Shown here: positions 1 to 64,000 of the stretch, piece after piece
How the letters are laid out: every line of letters starts with the position of its first letter
Numbering within the stretch: position 1 is the stretch's first letter
Position numbers and translations under genes: made by a program
The notes under the pieces: model-generated
What the model saw: only the letters and a program-made list of their open reading frames with translations
Databases searched by the model: none
What the model was told of the DNA's origin: nothing
Virus record (IMG/VR): IMGVR_UViG_3300046665_000548
Location: 62,001-126,000 of that record
Strand: one strand, 5' to 3'
Length of the DNA stretch: 64,000 nucleotides

Positions 1-192
1 GCGAGTGGCCGAGCCTGCGCGTGATCGCCAGCGCGCTCAAAAGCAGCTTGGGAGAGATAATCACCGTCGCGAGCGAACGTCCCGTCGTGCAAGTCGATCA
101 GAGCACCGGAACAAAGCAAGGCGACTGGTTATTAAAGGCAGTGAACGATCCAGTCACCCATCGGGACTGGGCCGCTTATAGAGCCCAGGAAC

Positions 193-492
193 TTAAGAGA
201 CAGTCCCGAAAGTCGGCGGCGAATTAGTTGACCAACCATGGTGCCACATAAAGGCGCAATAAGCCGCGACATCACGCGGATCGCCCTTGTTGATGTGGTG
301 GTGCAGATGATCGCGGCAAAGTTCCTCCCAATGGCCACTCGACCATTCGTCTGAATACTTGTACTTGATTTCTGCTGCTGCGAGCTTTTCTGCAAGCGCG
401 GCGGCGAACTTAAGCACAAGATCACCAGTGTTGGGATGGAGATCGACCAAAGATGCTTCAAGTTTCTTGGTCGCTTCTTCTCTAGTTGTCAT
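193..492 (-). CDS. Phage hypothetical protein
   Basis: ORF with KGDPRDVAAYCAFMWHHG motif typical of small phage proteins; ATG at 492 chosen as start. Confidence 0.6.
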   Translation of the reverse strand: MTTREEATKKLEASLVDLHPNTGDLVLKFAAALAEKLAAAEIKYKYSDEWSSGHWEELCRDHLHHHINKGDPRDVAAYCAFMWHHGWSTNSPPTFGTVS

Positions 493-563
493 AGTGTTTC
501 TCTCAGTAATCATCGATCAAACATATATCGACAACTGTGCTCGACAAATATATTTCTTTGAAA

Positions 564-800
564 ATGAGCATAACCCATTATGAACAACAGCAGCTTGTCT
601 ACTGCTGGCTGAGAGAAGCTAATCTAGCCGCCGAATTTCCGCTTGTATATGCGGGGCATGAACTCAATAGCGACGCTTTTCTTATCCGATTCTTCCTGTT
701 AAAGCCGGTGAATGGCCTCAGTCAGTACGGAACAATTCGCATTTCGTCTGATCAGGTGAAGAGAGATTTCGTTCGGTTCAGAATAGGGCAAATCGACTAA
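564..800 (+). CDS. Small hypothetical protein, possibly a distant FKLRW-family member
   Basis: ORF ending DFVRFRIG. Confidence 0.4.
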   Translation: MSITHYEQQQLVYCWLREANLAAEFPLVYAGHELNSDAFLIRFFLLKPVNGLSQYGTIRISSDQVKRDFVRFRIGQID

Positions 801-803
801 CCG

Positions 804-2390
804 TTATACGACAACGGGCATCGCATCATCGTCAAAGAGTTCCGTGTCATGGATGTGTTCTTTAAGGTCTCCGACATCGGCCCCCCAACCAACAACAACG
901 TCCAAAATACGAATGCAAAGAAGAGTAGCCATCACAAGATCGTCGCTTTCTCCGCCCTTTGCTTTGAAGCTACTGTCGCCTGCGGATACAAAGAATTTCA
1001 GTTCTTTGATCAACTGTTTGCTCTTGACCTCCAAGCGATAGCTCTCGACAAGGCTCTTGAAACGGGCACAAGCCGATAGCTTCTTCTTCATATCGGTTGT
1101 GAAGCCTTTACGAAAACGTCTAGTCTGGCCTTTACGCTTGCGTTCCGAGACGAACATTCCGGGAAATCGCTCTTCCCCTGTGTCCTCGATGATCTGAAGG
1201 ACAGCCTCACCGATAGTGTTATTTTCAACGGTCCAGAATATTTCAGGTTCGCCGTGTTGTCCGGGATCATCTCGTAACGTGCTATCCAGGAAGTGAAGAA
1301 TTTGCATGAGCACGCGTATCTGCCCGCGAGCCGTGGTTAGGTTGTGCTGCCATTCGGCAACTTGAATCATTTCCGGAAGCTGAAAGACTTGAATAGCTGC
1401 ATGATCGCCACCCGTCCCAAGTGATGGATCGAGAGCCAGGATGTAAGTCTTGTTGGGCGTCGGATTTTGGAACCAGCGTACCGTGTTGGTGTAAAATTCC
1501 GGCTGCTCCGCTTTCATAGCTGACAAAAAGATAGGATTGATGAGGGTTTCATCGTCGGTAACGAAGTCACAGCAAAATTCTTGACGGAAACGCGCTTCTC
1601 CCAAGCTTTCGCGGTATTCCTTGGCCCATTCCTCATCGCGTTCAGGATGCTTGTCCCATGTTACCGAGATGGGGAAGAAGCCATTTCGACCAGCCTTTTC
1701 TCCAGTCGGATTACCGTACTCATCAGTGCTATCTAGTGCACCCTTCCAAATCTGGGCGAACTGATCTTCGTCGGTTCGCGGCGTCGATGTGATGATGCAG
1801 GAACCACCGGTCGAAAGAACTGGTCGGATGGAGGTCCAGAATTCGTTGGCCTTGTTTGGTGGCACGAACGCGAACTCGTCGCAGTAGAGCAGAGTGATCG
1901 AGAGACCACGACCGGCGTCCGAGGACGTAGCGCGCGATACAATCTTAGAGCCGTTGTCGAATGCAATCGTACCCTTGTTGTATTCGATGACACCAGCGCG
2001 AACCTCATCAGGAAGGTTCTCGTACGCGTATCGGATACGGTCCATAATTTCGAGCGCCTGGACCAGCTTGTTAGCTGTGATCAGGATGGTCGAATCAGGA
2101 GTGAACATCGCCTTCCACAGAATATAGGCCGCCGCGCATGTAGTTTTTCCCATTTGCCGCGCTGTGAGCGCGATGGCGTTTTTGTTTCCATGAAATGCGT
2201 TAATGAGATCGACTTGAAAAGGATATGGAACAAAAGGCTGCGCACCCTTCATGGGATGTTGAATCTTGACAAATTTCCGCATGAAATAGAGCGGGTCCTC
2301 CATACAGAGGACGAGATCAAGAAGACCTTCTTGGGTATAACTTGTCTTGGAACGCGGACGTTTTACTACGTCGTCTAATGATTTAGCCAT
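804..2390 (-). CDS. terL: Terminase large subunit (T4 gp17-like)
   Basis: Walker A ARQMGKTT, Walker B LLYCDEFAF, TSTP coupling motif, RNase H-like nuclease motifs LALDPS and DDLVMA. Confidence 0.95.
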   Translation of the reverse strand: MAKSLDDVVKRPRSKTSYTQEGLLDLVLCMEDPLYFMRKFVKIQHPMKGAQPFVPYPFQVDLINAFHGNKNAIALTARQMGKTTCAAAYILWKAMFTPDSTILITANKLVQALEIMDRIRYAYENLPDEVRAGVIEYNKGTIAFDNGSKIVSRATSSDAGRGLSITLLYCDEFAFVPPNKANEFWTSIRPVLSTGGSCIITSTPRTDEDQFAQIWKGALDSTDEYGNPTGEKAGRNGFFPISVTWDKHPERDEEWAKEYRESLGEARFRQEFCCDFVTDDETLINPIFLSAMKAEQPEFYTNTVRWFQNPTPNKTYILALDPSLGTGGDHAAIQVFQLPEMIQVAEWQHNLTTARGQIRVLMQILHFLDSTLRDDPGQHGEPEIFWTVENNTIGEAVLQIIEDTGEERFPGMFVSERKRKGQTRRFRKGFTTDMKKKLSACARFKSLVESYRLEVKSKQLIKELKFFVSAGDSSFKAKGGESDDLVMATLLCIRILDVVVGWGADVGDLKEHIHDTELFDDDAMPVVV

Positions 2391-2396
2391 GCTCTT

Positions 2397-2672
2397 TCAT
2401 TGCAAAGGAAAGATTTGAGTAACCTTTGCGAAGCGCGATGGATTGAACGGAGCGTTCGAATCGCTGAGTTTAACTTCCTTGATGATCGCGTCTATTTCGG
2501 TTCGCCAGTAGTTCAAGAACTTTTCAACTCGGGGGTACCGAGGGCTCAAGTCTAGGGTTTGCCAAATGAACTCTTGAACCAAGTTCCGGTGATCCGGAAT
2601 GTGGTAGAGAACGTTAACTGTCACCAGTGAATACCCCTTTAACCGAAGGGTAAACTCATCTTCATTACTCAT
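2397..2672 (-). CDS. usg: Usg-family protein
   Basis: GYSLVTVNVLYHIPDH...LVQEFIWQTLDLSPRYP...FLNYW matches the alphaproteobacterial Usg pattern. Confidence 0.85.
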   Translation of the reverse strand: MSNEDEFTLRLKGYSLVTVNVLYHIPDHRNLVQEFIWQTLDLSPRYPRVEKFLNYWRTEIDAIIKEVKLSDSNAPFNPSRFAKVTQIFPLQ

Positions 2673-2778
2673 AATCTTGCAAATGCGTGTGTTGTTGAGC
2701 AAATATTTAGTTCAAAACTTGATAGCTTGACAAAAACGCACCTTCGGGTAGATTGGCGCTAACGAATTTTTGGTGCAA

Positions 2779-3048
2779 ATGGCCGAGTATTTTCCACAGG
2801 GAAAGAAGCGTATGTTCCCCCACAAGGTGGTGGTTCCATGCGCCCGCGCGGCCAAAATGGACGCCTATTATGAACGGCAAGGCACTGATATTGCTGAGCT
2901 TATCGAATACGTTGACGGTGAGGAAATTGGCGGTCGGTACAGATACGGTCCGATTCGTCCTAAGCCGGACAAGTCGTCCAATTTCGAAGTGCAGTTCTTC
3001 TTCTCCAACGATAGGGCTGCTCTAGCCTTCAAAATTAGGTTTGGTTGA
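2779..3048 (+). CDS. FKLRW-family small protein
   Basis: C-terminal FFFSNDRAALAFKIRFG; downstream of a CTTGAC promoter. Confidence 0.65.
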   Translation: MAEYFPQGKKRMFPHKVVVPCARAAKMDAYYERQGTDIAELIEYVDGEEIGGRYRYGPIRPKPDKSSNFEVQFFFSNDRAALAFKIRFG

Positions 3049-3302
3049 TGGCCACGTGGAACGACAAAGGTTATAAAAATCCCAGCGAGTTTCCGTATTC
3101 CCATTACATTGAGGAAGAGGTCAGCCCGCGACAAATCATCGAGATGTCTAAGTGGTTGAATGCGGATGATGGATTGAAGGGAACTTTCTTCTTCGTCCGG
3201 GTGACGAATGCTCCCGAACATGCTTCGCGGATGAACCCTCCAGTCCAGTTCAATTTTACCGACGAGACGACCGCCATGCACTTTAAGCTCAAATACGGAT
3301 GA
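3045..3302 (+). CDS. FKLRW-family small protein
   Basis: C-terminal FNFTDETTAMHFKLKYG; overlaps the previous stop. Confidence 0.65.
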   Translation: MMATWNDKGYKNPSEFPYSHYIEEEVSPRQIIEMSKWLNADDGLKGTFFFVRVTNAPEHASRMNPPVQFNFTDETTAMHFKLKYG

Positions 3303-3450
3303 AAATGTTATTCGTACTCGTTCAAAGAGATGACTCGGGGGCGATCAGACGCACCTTTGGGCCTTACACGATTGCCGACGTAGAGTTGGCTCAGGCCACT
3401 CTGTTCAAAACCAAAGGAATACAGACGACTATTTGGGAACTAGAGCAGAT

Positions 3451-3693
3451 ATGATGGTGCACGTCATCACCATGCCTGTGAAAAAGTATTACAAAAATTG
3501 GGGGATAATAACGGATTGGTTTTGCATGATGAATGTGAAACTCGCCATGTCGGGCGACGATGGCGGTCTTGGTCCTAATGAATACGATATTGTTCGAGAC
3601 AATGAGAATCAGAACGCCAATGATGATCAGAACGCTAATTTTTTCTTCACCAATCCTCGGCTCGCGTGCCTCTTTAAGATGAGATTCGGATGA
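3451..3693 (+). CDS. FKLRW-family small protein
   Basis: C-terminal FFFTNPRLACLFKMRFG. Confidence 0.6.
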   Translation: MMVHVITMPVKKYYKNWGIITDWFCMMNVKLAMSGDDGGLGPNEYDIVRDNENQNANDDQNANFFFTNPRLACLFKMRFG

Positions 3694-5072
3694 AACTGCA
3701 TAACTCTCTATCAGGCCAAGTCGAACAGTTCATTCCACAGGACCCTAATCAGGTGACGATGTACGTCTGTGGTCCAACGGTTTATGACACCCCTCATGTC
3801 GGCAACGCGCGACCTTTGGTGGTCTTCGATCTCTTGTATCGCCTGCTCGGTGACGAGTTCGCGGCAATCAAGTATGCCCGAAACATTACGGACATTGACG
3901 ACAAGATCATGGATCGCGCCAAAGCGAACGGCGAAGACATTGGCGCGCTGACGCAACGCACGACCGCTGACTATCACGACATTGCGAAAATCTTGGGCTG
4001 CATTCCACCAACGCACGAGCCTCGGGCGACACACAATGTCGATGCCATGCAGGGCATGATTGGCAAGCTGATCCACACGGGCTATGCCTATGAGGCCGAA
4101 GGTCATGTGCTGTTCGACAGCGCCAAGCGCGGCAACGTGTACCCTCTCACGGGTCACGATCCAGACAATTTGCGCGAAGGTCATCGAATTGAGGTAGCTT
4201 CGTATAAGCGTAACGGAGCGGATTTCGTTCTGTGGAAGCCTTCGGAACCCGAGCAGCCAGGATGGGCCAGCCCGTGGGGACGAGGACGGCCGGGCTGGCA
4301 CATCGAATGCTCAGCTATGATCCAAGAGTTGTTGGGCGTCACGATTGACATCCACGGCGGCGGTAATGATTTGCGCTTTCCTCACCACGAAGCAGAGATC
4401 GCTCAATCTGAGTGCACGCATCAAGCTCCGCTCGCTCGCTATTGGGTGCACAACGGGATGTTGCTGCTCAACGGCAAGAAGATGGCCAAGAGTACCGGGA
4501 ATTTCTTTACGGTGCGTCAAATTCTCGATGGCACCGCCTTCGGTCAGAAATTTACCGGGCAGGAGGTCAGGCTTGCCCTTTTGCAGACCCACTATCGGCA
4601 TCCTCTCGATCTGACACTGGCCTCGCTCGACAATGCACGTAAGAGCTTGGACCGTTGGTTTGGTGCTCTCCTGTCGCATCGTGAGTGGTGGCATAGTCGC
4701 GCGTCGTATCCGGAACCAAATATGGTTATGGATTCTCTTCGTGACGACATGAACACGCCGGAAGCGATCATGCATCTTCACGAGATAGCAACGCGCATCA
4801 ACCGCGATCAGAACCACCCTGGGGCAGACGTGCGCGCTATGGTCCGCGCATGCTCCGCTATGGGATTGCTGCCGAACGTTACCCATCCGAAGGCAAATCT
4901 CCTGACGCCGGAAGCCAAAGCGTTGCTCAACAATCGGCTTGCGGCTCGGAAGTACGGCGACTATAGGCAGGCGGACAAAATTCGCGACGAGCTTCGTTCC
5001 AAAGCCTCTATTGAGGTGAAGGACACGAAAGCTGGTCAGCTTTGGTACTATTCTGGAGAATCAATCGCATGA
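3690..5072 (+). CDS. cysS: Cysteine--tRNA ligase
   Basis: MYVCGPTVYD, HVGN (HIGH motif), DFVLWK, GRPGWHIECSAM, DIHGGGNDLRFPHHEAE, KMAKS (KMSKS motif). Confidence 0.97.
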   Translation: MKLHNSLSGQVEQFIPQDPNQVTMYVCGPTVYDTPHVGNARPLVVFDLLYRLLGDEFAAIKYARNITDIDDKIMDRAKANGEDIGALTQRTTADYHDIAKILGCIPPTHEPRATHNVDAMQGMIGKLIHTGYAYEAEGHVLFDSAKRGNVYPLTGHDPDNLREGHRIEVASYKRNGADFVLWKPSEPEQPGWASPWGRGRPGWHIECSAMIQELLGVTIDIHGGGNDLRFPHHEAEIAQSECTHQAPLARYWVHNGMLLLNGKKMAKSTGNFFTVRQILDGTAFGQKFTGQEVRLALLQTHYRHPLDLTLASLDNARKSLDRWFGALLSHREWWHSRASYPEPNMVMDSLRDDMNTPEAIMHLHEIATRINRDQNHPGADVRAMVRACSAMGLLPNVTHPKANLLTPEAKALLNNRLAARKYGDYRQADKIRDELRSKASIEVKDTKAGQLWYYSGESIA

Positions 5073-5102
5073 CGGACCGAGGAGGACTGCGATAAATAAC
5101 GG

Positions 5103-6647
5103 ATGACTTTGCCATCCGTACGCGACCTCCTCACCATCGTTGAGAACTCCCAGCTTGATGAAGCTGGTGCTGGACCGTCTCGAATCGTCAAGCACGTTCA
5201 AGACGGTACTCCATTTTTCATGATTTCTGCTATGCGTGCAGACTTGCCGCATAGCGCGAACATGCGCCGCACTCAACTCCTCAGTGAAGAACTGGCCCAG
5301 CACGGGTTGGTCTTCATTCGGACCACAGGTGAATACCAGGAAGACGGCCAAGAGACTCCATCGCAAGAGTTGTCATTCTTCGTCATGGCTCCTGAGCATG
5401 TAAAGCTCGCCCGTTTCGTCAAGATCGGCACGACGCTCATGACCATCTTCAAACAAGATTCGATCCTTGTCGGCAATGGCGAGAACGTCTTCCTGCAATT
5501 TGCGGACGGCTCTACGCATAGCCTCGGTACGGCAGCTACCTTTGCCCCGGCCGTGCTCGCTCATCTCGGTGGCTTCAGCAAGGTCAAGGGACGCAAGTTC
5601 TCATTCACTGAACCTGATGCGGCCCCCAACGCTGTTCGCTATGGCCAGTCGCGTCCTGAGAAGAAGTTGAAACCAGAAGTCGAGCCCGAACTGACGGAGG
5701 ACGCCCCACAGGGTGCCCCCTTTCGCCTCGACCCGCTCGTAAACCCTGAAAACTACAAGATCACAGACAGCCTTGCTGATGTAAAAAATTGGCGAGCTAA
5801 GTGCTTGTATAGTGCTACGTACAATGACGCGTCAAAGAACAAGAAGACGGGTGATTGGGATACGGTTGGCTACGTGATGATCTCCAAGACTGGAGACACT
5901 ATCATTCCAATTCCTCGCGCTGATGAGCATCACATGGGCTTCGACATGCTACATGATCTCAATGATCAGCTTCGGAAGAACGCTCCGCGCGCACGTCGCG
6001 GAAAGAGTGCACCGGTTGAAGAGGTCAAGTATATCAACATTCGAGACTACTTGCCGATTTGGACTGGAGGTAACAACTACATTTACAACAAGGTAGATGT
6101 TAAGGATTACCTCGTTGTTCTTAGCAAGTACCTCAGTTATGGCGGCCCGGATGGTTTCATGAAGGGCTCAAACGACATGAGAGGCATGGTTATGAGCCTC
6201 AGTGATTTTGTTAAAAACAAGGGTCCGCACGTGATCAAGCCCGGCGAACTTGCTCCTGTTGGAAAGTCAATCTACGCTGCGCTCCAGACCGCCGCGACCG
6301 CATTGAACGCCGCTCGCGGAAATCCGCAGCGCTCCGCGATTGGAAAAGCATTTCAAGCTTCTCTGTCTCTTCTCGACTTCTTCTACAAGACGTGCGGGCA
6401 AACCAATTTGGGATGGGACGAGATCAAAGCTACGATCAAGGCCGTGTCTGCGCTCAAGAAGACGGGCGACGTTCAAAAGCTCGAAGAGATCATGTTCGGA
6501 TTTGGCAGTTTGAAGAACAAGATGCACAACGAGCTTCGTGCAACTCTCGAACGTCAGACGAAGGGCGAGAGAAGCTGGCAAGACGATGATGCCAAAGCTA
6601 CATGGGGCGATGTTGCGATGGCGGTGGACCTGTTGGGGCGCTTCTAA
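5103..6647 (+). CDS. Tagged putative virion protein with an N-terminal T3-type SAM lyase-like domain and an unknown C-terminal domain
   Basis: N-terminal tag VRDLLTIVE; ISAMRADL..ANMRR, TGEYQE..QELSFFV and FKQDSILV resemble T3 SAMase motifs; TAAATA 4 nt upstream. Confidence 0.65.
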   Translation: MTLPSVRDLLTIVENSQLDEAGAGPSRIVKHVQDGTPFFMISAMRADLPHSANMRRTQLLSEELAQHGLVFIRTTGEYQEDGQETPSQELSFFVMAPEHVKLARFVKIGTTLMTIFKQDSILVGNGENVFLQFADGSTHSLGTAATFAPAVLAHLGGFSKVKGRKFSFTEPDAAPNAVRYGQSRPEKKLKPEVEPELTEDAPQGAPFRLDPLVNPENYKITDSLADVKNWRAKCLYSATYNDASKNKKTGDWDTVGYVMISKTGDTIIPIPRADEHHMGFDMLHDLNDQLRKNAPRARRGKSAPVEEVKYINIRDYLPIWTGGNNYIYNKVDVKDYLVVLSKYLSYGGPDGFMKGSNDMRGMVMSLSDFVKNKGPHVIKPGELAPVGKSIYAALQTAATALNAARGNPQRSAIGKAFQASLSLLDFFYKTCGQTNLGWDEIKATIKAVSALKKTGDVQKLEEIMFGFGSLKNKMHNELRATLERQTKGERSWQDDDAKATWGDVAMAVDLLGRF

Positions 6648-6886
6648 TGGCGGCGATGTTCAACGGCGGGATTCGTCGCATGTCGGGAACCTTCGAGATC
6701 AAACTCGATGGTTGCGGCACTGCATCACAATGGCGCAAGATAGAAAATTGGCTTGAGAACGATGACAATACCAATGTCTCGGGCGAATATGGCCACTCTT
6801 TCAGCGGCACTCTGGCCGAACCTCTGTTACGAGTTTGGTTCACTGACGAAAAGACGGCAATCTTTACCAAGCTGTCTTGGGGATAA
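6647..6886 (+). CDS. FKLRW-family small protein
   Basis: C-terminal WFTDEKTAIFTKLSWG; TAATG coupling. Confidence 0.6.
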   Translation: MAAMFNGGIRRMSGTFEIKLDGCGTASQWRKIENWLENDDNTNVSGEYGHSFSGTLAEPLLRVWFTDEKTAIFTKLSWG

Positions 6887-6942
6887 AAGGACTTGACGAA
6901 GCTCTAATTTGTGGTAGATTGAGTCTATCACAGGAGCGATGC

Positions 6943-7326
6943 ATGGCCGACCGAGCTTACATTCTCTCGATCATTTCCGACCTGACCAAGGATGCTACCG
7001 GTTCGCGTATCCGTTTGGATTACCAGTCCATGACGGACTCGGAATTGCAAAGCACCTTCGATTTTTATTCCGATCTGCTCGAAGTCAATGAGCAGCGTGA
7101 AAGCGTTATGCGCCTCCGCGCGCAGAAGGATTGGGAACAGTCCTTGGAACGGCTTATGTCGATGGGCGCGACCTCAATGGCTCAGGCCATCGCGTGGGAC
7201 ATGGAAGCCGAGGGCGTCAACGACAATGACTACGGCTTCTACTGCTATCTCAAGGGTCTCTCGTACGATCTGGAGGCGCGCATTGTCAGCGAAGTCAGCG
7301 CGTCTGAGGAAAGGATCGCGGCATGA
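6943..7326 (+). CDS. Early hypothetical protein
   Basis: CTTGAC-N-TAGATT promoter and AGGAG RBS upstream. Confidence 0.7.
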   Translation: MADRAYILSIISDLTKDATGSRIRLDYQSMTDSELQSTFDFYSDLLEVNEQRESVMRLRAQKDWEQSLERLMSMGATSMAQAIAWDMEAEGVNDNDYGFYCYLKGLSYDLEARIVSEVSASEERIAA

Positions 7327-7622
7327 CCGATCTCACCGTGGCTAACACGATCCTTCAACAGCTTGGTGGCCCTCGCTTCACGGCGATGACCGGCGCAAAG
7401 AACTATGTGGGCGGAGAACGCAGCCTCTCGTTCCGTCTTCCGAAGGCCAATCGCGGCATCAACGGCGTCTACATCACGTCGGAGCCAAGCGACACGTACA
7501 AGATCGAATTCATTCGCGTGCAGAAGACGGAGCGCAAGGTCGTGGAGACCTGCGAGGACGTGTACTGTGATAGTCTCCAGGAAGTGTTCACCCGCGTCAC
7601 TGGCCTCTATACTCGCCTGTAA
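7323..7622 (+). CDS. Conserved phage hypothetical protein
   Basis: ILQQLGGPRFTAMTGAK...DVYCDSLQEVF...TGLYTRL pattern; ATGA coupling. Confidence 0.7.
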   Translation: MTDLTVANTILQQLGGPRFTAMTGAKNYVGGERSLSFRLPKANRGINGVYITSEPSDTYKIEFIRVQKTERKVVETCEDVYCDSLQEVFTRVTGLYTRL

Positions 7623-7832
7623 GGTACTCCCATGAGCACTCTCAGGGGCGGATGGGGGTCTTGTTTCTACTTTGAACAAGAGCGGCACGCGCTTCTGTTT
7701 TACATGACGTTCGCGGGGAAAACCTAACGCTTTTGGTTCCTGAAAAAATCTTCATCGACGTGGGGTTGATCAGACAAGCGAGACATGTAGCTTCATAGTT
7801 GTCGAATCGATTCGACTATCATGGAGCGAAAA

Positions 7833-8003
7833 ATGTCCAATCAGAATCAGGGCAACCAAGGGAACCAGCAGGGCACCCAGCAAGAGGGCGGCAACCAAAG
7901 TTCCAGTGGCGAGCAGAGCGGCGGATCGAACAACCAGAAAGGACAGCATGGCCAGCAAGGGCAGCAGTCCGACAAGGACCATCAGGGCAGCATGAAGGAA
8001 TAG
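7833..8003 (+). CDS. Small Gln/Gly/Asn-rich hydrophilic protein, general-stress-protein-like
   Basis: GGAG RBS; low-complexity Q/G/N composition. Confidence 0.5.
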   Translation: MSNQNQGNQGNQQGTQQEGGNQSSSGEQSGGSNNQKGQHGQQGQQSDKDHQGSMKE

Positions 8004-8137
8004 CGCCTAGCCTTTCTGAGCAACCCAGGTTGTTCAGACGTTCGTGTTTCACAAGAAGGAGGCCAAACCAATCTTTTTCTGTAAAATACTGATCGACATT
8101 GCCGCCTAAACAGCGGATTTATCGCTCACAACGAGCG

Positions 8138-8165
8138 AGGGCGTGGCAAAAGCCACGCCCTTTTC
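8138..8165. terminator. Intrinsic terminator
   Basis: GGGCGTGGC-AAAA-GCCACGCCC followed by TTTT. Confidence 0.7.
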
Positions 8166-8192
8166 GTTTGTGTAATTCTGGAATGAATGGGC

Positions 8193-8828
8193 TTACGACG
8201 TTGGCGGGAGCTTCTTTTTGGTAACGAAATATCGATACGCATCGAAGCTCTGATTCTCGCCCCAGCCATTGTTGGCAGTCAGCCACTCTTGGATAGGCAT
8301 CGAAGGGTCATAGATGCTCGCGATGTTCTTCTCGTTGAGGAAGCCCACGGTGAAGCCCTTCTGCGCCGACTCCGCCATACGGTCGATCCAGAAACGGCGA
8401 CCATCGTAGGTCTGACACTTGTCCGAGATCACGGAATCAAACTTACCGAGCAATTCGTCGTAGAAGACCCGCGTGGTGATCGAAGGCATACCGGCACCCG
8501 CACGCCGCCACAGTACGACCTGAGTAGCGCAGTTTCCGAGCTTGGGTACGACAAGCGGAGTAGCCTCGACGTAATAAACAAGCGCACGGTCGCGCAAGTT
8601 CAGCACGAAGAACTCCAAATTGACGTTCAGAGCATATGCGAACAGAAAGTTCGCGTTTTCCTCGATCACATGATAGTCGGTCTCGGCCAATCGCTGATAT
8701 TCGCTGTGGTTCACAGCCGGATCATTGAGGCCGAAATCTTCTGGCTTCGTGTGCAGGACAGGCATCTCGAACAGCGGCTCCGTCATTGCGCTCTCCACGA
8801 GGTCGATATGATTTCTTAAGGACTTCAT
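8193..8828 (-). CDS. Tagged protein with a GNAT-like fold
   Basis: N-terminal LRNHIDLVES; ISDKCQTYDGRRFW resembles motifs in 49185 and 53923. Confidence 0.6.
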   Translation of the reverse strand: MKSLRNHIDLVESAMTEPLFEMPVLHTKPEDFGLNDPAVNHSEYQRLAETDYHVIEENANFLFAYALNVNLEFFVLNLRDRALVYYVEATPLVVPKLGNCATQVVLWRRAGAGMPSITTRVFYDELLGKFDSVISDKCQTYDGRRFWIDRMAESAQKGFTVGFLNEKNIASIYDPSMPIQEWLTANNGWGENQSFDAYRYFVTKKKLPPTS

Positions 8829-8879
8829 TCCAAGATTCTCAACCTACCACGTTTTGTTCTGCTGTCAAGCGTTGGGCAA

Positions 8880-10160
8880 TTATTCTTGACCGATGTACGA
8901 GATTGCCTGCTGTTCAATGGCGATCATCATCTTCGAATCGTTGACTTGATCTCCGTCAGAATCCGCTGCCCACTGAACGACGATCTTCATGTTCTCGCCA
9001 CGCCCGCTCCAGCGAGCATTGCCAAAGCCGTGCTTTGCACCTACGCGCCATGGAAAGTTATAAGAACCGTTGCTGGGTCCAGCGATTTCCGACTCGAACG
9101 TATCTTCCTCGTCCAGAACTGATTCATGGAGCGTGCCAACTGCATTGTTCTGCTGGATAGCGTGAACGATCTTTTCGATGCTGGCCTTGTCTGCCAACAG
9201 ATGACGCAGGCCGAAATGCATCGGCGCAGGCCATTCTCCAAATTCACACCAACGGTAGCCTTGGCTTTCCCAGTTGAGATGCGGCTTGAATTCGTCTTCA
9301 ACGATCACAAGAAAATTGTAATAGCTAAAGCTGCGGTCTTTGAACACGAGCAGCGGCTGAATCTCTTGGATTTCTCCGTGGTACTGAGTTTCTTCGGAGA
9401 CCTCACGCTCAACAGCACGAATTGGGTCTTCCCCGCTATCGATCTTGCCTCCCCAGGTTCCCCACGTGTTAGGCTGTTCAACGTGATACTGAGGCGGAGC
9501 CTTAGAGTTGTCCGCACGATGAGCCAGCAGGATACGATTGGTAGTACGAGCCAAGATGATGCAGCCAGCGCCCTTCGCGCCATAGTATCCGGTGCGTGGA
9601 TCAGCATGTTGCGTGCTGCCAGACACGTCTGTTTCCATGAGATGGGCATATCTTCGCAGAAGCTCTTGGACGGCTTCTGGATTGCTCTTTGCTTTCTTCA
9701 ATTGATGAAGAAGCTGAGCACCCTCGCCACCGCGCACGAACACCTGCTTTCCAGCCTTGGTGTCGCGTACAGTGACGCTTCCCGTAAAGTCGGGTTCGAA
9801 AGTAAAGCGGTCATTTCCGCTAGTTCCGGCTAGCTCATCAAGCATCTCGCCTTCACGAGAACGATCCTGGCGCAGCTTAGTAGCGAGGGACTGGAAAAGA
9901 GCGCGAACCTCATCGACAGAGCATCCCAGGCGCGCGGAGACCTTCTGGAAGCCAGTGTCTGTGAGCTTTACGCCAGCAATGATTTCGTCATCGGTGATCT
10001 TTGCCTTAGATAGCATTCCATGCAGACGATCCAATGAAGACGGATCGCGCAGAGACGATGTACCCATAGGGGTTACGCCTGACGAATGCGCCGGAGGCGA
10101 CATCAATGAGGGATGAGCATTTAGTGGAGCTTTCTCACCAATGTACCTGCGCGTCATCAC
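8880..10160 (-). CDS. Multidomain protein with a NUDIX hydrolase domain
   Basis: Nudix box GGKIDSGEDPIRAVEREVSEETQY. Confidence 0.8.
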   Translation of the reverse strand: MMTRRYIGEKAPLNAHPSLMSPPAHSSGVTPMGTSSLRDPSSLDRLHGMLSKAKITDDEIIAGVKLTDTGFQKVSARLGCSVDEVRALFQSLATKLRQDRSREGEMLDELAGTSGNDRFTFEPDFTGSVTVRDTKAGKQVFVRGGEGAQLLHQLKKAKSNPEAVQELLRRYAHLMETDVSGSTQHADPRTGYYGAKGAGCIILARTTNRILLAHRADNSKAPPQYHVEQPNTWGTWGGKIDSGEDPIRAVEREVSEETQYHGEIQEIQPLLVFKDRSFSYYNFLVIVEDEFKPHLNWESQGYRWCEFGEWPAPMHFGLRHLLADKASIEKIVHAIQQNNAVGTLHESVLDEEDTFESEIAGPSNGSYNFPWRVGAKHGFGNARWSGRGENMKIVVQWAADSDGDQVNDSKMMIAIEQQAISYIGQE

Positions 10161-10939
10161 TTACCCTTGCGAACCGAATCCGTCTTGCGCTTCAAGACGT
10201 ATGTCTTGCCGCCCTTCTGGAATACCCGACCATGTTCCTTATTGTCATCATCCAGATTTCCCTGATCGCTGACTTTACCGGTGGTCTTAGCACGTGAAGA
10301 CTTTGGAGAGATTTGCGGAGCACCCTCGATGTGATCGTTGAACGCGCCGTTGTCGTCAGCGACTTCGCTCTTCGGATAATCGAGGAACTTGAATAGAGGA
10401 TTGGCGGGATCGCGGCGAGCTTCGGCGCGCTCCTTCTCGACCTTTCCGAGAACACCCAGAAAGCGAGAGTTGTATTCGTTGCCATAAAGCTGGCTGGCAT
10501 CGACCTGTTCTGCTTCCTCGTAGCCGTCCTTTGTAAGAAGCGATCCCGGCTCCAGGTTGCGACGCTTTGCTTCGTCGGCCATATCGGCTTCGGCGTTCAG
10601 CTTCTCAGTCTCATTCTCTATCGGATCATTGTCGCCACGGACGACGATGAATGATTTCGGACATCCCAGGGCGAGATGAAGTTCTTCCATCATCACGTAA
10701 GGAGATGCCGGGAAAGCGAGTTCGACATCCAGTATGTAAACCTCGACGTTCGACAGCGAGGGGAAATCTAGTGGAGCCTTCTGGAAGATCGTCTTCTTCG
10801 GCGCGGAAATGTCAAGCGGCTCATATTTCAGCAGAGCTTGCTCGATCTCATCTCTGACCTCATCCGTGACTTCCACGACGGTCTTGATTCGGTAGTTGTA
10901 GGTCCGCTCGACGGCGGCGAGATATTTACGGATATCCAT
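10157..10939 (-). CDS. Late hypothetical, probable virion protein
   Basis: TAAATA upstream; N-terminus MDIRKYLAAVE. Confidence 0.7.
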   Translation of the reverse strand: MDIRKYLAAVERTYNYRIKTVVEVTDEVRDEIEQALLKYEPLDISAPKKTIFQKAPLDFPSLSNVEVYILDVELAFPASPYVMMEELHLALGCPKSFIVVRGDNDPIENETEKLNAEADMADEAKRRNLEPGSLLTKDGYEEAEQVDASQLYGNEYNSRFLGVLGKVEKERAEARRDPANPLFKFLDYPKSEVADDNGAFNDHIEGAPQISPKSSRAKTTGKVSDQGNLDDDNKEHGRVFQKGGKTYVLKRKTDSVRKGK

Positions 10940-11052
10940 GTGAGAAATACTGCCCTTGGTCAGTGTGCCTTGTATTTATGATAGGTGGGAAATCGCTTGA
11001 ACCGCTTGACAATACTCGAAATCGTGGTAGTTTTTAACAAAAGGGATTTGAA

Positions 11053-11439
11053 ATGAAAAAACTCGTCGCGGTCTACTGGGGCATTACAACCATCGGGGCA
11101 ATGATGACCGTGGCAACCGGCCTCATGGTGGGATTTGGAATGGCCGCCGTCGCCGCTCCGCATGTTGGTCTAGCGCCCTATCAGCTTCAAACGATGTTGA
11201 TTGGGGCCGTGATCCTCATCCTTGCAGCTATCCCTTTCATGTTTACCCGAACGGCAAGATTGATTCTTGTCGCATCCGGCGTGTATTGCACCGGAGTCGC
11301 GGGATTGATAGCAACTGGCCTTGCTGGTTTTATTTCGCCGTTTGTCGGGGTATCGTCGGATATTCTCCAGACCATGGTCGTAGTCAGTGTAATCCTGACT
11401 ACGCCGTCGAGGCTTTTGAAACTGTACGAGGGAGAATAA
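11053..11439 (+). CDS. Membrane protein with about 4 TM segments
   Basis: Hydrophobic segments; CTTGAC promoter upstream. Confidence 0.65.
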   Translation: MKKLVAVYWGITTIGAMMTVATGLMVGFGMAAVAAPHVGLAPYQLQTMLIGAVILILAAIPFMFTRTARLILVASGVYCTGVAGLIATGLAGFISPFVGVSSDILQTMVVVSVILTTPSRLLKLYEGE

Positions 11440-11443
11440 AGAG

Positions 11444-11707
11444 ATGCGCCTGGGTTTCGTTGCACTATTTTGTTGTTTGGTATCCGGTCAAGTGCTGGCA
11501 GGAGAGAGCGATTGCGTCCAGTTGCGAGATTCCGATCAGCGGAACCTCTGTATGGCAAAGAATCGCCGCAGCGAGACCTACTGCACCGCCATCAACAACG
11601 AAGATCAGCGCCGCTACTGCCGCGCGGTGGTGAGCCATCGGGAAGCTGATTGCGTCGCAATTTCTGACCCCGAACTCCGAACCTATTGCCGGGGGACGAC
11701 TCGGTGA
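11444..11707 (+). CDS. Secreted Cys-rich repeat protein
   Basis: Signal peptide plus three C-x2-(I/L)-x3-(D/E)-x-R-x2-C repeats. Confidence 0.65.
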   Translation: MRLGFVALFCCLVSGQVLAGESDCVQLRDSDQRNLCMAKNRRSETYCTAINNEDQRRYCRAVVSHREADCVAISDPELRTYCRGTTR

Positions 11708-12156
11708 CTGACGCCGATCTGCTGAAACAGTTCGAGGAAGAGTTACCGGAGTTGCATCGTTCGGGCTCTCTCAAGGAAGTGCGAGAGTGGGTCTTGGATC
11801 ATGCCGAGGCCCTGATTCTGCGCAACAGCAAACCCGACATGCCATCGGCTTTTCCGGCGCAGTTCTTCGCGATGGATTTTTCGCACCATCGATACGAAAA
11901 AAATATCTACGACCGTAAAGAGGACGACTATCGATCCGGTCTGGTGTGCCATTGCGTCATGAAGATAGTAGACTTCAATAATGGTTTTCGGATTCTCGAT
12001 GGAACTGGTCTTGTTGTTCAGAACGGCAAGACATCAGCAAATGGTCTTAAACTCCACTGCGATATTCATTTCTACGAAGAAGATTGGCCTACTCTATTTG
12101 TAATGGCCAAGATGACAAGTACGGATGGAAAGTTGGCGTTCTTCCTCGCCGCTTAG
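11704..12156 (+). CDS. Hypothetical protein
   Basis: GTGA-coupled ORF. Confidence 0.55.
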   Translation: MTDADLLKQFEEELPELHRSGSLKEVREWVLDHAEALILRNSKPDMPSAFPAQFFAMDFSHHRYEKNIYDRKEDDYRSGLVCHCVMKIVDFNNGFRILDGTGLVVQNGKTSANGLKLHCDIHFYEEDWPTLFVMAKMTSTDGKLAFFLAA

Positions 12157-12216
12157 ATATTGCTGAGAGCAATCGACAGCAGGTATAAAGTCCTCTATCT
12201 CTTTTTAAGGATTTCA

Positions 12217-12753
12217 ATGTCATCTTTCATTTCGACCGTTATGGTTGTTCTAGGTCTTTCACAGCCAGCGCCCGCCGTTGAGACACACAAGGGCGTCCGC
12301 GCCCCCGCCGTCCAGTTCAATAAGTATCCCAAGCGGGAAGATCATTATCCTGGTGGCTTCTCTTGGCCGGTTTGTGCTGGCAAGAAAGAGAAGATGTCAG
12401 AGTGTGTTACTGATGGCGATACGGTTCGCATCAAGTTTAAGGCGTATCGTCTTATCGACCTCGACACGCCAGAGACCAAGGCGTCGAACCGCTGCTCCAC
12501 TCCTGAAAAAGAAGCGGCAGCCAAAGCTCTCGGCGCGAAGGCCAAGCAAACCGTTGTGACGATGTTATCTACGGCGAAAGATATCGTTGTTACGGTATAC
12601 ATCGATCCGCTGACAAAGGACCCGGTGACCGACAAGTACGGTCGGACCCTCTCAAATATTTCAGCAGATGGTAAGGATGTGGCCTCTGTACTGATCAGCA
12701 GCGGTCTAGGCCATCACTATGATGGCGGAACAAAGACTAAGTGGTGCGACTGA
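12217..12753 (+). CDS. Thermonuclease (SNase-family) with a signal peptide
   Basis: VTDGDTV, RLIDLDTPE, DKYGRTL, LISSGLG motifs. Confidence 0.85.
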   Translation: MSSFISTVMVVLGLSQPAPAVETHKGVRAPAVQFNKYPKREDHYPGGFSWPVCAGKKEKMSECVTDGDTVRIKFKAYRLIDLDTPETKASNRCSTPEKEAAAKALGAKAKQTVVTMLSTAKDIVVTVYIDPLTKDPVTDKYGRTLSNISADGKDVASVLISSGLGHHYDGGTKTKWCD

Positions 12754-12769
12754 TAGTATCGTCTAATGA

Positions 12770-12796
12770 AAGGCTCCCAGTGGGAGCCTTTTTTTA
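12770..12796 (+). terminator. Intrinsic terminator
   Basis: AAGGCTCCCA-G-TGGGAGCCTT plus T-run. Confidence 0.75.
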
Positions 12797-12848
12797 TCGG
12801 ACAAGTTCTACTGCCTGCTAAATACAGGAGAATAATTGTAGGACTAAA

Positions 12849-15593
12849 ATGCCGAACTCTGCTGAACAACTACGCGAATGGCTGCGCCTCTTCGAAGATG
12901 ATACCGATTCGTCGTCGGATTCCTCTTCGGACTCCTCAACCTCAGATTCGTCTAGTGATACATCAACCGATTCGACTAAAACCGATACGAAGGCATCAGA
13001 GCCCGCATCGAGTCCGTCTGAGCCAGCATCAGCCCCTTCGGAACCAGCATCGACCTCCGCGAGCGCACCTAGTTCTGCGTCGTCTGGATCGGATTCGAAG
13101 CCTGCTACTCCGTCCGCAACGACGGACGTGGCCTCAGTAAGTCAGCCAGTTGCTTCCACCCCGTCTCCGGTGGCCGTTCCTACGTCAGCTTCAACGTCAG
13201 CTTCAACGTCGGCGGCTATGCCCGCTTCGACGCCTAGTTCGAGCCCGGCGACTGTTTCTACGTCACTGGCATCAGCGCCAACGCCAACTTCGACAACTGC
13301 ACCTACATCCGTTCCAATCAAATTCGACGCTAATAAGATCGGAGGAGAAGGTGGAGCCTCAGCACTTCTAGGTAAGATGGGATATCCGCCAGTCAACATC
13401 CTGGGCAACGGCCCGTCTCAGCTTGGTATTTCAAGTGCCTCGAAGGAACCTAATGCTAACCCCGCCAGCATTATCAATGCTATGGGTGGGCGAGATCGCG
13501 TAACACAAGGACTGTCGAACCTTTCGACAACGGAGCGCGGCCAAGTATCGAGCGCATTTGGCGGAGAGCAACAGCTTCAGGCTGCACTCGATGGCAAAAC
13601 TGAATTCACTCCGCCTGCTGCCGCTGCTGCGGCTAAGGCTGCTCCATCACAAAGCGCTCCTGCGATGCCAGCTTCATCGCCTGTTTCAGCGCCAGCTACC
13701 TCTGCGGCACCGTCTGCTACGCCTTCCGCGTCGAAACCTGCTGCCGCTGCTTCGACGGCCACGCCTTCGACGGCCACGCCTTCGGCTGCTGCGACGCCTT
13801 CGGCTGCTGCGACGCCTTCGGCTGCTGCGACGCCTTCGGCTGCTGCACCATCAACATCTTCATCTACAAATTCTGACGCTACCACCGCGAACGCCAGAAT
13901 GGCCGCATTGCTTGGCCAGAAGAATGTTAGTGACACCACGCCTGATCCGACTAAGGCTTCTGAGCCATCAAAGGCGGCCAGCGTACCCAGCACATCGACA
14001 CCCAGCACAACAAGTGGCGCGGCACCGTCTGCATTGGCAACAAGTCCAGCTAAGACTGCACCAGCCAACGCAACCGAGACCAAATTTGGTGACATCGGCG
14101 CGCTTTCCGGAAAATACGAGTCGGGTGGAAAAAGCGTTCATATGGTCAGCACTGGTAAAGACGATCCAGGAGGTGTTTCATACGGTCGCAATCAGCTTTC
14201 GACCAAAGACAGTATGCCTGCCTATCTACGCGCACCAGAATCCGCTGCGTATCGAGACCAACTAAAAGCGGCAGGTCCAGTCGGTAGCCCTGCCTTCAAT
14301 CAGGCATACAAGGATGTCGCCGCGCGTGATCCAGATGGTTTTCAAAAGTCACAAAATGACTTCTTGATGAGAACGCACTACGATCCAGTGAAGAGTGTTG
14401 CCGATAAGCAAGGTTTCGACACGAACAGTCGAGCCGTGCAACAGGCACTATTCAGCACTAGCGTTCAACATGGACGTGCTGCCGATATTGTGAGAAATGC
14501 CGGAGACATGACCGGCAAGACACCGCAACAGCAGATCAACGCACTTTATGACGCACGAACTGCGTACACACAAGGATTGCCTAATCTTCCAGATAATACA
14601 AAAGCTAGCGTAATAAATCGTTTCGGTAATGAGAGAAACGATGCTCTCGCAATCGCCAGCAGTCCGAACGACAAAAATCCCTTCGACAATAACACGGCAA
14701 CTGCGTCGAACGGAAGCGCCCCTGCGACGAGCGGAAGTAAACCTGCGACCGGGGGCACACAGGTAGCATCAAACTCTCCTGTGGCTCCGAGCAACCACAT
14801 GGACATCGCTCGGTCTATGGTCGGAAAGAACTCGGATCAGGCTCGACAAGATATTACATCTAGAGGCGGTAAGTTCAATAACGGCGTCTGGTGTGCAGAC
14901 TTTGCGAACGATGTTCTCAAGCAGAGTGGACAGCAAGGTAGCGGTAGTTCAATGGCGAAGAGCTTCTTGAACGTCGGTACGAAGGTGGACGCGTCAGAGG
15001 CTAAAAATGGCGACATCGTTGTATTCAATCGCGGCGCTCCGGGCTCCGCGTCGGGTCACGTTGGTTTTGTGGACAGGGTTAATCCAGATGGCAGTGTCAG
15101 AGTTCTGGGCGGAAATCAGGGCGGTCAAGTTAGTATCAAAAACTTTCCCGCAAGCCAAGTTGTCGGTTTCCGAAGAATTGACGGCGCGGGCACGGGAACT
15201 GGCAACGGCGGCACGGCAGTAGCGGCAAACTCTAACACGTCGAACGGAAATGCTTCCAGCAAACCTGCTACGAGCAATGCTGGTAGCTCTGGATCAGCCA
15301 GTAGCGCACCGACCAAAACAGCAAGTAACACAGCGCCGTCAGCGTCCAGCAACACTCGTTCGCAAGATACTCCTGCTTGGACTCCTAGGATTGCATCGTC
15401 ATCCGATGGCCCAGACCTGAAGCGTCCCAAGTCTGCCGATGACACGCCAACTACGGTCCAGGCCAGCACAGACACTCCTGGCGGTGTTGTTACGCCTAGC
15501 TACAGCGCGCCAACACCTAACGCATCACCGAACTTCTTGGCATCGCTTGAGCGTAGCAGGCGACGAGGAGGCAGTTCGAGAATGGCTGCCTAA
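12849..15593 (+). CDS. Large virion-associated peptidoglycan hydrolase with lysozyme-like and NlpC/P60-CHAP domains and S/T/A/P linkers
   Basis: LSGKYESGG..STGKDDPGGVSYG (muramidase-like); WCADFAN..GDIVVF..GHVGFV..LGGNQ (CHAP/NlpC-P60); N-terminal LREWLRLFE; TAAATA upstream. Confidence 0.8.
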   Translation: MPNSAEQLREWLRLFEDDTDSSSDSSSDSSTSDSSSDTSTDSTKTDTKASEPASSPSEPASAPSEPASTSASAPSSASSGSDSKPATPSATTDVASVSQPVASTPSPVAVPTSASTSASTSAAMPASTPSSSPATVSTSLASAPTPTSTTAPTSVPIKFDANKIGGEGGASALLGKMGYPPVNILGNGPSQLGISSASKEPNANPASIINAMGGRDRVTQGLSNLSTTERGQVSSAFGGEQQLQAALDGKTEFTPPAAAAAAKAAPSQSAPAMPASSPVSAPATSAAPSATPSASKPAAAASTATPSTATPSAAATPSAAATPSAAATPSAAAPSTSSSTNSDATTANARMAALLGQKNVSDTTPDPTKASEPSKAASVPSTSTPSTTSGAAPSALATSPAKTAPANATETKFGDIGALSGKYESGGKSVHMVSTGKDDPGGVSYGRNQLSTKDSMPAYLRAPESAAYRDQLKAAGPVGSPAFNQAYKDVAARDPDGFQKSQNDFLMRTHYDPVKSVADKQGFDTNSRAVQQALFSTSVQHGRAADIVRNAGDMTGKTPQQQINALYDARTAYTQGLPNLPDNTKASVINRFGNERNDALAIASSPNDKNPFDNNTATASNGSAPATSGSKPATGGTQVASNSPVAPSNHMDIARSMVGKNSDQARQDITSRGGKFNNGVWCADFANDVLKQSGQQGSGSSMAKSFLNVGTKVDASEAKNGDIVVFNRGAPGSASGHVGFVDRVNPDGSVRVLGGNQGGQVSIKNFPASQVVGFRRIDGAGTGTGNGGTAVAANSNTSNGNASSKPATSNAGSSGSASSAPTKTASNTAPSASSNTRSQDTPAWTPRIASSSDGPDLKRPKSADDTPTTVQASTDTPGGVVTPSYSAPTPNASPNFLASLERSRRRGGSSRMAA
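13760..13845 (+). repeat. In-frame 18-bp tandem repeat encoding (A)TPSAA
   Basis: CGCCTTCGGCTGCTGCGA-type unit repeated about four times within the linker. Confidence 0.8.
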
Positions 15594-15596
15594 ACG

Positions 15597-15857
15597 CTAC
15601 CACCAAGGTTCAGTTGACGAGATACCCTCGTCAACAACTATGATGCGTTCAGCAGGAAGCAAATAGGGGTGGTTCTCTATGTATTTTGCACGGACGCGTT
15701 CCGAACAATCAGTATCGTAGAATTCACCAACCGCAGCACCGTACATTTCAGATGCGACAGAAACAAAGTTGTAGAATATTTTATAGGTTCTAACCGAAAC
15801 CTTCATAAGAAATACACCTAGCAATCTTCTCACATGGTACCCTAACCATAAAAACAT
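15597..15857 (-). CDS. Hypothetical protein
   Basis: ORF fills the gap; start uncertain. Confidence 0.35.
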   Translation of the reverse strand: MFLWLGYHVRRLLGVFLMKVSVRTYKIFYNFVSVASEMYGAAVGEFYDTDCSERVRAKYIENHPYLLPAERIIVVDEGISSTEPWW

Positions 15858-15874
15858 CGACTATAAATAAACGG

Positions 15875-16312
15875 ATGTCTTATCTTTTCCTGAAAGGGGC
15901 TTCGGGCGCGGTTCAACCCCACACGTCATTCCGCTTCCGCGTCGATCTTTACAACCTTCTCCATAAGCTTCACGACGTTGACGAAGTATTCAGTCAATGC
16001 GTGATGAGCGCCGAACTCAATTTTACAGAAGGTTTGCTTAAGGTGAAGGTTGCCTCTCCGGTCAACGGAGCGCTAGACGAATTCCTGGAGCTACTATTCA
16101 AAGATTCGGTTTGGGTGCTTCGAGTTGTTCTTCTCGATAACGACAATGATCCGACTGTCGGCTATCGCTTAACCGACCCTTTTTTGGTCTCGCACAGTCT
16201 CGGGGGATTAAGTTATGATAATCCCGAAAACGTGTATCATGAGTTCGGTTTCGGCTTCATGAGCAAGCACTACGAACGCCTTAGTCCTTCTTTGAAAGCG
16301 CTTGTGCCCTAA
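15875..16312 (+). CDS. Divergent tail-tube-like protein
   Basis: QPHTSFRFRV and LSYDNPE resemble QPKPKHRFRV and FDYGSAE of 18628..19209; TATAAATA upstream. Confidence 0.5.
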   Translation: MSYLFLKGASGAVQPHTSFRFRVDLYNLLHKLHDVDEVFSQCVMSAELNFTEGLLKVKVASPVNGALDEFLELLFKDSVWVLRVVLLDNDNDPTVGYRLTDPFLVSHSLGGLSYDNPENVYHEFGFGFMSKHYERLSPSLKALVP

Positions 16313-16805
16313 GCTGCTTGATCAACTCGTTCCGATCTTCGTGGACAATCGCCTGAGCATTGATGGCACCAGGAATCGATCCTTCAGGACCTGCAATGGC
16401 GCGATCAAGCTCAAGCTTCTTCTGGTTCAAAGCAAGCTGCATCGCTTTTAATTGCGCATCTCGCTTGGAGTCCTTCGCGTCCTTTGCCATACGAAGGAAC
16501 TGACCGGCAACTTCAAATGTGCGAGACTGGCGCGCTGGGTCAACGTTCCAACCCATGTCCACCATATCTTCATACATCTTGAGCGCACGATCCGAGATGT
16601 CGTCCATCGCGTCGCCGTGGTCTTTGCCCTCAATCAGACTGAGGCTCTTTTCCGCAATATCGAGCGTCTTGGCCATTTCAGGCGTATCCGCAGAATTTTC
16701 TACTTCATCTTCATAGATTGTTTTTTCACGCTTTAGTACGCCCTCTTCCTTGAGGATGTCGTCAAGATGAGGGAGCCCGAGAGCATCTTCTAATCCACGA
16801 GTCAC
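16281..16805 (-). CDS. Helical protein, possible terminase small subunit
   Basis: Coiled-coil protein of suitable size after the gp4-like gene; function inferred only. Confidence 0.4.
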   Translation of the reverse strand: MTRGLEDALGLPHLDDILKEEGVLKREKTIYEDEVENSADTPEMAKTLDIAEKSLSLIEGKDHGDAMDDISDRALKMYEDMVDMGWNVDPARQSRTFEVAGQFLRMAKDAKDSKRDAQLKAMQLALNQKKLELDRAIAGPEGSIPGAINAQAIVHEDRNELIKQLRAQALSKKD

Positions 16806-17273
16806 TTACTTTCTCCTATCGTATTTAAATAGCGAGCTTTCAGTGATTACTTGAAAATCGATGCCGCGCTGGGTGCAGTATATTACAGCAGCCTTCCACT
16901 TTGCAGCATTGATCGCTTGTACGTGTATGGTGATCGGTTTGACCTTCAGAGGCTTACCTGTTCTCTCGGAGACAGGCTGATAACCTGGGGTCTCCTTCAA
17001 AGGCTTGATCTCAAGCATCGTCTTTTTCTTGTTTCCGTTTTTGTCTTGATAGATGACAAGAAAATCCGGAATATAGAATGTCCATTTGCCTGTGAATGGA
17101 TTTTGATAGGGGATGCTGACAGACTCTGACGACCACGCAACCACGCTGGGATGCTTGTCGAACCTTTCCATGCACTTCAACTCCCAACGCGAGCGAAACG
17201 TAATAGGATGCTTCCCTACGTACTTGCCAGGATTGGTAGGAGTGAACTGTCCCTTGTAAGTATTCATGCTCAT
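16806..17273 (-). CDS. Head completion nuclease (T4 gp4-like, TnsA-type)
   Basis: YKGQFTPTNPGKYVG, RSRWE, WSSE, YIPDF, EIKP, NAAKW, ITE motifs. Confidence 0.9.
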   Translation of the reverse strand: MSMNTYKGQFTPTNPGKYVGKHPITFRSRWELKCMERFDKHPSVVAWSSESVSIPYQNPFTGKWTFYIPDFLVIYQDKNGNKKKTMLEIKPLKETPGYQPVSERTGKPLKVKPITIHVQAINAAKWKAAVIYCTQRGIDFQVITESSLFKYDRRK

Positions 17274-17860
17274 TCGGGGTCTCCTCCGATACGCCCAGAG
17301 TTGAAGCCGAGTTGGCTGGTAGATGGCCGTTGAGCATTCATGATGCCAAAGGCACGCTTAGATAAAGAAAAGCCTCTGCTATCGCGACTATCCCACGTAT
17401 TGGGTGCATCCGTGTCGTGGTCAAAACCGTTGATGAATACTTGCTCTCTTGCAGGTTGGGTGCCTTTGATGTAGTCGGCAGCAAGAATTGCCGCTACTAC
17501 CGAATTAGCAAAATCAGTATCGTCAGCGGAGATTGCCGCCCTAGCTACGTCTACCTTAGCTGGATCAAGGCTAGATTGTTTCGTATACGGTGCTGAAAGA
17601 TACTGGGACGATCCGTCTGCCGGGTTCTTAATCGCACTAGTCAGGTTGAGAGCAGATGCGAGCGCGACGTTGTTCACAGCGGCAAACGACAAATCAGCGC
17701 TAAGCGATACGGGCGCAGGAAGAACACTCGGCGTAGATATAACTGAACCGAAGTCGAAAGTGCCATGCGAGACCAACGATCCCGTCCCTACAGACGAGTC
17801 ATAGCGACGCATGTCAGGGATTGCCGGTTGATATCGTCCTGGAGAGTTACGGCGTGCCAT
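17270..17860 (-). CDS. Hypothetical structural-module protein
   Basis: Coupled ORF within the tail operon. Confidence 0.55.
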   Translation of the reverse strand: MARRNSPGRYQPAIPDMRRYDSSVGTGSLVSHGTFDFGSVISTPSVLPAPVSLSADLSFAAVNNVALASALNLTSAIKNPADGSSQYLSAPYTKQSSLDPAKVDVARAAISADDTDFANSVVAAILAADYIKGTQPAREQVFINGFDHDTDAPNTWDSRDSRGFSLSKRAFGIMNAQRPSTSQLGFNSGRIGGDPE

Positions 17861-18623
17861 CGTCGGGCTCGATCACGTCGCCATCAAACTGGCCACTGCC
17901 CTCAGCGAACGCTTCACCAACGGTTTCGTTGGATAAGATCGCCTGTGGCTTTCCGTTGTTGACGTAAATGATCGCCTCGTATGCTACTACCATTGTGAAT
18001 AGCCCAATCCCGCTGTCTTCGTACGAAAGATCGTCCGCATCAAAGCTAGTTATTTTAGGATTGATGATGTCGAATTGAATGAACTTGCCGCCGAAGACCT
18101 GATACACCGAAATAGTGTCAAAGAAGAATTGGACGTTCTCTTCCATTTCACTCTGAGATGCCCGACGTGGCGCGAAGCCGAAGCCGAAACCATCCTCAGT
18201 GGCTGTATCTCGATATTCGTCAGCCATAACATCCCAGCGGAAATCGTCGCGAGCTTTATCGTGACGAAAGTCTCCGAAATAGTGCTGCGCGTAGTCGTTC
18301 CACATCTGACCGGCTGTGTTGTCAACAGTGTCGTAGAACGTCACTTTCATCTGTTGCAATTTGTAGCCAGTGTATACTTGACGCTTCTTATTATACTGGT
18401 TGAGTTCCTGAACCTCAGGTGTCACACCTGGGCGATCAACCGCTTTAACGCGATAGCTAAGGTCACGCTGCCACGTACGCTGACTAGCTTGAGATGCGGC
18501 TGTATCGTTGCCGCGTCTAAAGTTGACATAGAAAAGATTCTTCGGCCTGGGAGCGGCAGGACCGTCCAGACCGAAGATTCTACTAGCTTGATGTGGTGTC
18601 CGAAGAAACCGCGTCAATGACAT
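17847..18623 (-). CDS. Tail tube-like/baseplate tube initiator (gp54/gp19-like)
   Basis: VKAVDRP..ELNQYNKKR..VTFYDT..NPKITSFDADDLSY tube-fold pattern. Confidence 0.7.
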   Translation of the reverse strand: MSLTRFLRTPHQASRIFGLDGPAAPRPKNLFYVNFRRGNDTAASQASQRTWQRDLSYRVKAVDRPGVTPEVQELNQYNKKRQVYTGYKLQQMKVTFYDTVDNTAGQMWNDYAQHYFGDFRHDKARDDFRWDVMADEYRDTATEDGFGFGFAPRRASQSEMEENVQFFFDTISVYQVFGGKFIQFDIINPKITSFDADDLSYEDSGIGLFTMVVAYEAIIYVNNGKPQAILSNETVGEAFAEGSGQFDGDVIEPDDGTP

Positions 18624-18627
18624 CAGA

Positions 18628-19209
18628 TTACATCATTGGTCCGGAGAGCAATTCCGGGTTCTCAGGCATCAGGCCACCAAGCTGCGTTGCGTTGTCGTAA
18701 CGAACAGACATTTGGATGGTCATTGGCTCAGCAGAACCGTAATCGAAACCGTCGTAGTTGATGCTTTCAAGGAAGCAGTTTTCCAGATACCACTGCTCAA
18801 GAACGCCATCGTTACCGCCGTCAAGCGTTTCGATGTACATTTCGAACTTGTAGTTCGAACCAGCGAGCGGAGAGGTCTGCTCGAAATGGTTCATCTGCTT
18901 CTGCTCTTGGTGACCGATCAGCTTAGCAACAGCGTTCGTAACGTCGTCACGAACTGAAAGCTCAACTGGCGACCACTCAGCCTTGCCTGCGTAGTAAGCG
19001 ATGCTGTTGTAGGAATCGACCTTAACAGCGCCCTGGCTACGGGACGGACGGCTGACGTGCATAACCTGTTGTGTGAGTTCAAGACCGCCTGCAATCGGAC
19101 CGAACTTGAAGACGCGTACGCGGAAGCGATGCTTTGGCTTTGGCTGAAGAATGCCACCGCGTCCAGCACCACCTCCCAAAGGTACGCCAAAATTCTGTAA
19201 TGTGCCCAA
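18628..19209 (-). CDS. Tail tube protein (gp19-like), TTG start
   Basis: LQPKPKHRFRV..RPS..YYAGKAEWSPVELSVRDD..W.LENCF..YDNA; AGGAG RBS and TAAATA promoter. Confidence 0.85.
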   Translation of the reverse strand: MGTLQNFGVPLGGGAGRGGILQPKPKHRFRVRVFKFGPIAGGLELTQQVMHVSRPSRSQGAVKVDSYNSIAYYAGKAEWSPVELSVRDDVTNAVAKLIGHQEQKQMNHFEQTSPLAGSNYKFEMYIETLDGGNDGVLEQWYLENCFLESINYDGFDYGSAEPMTIQMSVRYDNATQLGGLMPENPELLSGPMM

Positions 19210-19352
19210 GGACTTAGCTCCTTTTGTTAATGTTATTGTTGAGCATAAATTTGAGCTTCTAGCTCGCGTTCAACTCCCTACAAGTATTTAGCGGAAGTTG
19301 ATCTATTCGGTTATTATACGAGTATAAATAGGCATGAATACATTGCAAAACT

Positions 19353-20084
19353 TTGGAGTTACTTTTGGACTACTACGTATACTTGTTGCTTGATCCCAGG
19401 AATTATTGCATCCCATTTTATGTTGGTAAGGGAAGAGGGGATCGAGCAAAGGCTCATCTCCAAGAAAACAGGATGTCGGAGAATCCGCGCAAGGCGGCAA
19501 AAATTAGAAAAATCAGAGCGGCGGGATTGGAGCCACTTATCCAGTATTGGCAAACTGGGATGGAAGAAGACGCGGCTTATCAACTTGAAGAGCTACTGAT
19601 AGCCCGGTTCGGAAGAGCTAAAATCGACACTGATGGAATTCTTACAAACCTCCTTGCCGATGCTCGACCGCCAAGTGCATTGGGACGATCTCCATCAGAG
19701 GAAACCCGAAAAATTTTAAGTGAGCGACAACTCGGTGATCTAAATCATCGTTTTGGAAAGCGTTGGACCGAAGAACAAAACCAGTCTCGATCAGCTTGGA
19801 ACAAAGCAAACGGCATCAAACCTCCTGTACGCTCGGGACCGATGTCTGACGAACAGAAGGCAGCAATCGGCAACGGCAATCGTGGGAAGAAGCGTTCAGA
19901 AGAGGTTTGCGCAAAGCTTAGTCAACAGCGCAAGGGTCGTAGTCACAAACCGCCGACTGAAGAGACAAAGCGTAAAATCAGCGAGGCGCAAAAAGGCGTA
20001 CCTCGCCGCAAGATGACTCCTGAAGAAAAAATTGCTCATTCAGAACGCGTGAAGCTTGCTTGGGCGAGGCGTAAGGGTCTCTAA
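19353..20084 (+). CDS. GIY-YIG (LEM-3-like) homing endonuclease with NUMOD3-type repeats; true start uncertain
   Basis: YYVYLLLDPR..FYVGKG..R..H, E..LI, LTN; repeated SEETRKILS/TEETKRKISEA motifs. Confidence 0.85.
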   Translation: MELLLDYYVYLLLDPRNYCIPFYVGKGRGDRAKAHLQENRMSENPRKAAKIRKIRAAGLEPLIQYWQTGMEEDAAYQLEELLIARFGRAKIDTDGILTNLLADARPPSALGRSPSEETRKILSERQLGDLNHRFGKRWTEEQNQSRSAWNKANGIKPPVRSGPMSDEQKAAIGNGNRGKKRSEEVCAKLSQQRKGRSHKPPTEETKRKISEAQKGVPRRKMTPEEKIAHSERVKLAWARRKGL

Positions 20085-20329
20085 TGGCTCAAATTCTCGA
20101 ATTACCATTCGAGGTGATCTATGACCCGTATCACTCCGGCCGACATTTCGCTTTGAAGGCGGAAATTGTTGAATGGTGCTACGCCAATCTCCAAGGACAT
20201 TACGAAGTTGAGTATGTCCGCGAAAACGTGAAGATGAAGAAGGGTCGTGTGCATTCATACACGATGAGCTTCTTCGGTGTATTTATGGATGAGAACGACG
20301 CCTTGCTGTTCAAGCTGCGCTGGCTATAA
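20084..20329 (+). CDS. FKLRW-family small protein
   Basis: EIVEWC...FMDENDALLFKLRWL. Confidence 0.7.
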   Translation: MAQILELPFEVIYDPYHSGRHFALKAEIVEWCYANLQGHYEVEYVRENVKMKKGRVHSYTMSFFGVFMDENDALLFKLRWL

Positions 20330-20336
20330 ATAGTCG

Positions 20337-21209
20337 ATGCGATATCATGAATTACTTGGTTTAGACGAAAACGTTGTTTTGGATGAAATGCCAGTTGCTC
20401 ACTATCAGACAGTGGGCAACTTTGATAAGGCGTCCTCGTTCAAACATGAGGATGACAGAAAAATCCTGACGAACCCGAAAGCGATTGCAAAGCTTCATAA
20501 GAAATTTGCGAACAATCGTTTCGATTTCAATATGTTCTTCGTGAACGTTCCGGGTATGGGTAAACACCTGGAGACCGGTGTTGTGGATGCCGAATGGATT
20601 CAGCAGAACATGCCCAAAGTCTGGCCTGAAATTCAACAGAACCTCAGCAACAATTCAATCAATATCATTTTCACAAACAACAGCGCGACGCCTCGTTATC
20701 CTATGACGGCTTGGATCATCGCTCATAGATTTGGCCACGCAGTTGACCGATATAATAAGGGCAAGAAAACGTTCGATGATATTCGCAGAACATGCACGGA
20801 TTACGCTGAACAAATCCTCCAGATATACAACACAAAGCTTCCAGCGGAACAACGATATGGCTACGGATATAACCAACCGGCCAAAGGTGCTCCAACTCGC
20901 ACGAAAACCTTGCACAATCTGTGGAAACAAATCGGCGGCATGAAGTCTGCCAGAGATGGCACACTCCGAGACGAGTACGAGTTCTACCACGAAATGTGTG
21001 CGGAATATCTGATTACGGGCGAGATCAAACTCCGTCCAATTGAAGGCGGTCTGATCACAGGATATTCCTATGGCCGACCACAGACGAGGCACTGCGCCCC
21101 CGGCGACCAGCAGTATCTCAACAGCCTTATCAATGACCTTGGCGAGACGTTGACCAACGAATACGAGAACGTCGTATCGTCAATGGTTGGTAGCATTCTC
21201 GTGATGTAA
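20337..21209 (+). CDS. Late tagged protein with a degenerate zincin-like motif
   Basis: TATAAATA 4 nt upstream; MRYHELLGLDE; WIIAHRFGHA and downstream EFYHEMCAEY. Confidence 0.6.
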   Translation: MRYHELLGLDENVVLDEMPVAHYQTVGNFDKASSFKHEDDRKILTNPKAIAKLHKKFANNRFDFNMFFVNVPGMGKHLETGVVDAEWIQQNMPKVWPEIQQNLSNNSINIIFTNNSATPRYPMTAWIIAHRFGHAVDRYNKGKKTFDDIRRTCTDYAEQILQIYNTKLPAEQRYGYGYNQPAKGAPTRTKTLHNLWKQIGGMKSARDGTLRDEYEFYHEMCAEYLITGEIKLRPIEGGLITGYSYGRPQTRHCAPGDQQYLNSLINDLGETLTNEYENVVSSMVGSILVM

Positions 21210-21277
21210 AAAAAAGGCCGCCCTCAAGGCGGCCCAAGTCAAGGGAGGAAACGCCCATCGCGCGTCGCGATGGAACG
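21208..21277 (-). ncRNA. suhB/MmgR-type alphaproteobacterial small RNA
   Basis: Minus strand: hairpin, then GGGCGTTTCCTCCCTTGACTT, then GGGCCGCC-TTGA-GGGCGGCC and T8; TTGACA-N17-TAAAAG promoter at 21311-21283. Confidence 0.75.
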
Positions 21278-21329
21278 GCCATCTTTTATGTCGATTTCCC
21301 CGTGGTGTCAAATAAATTCGTAATTTGGT

Positions 21330-21593
21330 TCAGCCGTCGAAGACATTTTCCAGCCCGGCTAGAATCGACATCCACTTTTCCTTGGAATTGTAATCCGATC
21401 TAATCTTCGTGCCGCCCTCCATCGAGAATTCGATGTAGTAGTTGTTCGGGCCATAGCGCCAGGATCGAATACCCAACAGTCTTGACCGTCTGATCCTGAG
21501 ATGAATAAGACCTTTGAACCTGATGATGATCGCATCGAATTTCAATTCAACCGTTGCTTCATCGTTTGAAGTAGGTTCTGTAGCTGAGTCCAT
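21330..21593 (-). CDS. Hypothetical protein
   Basis: AAGGA RBS. Confidence 0.6.
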   Translation of the reverse strand: MDSATEPTSNDEATVELKFDAIIIRFKGLIHLRIRRSRLLGIRSWRYGPNNYYIEFSMEGGTKIRSDYNSKEKWMSILAGLENVFDG

Positions 21594-21900
21594 CTGTATT
21601 CCTTATTCGAAAATGAAAAGTGTAGCGGGGCTGGTTTGATCAGAACCATCCGAAGTTTCACCCCCAGGGCTTAGGTTACCCACCCGCTACGACCTAACTA
21701 CCGTTGTGCCAAGGTAAAATCCTGGACACTTGCACGCGCCGCCATGCCACAGGCGGAATACCTTTACGCGACTCTAGCGCACGCCTCCCAGTCACCCACG
21801 TGCAAGTTATATGGGTTCAGGACCTGAGTCCTCTTACGGTGCCAGCCTAAGCTGACTTGCTCAATATAGCCAGCAACGTTGGTCACACCAATATATTAGA

Positions 21901-22137
21901 TCAATTGCTGAACGCGATTCTGAACATGGTGGCAATAGATGCCCCAGTTAGCTCGACCGTGTATCCAGGACCTGCTGCATAGTTGTCCAACAGTATACAT
22001 GGCCAGATCGCGTGGCTTCCCAACGCATTTTCTTTAAGCCATTCTGTTACTTCGTTTTGATCTATCTCTTCATTGGAAATTTTGAAGCGATAGACCGACT
22101 CTTCAGGGGTCAAATTTATGAATGCAATAACCTTCAT
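21901..22137 (-). CDS. FKLRW-family small protein
   Basis: EVTEWL...ATMFRIAFS; TAAATA 7 nt upstream. Confidence 0.6.
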   Translation of the reverse strand: MKVIAFINLTPEESVYRFKISNEEIDQNEVTEWLKENALGSHAIWPCILLDNYAAGPGYTVELTGASIATMFRIAFSN

Positions 22138-22165
22138 CGGCCGATATTTAGTCCCTCAGAAACGA

Positions 22166-22193
22166 AAAAGGCGGCCCGAAGGCCGCCTTTTTG
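22166..22193. terminator. Bidirectional intrinsic terminator after the tail sheath gene
   Basis: AAAAGGCGGCC-CGAA-GGCCGCCTTTT. Confidence 0.8.
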
Positions 22194-22216
22194 AACATGA
22201 TGTTCACGTTTTGTTC

Positions 22217-25153
22217 TTAGACGCTGCTCTGCTGATTACCCGAGCCACGAGCGGTCGGGAAAGTCATGGCGGCGGCCGAGGAGAGAACACGAACCGGCAC
22301 GTAGATGAATTCGATGGCCTTGATCGGCTTGATCAGGATATCGACCCACAGTTCGTTGCGGTCGCGGCGCTCAGGGGTGTTATTCGATTCGTCGCAGAGA
22401 ACCGCAAAGTCCTCAAGAGCGCGAAGAGTAATAAGACCGGTGAGGAAGCGTTCGGTAACCAACTTGGCCGAATCACGAGTCTGCTGATCGTTCTGTTCGA
22501 AGAGGAACGGCTTCATCAGAAGGTCGAGATTGAACTTCAGGTAGTTCGCGAGACGCGCGACGTTTACGCGGTTGAGTGCGCTATCAAGCGGGTGAAGCGT
22601 CTTCTGACCGTACACGACCAGACCACGGTTTGCGATGAACGCAATCGGGTTGATCTTGTTGAGGTACAGAACGTCGCGCTGGCCCTGGTTGAGGTGAACA
22701 GGCTTGTACTCGTTCTCGCTGGTGAGATAACCGACGCTGGTAGCGTTGGATACCATACCGCGCTGGAAACCAGCCGGAGCGAACCATGGGTAAGCCACCT
22801 GATCGTTGTACGCGTAGGTGCGCAGAGCGATTGTGGACGGCGGAACCATGATCTCGAAACCATCGAGGTTAGTCGAGAGACCCCAAGGGTAGTAAAGACC
22901 CGTGTAGGTCGGAGACGTAACACTCGCGAGACCTTCGTCACCCGGCGAGACGGCCAATTTGGCGTTGGTTGCCCAATCCTGAACCGCAGTGCCGTTCGGC
23001 TTAAGGCGAGCCGGAGTATCACCGATGATGAAGCTGACCTCCTTCTGATCCAGATTGAGGGTGCCCATCTCATCCATCAGTTCCGGATAACCAGGAGCAG
23101 CGATGAGATTGTAGTAGATGACCTCAGAGCGAACGTCTTCGTTTGCAGTGACGACAGCCTGCATTGCACGGACAATCATCTGACGTTGTGCCTTGCGGCC
23201 CATCCAAGGAGCGCCGTCGTAACGGTTTCCAGAGGCGGTTACCCAACGGCCGAGGGTGTCAACTGGCGGCATGAGGTAGTTGTCCTCACCGACAGAGTAC
23301 GATGTCTGGCCGTAGTTGGTCTCAGGATCAAAGTGACCTTCCTTGAAGTAGTTTGGCTGCCATTCCTTGACGTTGTAGGTCGAGAAGCGGGTGTTGAAGA
23401 GCAGCATGCCGTCTGGGTGTACCAGAGCCTGAGGAGCATCTGGATCAACGTAGTCGGACACGAGCATGTCAGACATCAACTCAGAGAATGCTGTGCTGTG
23501 ACCGAGCGCTTCACCGTTGTCGTCCATCGTTGGGCCAGCGTTTTCGCGGGCGTCAGCAAAGACGATACCGAACGGGGTAGTCTGGTCAGTCAGATCAACG
23601 CGCTTCCAACGAAGAGAGGTCTCGTCGTAACGGTACAGAGCCGGATAGTTTTCGAGATCAGACGTATCGATCCAGAGATCGTAGTCAACCAGCGCGGTAT
23701 CGTCGCTCTGGGTGATCGGTTCTGAACCGGAGAGAATGACGCCCTTCGGATCGGTCGAAGGATAGCGCTTGCGGTAACCCTGCCAAATCTGACCAGTGCC
23801 GACCATGACATCGACGTGGAAATCTGCATTGTACCAGAGAGTACCTTCTTCTGGGTCCTGCGACGGAGGAACAGCGGAAGCGACGTAGGTCAGGTCTGTC
23901 CACATCGTGCCATCCCAGCGACGAAGCACCTGGACGCCCGTGGATGGATCGAACGCGACGTAAACGTTACCAACGCTTGGAACACCAAGAGTGAAGGCGC
24001 GCAGGTCCTTGTTGGTGTCGCCGTCATTGAGAGTCGAGTCGTAAACGAAGAACGGAGCGGTGCGAACTGTCCACTGCTGAGTTGTAGCAGAGTAGACCTT
24101 CACATCCCACTTAGCGCCACGGTTCGGGCTGGTGCCCTTGATCCAAACGTCACCGGAGGCAGAACCAGCCGGGTACTGAGCGTCGGAGGTGCGAACAATG
24201 CGGTTGCCCTTGGTCGTTCCAGCGGTGATACCGAGGACCGTAAGCGGCGTTCCGGTTACGTTGGCGATTGCGATGTCACCACCGGCAGTGTTCGTGAGAA
24301 CAAGACGATTGTTGCTGATCGCAGCAGTGAGGCTTGGAACAGCAGCGGCGGTGATGTCCGTGACAACGTTCGCCAGAGTACCGGTGCCGGTCGAGAACGT
24401 GACCGTGTGCGGACCGTTGCCGGTGTTGATGCTGATCGAGTTGCCGACAGTAACGCTGGCAGGAGAGACGGAACCAGACACCACGGTTGGACGAGCGGCC
24501 TTCCAGCCCGTGCTACCCAGAGCGTACCAAGAACCTGCGATCTTTTCGTAGAACTTGTTGTCGTGAGTTGCGACCACAACTGCGTAGTCACCGTCAAGAC
24601 CGTAGCCGGGCTTCGGAACGTAGGCACTGTTGACGAGAACCGTATCGGTTTCGTATGCAACGCGAACACGCTTGTGGACCCATGCAGCGCCTGCAATCAG
24701 GTTACCATTCGACTTGAACAGACCCCATTCGGTTGTGCTGGTGTCGAGCCAGTAAGTGCCAGGAGCCGGAGGAGCAGTCGGTGCCAGATTTGCGTGTGCA
24801 AGCTGAGCAAGATCGATGTCAGCGCGCAGGATGTAGGCACGGTTCGCAATACCCAGATACGAGTAAGCGGCGTGAAGACCGTATTCGTTCAGTTCCGAAC
24901 CATGCAGCGGCGTGCCTTCCAGCGTCTGGAAGGTTGGGTTGCCGTAGTTCTGCACGAGATCGCGCTGGCTTGTGGCGAGGTAGAGCGGGTTAGCAACAGG
25001 CGAAGTCAGAGGGGCGTAATCCGTGCCTCCTGGCGTCAGCTTGTTGTTGGCAGTCGCGATCACGATCAGAGGGACAGTACCGGGTCCCGCACCACCGTAG
25101 AACGACTGGTCGAGAATTTGTACGTCTACGCCGGGCGAGACTAGAATTGTCAT
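22217..25153 (-). CDS. Tail sheath protein (gp18-like) with large insertion domains
   Basis: LVSPGV N-terminus; PWFAPAG..RG, RDVLY..KINPI, YGQKTL, RVNVARL, FEQND, IKPIKAIEFIY. Confidence 0.95.
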   Translation of the reverse strand: MTILVSPGVDVQILDQSFYGGAGPGTVPLIVIATANNKLTPGGTDYAPLTSPVANPLYLATSQRDLVQNYGNPTFQTLEGTPLHGSELNEYGLHAAYSYLGIANRAYILRADIDLAQLAHANLAPTAPPAPGTYWLDTSTTEWGLFKSNGNLIAGAAWVHKRVRVAYETDTVLVNSAYVPKPGYGLDGDYAVVVATHDNKFYEKIAGSWYALGSTGWKAARPTVVSGSVSPASVTVGNSISINTGNGPHTVTFSTGTGTLANVVTDITAAAVPSLTAAISNNRLVLTNTAGGDIAIANVTGTPLTVLGITAGTTKGNRIVRTSDAQYPAGSASGDVWIKGTSPNRGAKWDVKVYSATTQQWTVRTAPFFVYDSTLNDGDTNKDLRAFTLGVPSVGNVYVAFDPSTGVQVLRRWDGTMWTDLTYVASAVPPSQDPEEGTLWYNADFHVDVMVGTGQIWQGYRKRYPSTDPKGVILSGSEPITQSDDTALVDYDLWIDTSDLENYPALYRYDETSLRWKRVDLTDQTTPFGIVFADARENAGPTMDDNGEALGHSTAFSELMSDMLVSDYVDPDAPQALVHPDGMLLFNTRFSTYNVKEWQPNYFKEGHFDPETNYGQTSYSVGEDNYLMPPVDTLGRWVTASGNRYDGAPWMGRKAQRQMIVRAMQAVVTANEDVRSEVIYYNLIAAPGYPELMDEMGTLNLDQKEVSFIIGDTPARLKPNGTAVQDWATNAKLAVSPGDEGLASVTSPTYTGLYYPWGLSTNLDGFEIMVPPSTIALRTYAYNDQVAYPWFAPAGFQRGMVSNATSVGYLTSENEYKPVHLNQGQRDVLYLNKINPIAFIANRGLVVYGQKTLHPLDSALNRVNVARLANYLKFNLDLLMKPFLFEQNDQQTRDSAKLVTERFLTGLITLRALEDFAVLCDESNNTPERRDRNELWVDILIKPIKAIEFIYVPVRVLSSAAAMTFPTARGSGNQQSSV

Positions 25154-25295
25154 TTGGTATATACTCCCTTGAAGAGTTCTTTTGATTATTTATGCGAAGG
25201 CACAGACTTCATTGGCTTAAAAGCCACACTTTTCCGCGCGACCCATCTTGTGCTGGTATTTACTTGGAGGGAGCCAAGAAGGTGTTACAAGGCGA

Positions 25296-25325
25296 CTTGA
25301 CAAATGCTCAATTCAGTGTAGATTG
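25296..25325 (+). promoter_or_regulatory. Early sigma70-type promoter CTTGAC-N17/18-TAGATT (representative)
   Basis: Similar elements near 2726, 6892, 11005, 55644, 60784 and 61790, and on the minus strand near 8868, 28935, 35878 and 38866. Confidence 0.7.
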
Positions 25326-25351
25326 GTTGAAATTCTCAGGGAGATATCCGG

Positions 25352-26254
25352 ATGAGCTTTGTTGACCGTCTTCTCGTGCCCGGCGACCGAGTGGTCTGTA
25401 AGATGGACCGCGAATCTCGTAGCTGGGGCCACAAGGGTCCTCCGAATGGGACCCTCGGGACGTTCAAGGGGGCGACTCGTTTCCTTCGGGAGCGCTCTCG
25501 CTACGGCAATGACCGTTATTTTTACGAGCCCGGCATTTACGAGGCCAACGGCGTCGCCATGATCGATTGGGACGACGGTAGCTCGGACGTTAGCGGCTGG
25601 GCTCACGAGTTGGCGGACAAGGCGGAATACAAGCGCCGTCTCGATGCCTATCACGCGATCAAGGACAAGCCCTTCGGCTACGGCGAAAACGTCATCAAGG
25701 TCGGGGAACTGCCGGAAACCAAGTTCTACGAACTCGACATCGTTCGCATCCTGAACGGCTTTGAGGACATGACCGACAGGGGCTACGGAGCACGAATCGC
25801 CGCCGTAGAGTGGGGCTGGAAGAAGGAAGACGGCCTCAGCGTTTACCGAGTCGAATGGATCGATAAGAACGGCGAGTATGCTCGCGCCGGGCACACGTAT
25901 ATGAACGATAGTCAGTTGGAGCTAGTCGAGCGCGGCAACGTGTGGAAGGAATTCCACGGTGAGCCTCTGATCTTCAAGGATTTGAGGGAAGAGATCGCGT
26001 TTGCTCAAGGCATGGGGCGTTACAAGGAGGTTCGCAATCCAGCGAGCAATCTCTTCTCGTGGACCGGCCGGGAGGCAATCGAAGCGGTTCGTGACGGGAT
26101 CGCAGACGGCTTCTCGCTGGCTGGTGCATTCCTCGGCGTGCCGCCGCGCCCGAGCCTTCACAAGTTCGAAGATCGTGACCTGGGTGAACGTGTACGTCAG
26201 GCCACCATCGCAGGGTTCGAGGGGGTTGTTGACCCCGACGACCGGCTCACGTGA
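25352..26254 (+). CDS. Early hypothetical protein
   Basis: CTTGAC-N-TAGATT promoter; GGAG RBS. Confidence 0.75.
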   Translation: MSFVDRLLVPGDRVVCKMDRESRSWGHKGPPNGTLGTFKGATRFLRERSRYGNDRYFYEPGIYEANGVAMIDWDDGSSDVSGWAHELADKAEYKRRLDAYHAIKDKPFGYGENVIKVGELPETKFYELDIVRILNGFEDMTDRGYGARIAAVEWGWKKEDGLSVYRVEWIDKNGEYARAGHTYMNDSQLELVERGNVWKEFHGEPLIFKDLREEIAFAQGMGRYKEVRNPASNLFSWTGREAIEAVRDGIADGFSLAGAFLGVPPRPSLHKFEDRDLGERVRQATIAGFEGVVDPDDRLT

Positions 26255-26440
26255 GGGCAAAGCAATGACGTATGTAGCTGCATTTCTGCTAGTCTACTCT
26301 TGGACCGACTGCGGCAGCGGCGTGAGTTGCTACCGCTTCGAGAACGTCGTCCCCGGTATCGCTTCGGACGACGATTGCAAGGCGCTTGGTAAAGCTCTCA
26401 CGGCCGATAAGACGGATCGGCCGAGGTTCAAGTGCACGTC

Positions 26441-27013
26441 TTATGCGATGGCCGGTCGTTCATAACCCATCAGGGTTCGGATAGCCTCTTTCCCATTGGC
26501 CAGAAGGTCTCTAGAGCCCACAGCGGCATAGACGCCTTCTGGTACGGGAGGTGTGTCGATAGGCGTCCAGAGCCCTTCCCAGGCGTACCAAGTGCTATCT
26601 GATTGATCGTAGACGTAGGCTTTGCAGGGTGCCGAGTCGAAGCGGTCAAGGAACATCTGTACGGCCCACGCGGTGCCACCCTGAACCATACCCTTCTTGA
26701 TCGTTGATACCGCGTAAAGGCTTTCCGAGTCCCGGACCTGATACCAGTTTCGACGCAGGAGATTTGTCGCAAAAGGGCTCTTAGGCGGGAACTGTCTTTT
26801 CATGGTCTTGTTCGCTCGCTCCAGATACGGATCGGCTTCCATCAATTGATCGAGCGTCAGGACGGCAACTTCCGAATATGGAGCTTTGGAACGAGCCCCC
26901 TCGAAGCTCCAATGCACGACCATATCGCCGCGCTTGCCTGCGACCATTCCCCACTGCATATCCGCGCCATCCGCTCCACCGGAAAGGCAAATTGGTTTTT
27001 CCCCCACGATCAT
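26441..27013 (-). CDS. SLOG-superfamily (DprA/YspA-like) nucleotide-binding protein
   Basis: CLSGGADGAD, RNWYQV, GGTAWAV motifs. Confidence 0.6.
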   Translation of the reverse strand: MIVGEKPICLSGGADGADMQWGMVAGKRGDMVVHWSFEGARSKAPYSEVAVLTLDQLMEADPYLERANKTMKRQFPPKSPFATNLLRRNWYQVRDSESLYAVSTIKKGMVQGGTAWAVQMFLDRFDSAPCKAYVYDQSDSTWYAWEGLWTPIDTPPVPEGVYAAVGSRDLLANGKEAIRTLMGYERPAIA

Positions 27014-27657
27014 TTCAGCAATCCTTCGGTTCTCGCAAACAGAGCGTCGAGGGTGCTATCGTTTTCAATCGTCGCATCGACCGGGAAACCGATCCAAGCC
27101 CATTCCGAAATATGGATGCCCGTCTTGACCATTTCGTCGTGAGCTTGAGGAGCATGCAGGAAGGTGTCGCTGTTCGCGGCGTCTGCCATGCTGTACCATT
27201 CCGGCTCAGGGCCGCGCTTCACTCGGAAGGTACGACCACCGAGCGACTTGATCATTTTCAATTCGTTCGGAAAACGAGCGTCGGTAAGGACGACCTTAGC
27301 CTGTCCTCCGTGCTCGGACTGGAGATTCCAGACGCGGCGTTCGACGTTAGAAATCCACAGATCGTTATTGAAATGCTTTCTCAGACACTCGGTGCCGACA
27401 TTCTGGAGAGCCCATCGCGGCGTGAAATGAGGAATGTCGAGCTTTGCTGCCCACCAGGGATCGATTTGATCACGCCATTCGCGGCTCTGAGGGTTCTTCC
27501 CATCGAGCAAGACGCGATCCCAACAGAAGATCGCCGCGCATGTGTCTTTGAGGGCGTCGGCAAATGCCATGTCAAAGAAACCGTGTTCTTCGACCAGATA
27601 CCGACCTACTGTGTCTTTACCACTTCCAATGAAGCCAACTAATGCAATGATGTCCAT
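27010..27657 (-). CDS. Deoxynucleoside monophosphate kinase (T4 gp1-like)
   Basis: GFIGSGKDT, FADALKD, TPRWALQ.VGTE, DARFPNE, HISE motifs. Confidence 0.9.
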   Translation of the reverse strand: MDIIALVGFIGSGKDTVGRYLVEEHGFFDMAFADALKDTCAAIFCWDRVLLDGKNPQSREWRDQIDPWWAAKLDIPHFTPRWALQNVGTECLRKHFNNDLWISNVERRVWNLQSEHGGQAKVVLTDARFPNELKMIKSLGGRTFRVKRGPEPEWYSMADAANSDTFLHAPQAHDEMVKTGIHISEWAWIGFPVDATIENDSTLDALFARTEGLLK

Positions 27658-27717
27658 AGTACCAAGAGATTTGATTATCTCTCGATACTACTCACCATGT
27701 CATGTAATTGTCGAAAT

Positions 27718-27942
27718 TTACCTGCGCAGGAATAGAAAGACAGCTATAGCGCCACCGATCAGAAGAATGTATGGGAATATGAAAATCAACGCCAGGACAG
27801 TGATAATAAGCAATGCGAACAACAATTTATTGATGATCAGCAAGCCATTAGACGCCGCCGCAGGCGAACCTGGAATAGATGCTATTAACAAGAATAGAAT
27901 CACAGGTATTGCCAGGATAAGACCTAAGACTGCGAGAAACAT
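27718..27942 (-). CDS. Small membrane protein
   Basis: Two long hydrophobic segments. Confidence 0.5.
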   Translation of the reverse strand: MFLAVLGLILAIPVILFLLIASIPGSPAAASNGLLIINKLLFALLIITVLALIFIFPYILLIGGAIAVFLFLRR

Positions 27943-27952
27943 TCTCTATCCT

Positions 27953-28489
27953 TCACCAAGGCGGCTTGATACCGCTCTGCTGCAACACTGCAATCAGAGC
28001 TTCGGCGTTACCGAGTGCGTCATTGACCGCCGTATGATCGTGGGGAGCCTTACGGAGGCGCTTCCATTTCTTATTTGCGTTGAGATCGCGGGACAGGCCG
28101 CAATACAGATCGCCAATTCGTCTAGCTGAATGACCGAACAAAGTCTTGCCGAGATGCTGGACCGTGTAGCTGTTGATCCACATACAATCAAACGCAGGAT
28201 TGTCCGACCATAGATTACGGCGGCCGGGCGCAATCTCTTCGAGCCATGCTTCAAGCTCCTGGAGGGCTTCCTTGGGCGACTTGCCACGCGAGATGCTTTC
28301 CTCGCGGGTAACGCCAATGGATTTCAGTGCCTCTGGAACGAAGTTGTCCGTTTGAGGCGCGATAGCTCGGCCGAAGCTCGGCAATGGTCCAGTTTCGACA
28401 ATCTTGACGACACCGATCTCGATCATAGAAAAGACGGGCGGGGCTGGCCCGTCCGCCTCTACATCGATCACAAAGTGATATTGCTTCAC
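27953..28489 (-). CDS. DEDDh 3'-5' exonuclease
   Basis: IDVEADG, NPAFD, HTAVNDA motifs. Confidence 0.85.
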   Translation of the reverse strand: MKQYHFVIDVEADGPAPPVFSMIEIGVVKIVETGPLPSFGRAIAPQTDNFVPEALKSIGVTREESISRGKSPKEALQELEAWLEEIAPGRRNLWSDNPAFDCMWINSYTVQHLGKTLFGHSARRIGDLYCGLSRDLNANKKWKRLRKAPHDHTAVNDALGNAEALIAVLQQSGIKPPW

Positions 28490-28926
28490 GCCATCAAATC
28501 CAGATCGGCCATCAGGACGGAAAGCAGCAGGTCTTTACGCCCGAAGACATAACCACAGGTGTCCAGCGGGATCAGATGGAAGGAGTCGCCATCCTTGAGC
28601 GGATAGCTAGGGTCATGCGTGATGTCCGCGTGAAAACCCAAGCGTTGGGCCATTGCGACCTTCGTGCGCATCTGACGCTCGGTCACACCCAGGCAAATGC
28701 AGGTACCGAAACCCTTGCCGGTCTCGCCCTCCCATTCTTGCAGAAGCTTGCCCAGATCAGCACTTCCCTGACGAGCATGAAACACACACTGGTTCGCGGC
28801 ATGCGTACCCTGAGCCACCGCCTTGCCCGGATTCATCGAGCCTAGATCAGTTCGCATCAGGATGTACAAGTATACAGGGGCTTGTTTGATTTCGTCCATA
28901 CAACCGCTTTTAGCCAAAATCGCCAC
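28486..28926 (-). CDS. Peptidyl-tRNA hydrolase, Pth2 family
   Basis: YILMRTDL.SMNPGKAVAQGTHA, ITHDP, TCGYVFG. Confidence 0.75.
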   Translation of the reverse strand: MAILAKSGCMDEIKQAPVYLYILMRTDLGSMNPGKAVAQGTHAANQCVFHARQGSADLGKLLQEWEGETGKGFGTCICLGVTERQMRTKVAMAQRLGFHADITHDPSYPLKDGDSFHLIPLDTCGYVFGRKDLLLSVLMADLDLMA

Positions 28927-28941
28927 TACGTCAAGTGTTTT

Positions 28942-29190
28942 TTAGAACCAACGTAGCTTGAAAAGAGTCGCTTCGCGTACCGAATTGAAGATCAGGTCGT
29001 ATTGAATCTCGTCCCCAGTCTGGGGCTCTTTACGTTTCTGGTGGACGATTTTCAAGCTAGGTATGATGCTCTCGGCCATGAGCCAATCGATAACGTCATC
29101 ATTCAGCACGAAATTAGCCGTGTCGCCATACCACCAAATCGCATGGTCGTTAATCAGATGACGCGGCAACCTGATAGTAATCAAATCCAT
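28942..29190 (-). CDS. FKLRW-family small protein
   Basis: DVIDWL...FNSVREATLFKLRWF. Confidence 0.7.
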   Translation of the reverse strand: MDLITIRLPRHLINDHAIWWYGDTANFVLNDDVIDWLMAESIIPSLKIVHQKRKEPQTGDEIQYDLIFNSVREATLFKLRWF

Positions 29191-29423
29191 CGAAGTTTGA
29201 AATGTAGAAGATCGTTCGAGCATGCAAATACAACACAATATCCGGGAAACGACTCTGAAACGTTTATGAACAAAGACACTGGTTCAGTAAGGGTTTGATC
29301 ACACCAAGTTACTACATCGTCATCTAAACGGATATAATAAGCGTCTGGTTCGCCGTCATCGTACGCAACGGTCGCGATAACCAGATCAGTTTCGAATGGC
29401 AGACTAAGTTCGTTCATAGCCAT
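29181..29423 (-). CDS. FKLRW-family small protein
   Basis: DVVTWC...FACSNDLLHFKLRWI. Confidence 0.7.
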   Translation of the reverse strand: MAMNELSLPFETDLVIATVAYDDGEPDAYYIRLDDDVVTWCDQTLTEPVSLFINVSESFPGYCVVFACSNDLLHFKLRWI

Positions 29424-29719
29424 CGCATTTTAAAAGCGATAAAATCAGCAAAGGACGCGAAGGTCACTCGGATCAAATCTGTATTGAGAACTATCTCGAC
29501 AGTATCGAGGATTATCTCGTTCTCGTAAGCTATATGACGATGGCTCTCTGAAACGATGGGGCCTATATGATCGGTGCACCATTCGCGGACTTCAGCCGAT
29601 AAATGAGCGTGAACGCACCATTGGTAATTTTCCCATTCTTCGTAATCTTTGTCGATTAAAGCAGAGGAGAGTGGGATGTCCGCAACGTGTAATCTGATTC
29701 CCCCACTCTGCGAACCCAT
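29414..29719 (-). CDS. FKLRW-family small protein
   Basis: EVREWC...FASFADFIAFKMRWL. Confidence 0.7.
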   Translation of the reverse strand: MGSQSGGIRLHVADIPLSSALIDKDYEEWENYQWCVHAHLSAEVREWCTDHIGPIVSESHRHIAYENEIILDTVEIVLNTDLIRVTFASFADFIAFKMRWL

Positions 29720-29724
29720 GACCT

Positions 29725-30492
29725 TTATCCGATCACGAAGCCGTAGCCTTCGCCCTGATCAATCAACATTTTAAGTTCTTCATCCAAGCGTTGAATTTCA
29801 GCAAGAGCTTCGTTTTTGATCGCGTCGCCATTGAAAGTGACACCACCTTGAGGACCCGCGAGGTTTGCAAACTTGGTACGTGCCTCGCCTTGAATTAACT
29901 TGCACTGAGATATGGAATAATCACGAATCCAAGGCTTAGCGTATACGTCGCTCATAATAATTTCTTCTGGGCGAGCCAAATAGCAATGGACGCAGATTTC
30001 TTCAGGAGCGTGAAACTGACGATGGAGCGTAAGCTTCTTGCTTACGCCGTCCCACGAATACATAACGTCACGCCCAAACATACGACCAGCGAGTTCTTGG
30101 AACTGCATAGCAAAGTCATACATCGCGAGACTACCAGCGCCGCCTCCACCGAGACCACCTGGATTCTGGACCATATACATGTTGTTGGTCATTGCGAGCG
30201 AGAACGGATCGATGCTTGCGCCGCCTGCCGAGCCGCCAATCGTGCGGCGATACAAGTACATAACTTGCTGAACTTCATTCGGAAGCGTGTATGTGGCCAC
30301 ATCCGGCTGCACCGTTAGAAATACAAACGACTCTTCCAGCGCAGTGCCAGAACGCTGACGGTAGCGATCTAGTGCGACCGTAATAGCATAGTCGTAATGC
30401 TCTGGATCGAGTTCGTTATCAACGATGCCTCCACCAAGCCTGAGTTTGATTTCGGAGATGAGCTTGTCGCGCGCAGTGATTTGGTTGGCCAT
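29725..30492 (-). CDS. Neck protein (T4 gp13-like)
   Basis: IKLRLGGGIVDNELD, WIRDYS, KFANLAGPQGGVTFNG, C-terminal FVIG. Confidence 0.85.
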   Translation of the reverse strand: MANQITARDKLISEIKLRLGGGIVDNELDPEHYDYAITVALDRYRQRSGTALEESFVFLTVQPDVATYTLPNEVQQVMYLYRRTIGGSAGGASIDPFSLAMTNNMYMVQNPGGLGGGGAGSLAMYDFAMQFQELAGRMFGRDVMYSWDGVSKKLTLHRQFHAPEEICVHCYLARPEEIIMSDVYAKPWIRDYSISQCKLIQGEARTKFANLAGPQGGVTFNGDAIKNEALAEIQRLDEELKMLIDQGEGYGFVIG

Positions 30493-30581
30493 GAGATTAT
30501 TTAGCGGTTGACATGGCGTGAAGGAAACCTTAGCGGAGATCGACCAATTTTGGTCCTTATTTTATTTTCATTGAGGTTATT

Positions 30582-31063
30582 ATGAAGTTACCGCCGTCAA
30601 AGCCGTGCAAGAACGCGCCAAGCTGAACCGGGACGTAAAAGAATCGGTGATCACTTCGCTGGGGTTCTCTGATCTGTTTGAGATAGAGGGTATCCAAGTT
30701 GAGAATATAGACTTTAGTGCCATTTACCTAAAGTCCATCGAAGAGCGTATGCTGGCCGAGGTGGAGGTGCAGAAGCTGCGTCAGCATGCAGAGCGCGAAA
30801 AAGTGCAAGCAGACATCACGGTCACTAAGGCCAACGCAGAAGCCGATGCCCGTCTCGCAAATGCGAAGGCTGAATCAGAAGCGATTCGCCTTCGCGGCGA
30901 TGCACAAGCGCAGGCAATCAAGGCGCGCGCTGGTGCTCTTGCAGATAACCCGCTGCTGATCCAGCTTACGCTGGCAGAGAAGTGGAACGGCCAGGGACCG
31001 ACCAGCGTTATTCCTGGCACGACGGTGCCGATGATTGGCGTGGGAACTAACCTCGGTAAATGA
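30582..31063 (+). pseudogene. Truncated SPFH/prohibitin-family gene
   Basis: Only the C-terminal SPFH/coiled-coil part is present (SIEERMLAEVEVQK..EKWNG); the ATG with an RBS at 30582 is out of frame. Confidence 0.6.
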
Positions 31064-31196
31064 CCCTATAAATATCTCTACGAATGAACCAAAAAATGGC
31101 TGGGAGACCAGCCATTTTCATTCGTCCTCTCTTGTTTGAACGCATCGAACAGCTTACACAATTCAGTGCTAATTTGTCCCAACTAGGTCAAAAACA

Positions 31197-32885
31197 ATGT
31201 TCCGGCTGTGGAAACGCTTCGAAGGAGAACCAAGGTCCGTTACATGGCATCTTATCGTCTTTGCAATGGCGCTCTATTTTCCCGTCGTGGGGCTCTCGGC
31301 GGTACTGGCTTATCGCTACGTCGAGAATGAACAGGCTGATGTCAAATACGGGGCGCTTTCGGCCGCCAGAAGTTTCGAGGGGACAGTAACCACGCAAGTA
31401 CAAGGCTTGCGCGCCGCAGCACTTGCACTGGCTAGTGCTCGTGAACTCAAAGTTGGTGAGCTTGACGAATTTTACACTCGCGCTAAGGAAGCCGTAGACA
31501 ACGGGTCATGGGTCGTATTGCGTGATCGAACCGGTAAACAGGTTTTAAACACGAGATTATCTCGCGACACCCCTTTACCGCAGCGACACACAGACGAAAA
31601 GGGATTGGCTCAAGTCCTAGCTGGGCGAGAATATCTGTCCGACGTGTTCAAAGGGCCTCACGCCGGGCAAGACGTTGTTTATTACAGCGTACCAGTATGG
31701 GCTAACGGGCAAGTCTTGTACGAGCTTTCTGTTGCGATTACGGCTTCTACATTCAATGATCTGGCCTCCAAGGAAGCTCCGCGCTGGCAGATCGCTCTAG
31801 TCGGCCGTGACCTCAATATTATCATGCGCAATCCTCGCCTTGATGTTGTGGGGAAACCTATCTCGGATTCCTCAAAGAGGGAGTTGGAGATCAATCCCAA
31901 ACCAGGGGTGGATTACCTCTACGCGAATAAAGTGATATCCGTCTCTGGTCAAACCTTGATTGGCGGGTTCAGACGCATGCCGAATGGCTGGACGATCTTT
32001 GTCGCGGTGGGAGAGGATGTCTACCTTCAGCCGGTCTGGAGAGCTATTTGGGCCGGTGCGCTGCTTACTCTTATTTTCATCGTTGTCCCGCCGCTTCTCG
32101 CCGGTCTCATCGGGTTACGGATCACCAGCGCAATCGACCGCCTCGTGTGGAAAGCCGAGCATCTGGCGCGCGGCGAAGTCGTGGAACCACCGGTCACGAA
32201 GGTAAAAGAAGTAAACATGGCGGCTATCGCCATGCACCTCGCAGCTAAGCAGATCAAGGCGGAAAACGCCCATCAGCGTCTATTGGTTCAGGAATTGAAC
32301 CACCGCGTCAAAAACACGCTGGCGTCGATCCAAGCCATTGCCCGCCGCACGTTCAACGGCGTGGACAGGGAGAACTATGGGCGGTTTGAGGGGCGTATCC
32401 TCGCCCTATCAGCTACGCACAATCTTTTGACTGATCAGCAATGGACCGGTGCAGACATACGCGACATCGTGAAAAGCGAGCTTTCGCCTTACAAGAATGT
32501 TTATACCGATGGCGATAAGGTCATCCTTCACGCTAGAGCGGCAGTTAGTCTTGCGACTGTTTTCCACGAGCTTGTTACAAATGCCTCTAAGTTCGGCGCT
32601 CTGTCTGTGCCGGACGGCAAAGTCGAGTTAACGTGGCGTGCCTTCAAGGGGAACTCTGGTAGTACGTCCATCGAACTAGATTGGGTAGAAACTAATGGAC
32701 CACGCGTAAATGGGACTCGAAAAAAGGGCTTCGGCACCACGCTTATCCAGACCAGTATCCAACACGAACTCCAGGGTACAGTTGAAATCTACTACGAGCC
32801 TCACGGATTGAGATGTCATATCTCTATTCTCATGTTTGAAGAGAAACCGATGATGAACCCAACCGTCGAGGAAGTTGCTGCGTAA
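31197..32885 (+). CDS. HWE-family sensor histidine kinase with an extracytoplasmic Cache-like domain
   Basis: ELNHRVKNTLA H-box, HELVTNASKFGALS N-box, WVETNGP, GFGT; two TM helices. Confidence 0.92.
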   Translation: MFRLWKRFEGEPRSVTWHLIVFAMALYFPVVGLSAVLAYRYVENEQADVKYGALSAARSFEGTVTTQVQGLRAAALALASARELKVGELDEFYTRAKEAVDNGSWVVLRDRTGKQVLNTRLSRDTPLPQRHTDEKGLAQVLAGREYLSDVFKGPHAGQDVVYYSVPVWANGQVLYELSVAITASTFNDLASKEAPRWQIALVGRDLNIIMRNPRLDVVGKPISDSSKRELEINPKPGVDYLYANKVISVSGQTLIGGFRRMPNGWTIFVAVGEDVYLQPVWRAIWAGALLTLIFIVVPPLLAGLIGLRITSAIDRLVWKAEHLARGEVVEPPVTKVKEVNMAAIAMHLAAKQIKAENAHQRLLVQELNHRVKNTLASIQAIARRTFNGVDRENYGRFEGRILALSATHNLLTDQQWTGADIRDIVKSELSPYKNVYTDGDKVILHARAAVSLATVFHELVTNASKFGALSVPDGKVELTWRAFKGNSGSTSIELDWVETNGPRVNGTRKKGFGTTLIQTSIQHELQGTVEIYYEPHGLRCHISILMFEEKPMMNPTVEEVAA

Positions 32886-32900
32886 TCTCTAAATAGGTGT

Positions 32901-33983
32901 ATGCCAAGGCTTACACTGTGGAATTCCGGTCGCCGCTCGAACGACTACAACTTCATCGATAAAAGTATTTCGGAGTTCTTCGGAATTTCTGGAACTGCTA
33001 TCTATGTGCACAAGTACATTGGACCGTACGATACCCGAGAACCTAATGAGGATGGCACGCCGTTGACGCCAATCTCTCTAGGCGAAACCTCGATCCAGGA
33101 TGTTCTGTTCTTAGAAAACCGTGACCGCAAGTACGGCAAAGAGGTGTACGAGCTACGCGGTTGTTACAACGTCCAGGATCAAGACTTTGACCTTCGTCAG
33201 TTCGGTGTGTTTCTGACCGGAGATACTATCTTCATCGAATTCCATCTGAATGACATGCTCAATCTTATGGGCCGACGATTGATCGCTGGCGATGTGATAG
33301 AGCTACCGCATCAGCGCGACGACTCGGCCCTGAATGACGCACCTGCCATCAACAAATTCTACGTCGTCCAGGACTCCAGCCGTGCGACTGACGGCTACTC
33401 TCCAACATGGTGGTCACACATCTGGCGCGTAAAGTGCGGCCCGATGACAGACGCTCAGCAGTACAGCGACATTCTCGACAGTGCGCCGAAAGACCCATTT
33501 GGGCGCGACAAGGATGGCAAACTCAAGGATATTCTATCGACCATCGATACCGAGCTTGATATCACTGATCAGATCAACGATGAGGCCATTGCGAACGTTA
33601 GACGCCGTAACTTCGAAACCCGTCAGTTCTACGTCGTTCCTGGCGACGAAACGACCCGTCAAAACCCGTGGATTTTTGCAGGCGACGGTGTTCCTCCGAA
33701 CGGTGCCGCACTAGTCGGTTCTGGTCGAACTTGGCCCGCCAGTCCGGCCGATCAGTCCTACTATCTTCGCACCGACTACGACCCTCATGCGCTCTTCCGT
33801 TTCAGCGGTGGCGTGTGGCGTCAGCAGGAACTCGATTATCGTGGCGAGAACTGGAGCGCGATGGCTCGCGTCTTGAAGACGTTTATCAACAACGATAGCG
33901 AGACCCACATGAAGGACGGCACAGTCTTCAAGGAGAAGCAGCCGCTCTATAAGGCGGTCAAGCTGCGCCCGGACAAGCTCTAA
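32901..33983 (+). CDS. Neck/head-closure protein (T4 gp14-like)
   Basis: IQDVLFLENRDRKY, DLRQFG.FL, GDVIELPH, WWSHIWRVK; late promoter. Confidence 0.75.
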   Translation: MPRLTLWNSGRRSNDYNFIDKSISEFFGISGTAIYVHKYIGPYDTREPNEDGTPLTPISLGETSIQDVLFLENRDRKYGKEVYELRGCYNVQDQDFDLRQFGVFLTGDTIFIEFHLNDMLNLMGRRLIAGDVIELPHQRDDSALNDAPAINKFYVVQDSSRATDGYSPTWWSHIWRVKCGPMTDAQQYSDILDSAPKDPFGRDKDGKLKDILSTIDTELDITDQINDEAIANVRRRNFETRQFYVVPGDETTRQNPWIFAGDGVPPNGAALVGSGRTWPASPADQSYYLRTDYDPHALFRFSGGVWRQQELDYRGENWSAMARVLKTFINNDSETHMKDGTVFKEKQPLYKAVKLRPDKL

Positions 33984-34040
33984 CCCTTACTACAGGTGAG
34001 GATATCGACGGCATAGTTAAGGTTAGTCGTAAAAGGCTAA

Positions 34041-34526
34041 TTATGCCTTCGATTTGAAGGCTTCAAACGTGCCGAACACGTGATCCCAAAGCGTCGAGGT
34101 GACACCAAAATTCACCTCCAGACCACGATGATGCATGAGATGCCTCATCTTTGCCGGGTACATCCAACCCTCTACTGGAATTCGCCAGTGGTGAATTCCA
34201 TGATGCATGCAGATGTAGCAAAAATATCCTGCTGTTATCCCGACAACGAGAGATGATGGAAGCACAAGCGTTAGAACCAGGAATATCGCTAGGCTATGGA
34301 AGCTCGAATAGCCCGTCTTGCCAGATGGCTTCGCATGATGTTCCTGGTGCGATTTTCTCGCGAAAGGCACGTTGTGGAAGACCACACGATGGATAAGATA
34401 TTCAAGCGGTGACCAAAGCAGGAAGCCAACCAAGACAACTATTGGATTGATACTCGTGACAAAACAAAGCACTACCATCAAGAATGGCATGCTCACAAAA
34501 TCCAAATAGTATTCTAATTTGTTCAC
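34041..34526 (-). CDS. Fatty acid hydroxylase/sterol desaturase family protein
   Basis: His boxes EYLIHRVVFH, HQEHH, HHGIHH, HLMHH and NFGVTS.LWDHVFGT. Confidence 0.88.
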   Translation of the reverse strand: MNKLEYYLDFVSMPFLMVVLCFVTSINPIVVLVGFLLWSPLEYLIHRVVFHNVPFARKSHQEHHAKPSGKTGYSSFHSLAIFLVLTLVLPSSLVVGITAGYFCYICMHHGIHHWRIPVEGWMYPAKMRHLMHHRGLEVNFGVTSTLWDHVFGTFEAFKSKA

Positions 34527-34529
34527 CCA

Positions 34530-34916
34530 TTATTTAGGGCGGGACTCGATTAATACGCCGATTTTCCCGGCGACTCGTTTGCCTTGCCATCGCGAATCAT
34601 CTGAGCCTTCACCGGCAGAGAGAAATACAAACGACTCATCTGTTAATTCTAGTTTTTCTCGAAGCTCGATAAGCCGAGGGAGAATTTGTTCGTACACGCA
34701 AGGGCTAAAACTGAACCCCTTATATGCGAAAAGCCCGCGATCATCGGAGCAACCTCTGACGATGTTTTCGAATTCCGGATCGTTTTCCCCAGTCAGCCAT
34801 CCCATGTCCTGGAACCACTCTGTATGAGAGCGCTGATCGTTATACGGGGCTATTTCAATTCTACCTTTTATTATCGCGAACATTCGACGCGGACGATTGA
34901 AACAAATCGAGGTCAC
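34530..34916 (-). CDS. Hypothetical protein
   Basis: Coupled ORF in an early operon. Confidence 0.6.
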   Translation of the reverse strand: MTSICFNRPRRMFAIIKGRIEIAPYNDQRSHTEWFQDMGWLTGENDPEFENIVRGCSDDRGLFAYKGFSFSPCVYEQILPRLIELREKLELTDESFVFLSAGEGSDDSRWQGKRVAGKIGVLIESRPK

Positions 34917-35221
34917 GGACCCTTCTCCTGAAAACTTTCGATCAGGCTGGCAATATTTCGAGCGCCTGTCGGATTTTGACTATGAATATAAAAACCCATC
35001 GCCTTTAGCGACAGGCTGTGATCGAGACAAAAATCAATTAACCAATGAGCAAAAATCATTGCGGTGTCATCACCGCCGAGATCGTGATCGAACGAAATGT
35101 AGTACGGAATTCCGCGCTCTTCAACCGTTTTGCACGCCTCGCTAGAAGTGCGAACGACCACCCAAGGACTCCCATCCTGGGGTGGCTCGCGTTCGTCATC
35201 TATGAAGAGCCTGTATGTCAT
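34913..35221 (-). CDS. Cyclic-phosphate-processing receiver-like domain protein
   Basis: LFIDDER, ISFDHDLG, IHSQNPTG motifs. Confidence 0.8.
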   Translation of the reverse strand: MTYRLFIDDEREPPQDGSPWVVVRTSSEACKTVEERGIPYYISFDHDLGGDDTAMIFAHWLIDFCLDHSLSLKAMGFYIHSQNPTGARNIASLIESFQEKGP

Positions 35222-35821
35222 TCATGCCTGCTCGTCTTGAACCTGCCAAAGCTTGGCTTGAACGTCGGAATGACTAAGGGCACTGGTGAACAGAAGTTCT
35301 TCTTCCCAAGTTTCCTTATTTGGATGATCATCATCGACGTGGTAGATGCGGTATGCGCGCACGGTAAGGTCTTTTTCACCTTCAAGGTGTTCAACCTCAT
35401 ATCGATAAGAGAGGTCCCACGGAGCAATCTTGCGCCAGTCTCGTGCCGTTTCCATGAGACGAACACCGCCTCCTTGGCCAGAAGGTGTTTGTTGGCGTCG
35501 AAGGAGTTTGGCGTACATTCCTTCTTCGAAAGAAGTATCAGTGCCTTCCTTCTTGTAGCGCTTAATCCGCTCTCGGTAATCAGCGATTTGCTCTTTACGC
35601 AAATCTTCTCCACTCAGTTTATTGGCGGCTACGAAGGCGGCAGCAAAGTCGTCCGCTTCATATCGAGGAAGCGGCCATGCGTAATTGAGGGCGGCCTTCA
35701 GCCAAAATACCGCACCAGAGGTTCCATTGATGGGATAACCGTCATGATGCTTGTAGACGTGGTACTGCTCGCGTTTGCGACCGTCGCGGCCAATAAAAGT
35801 GTACATCGCCCGTGTGCTCAT
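35222..35821 (-). CDS. Conserved phage hypothetical protein
   Basis: MSTRA..VYKHHDGYP motif; AGGAG RBS; CTTGAC promoter. Confidence 0.7.
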   Translation of the reverse strand: MSTRAMYTFIGRDGRKREQYHVYKHHDGYPINGTSGAVFWLKAALNYAWPLPRYEADDFAAAFVAANKLSGEDLRKEQIADYRERIKRYKKEGTDTSFEEGMYAKLLRRQQTPSGQGGGVRLMETARDWRKIAPWDLSYRYEVEHLEGEKDLTVRAYRIYHVDDDHPNKETWEEELLFTSALSHSDVQAKLWQVQDEQA

Positions 35822-35945
35822 TGCCGCCGATCTCCTACCTGAAAAGGCAAGTTTAACTGATTTGAGCAATCCGTCAAGCAACACAAAGATTTTGACCTTT
35901 GGTCGCCCCATTAGTTATTCTCCAAACATGATCTCAGAGGCACCA

Positions 35946-36311
35946 ATGCGAGAAAAGATTACCAATGCTCTTTCTACTCTCCTGAAACCTATTGTGCATT
36001 TCAGCGAGAACCGAGGGTATATTACGCCTGCTCTTATTGCCACTTGCGACTATTCGGAAGAGTGGGAAGATGATGAAGGGGATCATCAGGAAACTATTAC
36101 GTTTTATCTGATGGAATACCCGTCCGGACGGCGCGACTGGAGAGTTTACGAGTACGGCCAGTGCGCGGACGAAGGCACCCATACGGCGTACCTCAGGGAT
36201 ATTCTCGTCTGGACCTACGGCGGCCCGCTACCCCGCAACGCCAAGAAGATTGGCGCAACCATCCTGGAAGTCATCAACATCGAACCGGCCGAACAGCCGC
36301 CAGCAGCCTAA
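35946..36311 (+). CDS. Hypothetical protein
   Basis: GAGG RBS. Confidence 0.6.
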   Translation: MREKITNALSTLLKPIVHFSENRGYITPALIATCDYSEEWEDDEGDHQETITFYLMEYPSGRRDWRVYEYGQCADEGTHTAYLRDILVWTYGGPLPRNAKKIGATILEVINIEPAEQPPAA

Positions 36312-36432
36312 TCAGGCTTCAAAAGCGCCATTGCGGCCTTGATGTTGTATTCCACACCCGGCTTGTAGCCCTGATCGTTCGCGCTCAGGGCGGCCCTTAG
36401 GAAATCCCTGATTTTTTGCCTGCTCTCTTTGC

Positions 36433-36921
36433 TCATGACTGGTTCCTGAGAGTTAGCCGATGAAGCTCGTTAGCCCGCTCAATAGCGGCTCTGAGAGTAT
36501 CGGAAAGGGTCGAATACACAGGCGTGTTGAACCGAGACGCCAGCGCGTCCAGATATCCGCATTTTGGTGCGTTTGTCGGGTGACCAAGGATCACGCGGCC
36601 TGACTGAATCTTGAGGCCGAATTCAACGTTGGTCGTAAACGCGGGCATACTGACGAGATCGCGGGGTATCCAAAACACCACCACAGTTGACTGATCGATG
36701 GCTTCCCACTCCCAGTTGACCTGTGCGTCATAATTATTGTGGGCGGTCCAGTCATCCGCCTCCGGGACGAACACCTGACCGTCAAACGGCTCTAGGATCG
36801 CTAGCGCCTCCAGTATTGTCAGTGCTTCCTGTCTCCACGACTCGGTTTGCGGGTCGCGCGGCGTGGGACCGGCAAGAAAAATGGATTTCTGGAGCGGCTG
36901 TAGTGCGTATACGACTTGCAT
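36433..36921 (-). CDS. Nucleoside 2-deoxyribosyltransferase-like protein
   Basis: IFLAGPTPR..SWR, QVNWE, VFWIPR, TTNVEFG motifs. Confidence 0.8.
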   Translation of the reverse strand: MQVVYALQPLQKSIFLAGPTPRDPQTESWRQEALTILEALAILEPFDGQVFVPEADDWTAHNNYDAQVNWEWEAIDQSTVVVFWIPRDLVSMPAFTTNVEFGLKIQSGRVILGHPTNAPKCGYLDALASRFNTPVYSTLSDTLRAAIERANELHRLTLRNQS

Positions 36922-37205
36922 TAATATTTCCCATCCCAACGTCTTGGTTCGGCTTTTGGAGTTGGAGGTTTTTCGTAAACCAGCACGTGACCATCCTTAC
37001 CAGCGGACTCCACGCAGTCATCGCAAATATTCACGACTAGCCACGTATCGATGCCGTCAGACAGCGGGTCCATAATTCTGCTGCCATAGTGGCCGTGCGT
37101 GTTGAATGCCAGCCCGCCATAGGGCTGGTTATCCACATGAACGTTGTCCAGATGCTTCTTACAGACGATGCAGGGGAGCGCCCCGCCCGGCTTCCATTCG
37201 GTCAT
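36921..37205 (-). CDS. Small Zn-binding hypothetical protein
   Basis: CxxC...GHYGS...CDDC. Confidence 0.6.
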   Translation of the reverse strand: MTEWKPGGALPCIVCKKHLDNVHVDNQPYGGLAFNTHGHYGSRIMDPLSDGIDTWLVVNICDDCVESAGKDGHVLVYEKPPTPKAEPRRWDGKY

Positions 37206-37208
37206 GAT

Positions 37209-37433
37209 TCACCACTCGAAATACACGTCGCCCTTGAGGCAGATATCCGGAACCTTGACATTCTTGAAGCCGCGCTTCTCCAACTCTTCACCGATTGTAC
37301 GGCAGAACCAGTCTTCGACGTAGACACGGATATACGAGGCGCTTGGACCGGCGTCGCGGTCTTTCACGGCAGCCTCGATCCTCGCGTCAAGGTCATCAGT
37401 TTGGCCCTGGCGGGCCATGTCAGCGGTAAACAT
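37209..37433 (-). CDS. Hypothetical protein
   Basis: ORF in an operon. Confidence 0.55.
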   Translation of the reverse strand: MFTADMARQGQTDDLDARIEAAVKDRDAGPSASYIRVYVEDWFCRTIGEELEKRGFKNVKVPDICLKGDVYFEW

Positions 37434-37580
37434 CTTCGTCGTTCCTAGCGGCCCAAGCTTTTTTCAACTCTTCGAGATCGAATCGGCGGTATCGGCGCGG
37501 CACATTTGCTTTATCAAGCATGGCGTGAGCTTCAAGCAAATAGGCTTCGGTATCAAACAGGGCGCGTGCCAGTAAATCCA

Positions 37581-37784
37581 TTACGTCCACCTCAACTGGA
37601 ATGCCAGCGCAAGCTTGTCATCGGAAATCCCGATCCGCACGCCCTTTACTAACCAAAGGTGCGGAAGCTCTTGGTCTTGTAACCATTCCGTATGATCCCG
37701 ACGATGTTGCCACATCGGAACGTAGAAAACATGCTTCCATTTTTTCGCTTTCGGCGCAGCTATGTATGCGAAAGTTTTTCTCAC
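37581..37784 (-). CDS. FKLRW-family small protein
   Basis: HTEWL...DDKLALAFQLRWT. Confidence 0.6.
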   Translation of the reverse strand: MRKTFAYIAAPKAKKWKHVFYVPMWQHRRDHTEWLQDQELPHLWLVKGVRIGISDDKLALAFQLRWT

Positions 37785-38806
37785 GCCACTCGCAGCTTAT
37801 TAGGCACTACCGCCTGACCCATCATCCAATGCTTGGCCGTCATCACGTGGCCCTTACGAACCCACTTGGCCGCCTTGTGGCGAAACTCGCTATAGGAGAA
37901 CGAATCAGCCACGCGAAGCACGTAGCCCTCATCCTTCTCCCAGGACAGCGCCTTCTCGATCTCATGCAACCGCTTCTCGTCGTAAATCCCGTCATACAAG
38001 ACACCGACCGGCGTGATCCCGAGTAACTTGAACCAGTCCAACGTATCGTCCCAGGAGAGACAGACATTGGCCTCGTTCCAGATCGAAAAACCAAGCAGGT
38101 AGCTTGGCAAATCTTCGTACGCGATAGAATGCTGCGCGAACAGGTTTTCCCCGCACACGCGCCAGCCTTCCGGAATATCGTGAGCGATACCGGACCAAAA
38201 GTTCTTAACCCAATCCCGTGACACATGATGCCGAGAATCCAGCGAACGAGCGTGGATGTAGTCGGTGTACATGGTCGTCTGTTCGCCATCCATCTTGGCG
38301 GTGACGATCACGCGCTGACCTTCGAAGGCGTGCATGCCCTCGATACGGCGATCATCGTCATTCATGCCGGGCGACCACGCAATGTGATTGGTGCGCGGAT
38401 ATTTGACGTACTGCGAGAACTCATGCAGGTGACCGGCGATGATCTTCTGAACCGATTCGTCATAGAACAGTTCGCCGCGAAGGCGGGTGCCATTCGGCAA
38501 GATCGGGTTGCCCCACTTGTCGATCTGCTGATCCGCATAGAGATGCGGCGGGACCACCTTCTTGGTGATCTTGGCTGCCAGCCGAACATCCTCAACTGCA
38601 ATATCCGTGCGCTCACAGGCGAGATGATGCTCTTCGCAAACACTCACGCCATTATCGAGATAATAGCCGCCGTCCACAAAGAGCCGTCGCTCGATGATGT
38701 GATGGGCATCCTTGGCTGGGGCATCGCAGAATACGCACTTATGGCCGTCGCGGGCGAAAACGCCGTTGCGAAAGTCGTCCCGCGTAAGGAGACGAGGGGT
38801 AGACAT
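37781..38806 (-). CDS. HNH-domain/RNA ligase fusion protein
   Basis: N-terminal RDGHKCVFC..DAHHI..NGVSVCEEHH; ligase motifs KYPRT, AKMDG, GENL, EGYVLR, AKWVR. Confidence 0.85.
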   Translation of the reverse strand: MSTPRLLTRDDFRNGVFARDGHKCVFCDAPAKDAHHIIERRLFVDGGYYLDNGVSVCEEHHLACERTDIAVEDVRLAAKITKKVVPPHLYADQQIDKWGNPILPNGTRLRGELFYDESVQKIIAGHLHEFSQYVKYPRTNHIAWSPGMNDDDRRIEGMHAFEGQRVIVTAKMDGEQTTMYTDYIHARSLDSRHHVSRDWVKNFWSGIAHDIPEGWRVCGENLFAQHSIAYEDLPSYLLGFSIWNEANVCLSWDDTLDWFKLLGITPVGVLYDGIYDEKRLHEIEKALSWEKDEGYVLRVADSFSYSEFRHKAAKWVRKGHVMTAKHWMMGQAVVPNKLRVA

Positions 38807-38872
38807 GGCTCGCCTCCTCAAAAATCGTTGGAATACCGTTTTACCAAAAAATAGCTTTTCGTCAAGTCTATT

Positions 38873-39415
38873 TTAGATACCGCCACCCGTCGTCAAAAGA
38901 CGGAGCGATTTGATGGCTCGAACGACTTCGGGCTTCTTTGTTAGCCTATCCAGCCCCGAAACTAGCGGAGCGGTCAATTCCTGGCTCCCACCGTGGTAAG
39001 AAAACGTCCGATGGCGCACATGACGCCAGAATTCCTCGGGAACGTCAGTGTCCGGGATTATCTTGGACCATCGCCAATCCTCTACCTCGCTACCAACACC
39101 GATTTTTCTGTTGTCTATCCGCTCGTTCTTCGAACGCCCATAACTATCCCGTAGCTCACGGAGGAATACAGCGTAAGTGTAATAGGTGAAGCCGTTTCCT
39201 TCCTCGAAGGTGTCGATCAGGTGCGCATCAAATCCAGATAGATCGATACCAGATTCTTCCTCAACCTCACGCAGCATGCAGGCCAGCGGGTCTTCTCCCG
39301 CTTCGGCCATCCCTCCGAAAGTCCCCCAAGTCAGCGGTTCGCTCTCGCCCATGCCGCGTAGGCAGGTCAAGACATGGCCATTCTGAAAGATAAGTGCACC
39401 GGCTCCAAAGCTCAT
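38873..39415 (-). CDS. NUDIX hydrolase
   Basis: GGMAEAGEDPLACMLREVEEESG. Confidence 0.85.
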   Translation of the reverse strand: MSFGAGALIFQNGHVLTCLRGMGESEPLTWGTFGGMAEAGEDPLACMLREVEEESGIDLSGFDAHLIDTFEEGNGFTYYTYAVFLRELRDSYGRSKNERIDNRKIGVGSEVEDWRWSKIIPDTDVPEEFWRHVRHRTFSYHGGSQELTAPLVSGLDRLTKKPEVVRAIKSLRLLTTGGGI

Positions 39416-39485
39416 AAAATGATCTTACCAAAGAAAAGGAAAAGTTCCAGCTAAATATTCGCACAACAACCAACCGAGGACTTAT

Positions 39486-40097
39486 ATGTCCATCAATAGA
39501 GATACCTTCTTCCAAACCATCCGAGGCAGTCTTTTCGGCGGGCATTTCACGCAAGATCAAGTAAATGGCCTCGATACGCTTACCGACGTGTGGGAAGCTA
39601 GCGGGTATACTGACAAGCGTTGGTTTGCTTACATGCTAGCTACGGCGTTTCATGAGACCGCCCAAACGATGCAGCCGATCCACGAACGCGGCGGCAACGC
39701 ATATTTCACCAAAATGTACGACATTCGCGGAAACCGTCCCTCTCTAGCTCGGCAGATGGGCAACATCAGCCCAGGCGATGGTGCCAAGTATTGCGGTCGC
39801 GGTTACGTGCAGTTGACATGGCGCGTCAATTATCACCGCATGGGTGAATTGCTTGGTCTCGATCTTGAGAACAATCCAGATTTGGCCATGCAGCCAGATG
39901 TCGCAGCTAAGGTGATGTTCGAGGGCATGACCAAGGGCGAAAGCCGAAAAGGCGACTTTACTGGCGTCTCTCTGGAAAAATATTTCAACAGCACCACCGA
40001 AGATTGGGTGAACGCTCGACGCATCATCAACGGGACCGATTGTGCCCAGGCCATTGCCGCCTATGCAAAGAAATTCAACGCAGCACTCTCTGCTTGA
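39486..40097 (+). CDS. Endolysin, glycoside hydrolase family 19
   Basis: [29 protein letters not shown]; late promoter. Confidence 0.88.
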
Positions 40098-40119
40098 TCA
40101 CTACTAATATAGACCATAG

Positions 40120-40150
40120 AAAAAGGCCGGGCGCGAATGCCCGGCCTTTC
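40120..40150. terminator. Bidirectional intrinsic terminator
   Basis: AAAGGCCGGGC-GCGAAT-GCCCGGCCTTT. Confidence 0.75.
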
Positions 40151-40164
40151 TCGTTGCATGACGA

Positions 40165-40539
40165 TTATTGCATACAGCGGTCGATTGTTCGATTGCTCTG
40201 ATTGACCAAGCAAAGCTGATTGCCGTTCTGGACGTATTGAACGTCTTTCACGCCTAGATCGGCAGGGAAGCTCTGTAGTTGAGTTGACGATGGTACGGTT
40301 GATCCTGCTGACAGGCTGTTGCTCGAAGCAGTAGTCGTTGCTGATGCTGAACTGCTGGACCCCTTGTTCTGAGAAGCCCACCACGACTTGATCTTGCTTT
40401 CCTGCTCTGAGGAAAGACTGACCTTCTGAGCGCCGCCCGCACTGAGGCTTCCGCTGCTTGTCGGTTGCTCGGCGGCTGAAGCCATCACCGCTGCACCCAT
40501 AGTCATCACTGTGGCCAAGAGAACTGTACGAAACTTCAT
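40165..40539 (-). CDS. Exported small protein, DUF1236-like
   Basis: Signal peptide; LSSEQESKI..GSTVP..LQSFP..YV..LV....R.I pattern. Confidence 0.55.
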   Translation of the reverse strand: MKFRTVLLATVMTMGAAVMASAAEQPTSSGSLSAGGAQKVSLSSEQESKIKSWWASQNKGSSSSASATTTASSNSLSAGSTVPSSTQLQSFPADLGVKDVQYVQNGNQLCLVNQSNRTIDRCMQ

Positions 40540-40770
40540 GTTTCTGATCCTCGTCATTCGCGCTTGAGGCGGCGGGATGCCACCTCGCAACGCGATAATG
40601 AAGATGCTCTCAAACCGTTCCGGGTACCAGAGGAATTTTGATAGGACTTCAGCTACTAATAAAAGAAGGGCATCCCTTTTTCAGAGACGCCCTTCAAAAC
40701 GCGGGGTAAGAATGCAACCAAGGTCAGGAGACCCAACAATATTTACTCAACCCAATATCGAAGGTCGGTT

Positions 40771-41196
40771 TTAACCGGTCCAAACAACCTGCAATTCAGG
40801 AGGATTGCCAGCGAACGCATTTTTCACATATTCGTTCTCGATGATCTGAGTGGTCATACCACGAAGGTCTTTTCCGGCCGGGGAGTTCTGCGAAAAATAC
40901 GGGTACAACTTGATCTCATTCAATGTGAGAATAAGTCTCTCGCCGCCCAAACCAACCTTGCGTCGAATGTCGTGATGCGTAGCAAGATAAGCGTCCCAGA
41001 TGAACAGACCCTTTGGACCTAGAAGTCCTCTCGCCTCTTTAGAAACAAACTGCGAAACTACGCGATTGAATTCAGAACGACCTGGGTTCTTGAAAATTCG
41101 AAGATTTCCAAGTCCAGGGATTTCATCGTGTACGTAAAGAGATTCGGAGAGCGCATCGTCCAGCGCTGGGAAAAACAGGATGTCTGAAACTTTCAT
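40771..41196 (-). CDS. Late protein with a KNP-RG-WDA-H domain
   Basis: IFKNP..RGLL..FIWDAYLATH shared with 50670 and 51670; TAAATA upstream. Confidence 0.65.
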   Translation of the reverse strand: MKVSDILFFPALDDALSESLYVHDEIPGLGNLRIFKNPGRSEFNRVVSQFVSKEARGLLGPKGLFIWDAYLATHHDIRRKVGLGGERLILTLNEIKLYPYFSQNSPAGKDLRGMTTQIIENEYVKNAFAGNPPELQVVWTG

Positions 41197-41537
41197 GATC
41201 AACTATTTAGTGAGACTTCCTATGAAGGCAGCCGTCAAAGAACTCGCCAAACAACTCGACCCAGAATGCTGGCAAGATTATCGCGATCAACCGAAGAATA
41301 TTCAAATCATACTGGATGCACGTCGATCTCAATCATTGACCGCAGCGCGTAAGCAGCTAACAAAGGATCAGAACCGCGATTACTCGCGATCCTGATCAGT
41401 CAACTTCTCACGCAGTCTCTCGATCTCATCAGCCGCCATGGTTAGTGCCAGTTTGAGGTATGGACCTCGATCAGTGGCAAAACTGCGAAGAATTTGGGGG
41501 AGATTTTCATCACGCCACCAGTCAGGCGACGGGAGCA

Positions 41538-42236
41538 TCAAACTTCCATCTTGAAGATTTGCTCTACCAGTTCAGTGGTCATGTCGTCGCGCATACGATC
41601 AGCAAGATCGGAATCGCGTTGATCCAGCACGGGATCGCGCATCAACTGAAGGACGGTATGCTTCTTGTCCACATTGATGAGCTTCGCCTCTTCACTGGTC
41701 AAACGAGATAGAGCCGCCAGCTTGAACTTTTCACGCATGTCGTCAGCATCCGCGAATAGACCGAGCGAGGCATCTTCACAGCCAAGGGTCACGCGAACCA
41801 GACGCAACGTCTTTGAGTCAACTTCGCTTGTATCCCAAGAGAATACATCATCAATAACAATGCGCTTCCAAAGCTCCTGCATCTCTGATGTGATCTTCGG
41901 CATAAGCGCAGTGATCGTGCTCGATACCCGTAGGGTGGTTCCGTAGGAAAAATCCACAAAATTCCAGACCTTGCCCTCGTTGGTGTTCACCTTGACCACG
42001 AAAACGTAGCCGCTTTGTGCATCCAGACGCTGCTTTGTGGCCTTCAGCTTTTCCTTCTTCTTCGGCTTTTGCTTACGAGACTTCGACGGGTAGCTATCGT
42101 CACAAGCTTCAGTCTGTCCATAGTCAGAAATGGTCTTAGCCATCTTAATTGACTTGCTGGAGTAATGGCGTTTGCGCTTCAAACTACTTCCAGCGGCAGA
42201 AACGCTTTTCATATTAGAGTAACCCTTAGTAGCCAT
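41538..42236 (-). CDS. Hypothetical protein with a basic N-terminus
   Basis: GAGG RBS. Confidence 0.6.
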   Translation of the reverse strand: MATKGYSNMKSVSAAGSSLKRKRHYSSKSIKMAKTISDYGQTEACDDSYPSKSRKQKPKKKEKLKATKQRLDAQSGYVFVVKVNTNEGKVWNFVDFSYGTTLRVSSTITALMPKITSEMQELWKRIVIDDVFSWDTSEVDSKTLRLVRVTLGCEDASLGLFADADDMREKFKLAALSRLTSEEAKLINVDKKHTVLQLMRDPVLDQRDSDLADRMRDDMTTELVEQIFKMEV

Positions 42237-42301
42237 AGCAAAAACCTCAAAGTATGAAATCATAAAACACGACGCCAAGGTAAAGCGTCAATAAATACGA
42301 G

Positions 42302-43666
42302 ATGATCGAAAAACTAGACCATTGGTACGACGCGCAGATGCGTCGCTTCCTTGCCCAAATTGTCAGAGCCTTCTCTGGATTTCAATATACAACGGGCTGG
42401 AAGGACGGGCAGGCACCTCAGGCCATGCAGGTTCCGTGTCGTTTGGCGTCAACGGACCGAATGGTCGCGAATATGATCAAAAATGGTTCCGAGAACACCC
42501 TGAATACGGTCCCGATGATCGTCATCTATCAGACTGGTATTGCCGGTCGCCGCCAGGATGTGCAGAACCTTAACCACGTCGATTCCCGTGTTGTTCAAGA
42601 ACGCGCCATCGATCCGGTCAGCGGGAAGTACACACCCCTGAAGGGTCACGGCTACACCGTGCAGAGAATGATGCCACGTCCGTTCGAAATGACGGTCAAC
42701 GTTGATATCTGGACTTCAACCACAGATCAAAAGCATCAGCTATTCGAGCAGATCGCAACCATCTTCTATCCGGACATCTACATCCAGAATTCCGACAATG
42801 CTCTCGACTGGACCGCGATGACCACAATGGAATGGGTTGACTGCCAATGGTCGTCCAGAGCTATTCCGGTCGGCACTAACGACGAAATCGACGTGTTGAC
42901 GATCAGTTTCCGTCTTCCAATCTGGATTTCTCCTCCCGCCAAGGTCATGCAGATGAAGCTCATCGAGCAGGTCATCTCGAACATCCATGACGGTCGCCAC
43001 ACCGACGAGATCAGCGCAGACAATCATCTGTTCCGGCACATCACGACGCCGGGCAATCACTCGGTTCGTGTAGAAAACGGCAAAATACTTCTTCTCGGTC
43101 CAGAGGGGTCTGAGCATGGAGCAGACGGCAACACCTATACGTGGAAAAAGCTCATCGATCTGTACGGCGTTCTACGGCCGACACTGAGCACCATTCACCT
43201 TCTTACTAGTACCGATTTGGACGACCGCACGCGCGATGTCATCGGCACGATCCAGTACGACAACAACAATCCAAACGAAATCTTCTTCCAGATCGATCCG
43301 GACACTTTACCGCAGAATACGATGGACCCAATTAATGCGGTCATCGATCCGCGCGAGCATTGGGCCGGTAAGGGTCTTCCAGCCGCAACAGAAGGTCAGC
43401 GTTATCTTCTTCTGCACAGCATAATGCCAGACTCCATCGCCTGGGGCTCTCTCGAAGCAAACGAGAACAGCATCATTGAGTATCAGAACGGAGAGTGGAT
43501 CGTTGCTTTCGACGGCAAACCAGAAACCAACCCAACGCCACAACGCGTGCTGAACCTCGGTAGCTCACGCCAACTAAAGTTCGCTACCAGCGTTGAAGAC
43601 CAGTGGGAATGGTCGCTCGCCATCGACGGAACCTACTACCCCGGCACTTGGCGTCTCGACCTCTGA
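42302..43666 (+). CDS. Tail terminator/sheath stabilizer (T4 gp15-like) with a C-terminal extension
   Basis: WYDAQMRRF, DIWT...QK.QLFEQI...F.P, LTISFRLPIWISPPAKV. Confidence 0.8.
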   Translation: MIEKLDHWYDAQMRRFLAQIVRAFSGFQYTTGWKDGQAPQAMQVPCRLASTDRMVANMIKNGSENTLNTVPMIVIYQTGIAGRRQDVQNLNHVDSRVVQERAIDPVSGKYTPLKGHGYTVQRMMPRPFEMTVNVDIWTSTTDQKHQLFEQIATIFYPDIYIQNSDNALDWTAMTTMEWVDCQWSSRAIPVGTNDEIDVLTISFRLPIWISPPAKVMQMKLIEQVISNIHDGRHTDEISADNHLFRHITTPGNHSVRVENGKILLLGPEGSEHGADGNTYTWKKLIDLYGVLRPTLSTIHLLTSTDLDDRTRDVIGTIQYDNNNPNEIFFQIDPDTLPQNTMDPINAVIDPREHWAGKGLPAATEGQRYLLLHSIMPDSIAWGSLEANENSIIEYQNGEWIVAFDGKPETNPTPQRVLNLGSSRQLKFATSVEDQWEWSLAIDGTYYPGTWRLDL

Positions 43667-45472
43667 TGCAAATCTCGCAACAGATCGTTCAATAGTCTTG
43701 ACGTTGCGATTGCACAAATTCGCGATTTTACGGAACGAATAACCCAGTTCCGTTCGAATGCGATACCACATGTGACGGCGCGCACCCTGATTGGGATCGT
43801 GCCGCCCACCCTCGCGTAACAAGTCTTCAACAGTCAGGCCGTATTCATCGACAATCTCGTTCATGATCCGATGTCCGCCCGGCATCAGTCGATCCATTTC
43901 GGCGGCCCTCTTGGGATCAACAATCGCAATGTGCAGGCCGCTCTCTTTGTCCCTACACAGATCAGGACGCAGCCGCTGAGGCTCAATGCCCATCACGCGG
44001 CTCACAGTGGCCACCATCGGTTCGCTTACGTAGCCGCGCCTTGCCCACTGGAAAATCGCGCTGTCGTGCTTCACGCCCAACATAGCGGCAAGCCGCTGTC
44101 TGTTTCCAGCACGCGCAATGATCTCATCAAGCGCCGCTTTTGCGACAGAGATATCCTCGGGTTCCCAATGCAGAAACGGGCGAGGCTTCGATGACGAACC
44201 TCGACGCCGGAATTTGATGCGATCAGGAACGGCACCAGGAATATCCTTGTACGTCATACCACGGAGCATCGCCCCCATCGCCTGATTATCGATACCAAGC
44301 TCTTTCTCAAGAGTGCGCATCGTGACTTGACCAGTGGCATACATGCGCCGAGCCCAAATAACCTGCTCGTCAGTTAACAGTCTGAATTTACCCTTCGCAG
44401 AAACAGCTTCCGGCACAAAACCGTAGTGGTTTCCGGACAAGCATTGCTGAATATACCCTTTCGACAGTCCGTGAGCTTCCGCAAGTTGCTGCTGCGTGAC
44501 GTTGCCGTTCTGATAGACGAGCCGCATGAACAGCACTACCTCGGGCTCAAGACTTCTCTCAACTCCGGCAACGATGCGCTCGACCGGATTAGGAATTTTC
44601 GCAAACGGACCATGGCCAAGCAGCGCCTTACGGATCATCTGAGGATGCGAGTTATACTTGTCGGCCATCTCAAACAGAGTGACTTTACCCAGATTCACCC
44701 GGTAGAAATGACGCATTTCCTGGACTTCTCGTACTCGGAAATACGCAGCATTAGAGAGAACTTCCTCTGCCTCAAAACCTTTATATCGGTCGTACGGCTT
44801 TTCTCCCTTGAGCATTTTCTGTATCGTGCGGCGCTTAGTCTTAAGCTCAGCCGCAAGATGATCGAGAGCAATTCTTCCCTTGGCGGCTTCGTAACGCTGA
44901 CGCAAAGCCAAAACTGTATCTTTGTCAAACCTCACAGGAGGTGCGATCTCATCCGCAGTCAAAGCGCCAGGAATATTGCTGAACGAACCATTACCGAGCA
45001 ACAGGCTTTCAAAGTTGCGACCGGTCATGCCGTGCTTTCTTCCGAGCACAGCTAAGTGTCCGCCATACTTACGATAGCGATTACGGATAGCTCTGACCTG
45101 CTTGTCAGAAATGTCCGCAGCACGAAGACGGGGCAAAGCCTCCGCTACCTGCTTGTAAGTCTTCCCCGTCAGCAGATCGCGAACAGCACCCCGCGTAATA
45201 CCGAGTTCGGATTCAAGTTGTTCAGTAGTCTTCTCGCCCTTTTTGAAAGCTAGTCGCGAAGCGATAACCGTTTCGTCACTAAACGATGTGGATGGTAGAA
45301 CCGATACCGGATCAGGAACATGCGCATATGACTTGCCAAGCAGCAGACTATTGACTGAGGATCGAACCATGGAGAGTTCAGCCATAAGTTGCTGAACAGA
45401 CTTTTCTCCATTTTTCACGGCCTGACGCGCCGCCGATACCACCTCGTCGCTGAGTTTGCGCTTGCCCATCAT
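43574..45472 (-). CDS. Multi-HTH DNA-binding protein: 7 HTH repeats, a Cro/YdaS-like HTH and a DnaA C-terminal-like domain
   Basis: Repeats of L(S/T)DE.V..xR....G......LA...G.....I...L.G..Y..(V/I)P; LRPDL; ARRHMWY..R..LGYSF.KIA...NR..TI. Confidence 0.75.
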   Translation of the reverse strand: MMGKRKLSDEVVSAARQAVKNGEKSVQQLMAELSMVRSSVNSLLLGKSYAHVPDPVSVLPSTSFSDETVIASRLAFKKGEKTTEQLESELGITRGAVRDLLTGKTYKQVAEALPRLRAADISDKQVRAIRNRYRKYGGHLAVLGRKHGMTGRNFESLLLGNGSFSNIPGALTADEIAPPVRFDKDTVLALRQRYEAAKGRIALDHLAAELKTKRRTIQKMLKGEKPYDRYKGFEAEEVLSNAAYFRVREVQEMRHFYRVNLGKVTLFEMADKYNSHPQMIRKALLGHGPFAKIPNPVERIVAGVERSLEPEVVLFMRLVYQNGNVTQQQLAEAHGLSKGYIQQCLSGNHYGFVPEAVSAKGKFRLLTDEQVIWARRMYATGQVTMRTLEKELGIDNQAMGAMLRGMTYKDIPGAVPDRIKFRRRGSSSKPRPFLHWEPEDISVAKAALDEIIARAGNRQRLAAMLGVKHDSAIFQWARRGYVSEPMVATVSRVMGIEPQRLRPDLCRDKESGLHIAIVDPKRAAEMDRLMPGGHRIMNEIVDEYGLTVEDLLREGGRHDPNQGARRHMWYRIRTELGYSFRKIANLCNRNVKTIERSVARFASEVETPSAGVVGSVDGERPFPLVFNAGSEL

Positions 45473-46053
45473 TATTCCCAGTTTAGATTGAACGTACTGT
45501 TGTCGAACGCAGTAGTAGCTTGCATCAATCGCGCACGAGTCGCGTCGGCTTCTTCTTTCGAGACGATCTCGAAGTAATGCTTCGCCGCCTTCTGCTTGTA
45601 ATGGTTTTCGATCTTGCCTCCGGGCTGCATCATGCGGTCGTAAGCGTAATTGCGAACAATTTCTCGAACCTCTTCGCGCGCGACAATGATGTCCCATTTC
45701 TTGATGAGAAACGGACCACGCCCGGCAGTAATGGCTTTCGAGACCAAATGAGGAAGCGGCTGAAGCGTCCATTCAGTTCTGGGAGTTGCCTCCCAAACAT
45801 CGTCGCCCTCCCAGTCTTCAAGTACCGATCCATCGTGATTGCCGTCGCGAAAGCTGAAGGTGAATTCTTTGTCGCCAAGCGTGATAATGCCGTGCGCACG
45901 TGCATTAATCGCGTCGATGCGATCATGTTCCAAGATCATGATACAATCGTGCTTTCCCCACTGGCCCGTAGCTTCAGCAAGCATCATCAGCACATCTTCG
46001 CGCTGATCTTCGGGAACATCTCGCTCAAAACGTTCTTGTGCAGTCGTTGTCAT
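45472..46053 (-). CDS. Hypothetical protein
   Basis: GAGGGG RBS; coupled to the next gene. Confidence 0.65.
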   Translation of the reverse strand: MTTTAQERFERDVPEDQREDVLMMLAEATGQWGKHDCIMILEHDRIDAINARAHGIITLGDKEFTFSFRDGNHDGSVLEDWEGDDVWEATPRTEWTLQPLPHLVSKAITAGRGPFLIKKWDIIVAREEVREIVRNYAYDRMMQPGGKIENHYKQKAAKHYFEIVSKEEADATRARLMQATTAFDNSTFNLNWE

Positions 46054-46062
46054 GTGTTCCCC

Positions 46063-46323
46063 TCAGCGTCTACGTTGCGGCTCTTCGCCATCAATTCTAG
46101 TCGTGACGTGCATACTCGATGAGATATGCAGTATTTCCCTGTCCTCGCCGTGCCGTCCCTGATCCCATTTCATAGAGATCGTATCCGACCATGGGTCTTT
46201 CCAACCCGGACGAAAGCTCATGCTGACGTTATCAACGTTGAACGTCTTGCATACCGCAGCAATGGCGCGGCAAAACTCGACGTGATGATCTGGAATTGAA
46301 ATTTTTGGTACTGTTTCGGTCAT
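46063..46323 (-). CDS. Hypothetical protein
   Basis: ORF upstream in the same operon. Confidence 0.55.
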   Translation of the reverse strand: MTETVPKISIPDHHVEFCRAIAAVCKTFNVDNVSMSFRPGWKDPWSDTISMKWDQGRHGEDREILHISSSMHVTTRIDGEEPQRRR

Positions 46324-46441
46324 GGTTTAACGGTATATCGACAGTCCTGAGCCGTAAACCAAAAAATATTCGCTTTCTTTGCATTTTTCAGTTGTAACGG
46401 TTTGGGGAACTGTGTATAAATACGTTCTCTTGATTGGTTAC

Positions 46442-46516
46442 GCGAATGTAATTCAGTGGTAGAATGCCTCGTTGCCAACGAGGTCGCCGTGGGTTCGAGC
46501 CCCACCGTTCGCTCCA
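46442..46516 (+). tRNA. tRNA-Gly(GCC)
   Basis: Cloverleaf; anticodon arm CCTCG-TTGCCAA-CGAGG; GGTTCGA; encoded CCA. Confidence 0.92.
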
Positions 46517-46533
46517 GTCAGAAAGTTGTTTGT

Positions 46534-46610
46534 CGCGGGGTGGAGCAGCCCGGTAGCTCGTTAGGCTCATAACCTAAAGGTCGGTGGTTCAAATCCATCT
46601 CCCGCAACCA
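46534..46610 (+). tRNA. Initiator tRNA-fMet(CAT)
   Basis: CGCGGGG start with C1:A72 mismatch; TTAGG-CTCATAA-CCTAA; CCA end. Confidence 0.92.
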
Positions 46611-46655
46611 AACATTGAAAGAAATTGCCGACCTCAAAGGGTTGGCCAAGAGTGA

Positions 46656-46732
46656 CGCGGGATGGAGCAGTCAGGTAGCTCGTCGGGTTCATATCCCGGA
46701 GGTCGGTGGATCGAAGCCATCTCCCGCAACCA
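46656..46732 (+). tRNA. Second, variant initiator-type tRNA-Met(CAT)
   Basis: CGCGGGA start; TCGGG-TTCATAT-CCCGG; T-loop ATCGAAG; CCA end. Confidence 0.85.
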
Positions 46733-46766
46733 TTAAACGGTCTCCTTGTCCCGATAGACAGGAAAT

Positions 46767-46842
46767 GGGGCCTTAGCTCAGTTGAGAGAGCGATTCGCTG
46801 GCAGTGAATAGGTCGTCAGTTTGATCCTGACAGGCTCCACCA
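46767..46842 (+). tRNA. tRNA-Ala(GGC)
   Basis: G3:U70 pair; loop CTGGCAG; atypical T-loop TTTGATC; CCA end. Confidence 0.85.
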
Positions 46843-46850
46843 CATAGTTC

Positions 46851-46925
46851 GGGCTAGTAGTTCAGCGGGAGAACGTTGCCTTTGCAAGGCAAATGTCGGG
46901 GGTTCAATTCCCTCCTGGTCCACCA
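46851..46925 (+). tRNA. tRNA-Ala(TGC)
   Basis: G3:U70 pair; TTGCC-TTTGCAA-GGCAA; CCA end. Confidence 0.88.
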
Positions 46926-47118
46926 CACTGCGCCTGTTTGACCTTCGGGAAGACAGGCTTTTATTACGGATGAGACCGGTTTACACCTACGGGGCCAAAC
47001 CGGGCCAATCTCACCGTAAGGCCCCTGGGGCTTAGTCCAGGCGCGGCCGGAGCGAAATCCGGTAGAGGGCTGCACGGGACGCCGGATAGTCTGCGGAGGG
47101 GTGGGAACCCCTTCCAAT

Positions 47119-47194
47119 GCGAACGTAGCTCAGTTGGTAGAGCGTCTGATTTCCAATCAGAATGTCGTGAGTTCGAATCTCATCGTTCGCTCCA
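47119..47194 (+). tRNA. tRNA-Gly(TCC)
   Basis: TCTGA-TTTCCAA-TCAGA; GTTCGAAT; CCA end. Confidence 0.92.
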
Positions 47195-47734
47195 TTTTTT
47201 CTTCCATATCTCAATGTAATTCCTAACCTTCTCTTCAACGAGAGGGCGGAATTTGCTGTGCCAATACTGATGGTGCGTAGGGCACATAGGTATTAGGTTC
47301 GCTGGATCATTGTTCTGATGATTTTCATCAAGATGATGCACGGAAACGATATTTCTCTCATCACACACTACGCATTGTTTTTCGTGATGCCCGAAGCAGA
47401 TAGTGGTGTATTTTGTGATCTCGATATTTCTTCTGGATGCCCAGTCGAGTCCTGATCCTCTGTGATTTGAGCAACTGCGGCTACAAAAATACTTTTCCTT
47501 TAGAGGATACTGTTTTTCTCTTTCCCTTATCGAAAAATCCTTCGCGCAAGCATGGCACGCTACTGTGTAGGTTTTCATATCCCCAAGCTGTTTGCTGATG
47601 TATCGCCGTTGGGCATCCGCAAGTGCTTGAGTATCGTTCCTCTTTGGATTATGAGAACACCAACGAGAATGATTGGCTTTCTGACTGGTCGAGGAATATT
47701 CGAAGGTTTCGTCGCAATGAGCACATTTCCACAT
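47180..47734 (-). CDS. HNH homing endonuclease with Zn-finger modules
   Basis: CxxC motifs, FCSRSC, VHHLDENHQNNDPANLIPMCPTHH; TAAATA 4 nt upstream. Confidence 0.88.
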   Translation of the reverse strand: MWKCAHCDETFEYSSTSQKANHSRWCSHNPKRNDTQALADAQRRYISKQLGDMKTYTVACHACAKDFSIREREKQYPLKEKYFCSRSCSNHRGSGLDWASRRNIEITKYTTICFGHHEKQCVVCDERNIVSVHHLDENHQNNDPANLIPMCPTHHQYWHSKFRPLVEEKVRNYIEIWKKKWSER

Positions 47735-47836
47735 ACCTTATTTATGTGGAGTGCTAAGCTATCGCTTAATCAGATGCGATATCGATGTATTCCTAGCTAG
47801 GGGGTGTGTACTTGGCGCGAATATACGGCTTATCAT

Positions 47837-48061
47837 ATGCGTACTGATCTCACCGAAAAAGAGCACAAGTTGCTTCACCTGCTTTGGAATAATGGCCTTA
47901 AGGGTTCTATGTGTTGGATTCGTCGGGATGAAGATGAGGACACGAATTCCAGTTTAACATCTCTCATTGAGCGTGGATTAGTGGCGCGAAAAGATAACGG
48001 CTGGTTCATCTATATTACTGAAGACGGCGAGTTTTTGATTCGCTTCTACGGGAAACCCTGA
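47837..48061 (+). CDS. MRTDL winged-helix paralog 1
   Basis: MRTDLT..E..LL...SLIERGLV...ITEDG...R.YGKP. Confidence 0.75.
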   Translation: MRTDLTEKEHKLLHLLWNNGLKGSMCWIRRDEDEDTNSSLTSLIERGLVARKDNGWFIYITEDGEFLIRFYGKP

Positions 48062-48273
48062 TGCGCACTGATCTAACCGAGATGGAGCACAAAATGCTCT
48101 ACGACATCTCAAATGACACAGGGTATTGTTGGATTAATCGGTATGAGCATCCGAAAGCCAATGCTTCAATGGCATCTCTTATCGAACGTGGCTTAGTGAG
48201 AAAAGAAAAAAGCTTTTTCGTCAAGATCACTGAGGACGGCGCGCTTTTGGCACGTCTCTATGGGAAGCCCTAA
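48061..48273 (+). CDS. MRTDL winged-helix paralog 2
   Basis: Same pattern; TGATG coupling. Confidence 0.75.
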   Translation: MRTDLTEMEHKMLYDISNDTGYCWINRYEHPKANASMASLIERGLVRKEKSFFVKITEDGALLARLYGKP

Positions 48274-48518
48274 TGCGCACTGATCTGAACAACAACGAGC
48301 TTTGGTTGCTTGAATTTATTAATGACTGCGCGAGTGGCCGCTGTCACCCTCCTCGCGCTTACACGATTCGTGAGGTAGTGATTCTTCAAAAAGCACCTCT
48401 TTTAAGGTTGCTCGCGGATGGCATGGTAATAAAACGACCAGGAGAGAATCCCGCTATCGTGGACATTTACCCCACTGACGATGGCTTATTCATGCTTAGG
48501 CTTCATGGGGTGATCTGA
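48273..48518 (+). CDS. MRTDL winged-helix paralog 3 (divergent)
   Basis: Same termini; TAATG coupling. Confidence 0.7.
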   Translation: MRTDLNNNELWLLEFINDCASGRCHPPRAYTIREVVILQKAPLLRLLADGMVIKRPGENPAIVDIYPTDDGLFMLRLHGVI

Positions 48519-48739
48519 TGCGAACTGATCTCACCGATGATGAGCACTGGTATCTTATCTACGTCGATTTTCATTCTGATCAAGGAAGAAAGTTTATCGG
48601 GTGGGTTTCTTCTTTCCACAAATCCGTAGACGCTTTGGTTGAGCGCGGCCTGATCGAGAAAACGGAAGACAAAAACAGTGTTTGGATTAAATCCACTCCA
48701 GATGGCGTACTCTTGGCCCGACTCTACGGAGAGCCGTAA
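48518..48739 (+). CDS. MRTDL winged-helix paralog 4
   Basis: Same pattern. Confidence 0.75.
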   Translation: MRTDLTDDEHWYLIYVDFHSDQGRKFIGWVSSFHKSVDALVERGLIEKTEDKNSVWIKSTPDGVLLARLYGEP

Positions 48740-48951
48740 TGCGCACTGATCTCACCCACCCGGAGCACATGCTACTCCAGGAAATATCGGATCATAGTGG
48801 TTTTGCTTGGCTTTCTCCGGATGATGACAAGGAAACGAATTCTTGCATAGCATCTCTCATTGATCGTGGATTGGTGAGGATACAAAATGTCTGGTTCATC
48901 TATATTACTGATGATGGCGAGCTTTTGCTTCGTATGTACGGAGAGCCCTGA
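48739..48951 (+). CDS. MRTDL winged-helix paralog 5
   Basis: Same pattern. Confidence 0.75.
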   Translation: MRTDLTHPEHMLLQEISDHSGFAWLSPDDDKETNSCIASLIDRGLVRIQNVWFIYITDDGELLLRMYGEP

Positions 48952-49169
48952 TGCGCACTGATCTCACCGAAATGGAGCACAAGTTGCTTCACCACATATC
49001 GCGAGTCGATAAGCAAGGTTTCGCTTGGCTTTCTCGTGACGAAGATGAGGTCACGAATTCTTGTCTGTCATCTCTCGTTGATCGTGGATTAGTGACGAGA
49101 GAAAATGGCTGGTTCATCTCCATTACCGAGGACGGCAAGCTTTTGATTCGTATGTACGGGAAGCCGTAG
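48951..49169 (+). CDS. MRTDL winged-helix paralog 6
   Basis: Same pattern; close to paralog 1. Confidence 0.75.
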   Translation: MRTDLTEMEHKLLHHISRVDKQGFAWLSRDEDEVTNSCLSSLVDRGLVTRENGWFISITEDGKLLIRMYGKP

Positions 49170-49173
49170 CGTC

Positions 49174-49179
49174 TAAATA
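49174..49179 (+). promoter_or_regulatory. Late promoter box TAAATA (representative)
   Basis: Also at 5093, 15864, 19325, 20327, 32890, 42292, 46417 and 53450, and on the minus strand before 30492, 41196, 47734, 58861, 25153 and 19209; resembles the T4 gp55 late promoter TATAAATA. Confidence 0.75.
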
Positions 49180-49184
49180 CTCGC

Positions 49185-49877
49185 ATGAACATGCGCGACA
49201 TCATCACTCTCATTGAAACTCAAGAGCTAGACGAGATTGAACTCGGTGGCCAGTTGGACAGTTCGTTTGTTGATGATCTCGACAAGAAAGATTTGAGCAG
49301 CGATCAGCTTGATCTTTTCGAACCAACCACGACGGGTCAGCCGCGTCTTCCCGCCAATATGAAGTTGATCGGCCGTACGGGTGCGTATTACGTGGCGCAA
49401 CGCACCGGGCCGCTTCCTGGGCAATCTCAATCCAAAGACGAACATCTATACGTGTTCATCAAAGACAATAAAGCTGCGGGCTATATCTGCCTGTATCCGT
49501 GGAGCGGCGATCACGTCAATTATCCGCATCAAGTGAGCTACCAGCCTGATCTGCACGGCAAGGGTCTTCGCACGGCGGCTGTAATGGTTATGCCGGATTT
49601 TCGCGGACAGAACCTTGGCCCGACTATGTACAAATGGGTTTTGGAGAACGTTTGCGACTACATCATTGCCGATGCCACTCACACCCAGGGCGGCGCTGCA
49701 CTCTGGAAGAGAATGCGGGCGATGAAAAATGTGTTTGCGGTAGAGATTTGGAATGCTGACAAATACGAGACGCAACCACGTTGGCACAGGCATGTGTATG
49801 ATCGTGACCACTACATTCCGTGGATCACATTAAGAGGGCGCGAACATAACATTCGGACCGGGGAGGACGACGAATGA
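49185..49877 (+). CDS. Tagged protein with a GNAT acetyltransferase-like domain
   Basis: MNMRDIITLIE tag; VMPDFRGQNLGPTMY acetyl-CoA motif A. Confidence 0.75.
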   Translation: MNMRDIITLIETQELDEIELGGQLDSSFVDDLDKKDLSSDQLDLFEPTTTGQPRLPANMKLIGRTGAYYVAQRTGPLPGQSQSKDEHLYVFIKDNKAAGYICLYPWSGDHVNYPHQVSYQPDLHGKGLRTAAVMVMPDFRGQNLGPTMYKWVLENVCDYIIADATHTQGGAALWKRMRAMKNVFAVEIWNADKYETQPRWHRHVYDRDHYIPWITLRGREHNIRTGEDDE

Positions 49878-50365
49878 ATATGCGCGATCTTATGACGCTC
49901 GTTGAGGCGCGCGGAGGAACGAAGCTTTATCACGGTTCAAAGAAATCGTTTCCTGTTGGGTTTGTTCTTGAGCCTCAGAAAGATGGCTATGTTCACGCCA
50001 ACAGTGGCGATGAGTTTGATGCGCAAATCAAGATCACGGAGCAGTTGCTCGAAAAATTTCGACCATCAGATCAATTATCCAGATACGAGTCTGTTTTCGT
50101 AACAACAACCCCCGCTACTATTGAGTATGCTGGCGGCAGTACAAACCACGTTTATGTGGTCGAGCCACTTGGACCAATCTTTTTCGGCAATCTCTACTGG
50201 TACAGTCAGATCGAGAATGCAGCATTTGATATCGATGACTATGATCCAGATGAATTGCGTTCTTGGGCGCAAAACTACTGGGCTGCTAAACCATCTGGTC
50301 AATCAGAAACGTATGAGTATCGAACCAATAAGGCGCGGATCGTCAAAGAGGTAAAATGGCGATGA
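49874..50365 (+). CDS. Tagged protein with an ADP-ribosyltransferase (Arr-like) domain
   Basis: MNMRDLMTLVE tag; LYHGS..FPVG..L, VFVT, VYVVEPLG, terminal YEY. Confidence 0.65.
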   Translation: MNMRDLMTLVEARGGTKLYHGSKKSFPVGFVLEPQKDGYVHANSGDEFDAQIKITEQLLEKFRPSDQLSRYESVFVTTTPATIEYAGGSTNHVYVVEPLGPIFFGNLYWYSQIENAAFDIDDYDPDELRSWAQNYWAAKPSGQSETYEYRTNKARIVKEVKWR

Positions 50366-50673
50366 ACATGCGCGACCTGATCTCTATCTGTGAAGCTGAA
50401 GACCTCAAAGCGTTGATGGCCAGCATTCGCGAACGTAACAATGCGGCTGAGGTTATGCTGCGGGATGCACTGTCTAACTCCTCACGACTGGCGCTTGTTC
50501 ACCCCGAGGGCAAGAAGATTTTGGTCAGCAAGTCTCTCGACCCCGACTACAAGTGGCGTCTCACTTACTTTGACGACGCTGGTCCATCGGGCCACGTCGA
50601 ATATCGTGATATCACGCGCGAGATGTCCAACGAAATTGCGATGGCTCTCAAGAACGGGTACGTGCGATCATGA
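50362..50673 (+). CDS. Tagged protein with an unknown domain
   Basis: MNMRDLISICE tag; WRLTYFDDAGPSGH. Confidence 0.7.
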   Translation: MNMRDLISICEAEDLKALMASIRERNNAAEVMLRDALSNSSRLALVHPEGKKILVSKSLDPDYKWRLTYFDDAGPSGHVEYRDITREMSNEIAMALKNGYVRS

Positions 50674-51038
50674 AGATGCGCGATCTTATCGACCTTACCG
50701 AGAGTGCAATTACAGCGACATCCATGGATGGACGCAAAGTTATTATTCTAAAGAACCCTTCTCCGGTTGTTCTGCTTGATAGGTTGAGGCGAACCAGGTC
50801 GTTGCGTGGAATTGTAGTTGGCCAAGATTTGTTTTGGGCCAACAGTTACTCTTTGATTCATGTTCAAATAGGCAAAGCCGTTGGTGCTGCTGATGGTTAC
50901 GGGGATGCCCGGCTCGACCTTAAATACAAAGACGGCGGCGCGAAGCTTTTCATTCTACCGCATAATAAATCGTTCGATGAAATTTCTGCACTGCCTCAGG
51001 TACAGAGATTACAGAACTACATTGCGGAGAAGACTTGA
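50670..51038 (+). CDS. Tagged protein with a KNP-RG-W-H domain
   Basis: MKMRDLIDLTE tag; ILKNPS..LRGIV..LFW....LIH. Confidence 0.7.
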   Translation: MKMRDLIDLTESAITATSMDGRKVIILKNPSPVVLLDRLRRTRSLRGIVVGQDLFWANSYSLIHVQIGKAVGAADGYGDARLDLKYKDGGAKLFILPHNKSFDEISALPQVQRLQNYIAEKT

Positions 51039-51670
51039 TGAATATGCGCGATCTCATGAAGCTTTGTGAGGCTCGGTATAGCCCACCCAAGCCACTCGAT
51101 GGCGGCCCGAAGATCGATGATAACAATCAGTACGGTTCATCGGCTCGTCGCCCAATGTTGCTCAGTCTTCCCGCTAGCCAACCGCAAAGTGCCTACCTTT
51201 TTCACGGTGCTCCTCTCGATCATCTCGTGTCTATTTTGCGAGACAATTGTATCAGCACCGGCATCAATTGGCGCGGTGAAGGCGAGCGCGTAGCATGCAC
51301 CCGCAATTGGAAGATAGCGCTAGGCTTTGGAAACCAAGGCGACTTTGATATGTTTCCGGCATTCCTGGTGCTGGACTGGGCTAAGCTAGCAAAGAAGTAT
51401 CACATCGTGTCTTACGAAGACTGTGACATGCATGGAGAGGCATGGAAAACTAGCGAACAGGAAGAAGCTGTCTGCGGAGAGATCACGCCTCTCAGTTCTT
51501 ATTTGATTTCGATCAATGTTGCGCCGGAAGTTCTTCTGGCTGCAATGCAGGATCGCGAATATGCTGATTGGGTTGTTGGCGAAAAGAGTTTCTTCTCGTC
51601 TCCTAGATATTGGTTCGCGGCTCTTCAGAGATTGTCTCAATCTCCAAAACTGAACGCTTGGAGACCCTGA
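51038..51670 (+). CDS. Tagged protein with an ADP-ribosyltransferase-like domain
   Basis: MNMRDLMKLCE tag; YLFHG, VACTRN..IA..F, LVLD, EQEE. Confidence 0.6.
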   Translation: MNMRDLMKLCEARYSPPKPLDGGPKIDDNNQYGSSARRPMLLSLPASQPQSAYLFHGAPLDHLVSILRDNCISTGINWRGEGERVACTRNWKIALGFGNQGDFDMFPAFLVLDWAKLAKKYHIVSYEDCDMHGEAWKTSEQEEAVCGEITPLSSYLISINVAPEVLLAAMQDREYADWVVGEKSFFSSPRYWFAALQRLSQSPKLNAWRP

Positions 51671-52407
51671 TGGATATGCGCGATCTCATGATCCTATTCG
51701 AGGGCAAAGCAGTAAAGGTTGAGATCGATGATCAACTGCCATTCCGGGTATACATCAATCCAACTCCGCAGCAGATGATGTCTGGTCGTCAGCGCGGTTT
51801 GATCGACACTGAAGGCAACCTGTATGTTTGGGACGCTTATCAGGCGACTCACGACAGTGTTGCGAACGAATTGGGTATCACCTGGGAAAGCGCATTGCTT
51901 CTTGAACCGGACAAGATTGAGATCGTTGGCGGCGACAAAAATCTTGAAAACTGGGTTCATATCAATCGAGCATACGGTGGCAAAATGCCTTTTGTTGAAA
52001 ACTCGCAGCAATATCCGGCCGAGACGTTCATGCATGAAGCCGAAGCCAGCTTGGCCCCCATGTCCGGAAACGTCTCCGCAATCCTAATACCTCAAGACGG
52101 CGATACCGTTGAGATTAATCACATCAGCGCGATGCCGATGCGCTCGGGTTGGGGCACAAAAGCAATGAATATTATCGTTTCGTTGGCAGACCGATGCGGC
52201 GTGACCCTAACGCTTGAGGTCGATAATGACTCGGACGATTGGGGCCATGACGACGAAGACGAGAGCCAACCCACTGACGATACAGCATCAATTCCGTCCA
52301 ACGATGATTTGATGGGTTGGTATGGCGGCTATGGATTTTCTGTTGCTGACGGTCTTTCCTCGCGCATTCAGATGGTAAGAAAGCCGAATACGGCTTTACC
52401 AATTTAA
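51670..52407 (+). CDS. Tagged two-domain protein: KNP-RG-WDA-H domain plus GNAT-like domain
   Basis: MDMRDLMILFE tag; INPT..RGLID..VWDAYQATH; RSGWGTKAM..IV.LADRCGVTLTL..LMGWYGGYGF. Confidence 0.7.
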   Translation: MDMRDLMILFEGKAVKVEIDDQLPFRVYINPTPQQMMSGRQRGLIDTEGNLYVWDAYQATHDSVANELGITWESALLLEPDKIEIVGGDKNLENWVHINRAYGGKMPFVENSQQYPAETFMHEAEASLAPMSGNVSAILIPQDGDTVEINHISAMPMRSGWGTKAMNIIVSLADRCGVTLTLEVDNDSDDWGHDDEDESQPTDDTASIPSNDDLMGWYGGYGFSVADGLSSRIQMVRKPNTALPI

Positions 52408-52458
52408 CTTCCCGGTGTAGTGCTTACCGCTTCTCTCAACCCGAGGAGGCTCTACTAC

Positions 52459-53385
52459 ATGAAGTCTAGCAGTTTAGCGTTGATAGACCACACGGCGGTG
52501 ACTGCATTGCAGAATCTGCCAAAGACCCGGAAGATTACTCGGCAAGTCGCCGGGTTCGATGTCGAGGACGTAGTACCGTATACGTCTGATGATATCACAC
52601 AGGGTTTCAAACAAGACGCCGACGCTTTGCGGGCTTCGCTGTCCAGTGCGGGCATCACGCCTCTGGCGGTTATTCCCACGGTCTGGTGGGATCGGATTGT
52701 TACCCGATCCAAGCTGGTCGATTTCGAGCCGTCTGGGAAAGGAACGGTCGGCGTCCATCTCTCCGAATATGCGACGGCAATCAAACGCGGATGGTATAAG
52801 ACGATCTCGTTTTTCGCCACATGGTTTACGTTGGCGTTCGCCGTATCCGCTATTCTCTATCACACCGCTCCGATCAACATGTATGGCGTCGTGTTGCTAC
52901 CTTTGATCCCGACCGTGCTCGCGACTGCGGCGCTGGCCAATTGGTGGGAATCGGCGTGGGCATGGATCGTATCCAGTGTCTACACGATGACGCGCGGCGG
53001 CAACAAACGGCTTCTTGTCGAAATATTGAGAAAGAGCAAGGACGGCTACAGCGCACGGCATGTTGGCGTGACTCTTCCTCGGCCTCCTTCTAACGTCATG
53101 GACATCTTGCTCAAAGCTGATCGTGCACAGATGAGAATGCGCGTGGCGGCAGTTCCGGAAGCGGTTCAGTTGGCACAGAGCCCGCGTCAGCTTATCGCAA
53201 ACGAGGTCAGAGACCAGTGGTCGCAGGAAGCTCTGGAGCGTCGCGAAGCGGCTCGCGTGCGTGCGCTTGATCCGATCATCTACGTCATGAAGGGTTCGGC
53301 GGTGGCCGTGATCGCTCAGTTCGGTGACTTTCCCATCGAGCAGCGCATCGTGGAAGAGGTTGTTCAGAGCCGTCCTGTCGCCTAA
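52459..53385 (+). CDS. Membrane protein (2 TM)
   Basis: GAGGAGG RBS; C-terminal DPIIY...AVIAQFGDFP.E. Confidence 0.7.
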   Translation: MKSSSLALIDHTAVTALQNLPKTRKITRQVAGFDVEDVVPYTSDDITQGFKQDADALRASLSSAGITPLAVIPTVWWDRIVTRSKLVDFEPSGKGTVGVHLSEYATAIKRGWYKTISFFATWFTLAFAVSAILYHTAPINMYGVVLLPLIPTVLATAALANWWESAWAWIVSSVYTMTRGGNKRLLVEILRKSKDGYSARHVGVTLPRPPSNVMDILLKADRAQMRMRVAAVPEAVQLAQSPRQLIANEVRDQWSQEALERREAARVRALDPIIYVMKGSAVAVIAQFGDFPIEQRIVEEVVQSRPVA

Positions 53386-53406
53386 CTACCGAACGATACG
53401 AACACG

Positions 53407-53440
53407 AAAGGGCTGGCCGAAAGGCTGGCCCTTTTTCTTT
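53407..53440 (+). terminator. Intrinsic terminator
   Basis: AAAGGGCTGGCC-GAAA-GGCTGGCCCTTTTT. Confidence 0.75.
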
Positions 53441-53461
53441 TGGCAGTCATAAATACTCACC

Positions 53462-53923
53462 ATGAATATGCGCCATTTCATTTCGCTTTGCGAAAGCCAC
53501 TTGTCAGATGCTTTTGAGGGGATCGACAAGCCAACATTAGTTCTCCCGGCCGGGACCGTTCTTTTTCACGGCACGGATCGCCCGGCCAGTGAGTGGGACC
53601 CGCGTGTTGACCCGATTTGGGGACCGGCATGGTTTGGAGCCGACTTTGAGGTGGCTAACAGTTACGCCAAATTTCAGCGCAGTGGCGAGAATGGCGAGCC
53701 GTACATCATTCAGTATAGCACCAACCGTAGCCTCAAGCTTCTAGAGGCTTCTGCGCCAGAAATTGCGGCGGTGATGGATGAATTGTACGACACCTACATG
53801 ACGGATGAAATCGCGGGTGCCATGCACGATCTTGGCTTCGAAGGCTGGCACATCAAAGATACCGAGGTCATGATCGCGGACGGCAACGCGCTTGATTTCG
53901 TCAAGATATTGAAGGTGCAATAA
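53462..53923 (+). CDS. Tagged protein with an ADP-ribosyltransferase-like domain
   Basis: MNMRHFISLCE tag; LPAGTVLFHGT, AWFG....A..YA, GFEGW...TEVMI. Confidence 0.65.
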   Translation: MNMRHFISLCESHLSDAFEGIDKPTLVLPAGTVLFHGTDRPASEWDPRVDPIWGPAWFGADFEVANSYAKFQRSGENGEPYIIQYSTNRSLKLLEASAPEIAAVMDELYDTYMTDEIAGAMHDLGFEGWHIKDTEVMIADGNALDFVKILKVQ

Positions 53924-54525
53924 TGGATATGCGCTCTCTCATTAGTCTTTGTGAAGACTACTCCGGACCTCCTTTCAAACCACGCAGCAAGTCACCAAAG
54001 TCATTCACGGTTCAGGACAACCTTGTGATTGTCCAGGACAGTGACAAAACCATTTGGGCCTACAACGGAACGCCACGTTCGAACTGGCATCCTGAGGCAA
54101 ATGGCAAAAAGATCGGCGGCGTGCTGCTCCAAGACCATGCTTCCCACGGTGAGGATGCGTGGTCAGTTTATAAGTCGGGCGTCGATAAGCCTTATCAGCG
54201 CAAGGGAGTTGCAAGAGCGCTCTACACGCAAGCCGAACAGAATGCTGCCGCTAAGGGCAAGTCGTTCGTACCATCGGGCTCCGTGTCGGATGATGCATTC
54301 CATTTCTGGAGCAATTTTAGGCCAGAGCGTATTGCAAAGGATGGGCGCAACTGGGCTCAGCATTACGTTGGCAAGCAGGTTCACTTTCAGGATCGCGACT
54401 GGGTAATTACTAGCGCAGCAAGAAGCGACGGAAGATACTTTATGGCGAAACTAGTGAACGGAGACAACACTACGGGTATCCCTCGCCAGATCGTCATCGA
54501 CCAGCTTGGGGATTTCTACAAATGA
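53923..54525 (+). CDS. Tagged protein with a GNAT acetyltransferase-like domain
   Basis: MDMRSLISLCE tag; VDKPYQRKGVARALY. Confidence 0.75.
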   Translation: MDMRSLISLCEDYSGPPFKPRSKSPKSFTVQDNLVIVQDSDKTIWAYNGTPRSNWHPEANGKKIGGVLLQDHASHGEDAWSVYKSGVDKPYQRKGVARALYTQAEQNAAAKGKSFVPSGSVSDDAFHFWSNFRPERIAKDGRNWAQHYVGKQVHFQDRDWVITSAARSDGRYFMAKLVNGDNTTGIPRQIVIDQLGDFYK

Positions 54526-55046
54526 ATATGCGCTACTTGATGAATCTCTGCGAATCTCAAGACCCAGAGATCGAAAAACTTTTAAAGATGGACCCTTTCA
54601 GCAAGGGCAGTGCGTACACTCCGCACTCTCGCGAGAAGCAACTTAAGGCGAAAGAGGCAAGTGCTGCTACGAGAGAATTGAAGGCGATCATCAAGGACGC
54701 AAAACAGTCCGGCGTAGTCATTGAACTTTATCCGTCTGTCCAGACGTACAGCAGCGACATTCCTATGAAATGGATTGAGAACAACTCAGTCAAAGGTACC
54801 GCCGCCAAGTATATGCAGATGATCTGCGATCTCGCAGATCGATACGGACTAGAATTGAACCTGCGCGCGCAGTTGGGAGAGCCGAAACTAGTCGAATACT
54901 ACAAACGCTTCGGCTTCGTTATTTCGCCAGATCAAGAAGCGGCAGTCAAACTTGGTCTATACGGACGAGATGACATCCCAGGAAACAAACTAATCGGAAC
55001 GTCGCCATTTATGTGGCGTCTTCCAAGAACGGAGCAGACCTTATGA
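54522..55046 (+). CDS. Tagged protein with a GNAT-like domain
   Basis: MNMRYLMNLCE tag; KGTAAKYMQMICDLADRYGLELNL..LVEYYKRFGF. Confidence 0.7.
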   Translation: MNMRYLMNLCESQDPEIEKLLKMDPFSKGSAYTPHSREKQLKAKEASAATRELKAIIKDAKQSGVVIELYPSVQTYSSDIPMKWIENNSVKGTAAKYMQMICDLADRYGLELNLRAQLGEPKLVEYYKRFGFVISPDQEAAVKLGLYGRDDIPGNKLIGTSPFMWRLPRTEQTL

Positions 55047-55636
55047 ACATGCGAGACCTGATGAGGCTGTGTGAAGATGCAGCAACGCCATTCCAACCAG
55101 AAGCGCCCGCACCTCAAGACGCCGCGCCAGAACAAACTCCGTTCGAGAAGTGGTTTGCTGGTTCAAAGATTGTCGATGCTTCCGGCAATCCTCTCAAAGT
55201 CTATCATGGAACGTCGAAGGATCAGAATTTTCGGGCGTTCAAGATGAACAAGAACGGTATTTGGTTCACAGCCGATCCCGCCGAAGCGTCTCAATATTCG
55301 GTAGAAAACGACAGCATGGGTCACAAGTACGACAATGGCAAGTTCAATCCCGTGCACACGGCGTCCCGTGTTATTCCCTGCTATGTGCGCGCACTCAAGG
55401 TGATGTACTACGACGTATGGCCGGATCAAATTCGTCTGGCTGATAATTACAAGCGCGCTCAAGGTATCGTGTTCGATCAACTTAGATCGCAGGGTTACGA
55501 TGCCGTAGTTACTGGTGGACTCGTAGTCGCCATTGGAAGCCCGAATCAGATCAAGTCGGCAATCGGAAATCAAAAATTCGATCCATCGAAGAAGAACATC
55601 GATGAGGATGACGACGATCCCAGCACCAAATCCTAA
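55043..55636 (+). CDS. Tagged protein with an ART-PolyVal-like ADP-ribosyltransferase domain
   Basis: MNMRDLMRLCE tag; WFAGSKIVD..GNPLKVYHGT, GIWFT..P..ASQYS, GYDAV, NQIKSAIGN. Confidence 0.75.
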   Translation: MNMRDLMRLCEDAATPFQPEAPAPQDAAPEQTPFEKWFAGSKIVDASGNPLKVYHGTSKDQNFRAFKMNKNGIWFTADPAEASQYSVENDSMGHKYDNGKFNPVHTASRVIPCYVRALKVMYYDVWPDQIRLADNYKRAQGIVFDQLRSQGYDAVVTGGLVVAIGSPNQIKSAIGNQKFDPSKKNIDEDDDDPSTKS

Positions 55637-55699
55637 AAAATCGCTTGACTGATAGCCATTTTCTGGCATGTTCGTATCCCTAAGATAGGGAACCATGCA

Positions 55700-55906
55700 T
55701 TGGCGGAAATAGAGCAAATAACCACGCGCGAACAGCGTTTGGCCGACCTTGCCACCGTCGCGAGCTTTCTCGTGTGGTGCGAGGAAGACGGGAACCCCAT
55801 GTACGGGGCGCGCACTGCGCTAGAAACTCTTGCGGCTTTTTCTCGAATCACCGGCATAAGCGTGGCTGATCTGGCAAAAGTCGCCCATGCGGGTGAGAAA
55901 AGCTGA
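55700..55906 (+). CDS. Early hypothetical protein
   Basis: After a CTTGAC promoter; start uncertain. Confidence 0.5.
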   Translation: MAEIEQITTREQRLADLATVASFLVWCEEDGNPMYGARTALETLAAFSRITGISVADLAKVAHAGEKS

Positions 55907-56562
55907 TGTTCCCATTAGCCGAAAACGACATTGTGACGCTTATGGATGTCGAGCTTGACTGGTGCCGCGAGCATCAGGATGTGCCAGAAGCGGCATGGGT
56001 GCTCAGTCTTCATGAAGCGACCAAACGCTCTGGCGAAACGCCCCAACTTCATCAGGAATTGATGAACGCGGCCATCGCGTTGCGGAAAATTCATCCGCGT
56101 CCGCTCGCCATCATCGACAAATTTTTCGCCTGGGTAATGATTAACCCTGACGCGCAAGTCGAAGCCATTCCCGCGTTCCTCGAAAATGGCATGGTCAACA
56201 TAATGTTGGCCTGCGACATGGAACATGTTCGCTCTCTTCAACCTAAAGCGTTGGTGATCGAGAAAGAATTTTCCTGCAAAATCAACATGTTTAGGTTCGA
56301 TTTTGATCGGGTGATACCCGACGAGGAAATCGAAAATCTCCAGTCCGAGAACATCAAGACCAAGACTGTCCAGGAGATTTTTGCGTTCATCGGTCCCGCG
56401 CCAACGGGCGACGAGACCATTCTCGGCGTCATGACGAATGTTGGCGGCATGCCGCTCGCTCACGCGGACACCGAAGAGATCAAGAAATTCTGGAGTGCCG
56501 CGAGCATGATCAAGCAGTCAGGCCAGAAGGTCGAATTGCGCCGCTTCCTGCGGAGCAAGTAA
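55906..56562 (+). CDS. Hypothetical protein
   Basis: TGATG-coupled ORF. Confidence 0.65.
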   Translation: MFPLAENDIVTLMDVELDWCREHQDVPEAAWVLSLHEATKRSGETPQLHQELMNAAIALRKIHPRPLAIIDKFFAWVMINPDAQVEAIPAFLENGMVNIMLACDMEHVRSLQPKALVIEKEFSCKINMFRFDFDRVIPDEEIENLQSENIKTKTVQEIFAFIGPAPTGDETILGVMTNVGGMPLAHADTEEIKKFWSAASMIKQSGQKVELRRFLRSK

Positions 56563-56883
56563 ATGACTGAGCGCGCCGAATCTTACGTTGCGATTATCGT
56601 TAGCGCCGTCGTTTCGTTGATCGTATCGCTGGGAATGCTCGGTTACACTGTATACGGAACCATGCAGGAGCATCACCGTATTGAACTCCAACTTGCTGAA
56701 CGAGAGGGGCGCAATCTAGCCGCCTATCTTGTCTTTTGCACGCAGGCCAGCGAATGGGCAGAGAAATTTCAACACGTCACTGACACGAACATTCCTACAG
56801 TCTCGAAGAGTTGTCGCGAGGCTGAGACAAAAGTCTATGGTCGTGCCGTGACGTTCTTAACGAAAAGAGGCGAAAGTCTATGA
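56563..56883 (+). CDS. Membrane-anchored hypothetical protein
   Basis: N-terminal TM helix. Confidence 0.6.
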   Translation: MTERAESYVAIIVSAVVSLIVSLGMLGYTVYGTMQEHHRIELQLAEREGRNLAAYLVFCTQASEWAEKFQHVTDTNIPTVSKSCREAETKVYGRAVTFLTKRGESL

Positions 56884-57821
56884 CGGGTAAAATGGAAATG
56901 CATAGCGTCGGTGAAGGCGATTCCAGCCAGATCGGCAAGGGACCAGCAAAGCCGGTCGATCCCTCGCACGCCTCCACCAAAGCTCTCGTTCGCCATCTGC
57001 GGCGCTACGCGAAAGACTGGTGGCTTAAGGCACCGGATGACGAGAGGAATGACAAGTCGCGTTCGTTTGCACCCATGATCATCGCGGTTTGCGCGAATGG
57101 TGATCTTGTTCCTGTCGTAGCCGCAATGGCGTTCGATGAGGACGAGAAGGAACATTTCGCCTTACACATGCGCAAGATGTTCCAGGAGTGGAATGTCGTT
57201 CGCTATGCATTCATGAGCGAAGCCTGGGTGGCAACGTATGAAGGCCCTGATCCACGCGTCGATGGCGGGTTGCCTGAACACTTGAAACCGGCTAACCGGC
57301 ATGACCGCAAAGAGGTCATAACGATTTGCGCGGCGAGCAAGAACGAGGAGTCCGATTTCTACGCTCTGGAAATGATTCGAGATTGGAATACCGGACTGGT
57401 GGTTGACCTTGTTCCGCTCGATACTGGTATGCGGGGCGTGCCGAAGGGCAGGGGCCTCAAGATGTCCGGCCGGTTCATGGAGCTTCTGGAGCCCCCTCCG
57501 TATGTGGGCAACCCAGCCTTGGACCCGGAAAACGTGTCACAGTTCGCCATGCTTTCGGTGATCCTGGAAGCCCCGGAATTCATGCGTGATCGCTACGAAA
57601 AGTTTGGTCAAGATTTCGAGCAGGTCAAAGCAACTGGCTTGGAAATCAAGCAGCGACTTCAAACTGCCGTTGATAATCTCGAAAATGCGCCAGAGCCGGA
57701 ATGGAAAAGTCGCATCGCAGAACTGACCCCGGTCTACCAAGAAGCGATGGAATACGCGAAGAAGATGTTGACCGACATTAACGAGCGAAAGGCTCGCGAA
57801 AATCCGGGTCACCTAAACTAA
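56880..57821 (+). CDS. Hypothetical protein
   Basis: Coupled ORF; FMSEAWV..DRKEVI motif. Confidence 0.65.
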   Translation: MTGKMEMHSVGEGDSSQIGKGPAKPVDPSHASTKALVRHLRRYAKDWWLKAPDDERNDKSRSFAPMIIAVCANGDLVPVVAAMAFDEDEKEHFALHMRKMFQEWNVVRYAFMSEAWVATYEGPDPRVDGGLPEHLKPANRHDRKEVITICAASKNEESDFYALEMIRDWNTGLVVDLVPLDTGMRGVPKGRGLKMSGRFMELLEPPPYVGNPALDPENVSQFAMLSVILEAPEFMRDRYEKFGQDFEQVKATGLEIKQRLQTAVDNLENAPEPEWKSRIAELTPVYQEAMEYAKKMLTDINERKARENPGHLN

Positions 57822-58325
57822 CACGCAGCCGACAAGGTGATATCGTGGTGCCGTACCGCCGTTCATGGCGGTATGGGCCACAGTCGTGTCTACCATCCAC
57901 GTGTAGGAGTTCGCTGGCATGTGCAGGAACTCTTTGACATCGGGGAAAAGCATCATAGCCTGCGGGTTCGTGATCAACGGGATATGCAGCCGTGGTCCGA
58001 AGTCCTTGTGGATAGAGTAGCATCCCCTCGGCGGCACCATCATGATTCTGAAGCGACCAATCTTGTAAGGTGAATTCAGAAAGACCTCGTGCAAATATGA
58101 CCCGACATGATCGGGATGAAATTCAGTAAATTGACTTTCAGTATATCCAATTGCAAGTCGCCCCGTGCTGAACGTGTAGCGATCTTCGGCTGAAATGTCT
58201 GGCGGATTTACCAACCCGATCTGGTTTACTCCGTCCTTGAACCCTACGCTTTCCACAAGCTTCAGGCATTCGGCCGCGAGACGAATGGTGTTAACTCGAT
58301 AGTCTAGTCTCTCGTAAAGCTTCAT
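57813..58325 (-). CDS. 2OG-Fe(II) oxygenase, Asp/Asn beta-hydroxylase-like
   Basis: GRFRIM..P..YSIHKD..RLHIPLITN..HTAMNGG..RYHLV. Confidence 0.8.
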   Translation of the reverse strand: MKLYERLDYRVNTIRLAAECLKLVESVGFKDGVNQIGLVNPPDISAEDRYTFSTGRLAIGYTESQFTEFHPDHVGSYLHEVFLNSPYKIGRFRIMMVPPRGCYSIHKDFGPRLHIPLITNPQAMMLFPDVKEFLHMPANSYTWMVDTTVAHTAMNGGTAPRYHLVGCVLV

Positions 58326-58861
58326 TATCTTGCTCTCAAGTTCAGCACCGAAATCAAAACCTCGGCTGGCTGAGCCAGAGCCCATGATACGGTTTCCGCG
58401 ACCTTTACCGGCGACAGCGCTAGCCTATCACCGATTTGTTCAGCAGACATCGGTGTGTTAACGAGTCCTGGTTTGATATTGATGATGCGACCGGCAAATA
58501 GTGGGGAAAGTTGAGCACAAGCTTTATCGAGTGCCGTTTTGTGGACAGCGTATTCGCTGGGTCGCTGATAGGGGAATTCCGGGGAAAGGCTGCTGATACA
58601 GACAATGGTCTTGTTTGCCAAGCCAGTCCAGCGATAGTAAAAATGATACAAGATGTCTACTTGAGCCATTCCGTAGTAGGCGTTGTTGATCAGTACATCA
58701 AAGTCCTTGGCCATTTTTCCAAGCTCAAAAGCCGATCCTTCTTTTCTAAGATCGAAACCGGTAGCTCGTGAGAAATTCACCACCTCGTGGCCTTCGGCAC
58801 TAATCACATCCGTTATAGCTTTTCCTATTCCAGAAGTGCCGCCCGTAATCGCTATTTTCAT
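58325..58861 (-). CDS. Short-chain dehydrogenase/reductase
   Basis: ITGGTSGIG, INNA, Y-x3-K (YAVHK); TAAATA 5 nt upstream. Confidence 0.88.
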   Translation of the reverse strand: MKIAITGGTSGIGKAITDVISAEGHEVVNFSRATGFDLRKEGSAFELGKMAKDFDVLINNAYYGMAQVDILYHFYYRWTGLANKTIVCISSLSPEFPYQRPSEYAVHKTALDKACAQLSPLFAGRIINIKPGLVNTPMSAEQIGDRLALSPVKVAETVSWALAQPAEVLISVLNLRAR

Positions 58862-58896
58862 ACCCCTATTTACTAGCCCATAGAGGGCGAACTATA

Positions 58897-59181
58897 ATGA
58901 TCCCATTGTCGCGATCCGACTTCTTTGGGGGCAAAATGTTCATAGACGGCAATTACGTATTTGGTCTTCTCAAACAGAACCTTTCCGTCAATCAGCCAGT
59001 GGTGATGGGACGTACAACTGATCCGCATCTCGACGGGAAAACCGGGAAGATCATGGGTAAGTCATCGGAGGGGCTGTGTGACTTCTACATCATCGAGCTT
59101 GACGAGCCTTACCCGGACAATCCGAGACAAGGACATCGAGCCATCACGCTGACCGAAGCGTGCATCTGTCCAATTGTCTGA
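58897..59181 (+). CDS. Small SH3-like hypothetical protein
   Basis: Beta-rich GKTGKIMG..YIIELD. Confidence 0.5.
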   Translation: MIPLSRSDFFGGKMFIDGNYVFGLLKQNLSVNQPVVMGRTTDPHLDGKTGKIMGKSSEGLCDFYIIELDEPYPDNPRQGHRAITLTEACICPIV

Positions 59182-59193
59182 ACGGAGAATATT

Positions 59194-59727
59194 GTGCGAG
59201 ATAACCGACGATATCTGCATCACGCCTTCACCATCTATTCGGTAGATGGCGAGACGCTCGATAAAATATCGATTGAGACTATTCGGGACTGGCTTCGGAC
59301 AAACGCACGTGGGTTTCGCTTAATTTGGGCTCCTCCTGGTTCTCGCCATTGGCTAAGTCCAAGTAAGGCCAAAATATTCTTGGCGCGCGACAACGAAGCG
59401 GTTGCTTTCAAGCTTCGTTGGAGTGACGACCTGGAGCCGCGAGACATATTTCCAGGTTGGCAAACTTATAGTGGGGCCAACGCGAAAATGCGTTTCGACG
59501 TTTCACCAAACGTCGCAAAATACTACTTGGACGAATACTCATGCTTCGAATACAAATCTTCCTTAACGAAGACCTCATCGCAGAAGCTGACGCCACAAAC
59601 GTCAGCTACTATCGCTCACATGGCTACGACGTTACAGCTACAACCCATGCATCAAAAGACGGCTCTCATGACAGGCATGAGTTTGACCTCAAGCATCGAA
59701 ATGGTGACCAAACCGTTTGGAAGCTGA
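59194..59727 (+). CDS. FKLRW-family protein with a C-terminal extension overlapping the next ORF
   Basis: IRDWL...NEAVAFKLRWS. Confidence 0.5.
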   Translation: MRDNRRYLHHAFTIYSVDGETLDKISIETIRDWLRTNARGFRLIWAPPGSRHWLSPSKAKIFLARDNEAVAFKLRWSDDLEPRDIFPGWQTYSGANAKMRFDVSPNVAKYYLDEYSCFEYKSSLTKTSSQKLTPQTSATIAHMATTLQLQPMHQKTALMTGMSLTSSIEMVTKPFGS

Positions 59728-59780
59728 TAGAAGAGATTTCACGAGAGATCGCTGTACGGGAGAAGAAAGACAATGGCTGA
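59541..59780 (+). CDS. Hypothetical protein
   Basis: Plausible composition; coupled to 59773. Confidence 0.5.
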   Translation: MLRIQIFLNEDLIAEADATNVSYYRSHGYDVTATTHASKDGSHDRHEFDLKHRNGDQTVWKLIEEISREIAVREKKDNG

Positions 59781-59955
59781 GTGCGGACATTGCGGTAAAC
59801 ACGTCAAGGGTATTCGCGACCATATCGAAATGAAGCACGGCGACCATTTCTACGAAATGGGGCCAGACAATCGTTACTACAGTTACAAATTTCTACGGGA
59901 CACTGCGCCCGGATTAGTGATTGTCAAACCACATTGGGATTCCACTTACAAATGA
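59773..59955 (+). CDS. Small C2H2 Zn-finger protein
   Basis: CGHC..DHIEMKH. Confidence 0.55.
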   Translation: MAECGHCGKHVKGIRDHIEMKHGDHFYEMGPDNRYYSYKFLRDTAPGLVIVKPHWDSTYK

Positions 59956-60788
59956 TCATTGACGGCAAAGCTCTGGCAGCGAGTATCAGAGCGAAAATTG
60001 CAGATGAGGTGTCTTCTCTAAATTTAGTTCCAGGTCTTGCAGTTGTTATCGTAGGAGATGATGCGGCCTCGAACATTTACGTTCGCAACAAAGCTAAATT
60101 TGCTGAACAAGTTGGAATTGATTCATCTATTCATTATCTTCAACACGAAAGCAGTGTTGAGCATGTGCTGGAAACGATCTGGCGACTTAATGCCGATCCG
60201 ACCGTGCATGGCATCCTAGTGCAGCTTCCTTTGCGTGGAATGGATGCGCAGAAGGTGATAGAAGCGATTGACCCAAAGAAGGATGTCGATGGTTTTCATC
60301 CGGTCAACGTTGGTCAGATGATGATCGGTCTTCCCGGTTTGCGCCCATGCACGCCCGTTGGCTGCATCAAACTCATCAAGACAGTTCAGGAAGATTTGAC
60401 CGGAATGAATGCTCTCGTGATCGGAGCATCAAACATCGTCGGAAAACCGATGGCGCAATTGCTGCTGGCCGAGAACTGCACTGTCACGCAAGCACACATT
60501 CACACCAAGAACCTTCCGGCCATTGCTCGTCGGGCCGACATCATTGTCGTGGCCGCTGGCGTCCCAGGTCTGGTGAAGCCGGATTGGGTACAGCCCGGCG
60601 CTATCGTGATCGACGTGGGGATCAACCGTGTTGTTGACCCGATGACATTCGCGACCAAGATCGTCGGTGACGTAGACCCGGCCGTCCAAAATGTCGCCAG
60701 AGCGATGACGCCTGTTCCGGGCGGGGTTGGTCCAATGACCATCGCCTGTCTTCTGGAGAATACCGTCAAGGCTGCAAAAAACGCTTGA
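59952..60788 (+). CDS. folD: Bifunctional methylene-THF dehydrogenase/cyclohydrolase
   Basis: IIDGK, YVRNK, GILVQLPL, KDVDGFHP, PCTP, IVGKP, IDVGIN, TPVPGGVGPMT. Confidence 0.96.
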   Translation: MIIDGKALAASIRAKIADEVSSLNLVPGLAVVIVGDDAASNIYVRNKAKFAEQVGIDSSIHYLQHESSVEHVLETIWRLNADPTVHGILVQLPLRGMDAQKVIEAIDPKKDVDGFHPVNVGQMMIGLPGLRPCTPVGCIKLIKTVQEDLTGMNALVIGASNIVGKPMAQLLLAENCTVTQAHIHTKNLPAIARRADIIVVAAGVPGLVKPDWVQPGAIVIDVGINRVVDPMTFATKIVGDVDPAVQNVARAMTPVPGGVGPMTIACLLENTVKAAKNA

Positions 60789-60839
60789 CGAACGTCAAAA
60801 TCTTGGTATTCTTGATGTAATGCAGAGCGAGGAGTTAGC

Positions 60840-61046
60840 ATGAGCATCTTGAATTGCAACATCTCAATGAACGACAAGGTGATTCGGATTTCGAATCTTA
60901 ACGCCGCCTATTCCACTATTTCCAGGCACCGGACCATGGACACGGGTCCAGTTCTGGCCTCCCTGCAAAACGAGATCGACGCTCTGAATAAGTCCGTCGA
61001 AGGCGATGTCGCCATGTACCGGTCGAACGGTAACCGCTGGCCGTAA
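60840..61046 (+). CDS. Early hypothetical protein
   Basis: CTTGAC promoter; GAGGAG RBS. Confidence 0.55.
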   Translation: MSILNCNISMNDKVIRISNLNAAYSTISRHRTMDTGPVLASLQNEIDALNKSVEGDVAMYRSNGNRWP

Positions 61047-61093
61047 GCGAGCGGTTCGACACTTGCGATCCCGGATCAATTTTGGAGTTTAAC

Positions 61094-61405
61094 ATGGCAC
61101 GCAACGTCAGCGGTTCACTGCTTCCCTCGAACTCGCCCGAAATTCTCAAGCCGGTCGAGACTCCCTTTGGGGTCTTGCAGGTGCGAGTTCTCGAACAACT
61201 CGACGCTCATGGCTTGTTCCTCAAGCATGAGCGCGGAGAAACCATTCTGGCAGAGCACGGCAACGGGTTTTCGTGCTTCGAGCTTGGCGAGCGTATGGTC
61301 AAGGGCGATGAAAAGCGCGTTCGTGATCAGGCCAAGTACATTCTCGACTGCGGCGGCATGGCCCGCAATATCGAGCATATCGTCAGCTATATGAAGATCG
61401 ACTGA
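61094..61405 (+). CDS. Hypothetical protein
   Basis: GGAG RBS. Confidence 0.6.
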   Translation: MARNVSGSLLPSNSPEILKPVETPFGVLQVRVLEQLDAHGLFLKHERGETILAEHGNGFSCFELGERMVKGDEKRVRDQAKYILDCGGMARNIEHIVSYMKID

Positions 61406-61409
61406 ACCT

Positions 61410-61757
61410 ATGGCGAATTCATTAAATCGAAATTGCGAAGAATGGGGCTTCAAGCCAAAGCCGGACGGCTCCCACCCTGTTCGCGGCGACAAAGTTCGCA
61501 TGTTCAACTGGTATAACGACAAATTCGAAGACACCCAGGTCGCTAAAAGCGGCCAGTACCCGAGCATGTGGCTAAAGAAGGGTGAAAAGCGATTCGGTTG
61601 CGAAGTCTACTATACCTCCATGAGTAAGCCTTGGAACGCCAAAGAAAAGCGTTTTGAGGCCGAGGAAGTTCCCATCGAGCGAACGACTTCTGCGCTTGTC
61701 GAAGAACAGTTTCAATGGGACGCCGAGAATAATCGCTGGAACGTCTACCTCGTCTAG
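61410..61757 (+). CDS. Hypothetical protein
   Basis: ORF in an operon. Confidence 0.6.
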   Translation: MANSLNRNCEEWGFKPKPDGSHPVRGDKVRMFNWYNDKFEDTQVAKSGQYPSMWLKKGEKRFGCEVYYTSMSKPWNAKEKRFEAEEVPIERTTSALVEEQFQWDAENNRWNVYLV

Positions 61758-61822
61758 TTGGTAAAAACGCTTGACGTAAGTCCAATCTGTGGTACCTTAG
61801 GATATCAACGGAGAACGATTCG

Positions 61823-62062
61823 ATGCCTGCTCGCGAAATGGTCATTTGGGCGAACCGCACCGGCACCACGCTGCTCCCCGACAACGACCAGTGGACGAAC
61901 CGCTTCGAGGTCCATTCGGAAACCTCCTCGCGCGTCTACATCATCGCGCAGAACAAGGCGAACAAGACCTGGGGCTGCTCCTGCATGGGCTGGAAGCGTC
62001 ACCGCAACTGCAAGCACCTGGGCGCTGTTCAGCCCGCGCTCGCCAAGATCACGGCGCACTGA
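61823..62062 (+). CDS. SWIM-type Zn-finger protein
   Basis: WGCSC.GW....CKHL; CTTGAC promoter and GGAG RBS. Confidence 0.75.
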   Translation: MPAREMVIWANRTGTTLLPDNDQWTNRFEVHSETSSRVYIIAQNKANKTWGCSCMGWKRHRNCKHLGAVQPALAKITAH

Positions 62063-62233
62063 TGACCTCCAACGAGAGAGAATTACTGCTACAGATCGGC
62101 CGTTGCATGTCTATGCTTATGGCCGAGGCTTCAAGGGGTCATCCGCACCGAACCCTGTTTGAAGATGTTCGAAACGAGCTAATCGGATCGATGGCGAAGG
62201 TGCGTGAAGAATCACCTAAAGAGGTAGGCTGAA

Positions 62234-62602
62234 ATGGGTCGCGCTCGTCTCACCCCGGAAGAACGTGATGCCAAGCGCCGCGAGCGTGCTAAGTTCTCGT
62301 TCTCGGACGCCGCCTACACCCATTACAATCCGAAGACCGAAGGCTATGGTTCCTACGAAGAGTGGGTGCACACGGCCGAACAGCTTCTGAACGACAAGGG
62401 CATTGCTCGCCCGCAGCGCGCCGATACGCAGTTGCAGCGCGATCTCGCGACGCTGTACTTGGACGCGCTGCCGGAGACTGGCGCGATGCTCAAGACGGCA
62501 TTCCGCAACACCCTCAAGATCGTCCATCCGGACGTTGGCGGTTCGAACGAAGCGACGGTCGAGGCCATCAAGGCTTTCGAGCGCCTGTCGAAGCACTATT
62601 GA
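62234..62602 (+). CDS. Protein with a C-terminal DnaJ (J)-like domain
   Basis: LKTAFR....VHPDVGGS......I.AFERL. Confidence 0.75.
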   Translation: MGRARLTPEERDAKRRERAKFSFSDAAYTHYNPKTEGYGSYEEWVHTAEQLLNDKGIARPQRADTQLQRDLATLYLDALPETGAMLKTAFRNTLKIVHPDVGGSNEATVEAIKAFERLSKHY

Positions 62603-62773
62603 AGGATATCCAGATGGTCTCCGCGTCGAGCAAGAAGGAAATGAAGCAGTCGTTCACCAACGTCGCGAAATTTCTGTCCGGTGTACTGGTTGGCGTTGCG
62701 ATGCTGAAGTTTGGTTTTGGCGAGCGAGACGCAATCGCGGCGGCGGCGGGCATCCCGCTGATCGTCGGCTTCT

Positions 62774-63016
62774 TTGTGGATTGAGGACATGGGAATCACT
62801 CGCGACAAGTTTCTGCTGAGGCACGTCACGTTCGGAAAGCGTGACGAACACGGCAACTATACTGTCAACTACAAGGGGCAGCGCATCGGTGATGTTGTCG
62901 AAGACGGCGGCTACTGGTATGGTTGCCCAACGGGTCAGTCCAAGATCGAAGCGTCTTCGCGCCACAATGCCAGCGAGGCCCTGCTCGACGCCTGGATCGC
63001 GGAGCACGGGGAATAA
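62774..63016 (+). CDS. Hypothetical protein
   Basis: ORF in an operon; start probably at the internal ATG. Confidence 0.5.
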   Translation: MWIEDMGITRDKFLLRHVTFGKRDEHGNYTVNYKGQRIGDVVEDGGYWYGCPTGQSKIEASSRHNASEALLDAWIAEHGE

Positions 63017-63235
63017 TGGCAAACACTGACGTAACATCTTCATTGAGCCGTTGCCGGTTCAGAGTCATGCTCTGGATTGATCTTCTCCCGGAAGAAGCAA
63101 AGGCAGAAGCGTCGATGGCAATGGATGCACTGATGCATACTGCTATTCGTGAAATCGAGCAGGCGTACCGGGATGGTATGACTCACCGATCCGATGCGGT
63201 GCAGTCTCAAAAGATGAAGAACGGAAAATAGGAGG

Positions 63236-63595
63236 ATGGACCCGTTTTTCTTCTTGACCAGCGATAATCCTCGCGTTCTTACCGAGGACGAGGTTCGGGA
63301 CCTGTTTCTCAAACGTGTGGCGGCTATCTCCAACTACTGGGCTACGAACAAAATCGACGGCGAGCAGGGCTCGGTCAAGGGTCGCTGCGAAGGCGTAGCA
63401 TTCTCCATACTTGCGCTGCTCGATGGCTCCAATGTCGGAATGCCCGGCATGAAGGTTATTCCGAACCCGCACGCCGAGGATGAAGAATATCTTCGGGGCG
63501 ATGGTAAGAATTGGTTTCCGGATGACGTGGATATCGCCGGAGGTCTTCACGAGCATATCCACAAATATTTCAACAACACTCCAGGGGATAAGTGA
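63236..63595 (+). CDS. Conserved phage hypothetical protein
   Basis: AGGAGG RBS; GVAFSILALLDG...LHE. Confidence 0.65.
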   Translation: MDPFFFLTSDNPRVLTEDEVRDLFLKRVAAISNYWATNKIDGEQGSVKGRCEGVAFSILALLDGSNVGMPGMKVIPNPHAEDEEYLRGDGKNWFPDDVDIAGGLHEHIHKYFNNTPGDK

Positions 63596-64000
63596 TGGGC
63601 GAGTATGCACGCAAGCTTCGAGCACGGACGCTCGGCAACACACAAGCCCCAACGGCGGCAGCCGATGCGCCGAAGCAAATGACCAACAGCGAATTTCTCC
63701 ATCAGCGCCAGATGTTCTGCGTGATCGATGGTATTCCATACGTGGCCGCGCCAAACGATTCGCGCTACCATCGGGAATGGATGAACGAACTTGTCGATGG
63801 CGGCCACATTGATGATCGAACCTACAATCAGTCGCCGCGTGGTTTCTACCTTGCGCCAGACATGGTTTGGTATCGCGGGCCGATGCAGCCCGTTGGTATG
63901 CGTGACATTACCGAAAAAATTGCGGTCCTCACGCTGATGATGGCGTTGCCGCAAGAGACCATGGTTTATTCGGGCGCGCGGTCGGGGCACGACGACGTGC

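Follow-up and report, generated by a model that had tools for sequence, protein, structure and literature searches.

Organization of the locus

The 64,000-nt stretch analysed here (the window) is part of the 607,744-bp genome of an uncultured phage of the T4 superfamily, represented by an IMG/VR record. Ten of its genes, in two operons (49185-52407 and 53462-55636), encode proteins beginning with nearly the same 11 residues, hereafter the tag, each followed by a different payload. The ten N-termini read exactly as quoted in an earlier note on this DNA. The features of the cassette are:

49174..49179, plus strand: TAAATA late-promoter-like site of operon 1, 5 nt before the ATG at 49185; mRNA predicted to be leaderless or near-leaderless
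49185..49877, plus strand: tagged gene 1, MNMRDIITLIE and a GNAT acetyltransferase payload, 230 aa (Pfam Acetyltransf_1, 2.7e-5)
49874..50365, plus strand: tagged gene 2, MNMRDLMTLVE and an Arr-like ADP-ribosyltransferase-fold payload, 163 aa (AF2 pLDDT 93.3; Foldseek BC2332, Arr 9iaf/2hw2)
50362..50673, plus strand: tagged gene 3, MNMRDLISICE and a 92-aa payload without assigned fold; orthologue in relative L091
50670..51038, plus strand: tagged gene 4, MKMRDLIDLTE and a basic 111-aa payload without assigned fold
51038..51670, plus strand: tagged gene 5, MNMRDLMKLCE and a possible ART-superfamily payload, a lead only (Atlas features and structure: Arr-ms/PARP/Tpt1/DUF952)
51670..52407, plus strand: tagged gene 6, MDMRDLMILFE and a payload with a GNAT-like C-terminal half (Atlas: all ten of the ten best named matches GNAT)
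52459..53385, plus strand: untagged predicted membrane protein, last gene of operon 1; 54% identical orthologue in the L091 cassette
53406..53435, plus strand: strong intrinsic terminator between the operons, 13-bp stem and T-run
53450..53455, plus strand: TAAATA late-promoter-like site of operon 2, 6 nt before the ATG at 53462
53462..53923, plus strand: tagged gene 7, MNMRHFISLCE and an ART-fold payload, 153 aa (AF2 pLDDT 81.7, residues 1-11 <50)
53923..54525, plus strand: tagged gene 8, MDMRSLISLCE and a GNAT payload, 200 aa (Pfam Acetyltransf_1, 3.8e-6)
54522..55046, plus strand: tagged gene 9, MNMRYLMNLCE and a GNAT-like payload, 174 aa (Atlas features and structure all GNAT)
55043..55636, plus strand: tagged gene 10, MNMRDLMRLCE and an ART-PolyVal ADP-ribosyltransferase, 197 aa (Pfam PF18760, 5.7e-14)

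The true starts of four genes are the ATGs at 50362, 51038, 51670 and 55043, the longer ORF starts being wrong. Translational coupling, proposed earlier, is evident: all intra-operon junctions are stop/start overlaps, either 4-nt ATGA or 1-nt TGATG/TAATG, and TAAATA heads both operons 5-6 nt from the first ATG. The operon limits hold for the tagged genes, but operon 1 probably continues through the untagged gene to the terminator at 53406-53435.

Payloads

BLASTP of the ten payloads against one another, with the tag removed, revealed no similar pair at E ≤ 0.01. Four GNAT-like and four ART-like payloads had been claimed; the GNAT assignments stand (49185, 53923, 54522 and the C-terminal half of 51670), as do three ART assignments (55043, 49874 and 53462), the fourth (51038) being an Atlas lead only. 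Structure prediction with Foldseek, carried out on 49874 and 53462, gave an Arr-like fold and a diphtheria-toxin-type ART fold, respectively, the latter matching the diphtheria toxin C-domain, SAIP, Tne2/Tse6 and the pre-ejectosome protein of cyanophage A4. In both AF2 models the tag residues form a low-confidence helix apart from the fold. The eight compact transferase folds are of 15-26 kDa, and the pI of the payloads lies between 4.3 and 9.8. The payloads of 50362 and 50670 have no recognisable enzyme fold.

Distribution and conservation of the tag

The consensus of the cassette N-termini is M[NDK]MR-x-[LIF]-[IM]-x-[LI]-x-E. A strict expression (M.MR.[ILMFV][ILMFV].[ILMFVC][ILMFVCT]E) applied to the six-frame translation of the whole genome gave 14 matches, compared with a chance expectation of ~0.01 estimated from composition, and all 14 lie at the head of an ORF (103-253 aa), 3-36 codons past a stop. 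As a nucleotide pattern the core had 19 matches, against none in the reversed control. Scanning the genome with a PSSM added ~8 looser N-terminal copies, so that the location is N-terminal in 14/14 strict and ~22/22 loose copies. The tag ends in h-x-E in 21 of the ~22, the exception being a loose copy at genome position 316292 that ends in N, and the following residue is A, S, T, G or D. Because h-x-E occurs in ~20% of random 16-residue windows, each looser copy is individually uncertain. Those reported earlier at 5103, 8828 (minus strand), 10939 (minus strand), 12849 and 20337 were found as described, and include:

5103..6647, plus strand: looser tag MTLPSVRDLLTIVE, methyltransferase-like protein, 514 aa, preceded by ATAAATA-N4-ATG
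8193..8828, minus strand: looser tag MKSLRNHIDLVE, 211 aa
10157..10939, minus strand: looser tag MDIRKYLAAVE, 260 aa, of the type found in relative L094
20337..21209, plus strand: second tag class MRYHELLGLDE, 290 aa, preceded by TATAAATA-N4-ATG

The third codon positions differ among the tags (AAC/AAT, CGC/CGA/CGT, GAC/GAT, CTN, TGT/TGC, GAA/GAG), and synonymous sites also vary among the 12 tag copies of L091; conservation is therefore of the peptide and not of the DNA. This bears on the proposal that conservation is at the nucleic-acid level, the peptide being a by-product either of an element by which leaderless and coupled genes start or restart translation, or of a site at which cassettes are shuffled by recombination. 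The probably leaderless first genes, the overlapping stop and start codons at every junction, the cassette turnover at this locus and a fairly constant ATGAAYATGCG speak for it. We nevertheless consider it highly improbable, as amino acids are kept where third positions are free to vary, the tag stands both on leaderless first genes and on internal genes with an SD, other lineages keep the peptide pattern on quite different DNA (GC 33% to 61%), and about half of the 83 TAAATA-headed genes lack an h-x-E in their first 15 residues.

Late-promoter-like sites

The genome contains 71 TAAATA-N4-5-ATG sites. Of the 83 genes that TAAATA immediately precedes, 45.8% have an h-x-E within the first 15 aa; the figure is 18.9% for 889 others, most of them internal to late operons, and 21% for internal windows. 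A tag-like expression matches 14.5% and 1.3% of the two gene sets. The earlier note had held that a motif equally common on early genes would speak against packaging; instead, the tag shows an ~11-fold enrichment among genes headed by TAAATA, and the genome encodes a late sigma factor of the gp55 type (phrog_12791, 9e-79). TAAATA also precedes the sheath, hub, gp15-like, virion-protein and gp67/68-like genes, and sigma-70-like sites are not in excess within the cassette. From T4, and from the genes that lie behind it, we infer that TAAATA is a late promoter.

Tags and cassettes in related phages

Homologues of the same payload families in other phages bear different, lineage-specific tags which also end in h-x-E, some resembling the T4 sequence MKTYQEFIAE; other homologues are untagged. 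Among 60 homologues of the ART-PolyVal protein (55043) the tags are MNMRDLIRLCE, MDIRAAISLVE, MKLIDLFE, MKYTDFYSELLE, MKNFKQFIEE or MKSFIEFIQE, and 40 of the 50 with a short N-terminal extension have an h-x-E within the first 17 aa. Tags in the 53462 family include MKLVALLE and MKITRLTLTE, and those in the GNAT family of 53923 MRYHDFAYHLNE and MRYHELITE (MRYH-type). The 49874 family comprises 311 homologue clusters; 55 members have an extension, 39 of them tagged, and others begin at the domain or sit within giant proteins of 970-2521 aa. Single phages place one tag on different payloads (12 genes in L091, five in L094 and four in L093, the last including an ART and a NUDIX). In these comparisons the tag goes with the phage and not with the payload.

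The syntenic cassette of L091 has 12 tagged genes, with orthologues for only 4/10 of the payloads described here; the flanking and untagged genes of the two phages are 54-86% identical. In this the locus resembles the hyperplastic loci for internal proteins in T-even phages, frame and tag being kept and payloads exchanged. In the nearest cultured relatives, Atu_ph07 and Phosso, such tags are nearly absent and the TAAATA-ATG arrangement is missing, and their virion proteomes are therefore unusable as support.

Head machinery and the capsid-targeting interpretation

The genome encodes a gp21-family prohead protease (PF03420, 1.3e-27) and a gp23-type capsid protein (2.5e-93), with the T4 gene order of protease, capsid protein, portal and core genes kept. 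A second contig carrying the exact tag also codes for PF03420. The capsid protein possesses a conserved L-N-E/A maturation site (...SRLNE/AATAG), which aligns with the region of the T4 maturation site. The N-terminus of the phage's own gp21 homologue is the 11-residue MLNSASMFLTE, and those of its core proteins are MKLFE and MRSILE.

In T4 the capsid-targeting sequence (CTS) is necessary and sufficient for packaging, the internal proteins (Ips) have only this leader in common, and the ART Alt is packaged and cleaved at ITE-6 (PMC9026906, PMC5694885, PMC8442874, PMC12373910); the literature agrees with what had been cited earlier on the internal proteins, CTS, gp21 and Alt (PMC9026906, PMC5694885, PMC8442874, PMC7824862). 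By sequence comparison, T4 ipII and ipIII begin MKTYQEFIAE/A, and the first 6-10 residues of gp22, gp24, gp67, gp68 and gp21 end in h-x-E. The last three residues of the tag match (L/I)-x-E, the motif at which T4 gp21 cuts, and the next residue is small or polar, just as in ipII/ipIII, gp22 and gp24 and at the phage's own capsid-protein maturation site.

At least 14 late proteins unrelated to one another bear the tag; most are ADP-ribosyl- or acetyltransferases, and the role of the tag is most likely capsid loading for injection, as in T4. We think it probable that M-N-M-R-D-L-(M/I)-x-L-x-E is a lineage-specific CTS of the T4 type, loading an expanded, mainly enzymatic set of internal proteins. 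The capsid-targeting reading of the earlier note is supported in all of its predictions that sequence can address. Counting against a T4-type CTS are the tag's dissimilarity to that of T4 outside the h-x-E end, with different hydrophobic spacing, and the mixed payload pI, compared with the basic T4 Ips.

A short amphipathic helix outside the fold could instead have another role in the infected cell, such as binding a common partner or chaperone, signalling degradation or timing, directing proteins to another compartment, or auto-inhibition; related N-termini also stand on more late genes than packaging might be expected to cover. This we judge unlikely: it leaves unexplained the Glu at the gp21-motif position with a small next residue in nearly every copy, the like N-termini on the phage's own head-core proteins and protease, the convergence of other lineages' tags on the T4 CTS form, and the association with late promoters.

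Proposed pathway

Under the capsid-targeting interpretation, a gp55-type sigma would late in infection transcribe from TAAATA 5-6 nt before the first ATG, giving polycistronic, leaderless or near-leaderless mRNAs, and the cassette genes would be translated by coupling at the stop/start overlaps, which are themselves directly visible in the sequence. The short helical tag would bind the scaffolding core of the assembling prohead, building the protein into the head, where the gp21-family protease would cut the (L/I)-x-E site behind its invariant Glu, setting the mature enzyme free within the capsid. When the next cell is infected, the enzymes would exit with the DNA and act ahead of any phage gene expression, the four ART-fold and four GNAT-fold payloads modifying host proteins or nucleic acids in take-over or counter-defence.

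Entry into the prohead and cleavage need not lead to injection. The T4 core proteins gp22, gp67 and gp68 have similar N-termini and are destroyed (PMC5694885), and two payloads here lack a recognisable enzyme fold; the tagged proteins might likewise be assembly factors or modifiers of capsid content that act or are degraded there. This is improbable, given that eight payloads have compact transferase folds, that their homologues occur untagged in other phages and within injected polyvalent proteins (PMC7824862), and that T4 Alt is a precedent for a packaged, injected ART. The fast turnover of the cassette also suits accessory genes engaged in an arms race better than it suits parts needed for assembly.

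Comparison with known systems

Unrelated internal proteins under a common packaging leader are an established concept in T-even phages, so the arrangement is less novel than first supposed. T-even internal proteins that are diverse and alike only in this leader date back to 1994 (PMC3012670, PMC12373910); the T4 CTS and Ip1-3 and the polymorphic T-even Ip loci are credited to Mullaney & Black 1996 and Repoila et al. 1994 (via PMC3012670, PMC9026906 and PMC12373910). The present phage shares with these a short leader ending in the gp21 motif (L/I)-x-E, a gp21-family protease with a T4-type head module, and clustered genes whose content differs between relatives and whose presumed role is that of injected accessory proteins. 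It differs in the tag (MNMRDLMxLxE, 11 residues, against the 10 of MKTYQEFIAE), in a much larger predicted set (at least 14 to ~22 genes, ten in one cassette), in payloads of mixed pI and mostly ART/GNAT enzyme folds where T4 Ips are small basic nuclease inhibitors, and in translational coupling with promoter-like sites abutting the ATG.

Like T4 Alt, the ARTs here would reside in a T4-type head and have an N-terminal propeptide with a gp21 site (ITE-6 in Alt; PMC5694885). Alt, however, is a single large protein (~76 kDa) that has a second propeptide at its C-terminus, whereas the cassette encodes four small ART-fold proteins of one domain each, set apart by fold or family assignment as ART-PolyVal, Arr-like or diphtheria-toxin-like. 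In the phiKZ-like giant phages (SPN3US, phiKZ, 201phi2-1) many inner-head and ejection proteins are processed at x-x-E by a T4-related prohead protease, but at (S/A/G)-x-E and with propeptides mostly >100 residues long, in contrast to the (L/I)-x-E and predicted 11-residue propeptide here, which are as in T4 (PMC5694885).

Polyvalent proteins of phages and conjugative elements (Iyer et al. 2017, via PMC7824862) have the same domain repertoire (ART-PolyVal, GNAT, R2K ATP-grasp) and presumed delivery with the DNA, and the giant proteins noted above contain members of the 49874 family. By contrast, each domain here is its own small tagged protein rather than part of a giant multidomain polypeptide, and delivery would use the scaffold core and protease, not membership of a large ejection protein. 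An R2K ATP-grasp domain is also encoded in this genome, outside the cassette.

The tagged cassette and its payloads

Ten genes, arranged in two operons (operon 1, 49185-52407; operon 2, 53462-55636; genes are named by their starts), open with an 11-residue leader of the MNMRDLMxLxE type, here called the tag, the remainder of each protein being its payload. The N-termini quoted in the earlier note were exact on re-reading, and the translational coupling which it described is seen at all eight junctions within the operons, where stop and start codons overlap (ATGA or TGATG/TAATG). BLASTP among the ten payloads, after removal of the first 11 residues, revealed no two that are similar, and simple paralogy was rejected on these grounds. 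All ten products are single-domain proteins of 103-245 aa, not giant multidomain polyvalent proteins; the predicted mature payloads are of 10-26 kDa with pI values of 4.3-9.8. The same note counted four ADP-ribosyltransferase (ART)-like and four GNAT acetyltransferase-like payloads besides some unknown ones, a count which holds with graded confidence.

Payloads of the ten tagged genes (Atlas is a search for language-model and predicted-structure neighbours; fold calls based on it are leads only)
49185, GNAT; Pfam Acetyltransf_1 above cut-off
53923, GNAT; Pfam Acetyltransf_1 above cut-off
54522, GNAT-like; Atlas neighbours only (lead)
51670, C-terminal half GNAT-like; Atlas neighbours only (lead)
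55043, ART-PolyVal (PF18760); Pfam 5.7e-14, 53.5 bits against a gathering cut-off of 31.2
49874, Arr-like ART fold; pLDDT 93.3 for a model built on 60 homologs, which matches BC2332 and the rifampin ADP-ribosyltransferase Arr
53462, ART fold; model pLDDT 81.7
51038, possible member of the ART superfamily; Atlas lead only
50362 and 50670, without assigned family; no matches in Pfam or PHROGs

Genes 49185, 53923, 54522 and 51670 are thus predicted GNAT acetyltransferases, two by Pfam and two by their Atlas neighbours. Among the ART candidates 49874, 53462 and 51038 did not match the Pfam model PF18760, and since their alignments to ART-PolyVal were weak (12.8%, 68% and 3.5%) structure prediction was needed instead. 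The 53462 model matches the diphtheria toxin catalytic domain, SAIP, Tne2/Tse6, KptA and a cyanophage A4 pre-ejectosome protein. Pfam and PHROGs likewise returned nothing for a membrane protein and an MRTDL family described below, or for most tagged genes elsewhere in the genome.

Occurrence of the tag

In a six-frame translation of the whole genome a strict tag pattern gave 14 matches, every one of them 3-36 codons after a stop and heading an ORF of 103-253 aa, with none internal. A nucleotide pattern for the tag core produced 19 matches against none in the reversed control. A position-specific matrix built from the 14 strict tags added approximately eight looser copies, all N-terminal, including MRQFITLIE (in a DUF7178 protein of 460 aa) and MRDLIAFLE (in an R2K ATP-grasp protein); the looser tags noticed earlier at 5103, 8828, 10939, 12849 and 20337 are present. 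A short leader (about 10-20 aa) is therefore shared by otherwise unrelated proteins (14 strict and some eight loose copies).

Within the tag, third codon positions differ freely from copy to copy, in this phage as well as in the 12 copies of a relative, so that selection is on the peptide. A nucleotide-level repeat was rejected because synonymous sites vary, and a constraint acting on RNA or DNA is highly improbable in view of that same variation and of a peptide pattern which is kept across GC contents of 33-61%. A Sec, Tat or lipoprotein signal was also rejected, the tag being short, charged and Glu-ending.

A pattern scan of IMG/VR yielded 37 matches, most of them due to chance or out of frame; real tags were restricted to the loci L020/L023, L027 and, in part, L041. 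Another IMG/VR contig carries the exact tag on a 785-aa protein and also encodes a PF03420 protease.

Two tag-like stretches stand apart. NEMRDLINMME (locus L099, at genome 343798-343830 and so outside the window) is found 85 codons inside an ORF of which only 40 codons remain beyond it; the tagged gene at 344181 follows closely, and the stretch may be the remnant of a decayed or fused tagged gene. A 914-aa baseplate-hub/lysozyme-like protein (window 12849-15593) starts MPNSAEQLREWLRLFE followed by an acidic Ser/Asp-rich stretch; the resemblance of this tail protein's N-terminus may be due to chance, or the protein may be processed.

Head genes and relatives of the phage

The record is a single IMG/VR virus record of 607,744 bp (51.7% GC; CheckV completeness 100%), the window covering its bases 62,001-126,000, and the phage is a T4-superfamily myovirus. 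The identity of its large terminase is 61% with Sinorhizobium phage Phosso, 54% with Agrobacterium phage Atu_ph07 and 50% with PA5oct-like phages. The window itself contains recognisable structural genes, those for the sheath and the baseplate hub among them; the head module lies elsewhere in the genome in T4 order (portal, a small gp67/68-like core protein, an acidic 363-aa core protein, protease, scaffold-like protein and gp23). The portal, core and scaffold genes adjoin two genes with family matches:

Genome 369555-370202, minus strand, gp21-family prohead protease (PF03420, 1.3e-27)
Head module, gp23 capsid protein (PF07068, 2.5e-93)

A homolog of the T4 late sigma factor gp55 is also encoded (tblastn 6.6e-5; phrog_12791, "sigma factor for late transcription", 9.1e-79).

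Megablast of the whole cassette DNA against 50,697 phage records gave no match, and neither did tblastn of 49874 against cultured phages; the ART-PolyVal matches in cultured phages lie inside larger proteins. A search of Phosso and Atu_ph07 for the strict tag pattern and ART found nothing. In scans of their stitched genomes tag-like N-termini numbered no more than 3-4, all of them loose, and nowhere did TAAATA stand before an ATG in the manner described below. Since the nearest cultured relatives are without the feature, the Atu_ph07 virion proteome (PMC6102473) is unusable as a test.

Comparison with T4 leaders and cleavage sites

In T4 a capsid-targeting sequence (CTS) of 10 residues is both required and enough for a protein to be built into the scaffold core; the prohead protease gp21 then removes it (PMC9026906, PMC8442874). 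T4 Alt is cut at ITE-6 and LTE-619 (PMC5694885); at least 10 internal proteins (Ips) are recognised by their leader, Ip1-3 each inhibiting a different GmrSD enzyme (PMC12373910). The T4 record gives MKTYQEFIAE/A as the N-terminus of ipII and ipIII, and MLKEQLIAE (gp22), MAKINELLRE (gp24), MEGLIE (gp67), MLLIPE (gp68) and MNEPQLLIE (gp21) for the head-core proteins.

In the present phage the gp21 homolog starts with the 11-residue MLNSASMFLTE, core proteins start MKLFE and MRSILE, and the capsid protein reads SRLNE/AATAG in the region aligning with the T4 maturation site. All ten tags have Leu or Ile at P3 and Glu at P1, with Thr, Ala, Ser, Gly or Asp at P1'. Judged against the phage's own protease, core and capsid sequences, the tag is, in length, position and ending, what a propeptide for that protease should be. 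With the T4 CTS MKTYQEFIAE it has only the hydrophobic-x-Glu (h-x-E) end in common (PMC8442874), whereas tags of other lineages on the same payload (MKNFKQFIEE, MKSFIEFIQE) do resemble the T4 sequence. The tag is a lineage-specific leader, not that of T4. In both AF2 models (49874 and 53462) it forms a short, low-confidence helix outside the globular fold, and it is conceivable, though unlikely, that this helix has another common function.

Tags and payloads across phages

The comparative evidence is the strongest argument for a CTS. Metagenomes yielded sixty homologs of the ART-PolyVal payload, many of them from contigs 0.2-0.55 Mb long. They align well in the catalytic domain but differ at the N-terminus, where lineage-specific classes can be told apart which all end in h-x-E, namely MNMRDLIRLCE, MDIRAAISLVE, MKLIDLFE, MKYTDFYSELLE, MHILLKxLLxE and the T4-like pair already mentioned. 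Forty of the 50 homologs with a short N-extension have h-x-E within the first 17 residues. Homologs of 53462 bear the tags MKLVALLE and MKITRLTLTE, and those of the GNAT 53923 bear MRYHDFAYHLNE and MRYHELITE.

The Arr-like 49874 family (311 representative clusters) occurs in three forms: starting at the domain, with a 12-24-residue extension, or embedded in a protein of 970-2521 aa. The extension ends in h-x-E in 39 of 55 cases (e.g. MRKWINLVE, MNIRDLMNIVE, MSLRHYINIVE). In the homologs P0082, P0089, P0104 and P0110 (412-2521 aa) this ART is one domain of a very large protein, so that the same module exists untagged, tagged and fused. One untagged member lies on a phage contig with ordinary Shine-Dalgarno sites and no TAAATA. 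The same payload is thus found in nature with the tag, without it, or with different tags.

The converse also holds, in that payloads unrelated to one another share one tag within a phage. The metagenomic relative L091 (203,940 bp) has a syntenic cassette of 12 MNMRDLITLCE genes in two CTAAATA-headed operons; L094 (GC 61%) has five MDIRAxIxLVE-type genes behind TAAATAC-N4-ATG; and in L093 (GC 33%) an ART, a NUDIX hydrolase and two further proteins carry MKY[KT][DE]FY...E. Only four of the ten tagged payloads have orthologs in L091, but identity is 54-86% for the untagged membrane protein and the genes downstream. With its payloads turning over in this way, the cassette behaves as a hyperplastic accessory locus.

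Transcription of the cassette

TAAATA is located 5 nt upstream of the ATG at 49185 and 6 nt upstream of that at 53462. The operons are separated by a strong terminator with a 13-bp stem and a T-run; because it follows an untagged gene, that gene probably belongs to operon 1.

52459-53385, untagged predicted membrane protein, 2-3 hydrophobic helices by eye
53406-53435, terminator

The membrane protein occupies the same place in L091 (54% identity).

TAAATA occurs 210 times in the genome, approximately as expected from composition; 71 of these hexamers stand exactly 4-5 nt before the ATG of a real-looking gene, preceded by A, C or G. Examples in the window are:

49174-49187
53450-53464
5089-5105
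20323-20339
32887-32903
42288-42304

TAAATA precedes the gp67/68-like core gene, a virion structural protein gene and a gp15-like gene and, with a leader, the sheath and hub genes and a 941-aa gene adjoining the portal. T4 late promoters have TATAAATA at -10 and are read by gp55. From this likeness and the position before structural genes, the TAAATA sites are putative late promoters; if they are of the gp55 type, a large share of the late mRNAs would be leaderless or nearly so. The arrangement recurs in the metagenomic relatives L091, L092 and L094. Late expression of the cassette together with the head genes is suggested by TAAATA heading both operons and several structural genes, and by the gp55 homolog.

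Leader features of genes behind TAAATA and of other genes (own gene call, 972 genes, crude)
83 genes directly behind TAAATA: h-x-E in first 15 residues, 45.8%; tag-like pattern, 14.5%
889 other genes: h-x-E in first 15 residues, 18.9%; tag-like pattern, 1.3%
Internal windows (control): h-x-E, 21%

The earlier note had held that a motif equally common on early genes would speak against its proposal; the tag is instead enriched on TAAATA genes, and the tag-like genes among the 889 others are mostly internal members of TAAATA-headed operons.

Interpretation

We consider it probable that the tag is a T4-type CTS which provides for packaging, trimming and ejection. The tagged proteins would be made late, bind the scaffold core through the tag, be trimmed after Glu11 by the gp21 homolog, be retained in the head and pass into the next host along with the DNA. 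Packaging without this last step, ejection, is quite improbable. The evidence for a CTS is computational throughout: the sequence features are observed, and binding, cleavage, packaging, ejection and the enzyme targets are what we infer from them.

An address tag with variable cargo is a textbook T4 principle, so this is not a new kind of system. Our literature search found no paper describing this tag system. What is new is a distinct tag family, in wide use among uncultured huge phages; its scale (ten genes in one cassette and 14-22 or more in the genome, besides a second class, MRY); clear evidence for a re-addressing of the same cargo between lineages; and a mostly enzymatic predicted cargo. 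The latter overlaps the domain repertoire of polyvalent proteins (PMC7824862), whose giant fused form differs from the single-domain tagged proteins seen here.

We give about even chances to a more general reading, that huge T4-superfamily phages possess a lineage-coded grammar of address tags which loads dozens of single-domain enzymes into the capsid, payloads moving between phages by tag swap. The grammar may take the form M-(x)0-6-R/K-x-h-h-x-h-x-E, with MRYxEh..E and MKLxxLFE as relatives, and the capsid-loaded enzymes may amount to several percent of the proteome. Payloads may alternate between three modes of delivery: without a tag and synthesised after infection, packaged beforehand by means of a tag, or as part of a polyvalent giant. 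In this phage leaderless late mRNAs may in addition be widespread (71 TAAATA-N4-5-ATG sites), alongside the tag system. Under this reading, sequence would directly show which proteins uncultured phages inject.

Injected proteins arrive with the DNA and are active before any phage gene is read, so that they decide the first minutes of infection; those of T4 disarm restriction systems. Here a T4-like packaging logic would serve a much larger, mainly enzymatic (ART, GNAT) set, both in this uncultured 608-kb phage and in its relatives. If this is confirmed, a simple rule, that of a short N-terminal tag which ends in a head-protease site and stands behind a late promoter, would allow the injected proteins of uncultured T4-type phages to be predicted, and the payloads would form a natural catalogue of candidate take-over and counter-defence enzymes. 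The T4 tag is already used to load foreign proteins into phage heads, and the present ones could supply new packaging tags for this purpose.

Second tag class and neighbouring elements

A second N-terminal family, MRY[HS]E[IL]..E, stands directly behind TAAATA on unrelated proteins:

Window 20337-21209
Genome 164076, minus strand
Genome 178608, minus strand
Genome 188012, minus strand
Genome 315589, plus strand
Genome 346486, plus strand

Since other phages carry it on GNAT and ART homologs (P0069, P0070, P0007), this may be another class of capsid-targeting tag used in the same virion.

Immediately upstream of the cassette are six tandem paralogs of 70-81 aa (window 47837-49169) which start MRTDL(T/N)..E. 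They are similar over their full length, match no family and have no TAAATA before the first copy; membership in the tag system was rejected on account of the full-length paralogy and the missing TAAATA.

Six tRNA genes (Gly-GCC, two Met, Ala-GGC, Ala-UGC and Gly-UCC) lie at window 46442-47194. The adjoining Cys/His-rich ORF (window 47180-47734, minus strand), HNH-endonuclease-like by eye, overlaps the last tRNA by 15 nt with its 3' end and has its own ATAAATA-N4-ATG. A 732-aa ORF (window 43574-45772, minus strand) contains many repeated helix-turn-helix-like modules, with several weak PHROG repressor/regulator matches along its length.
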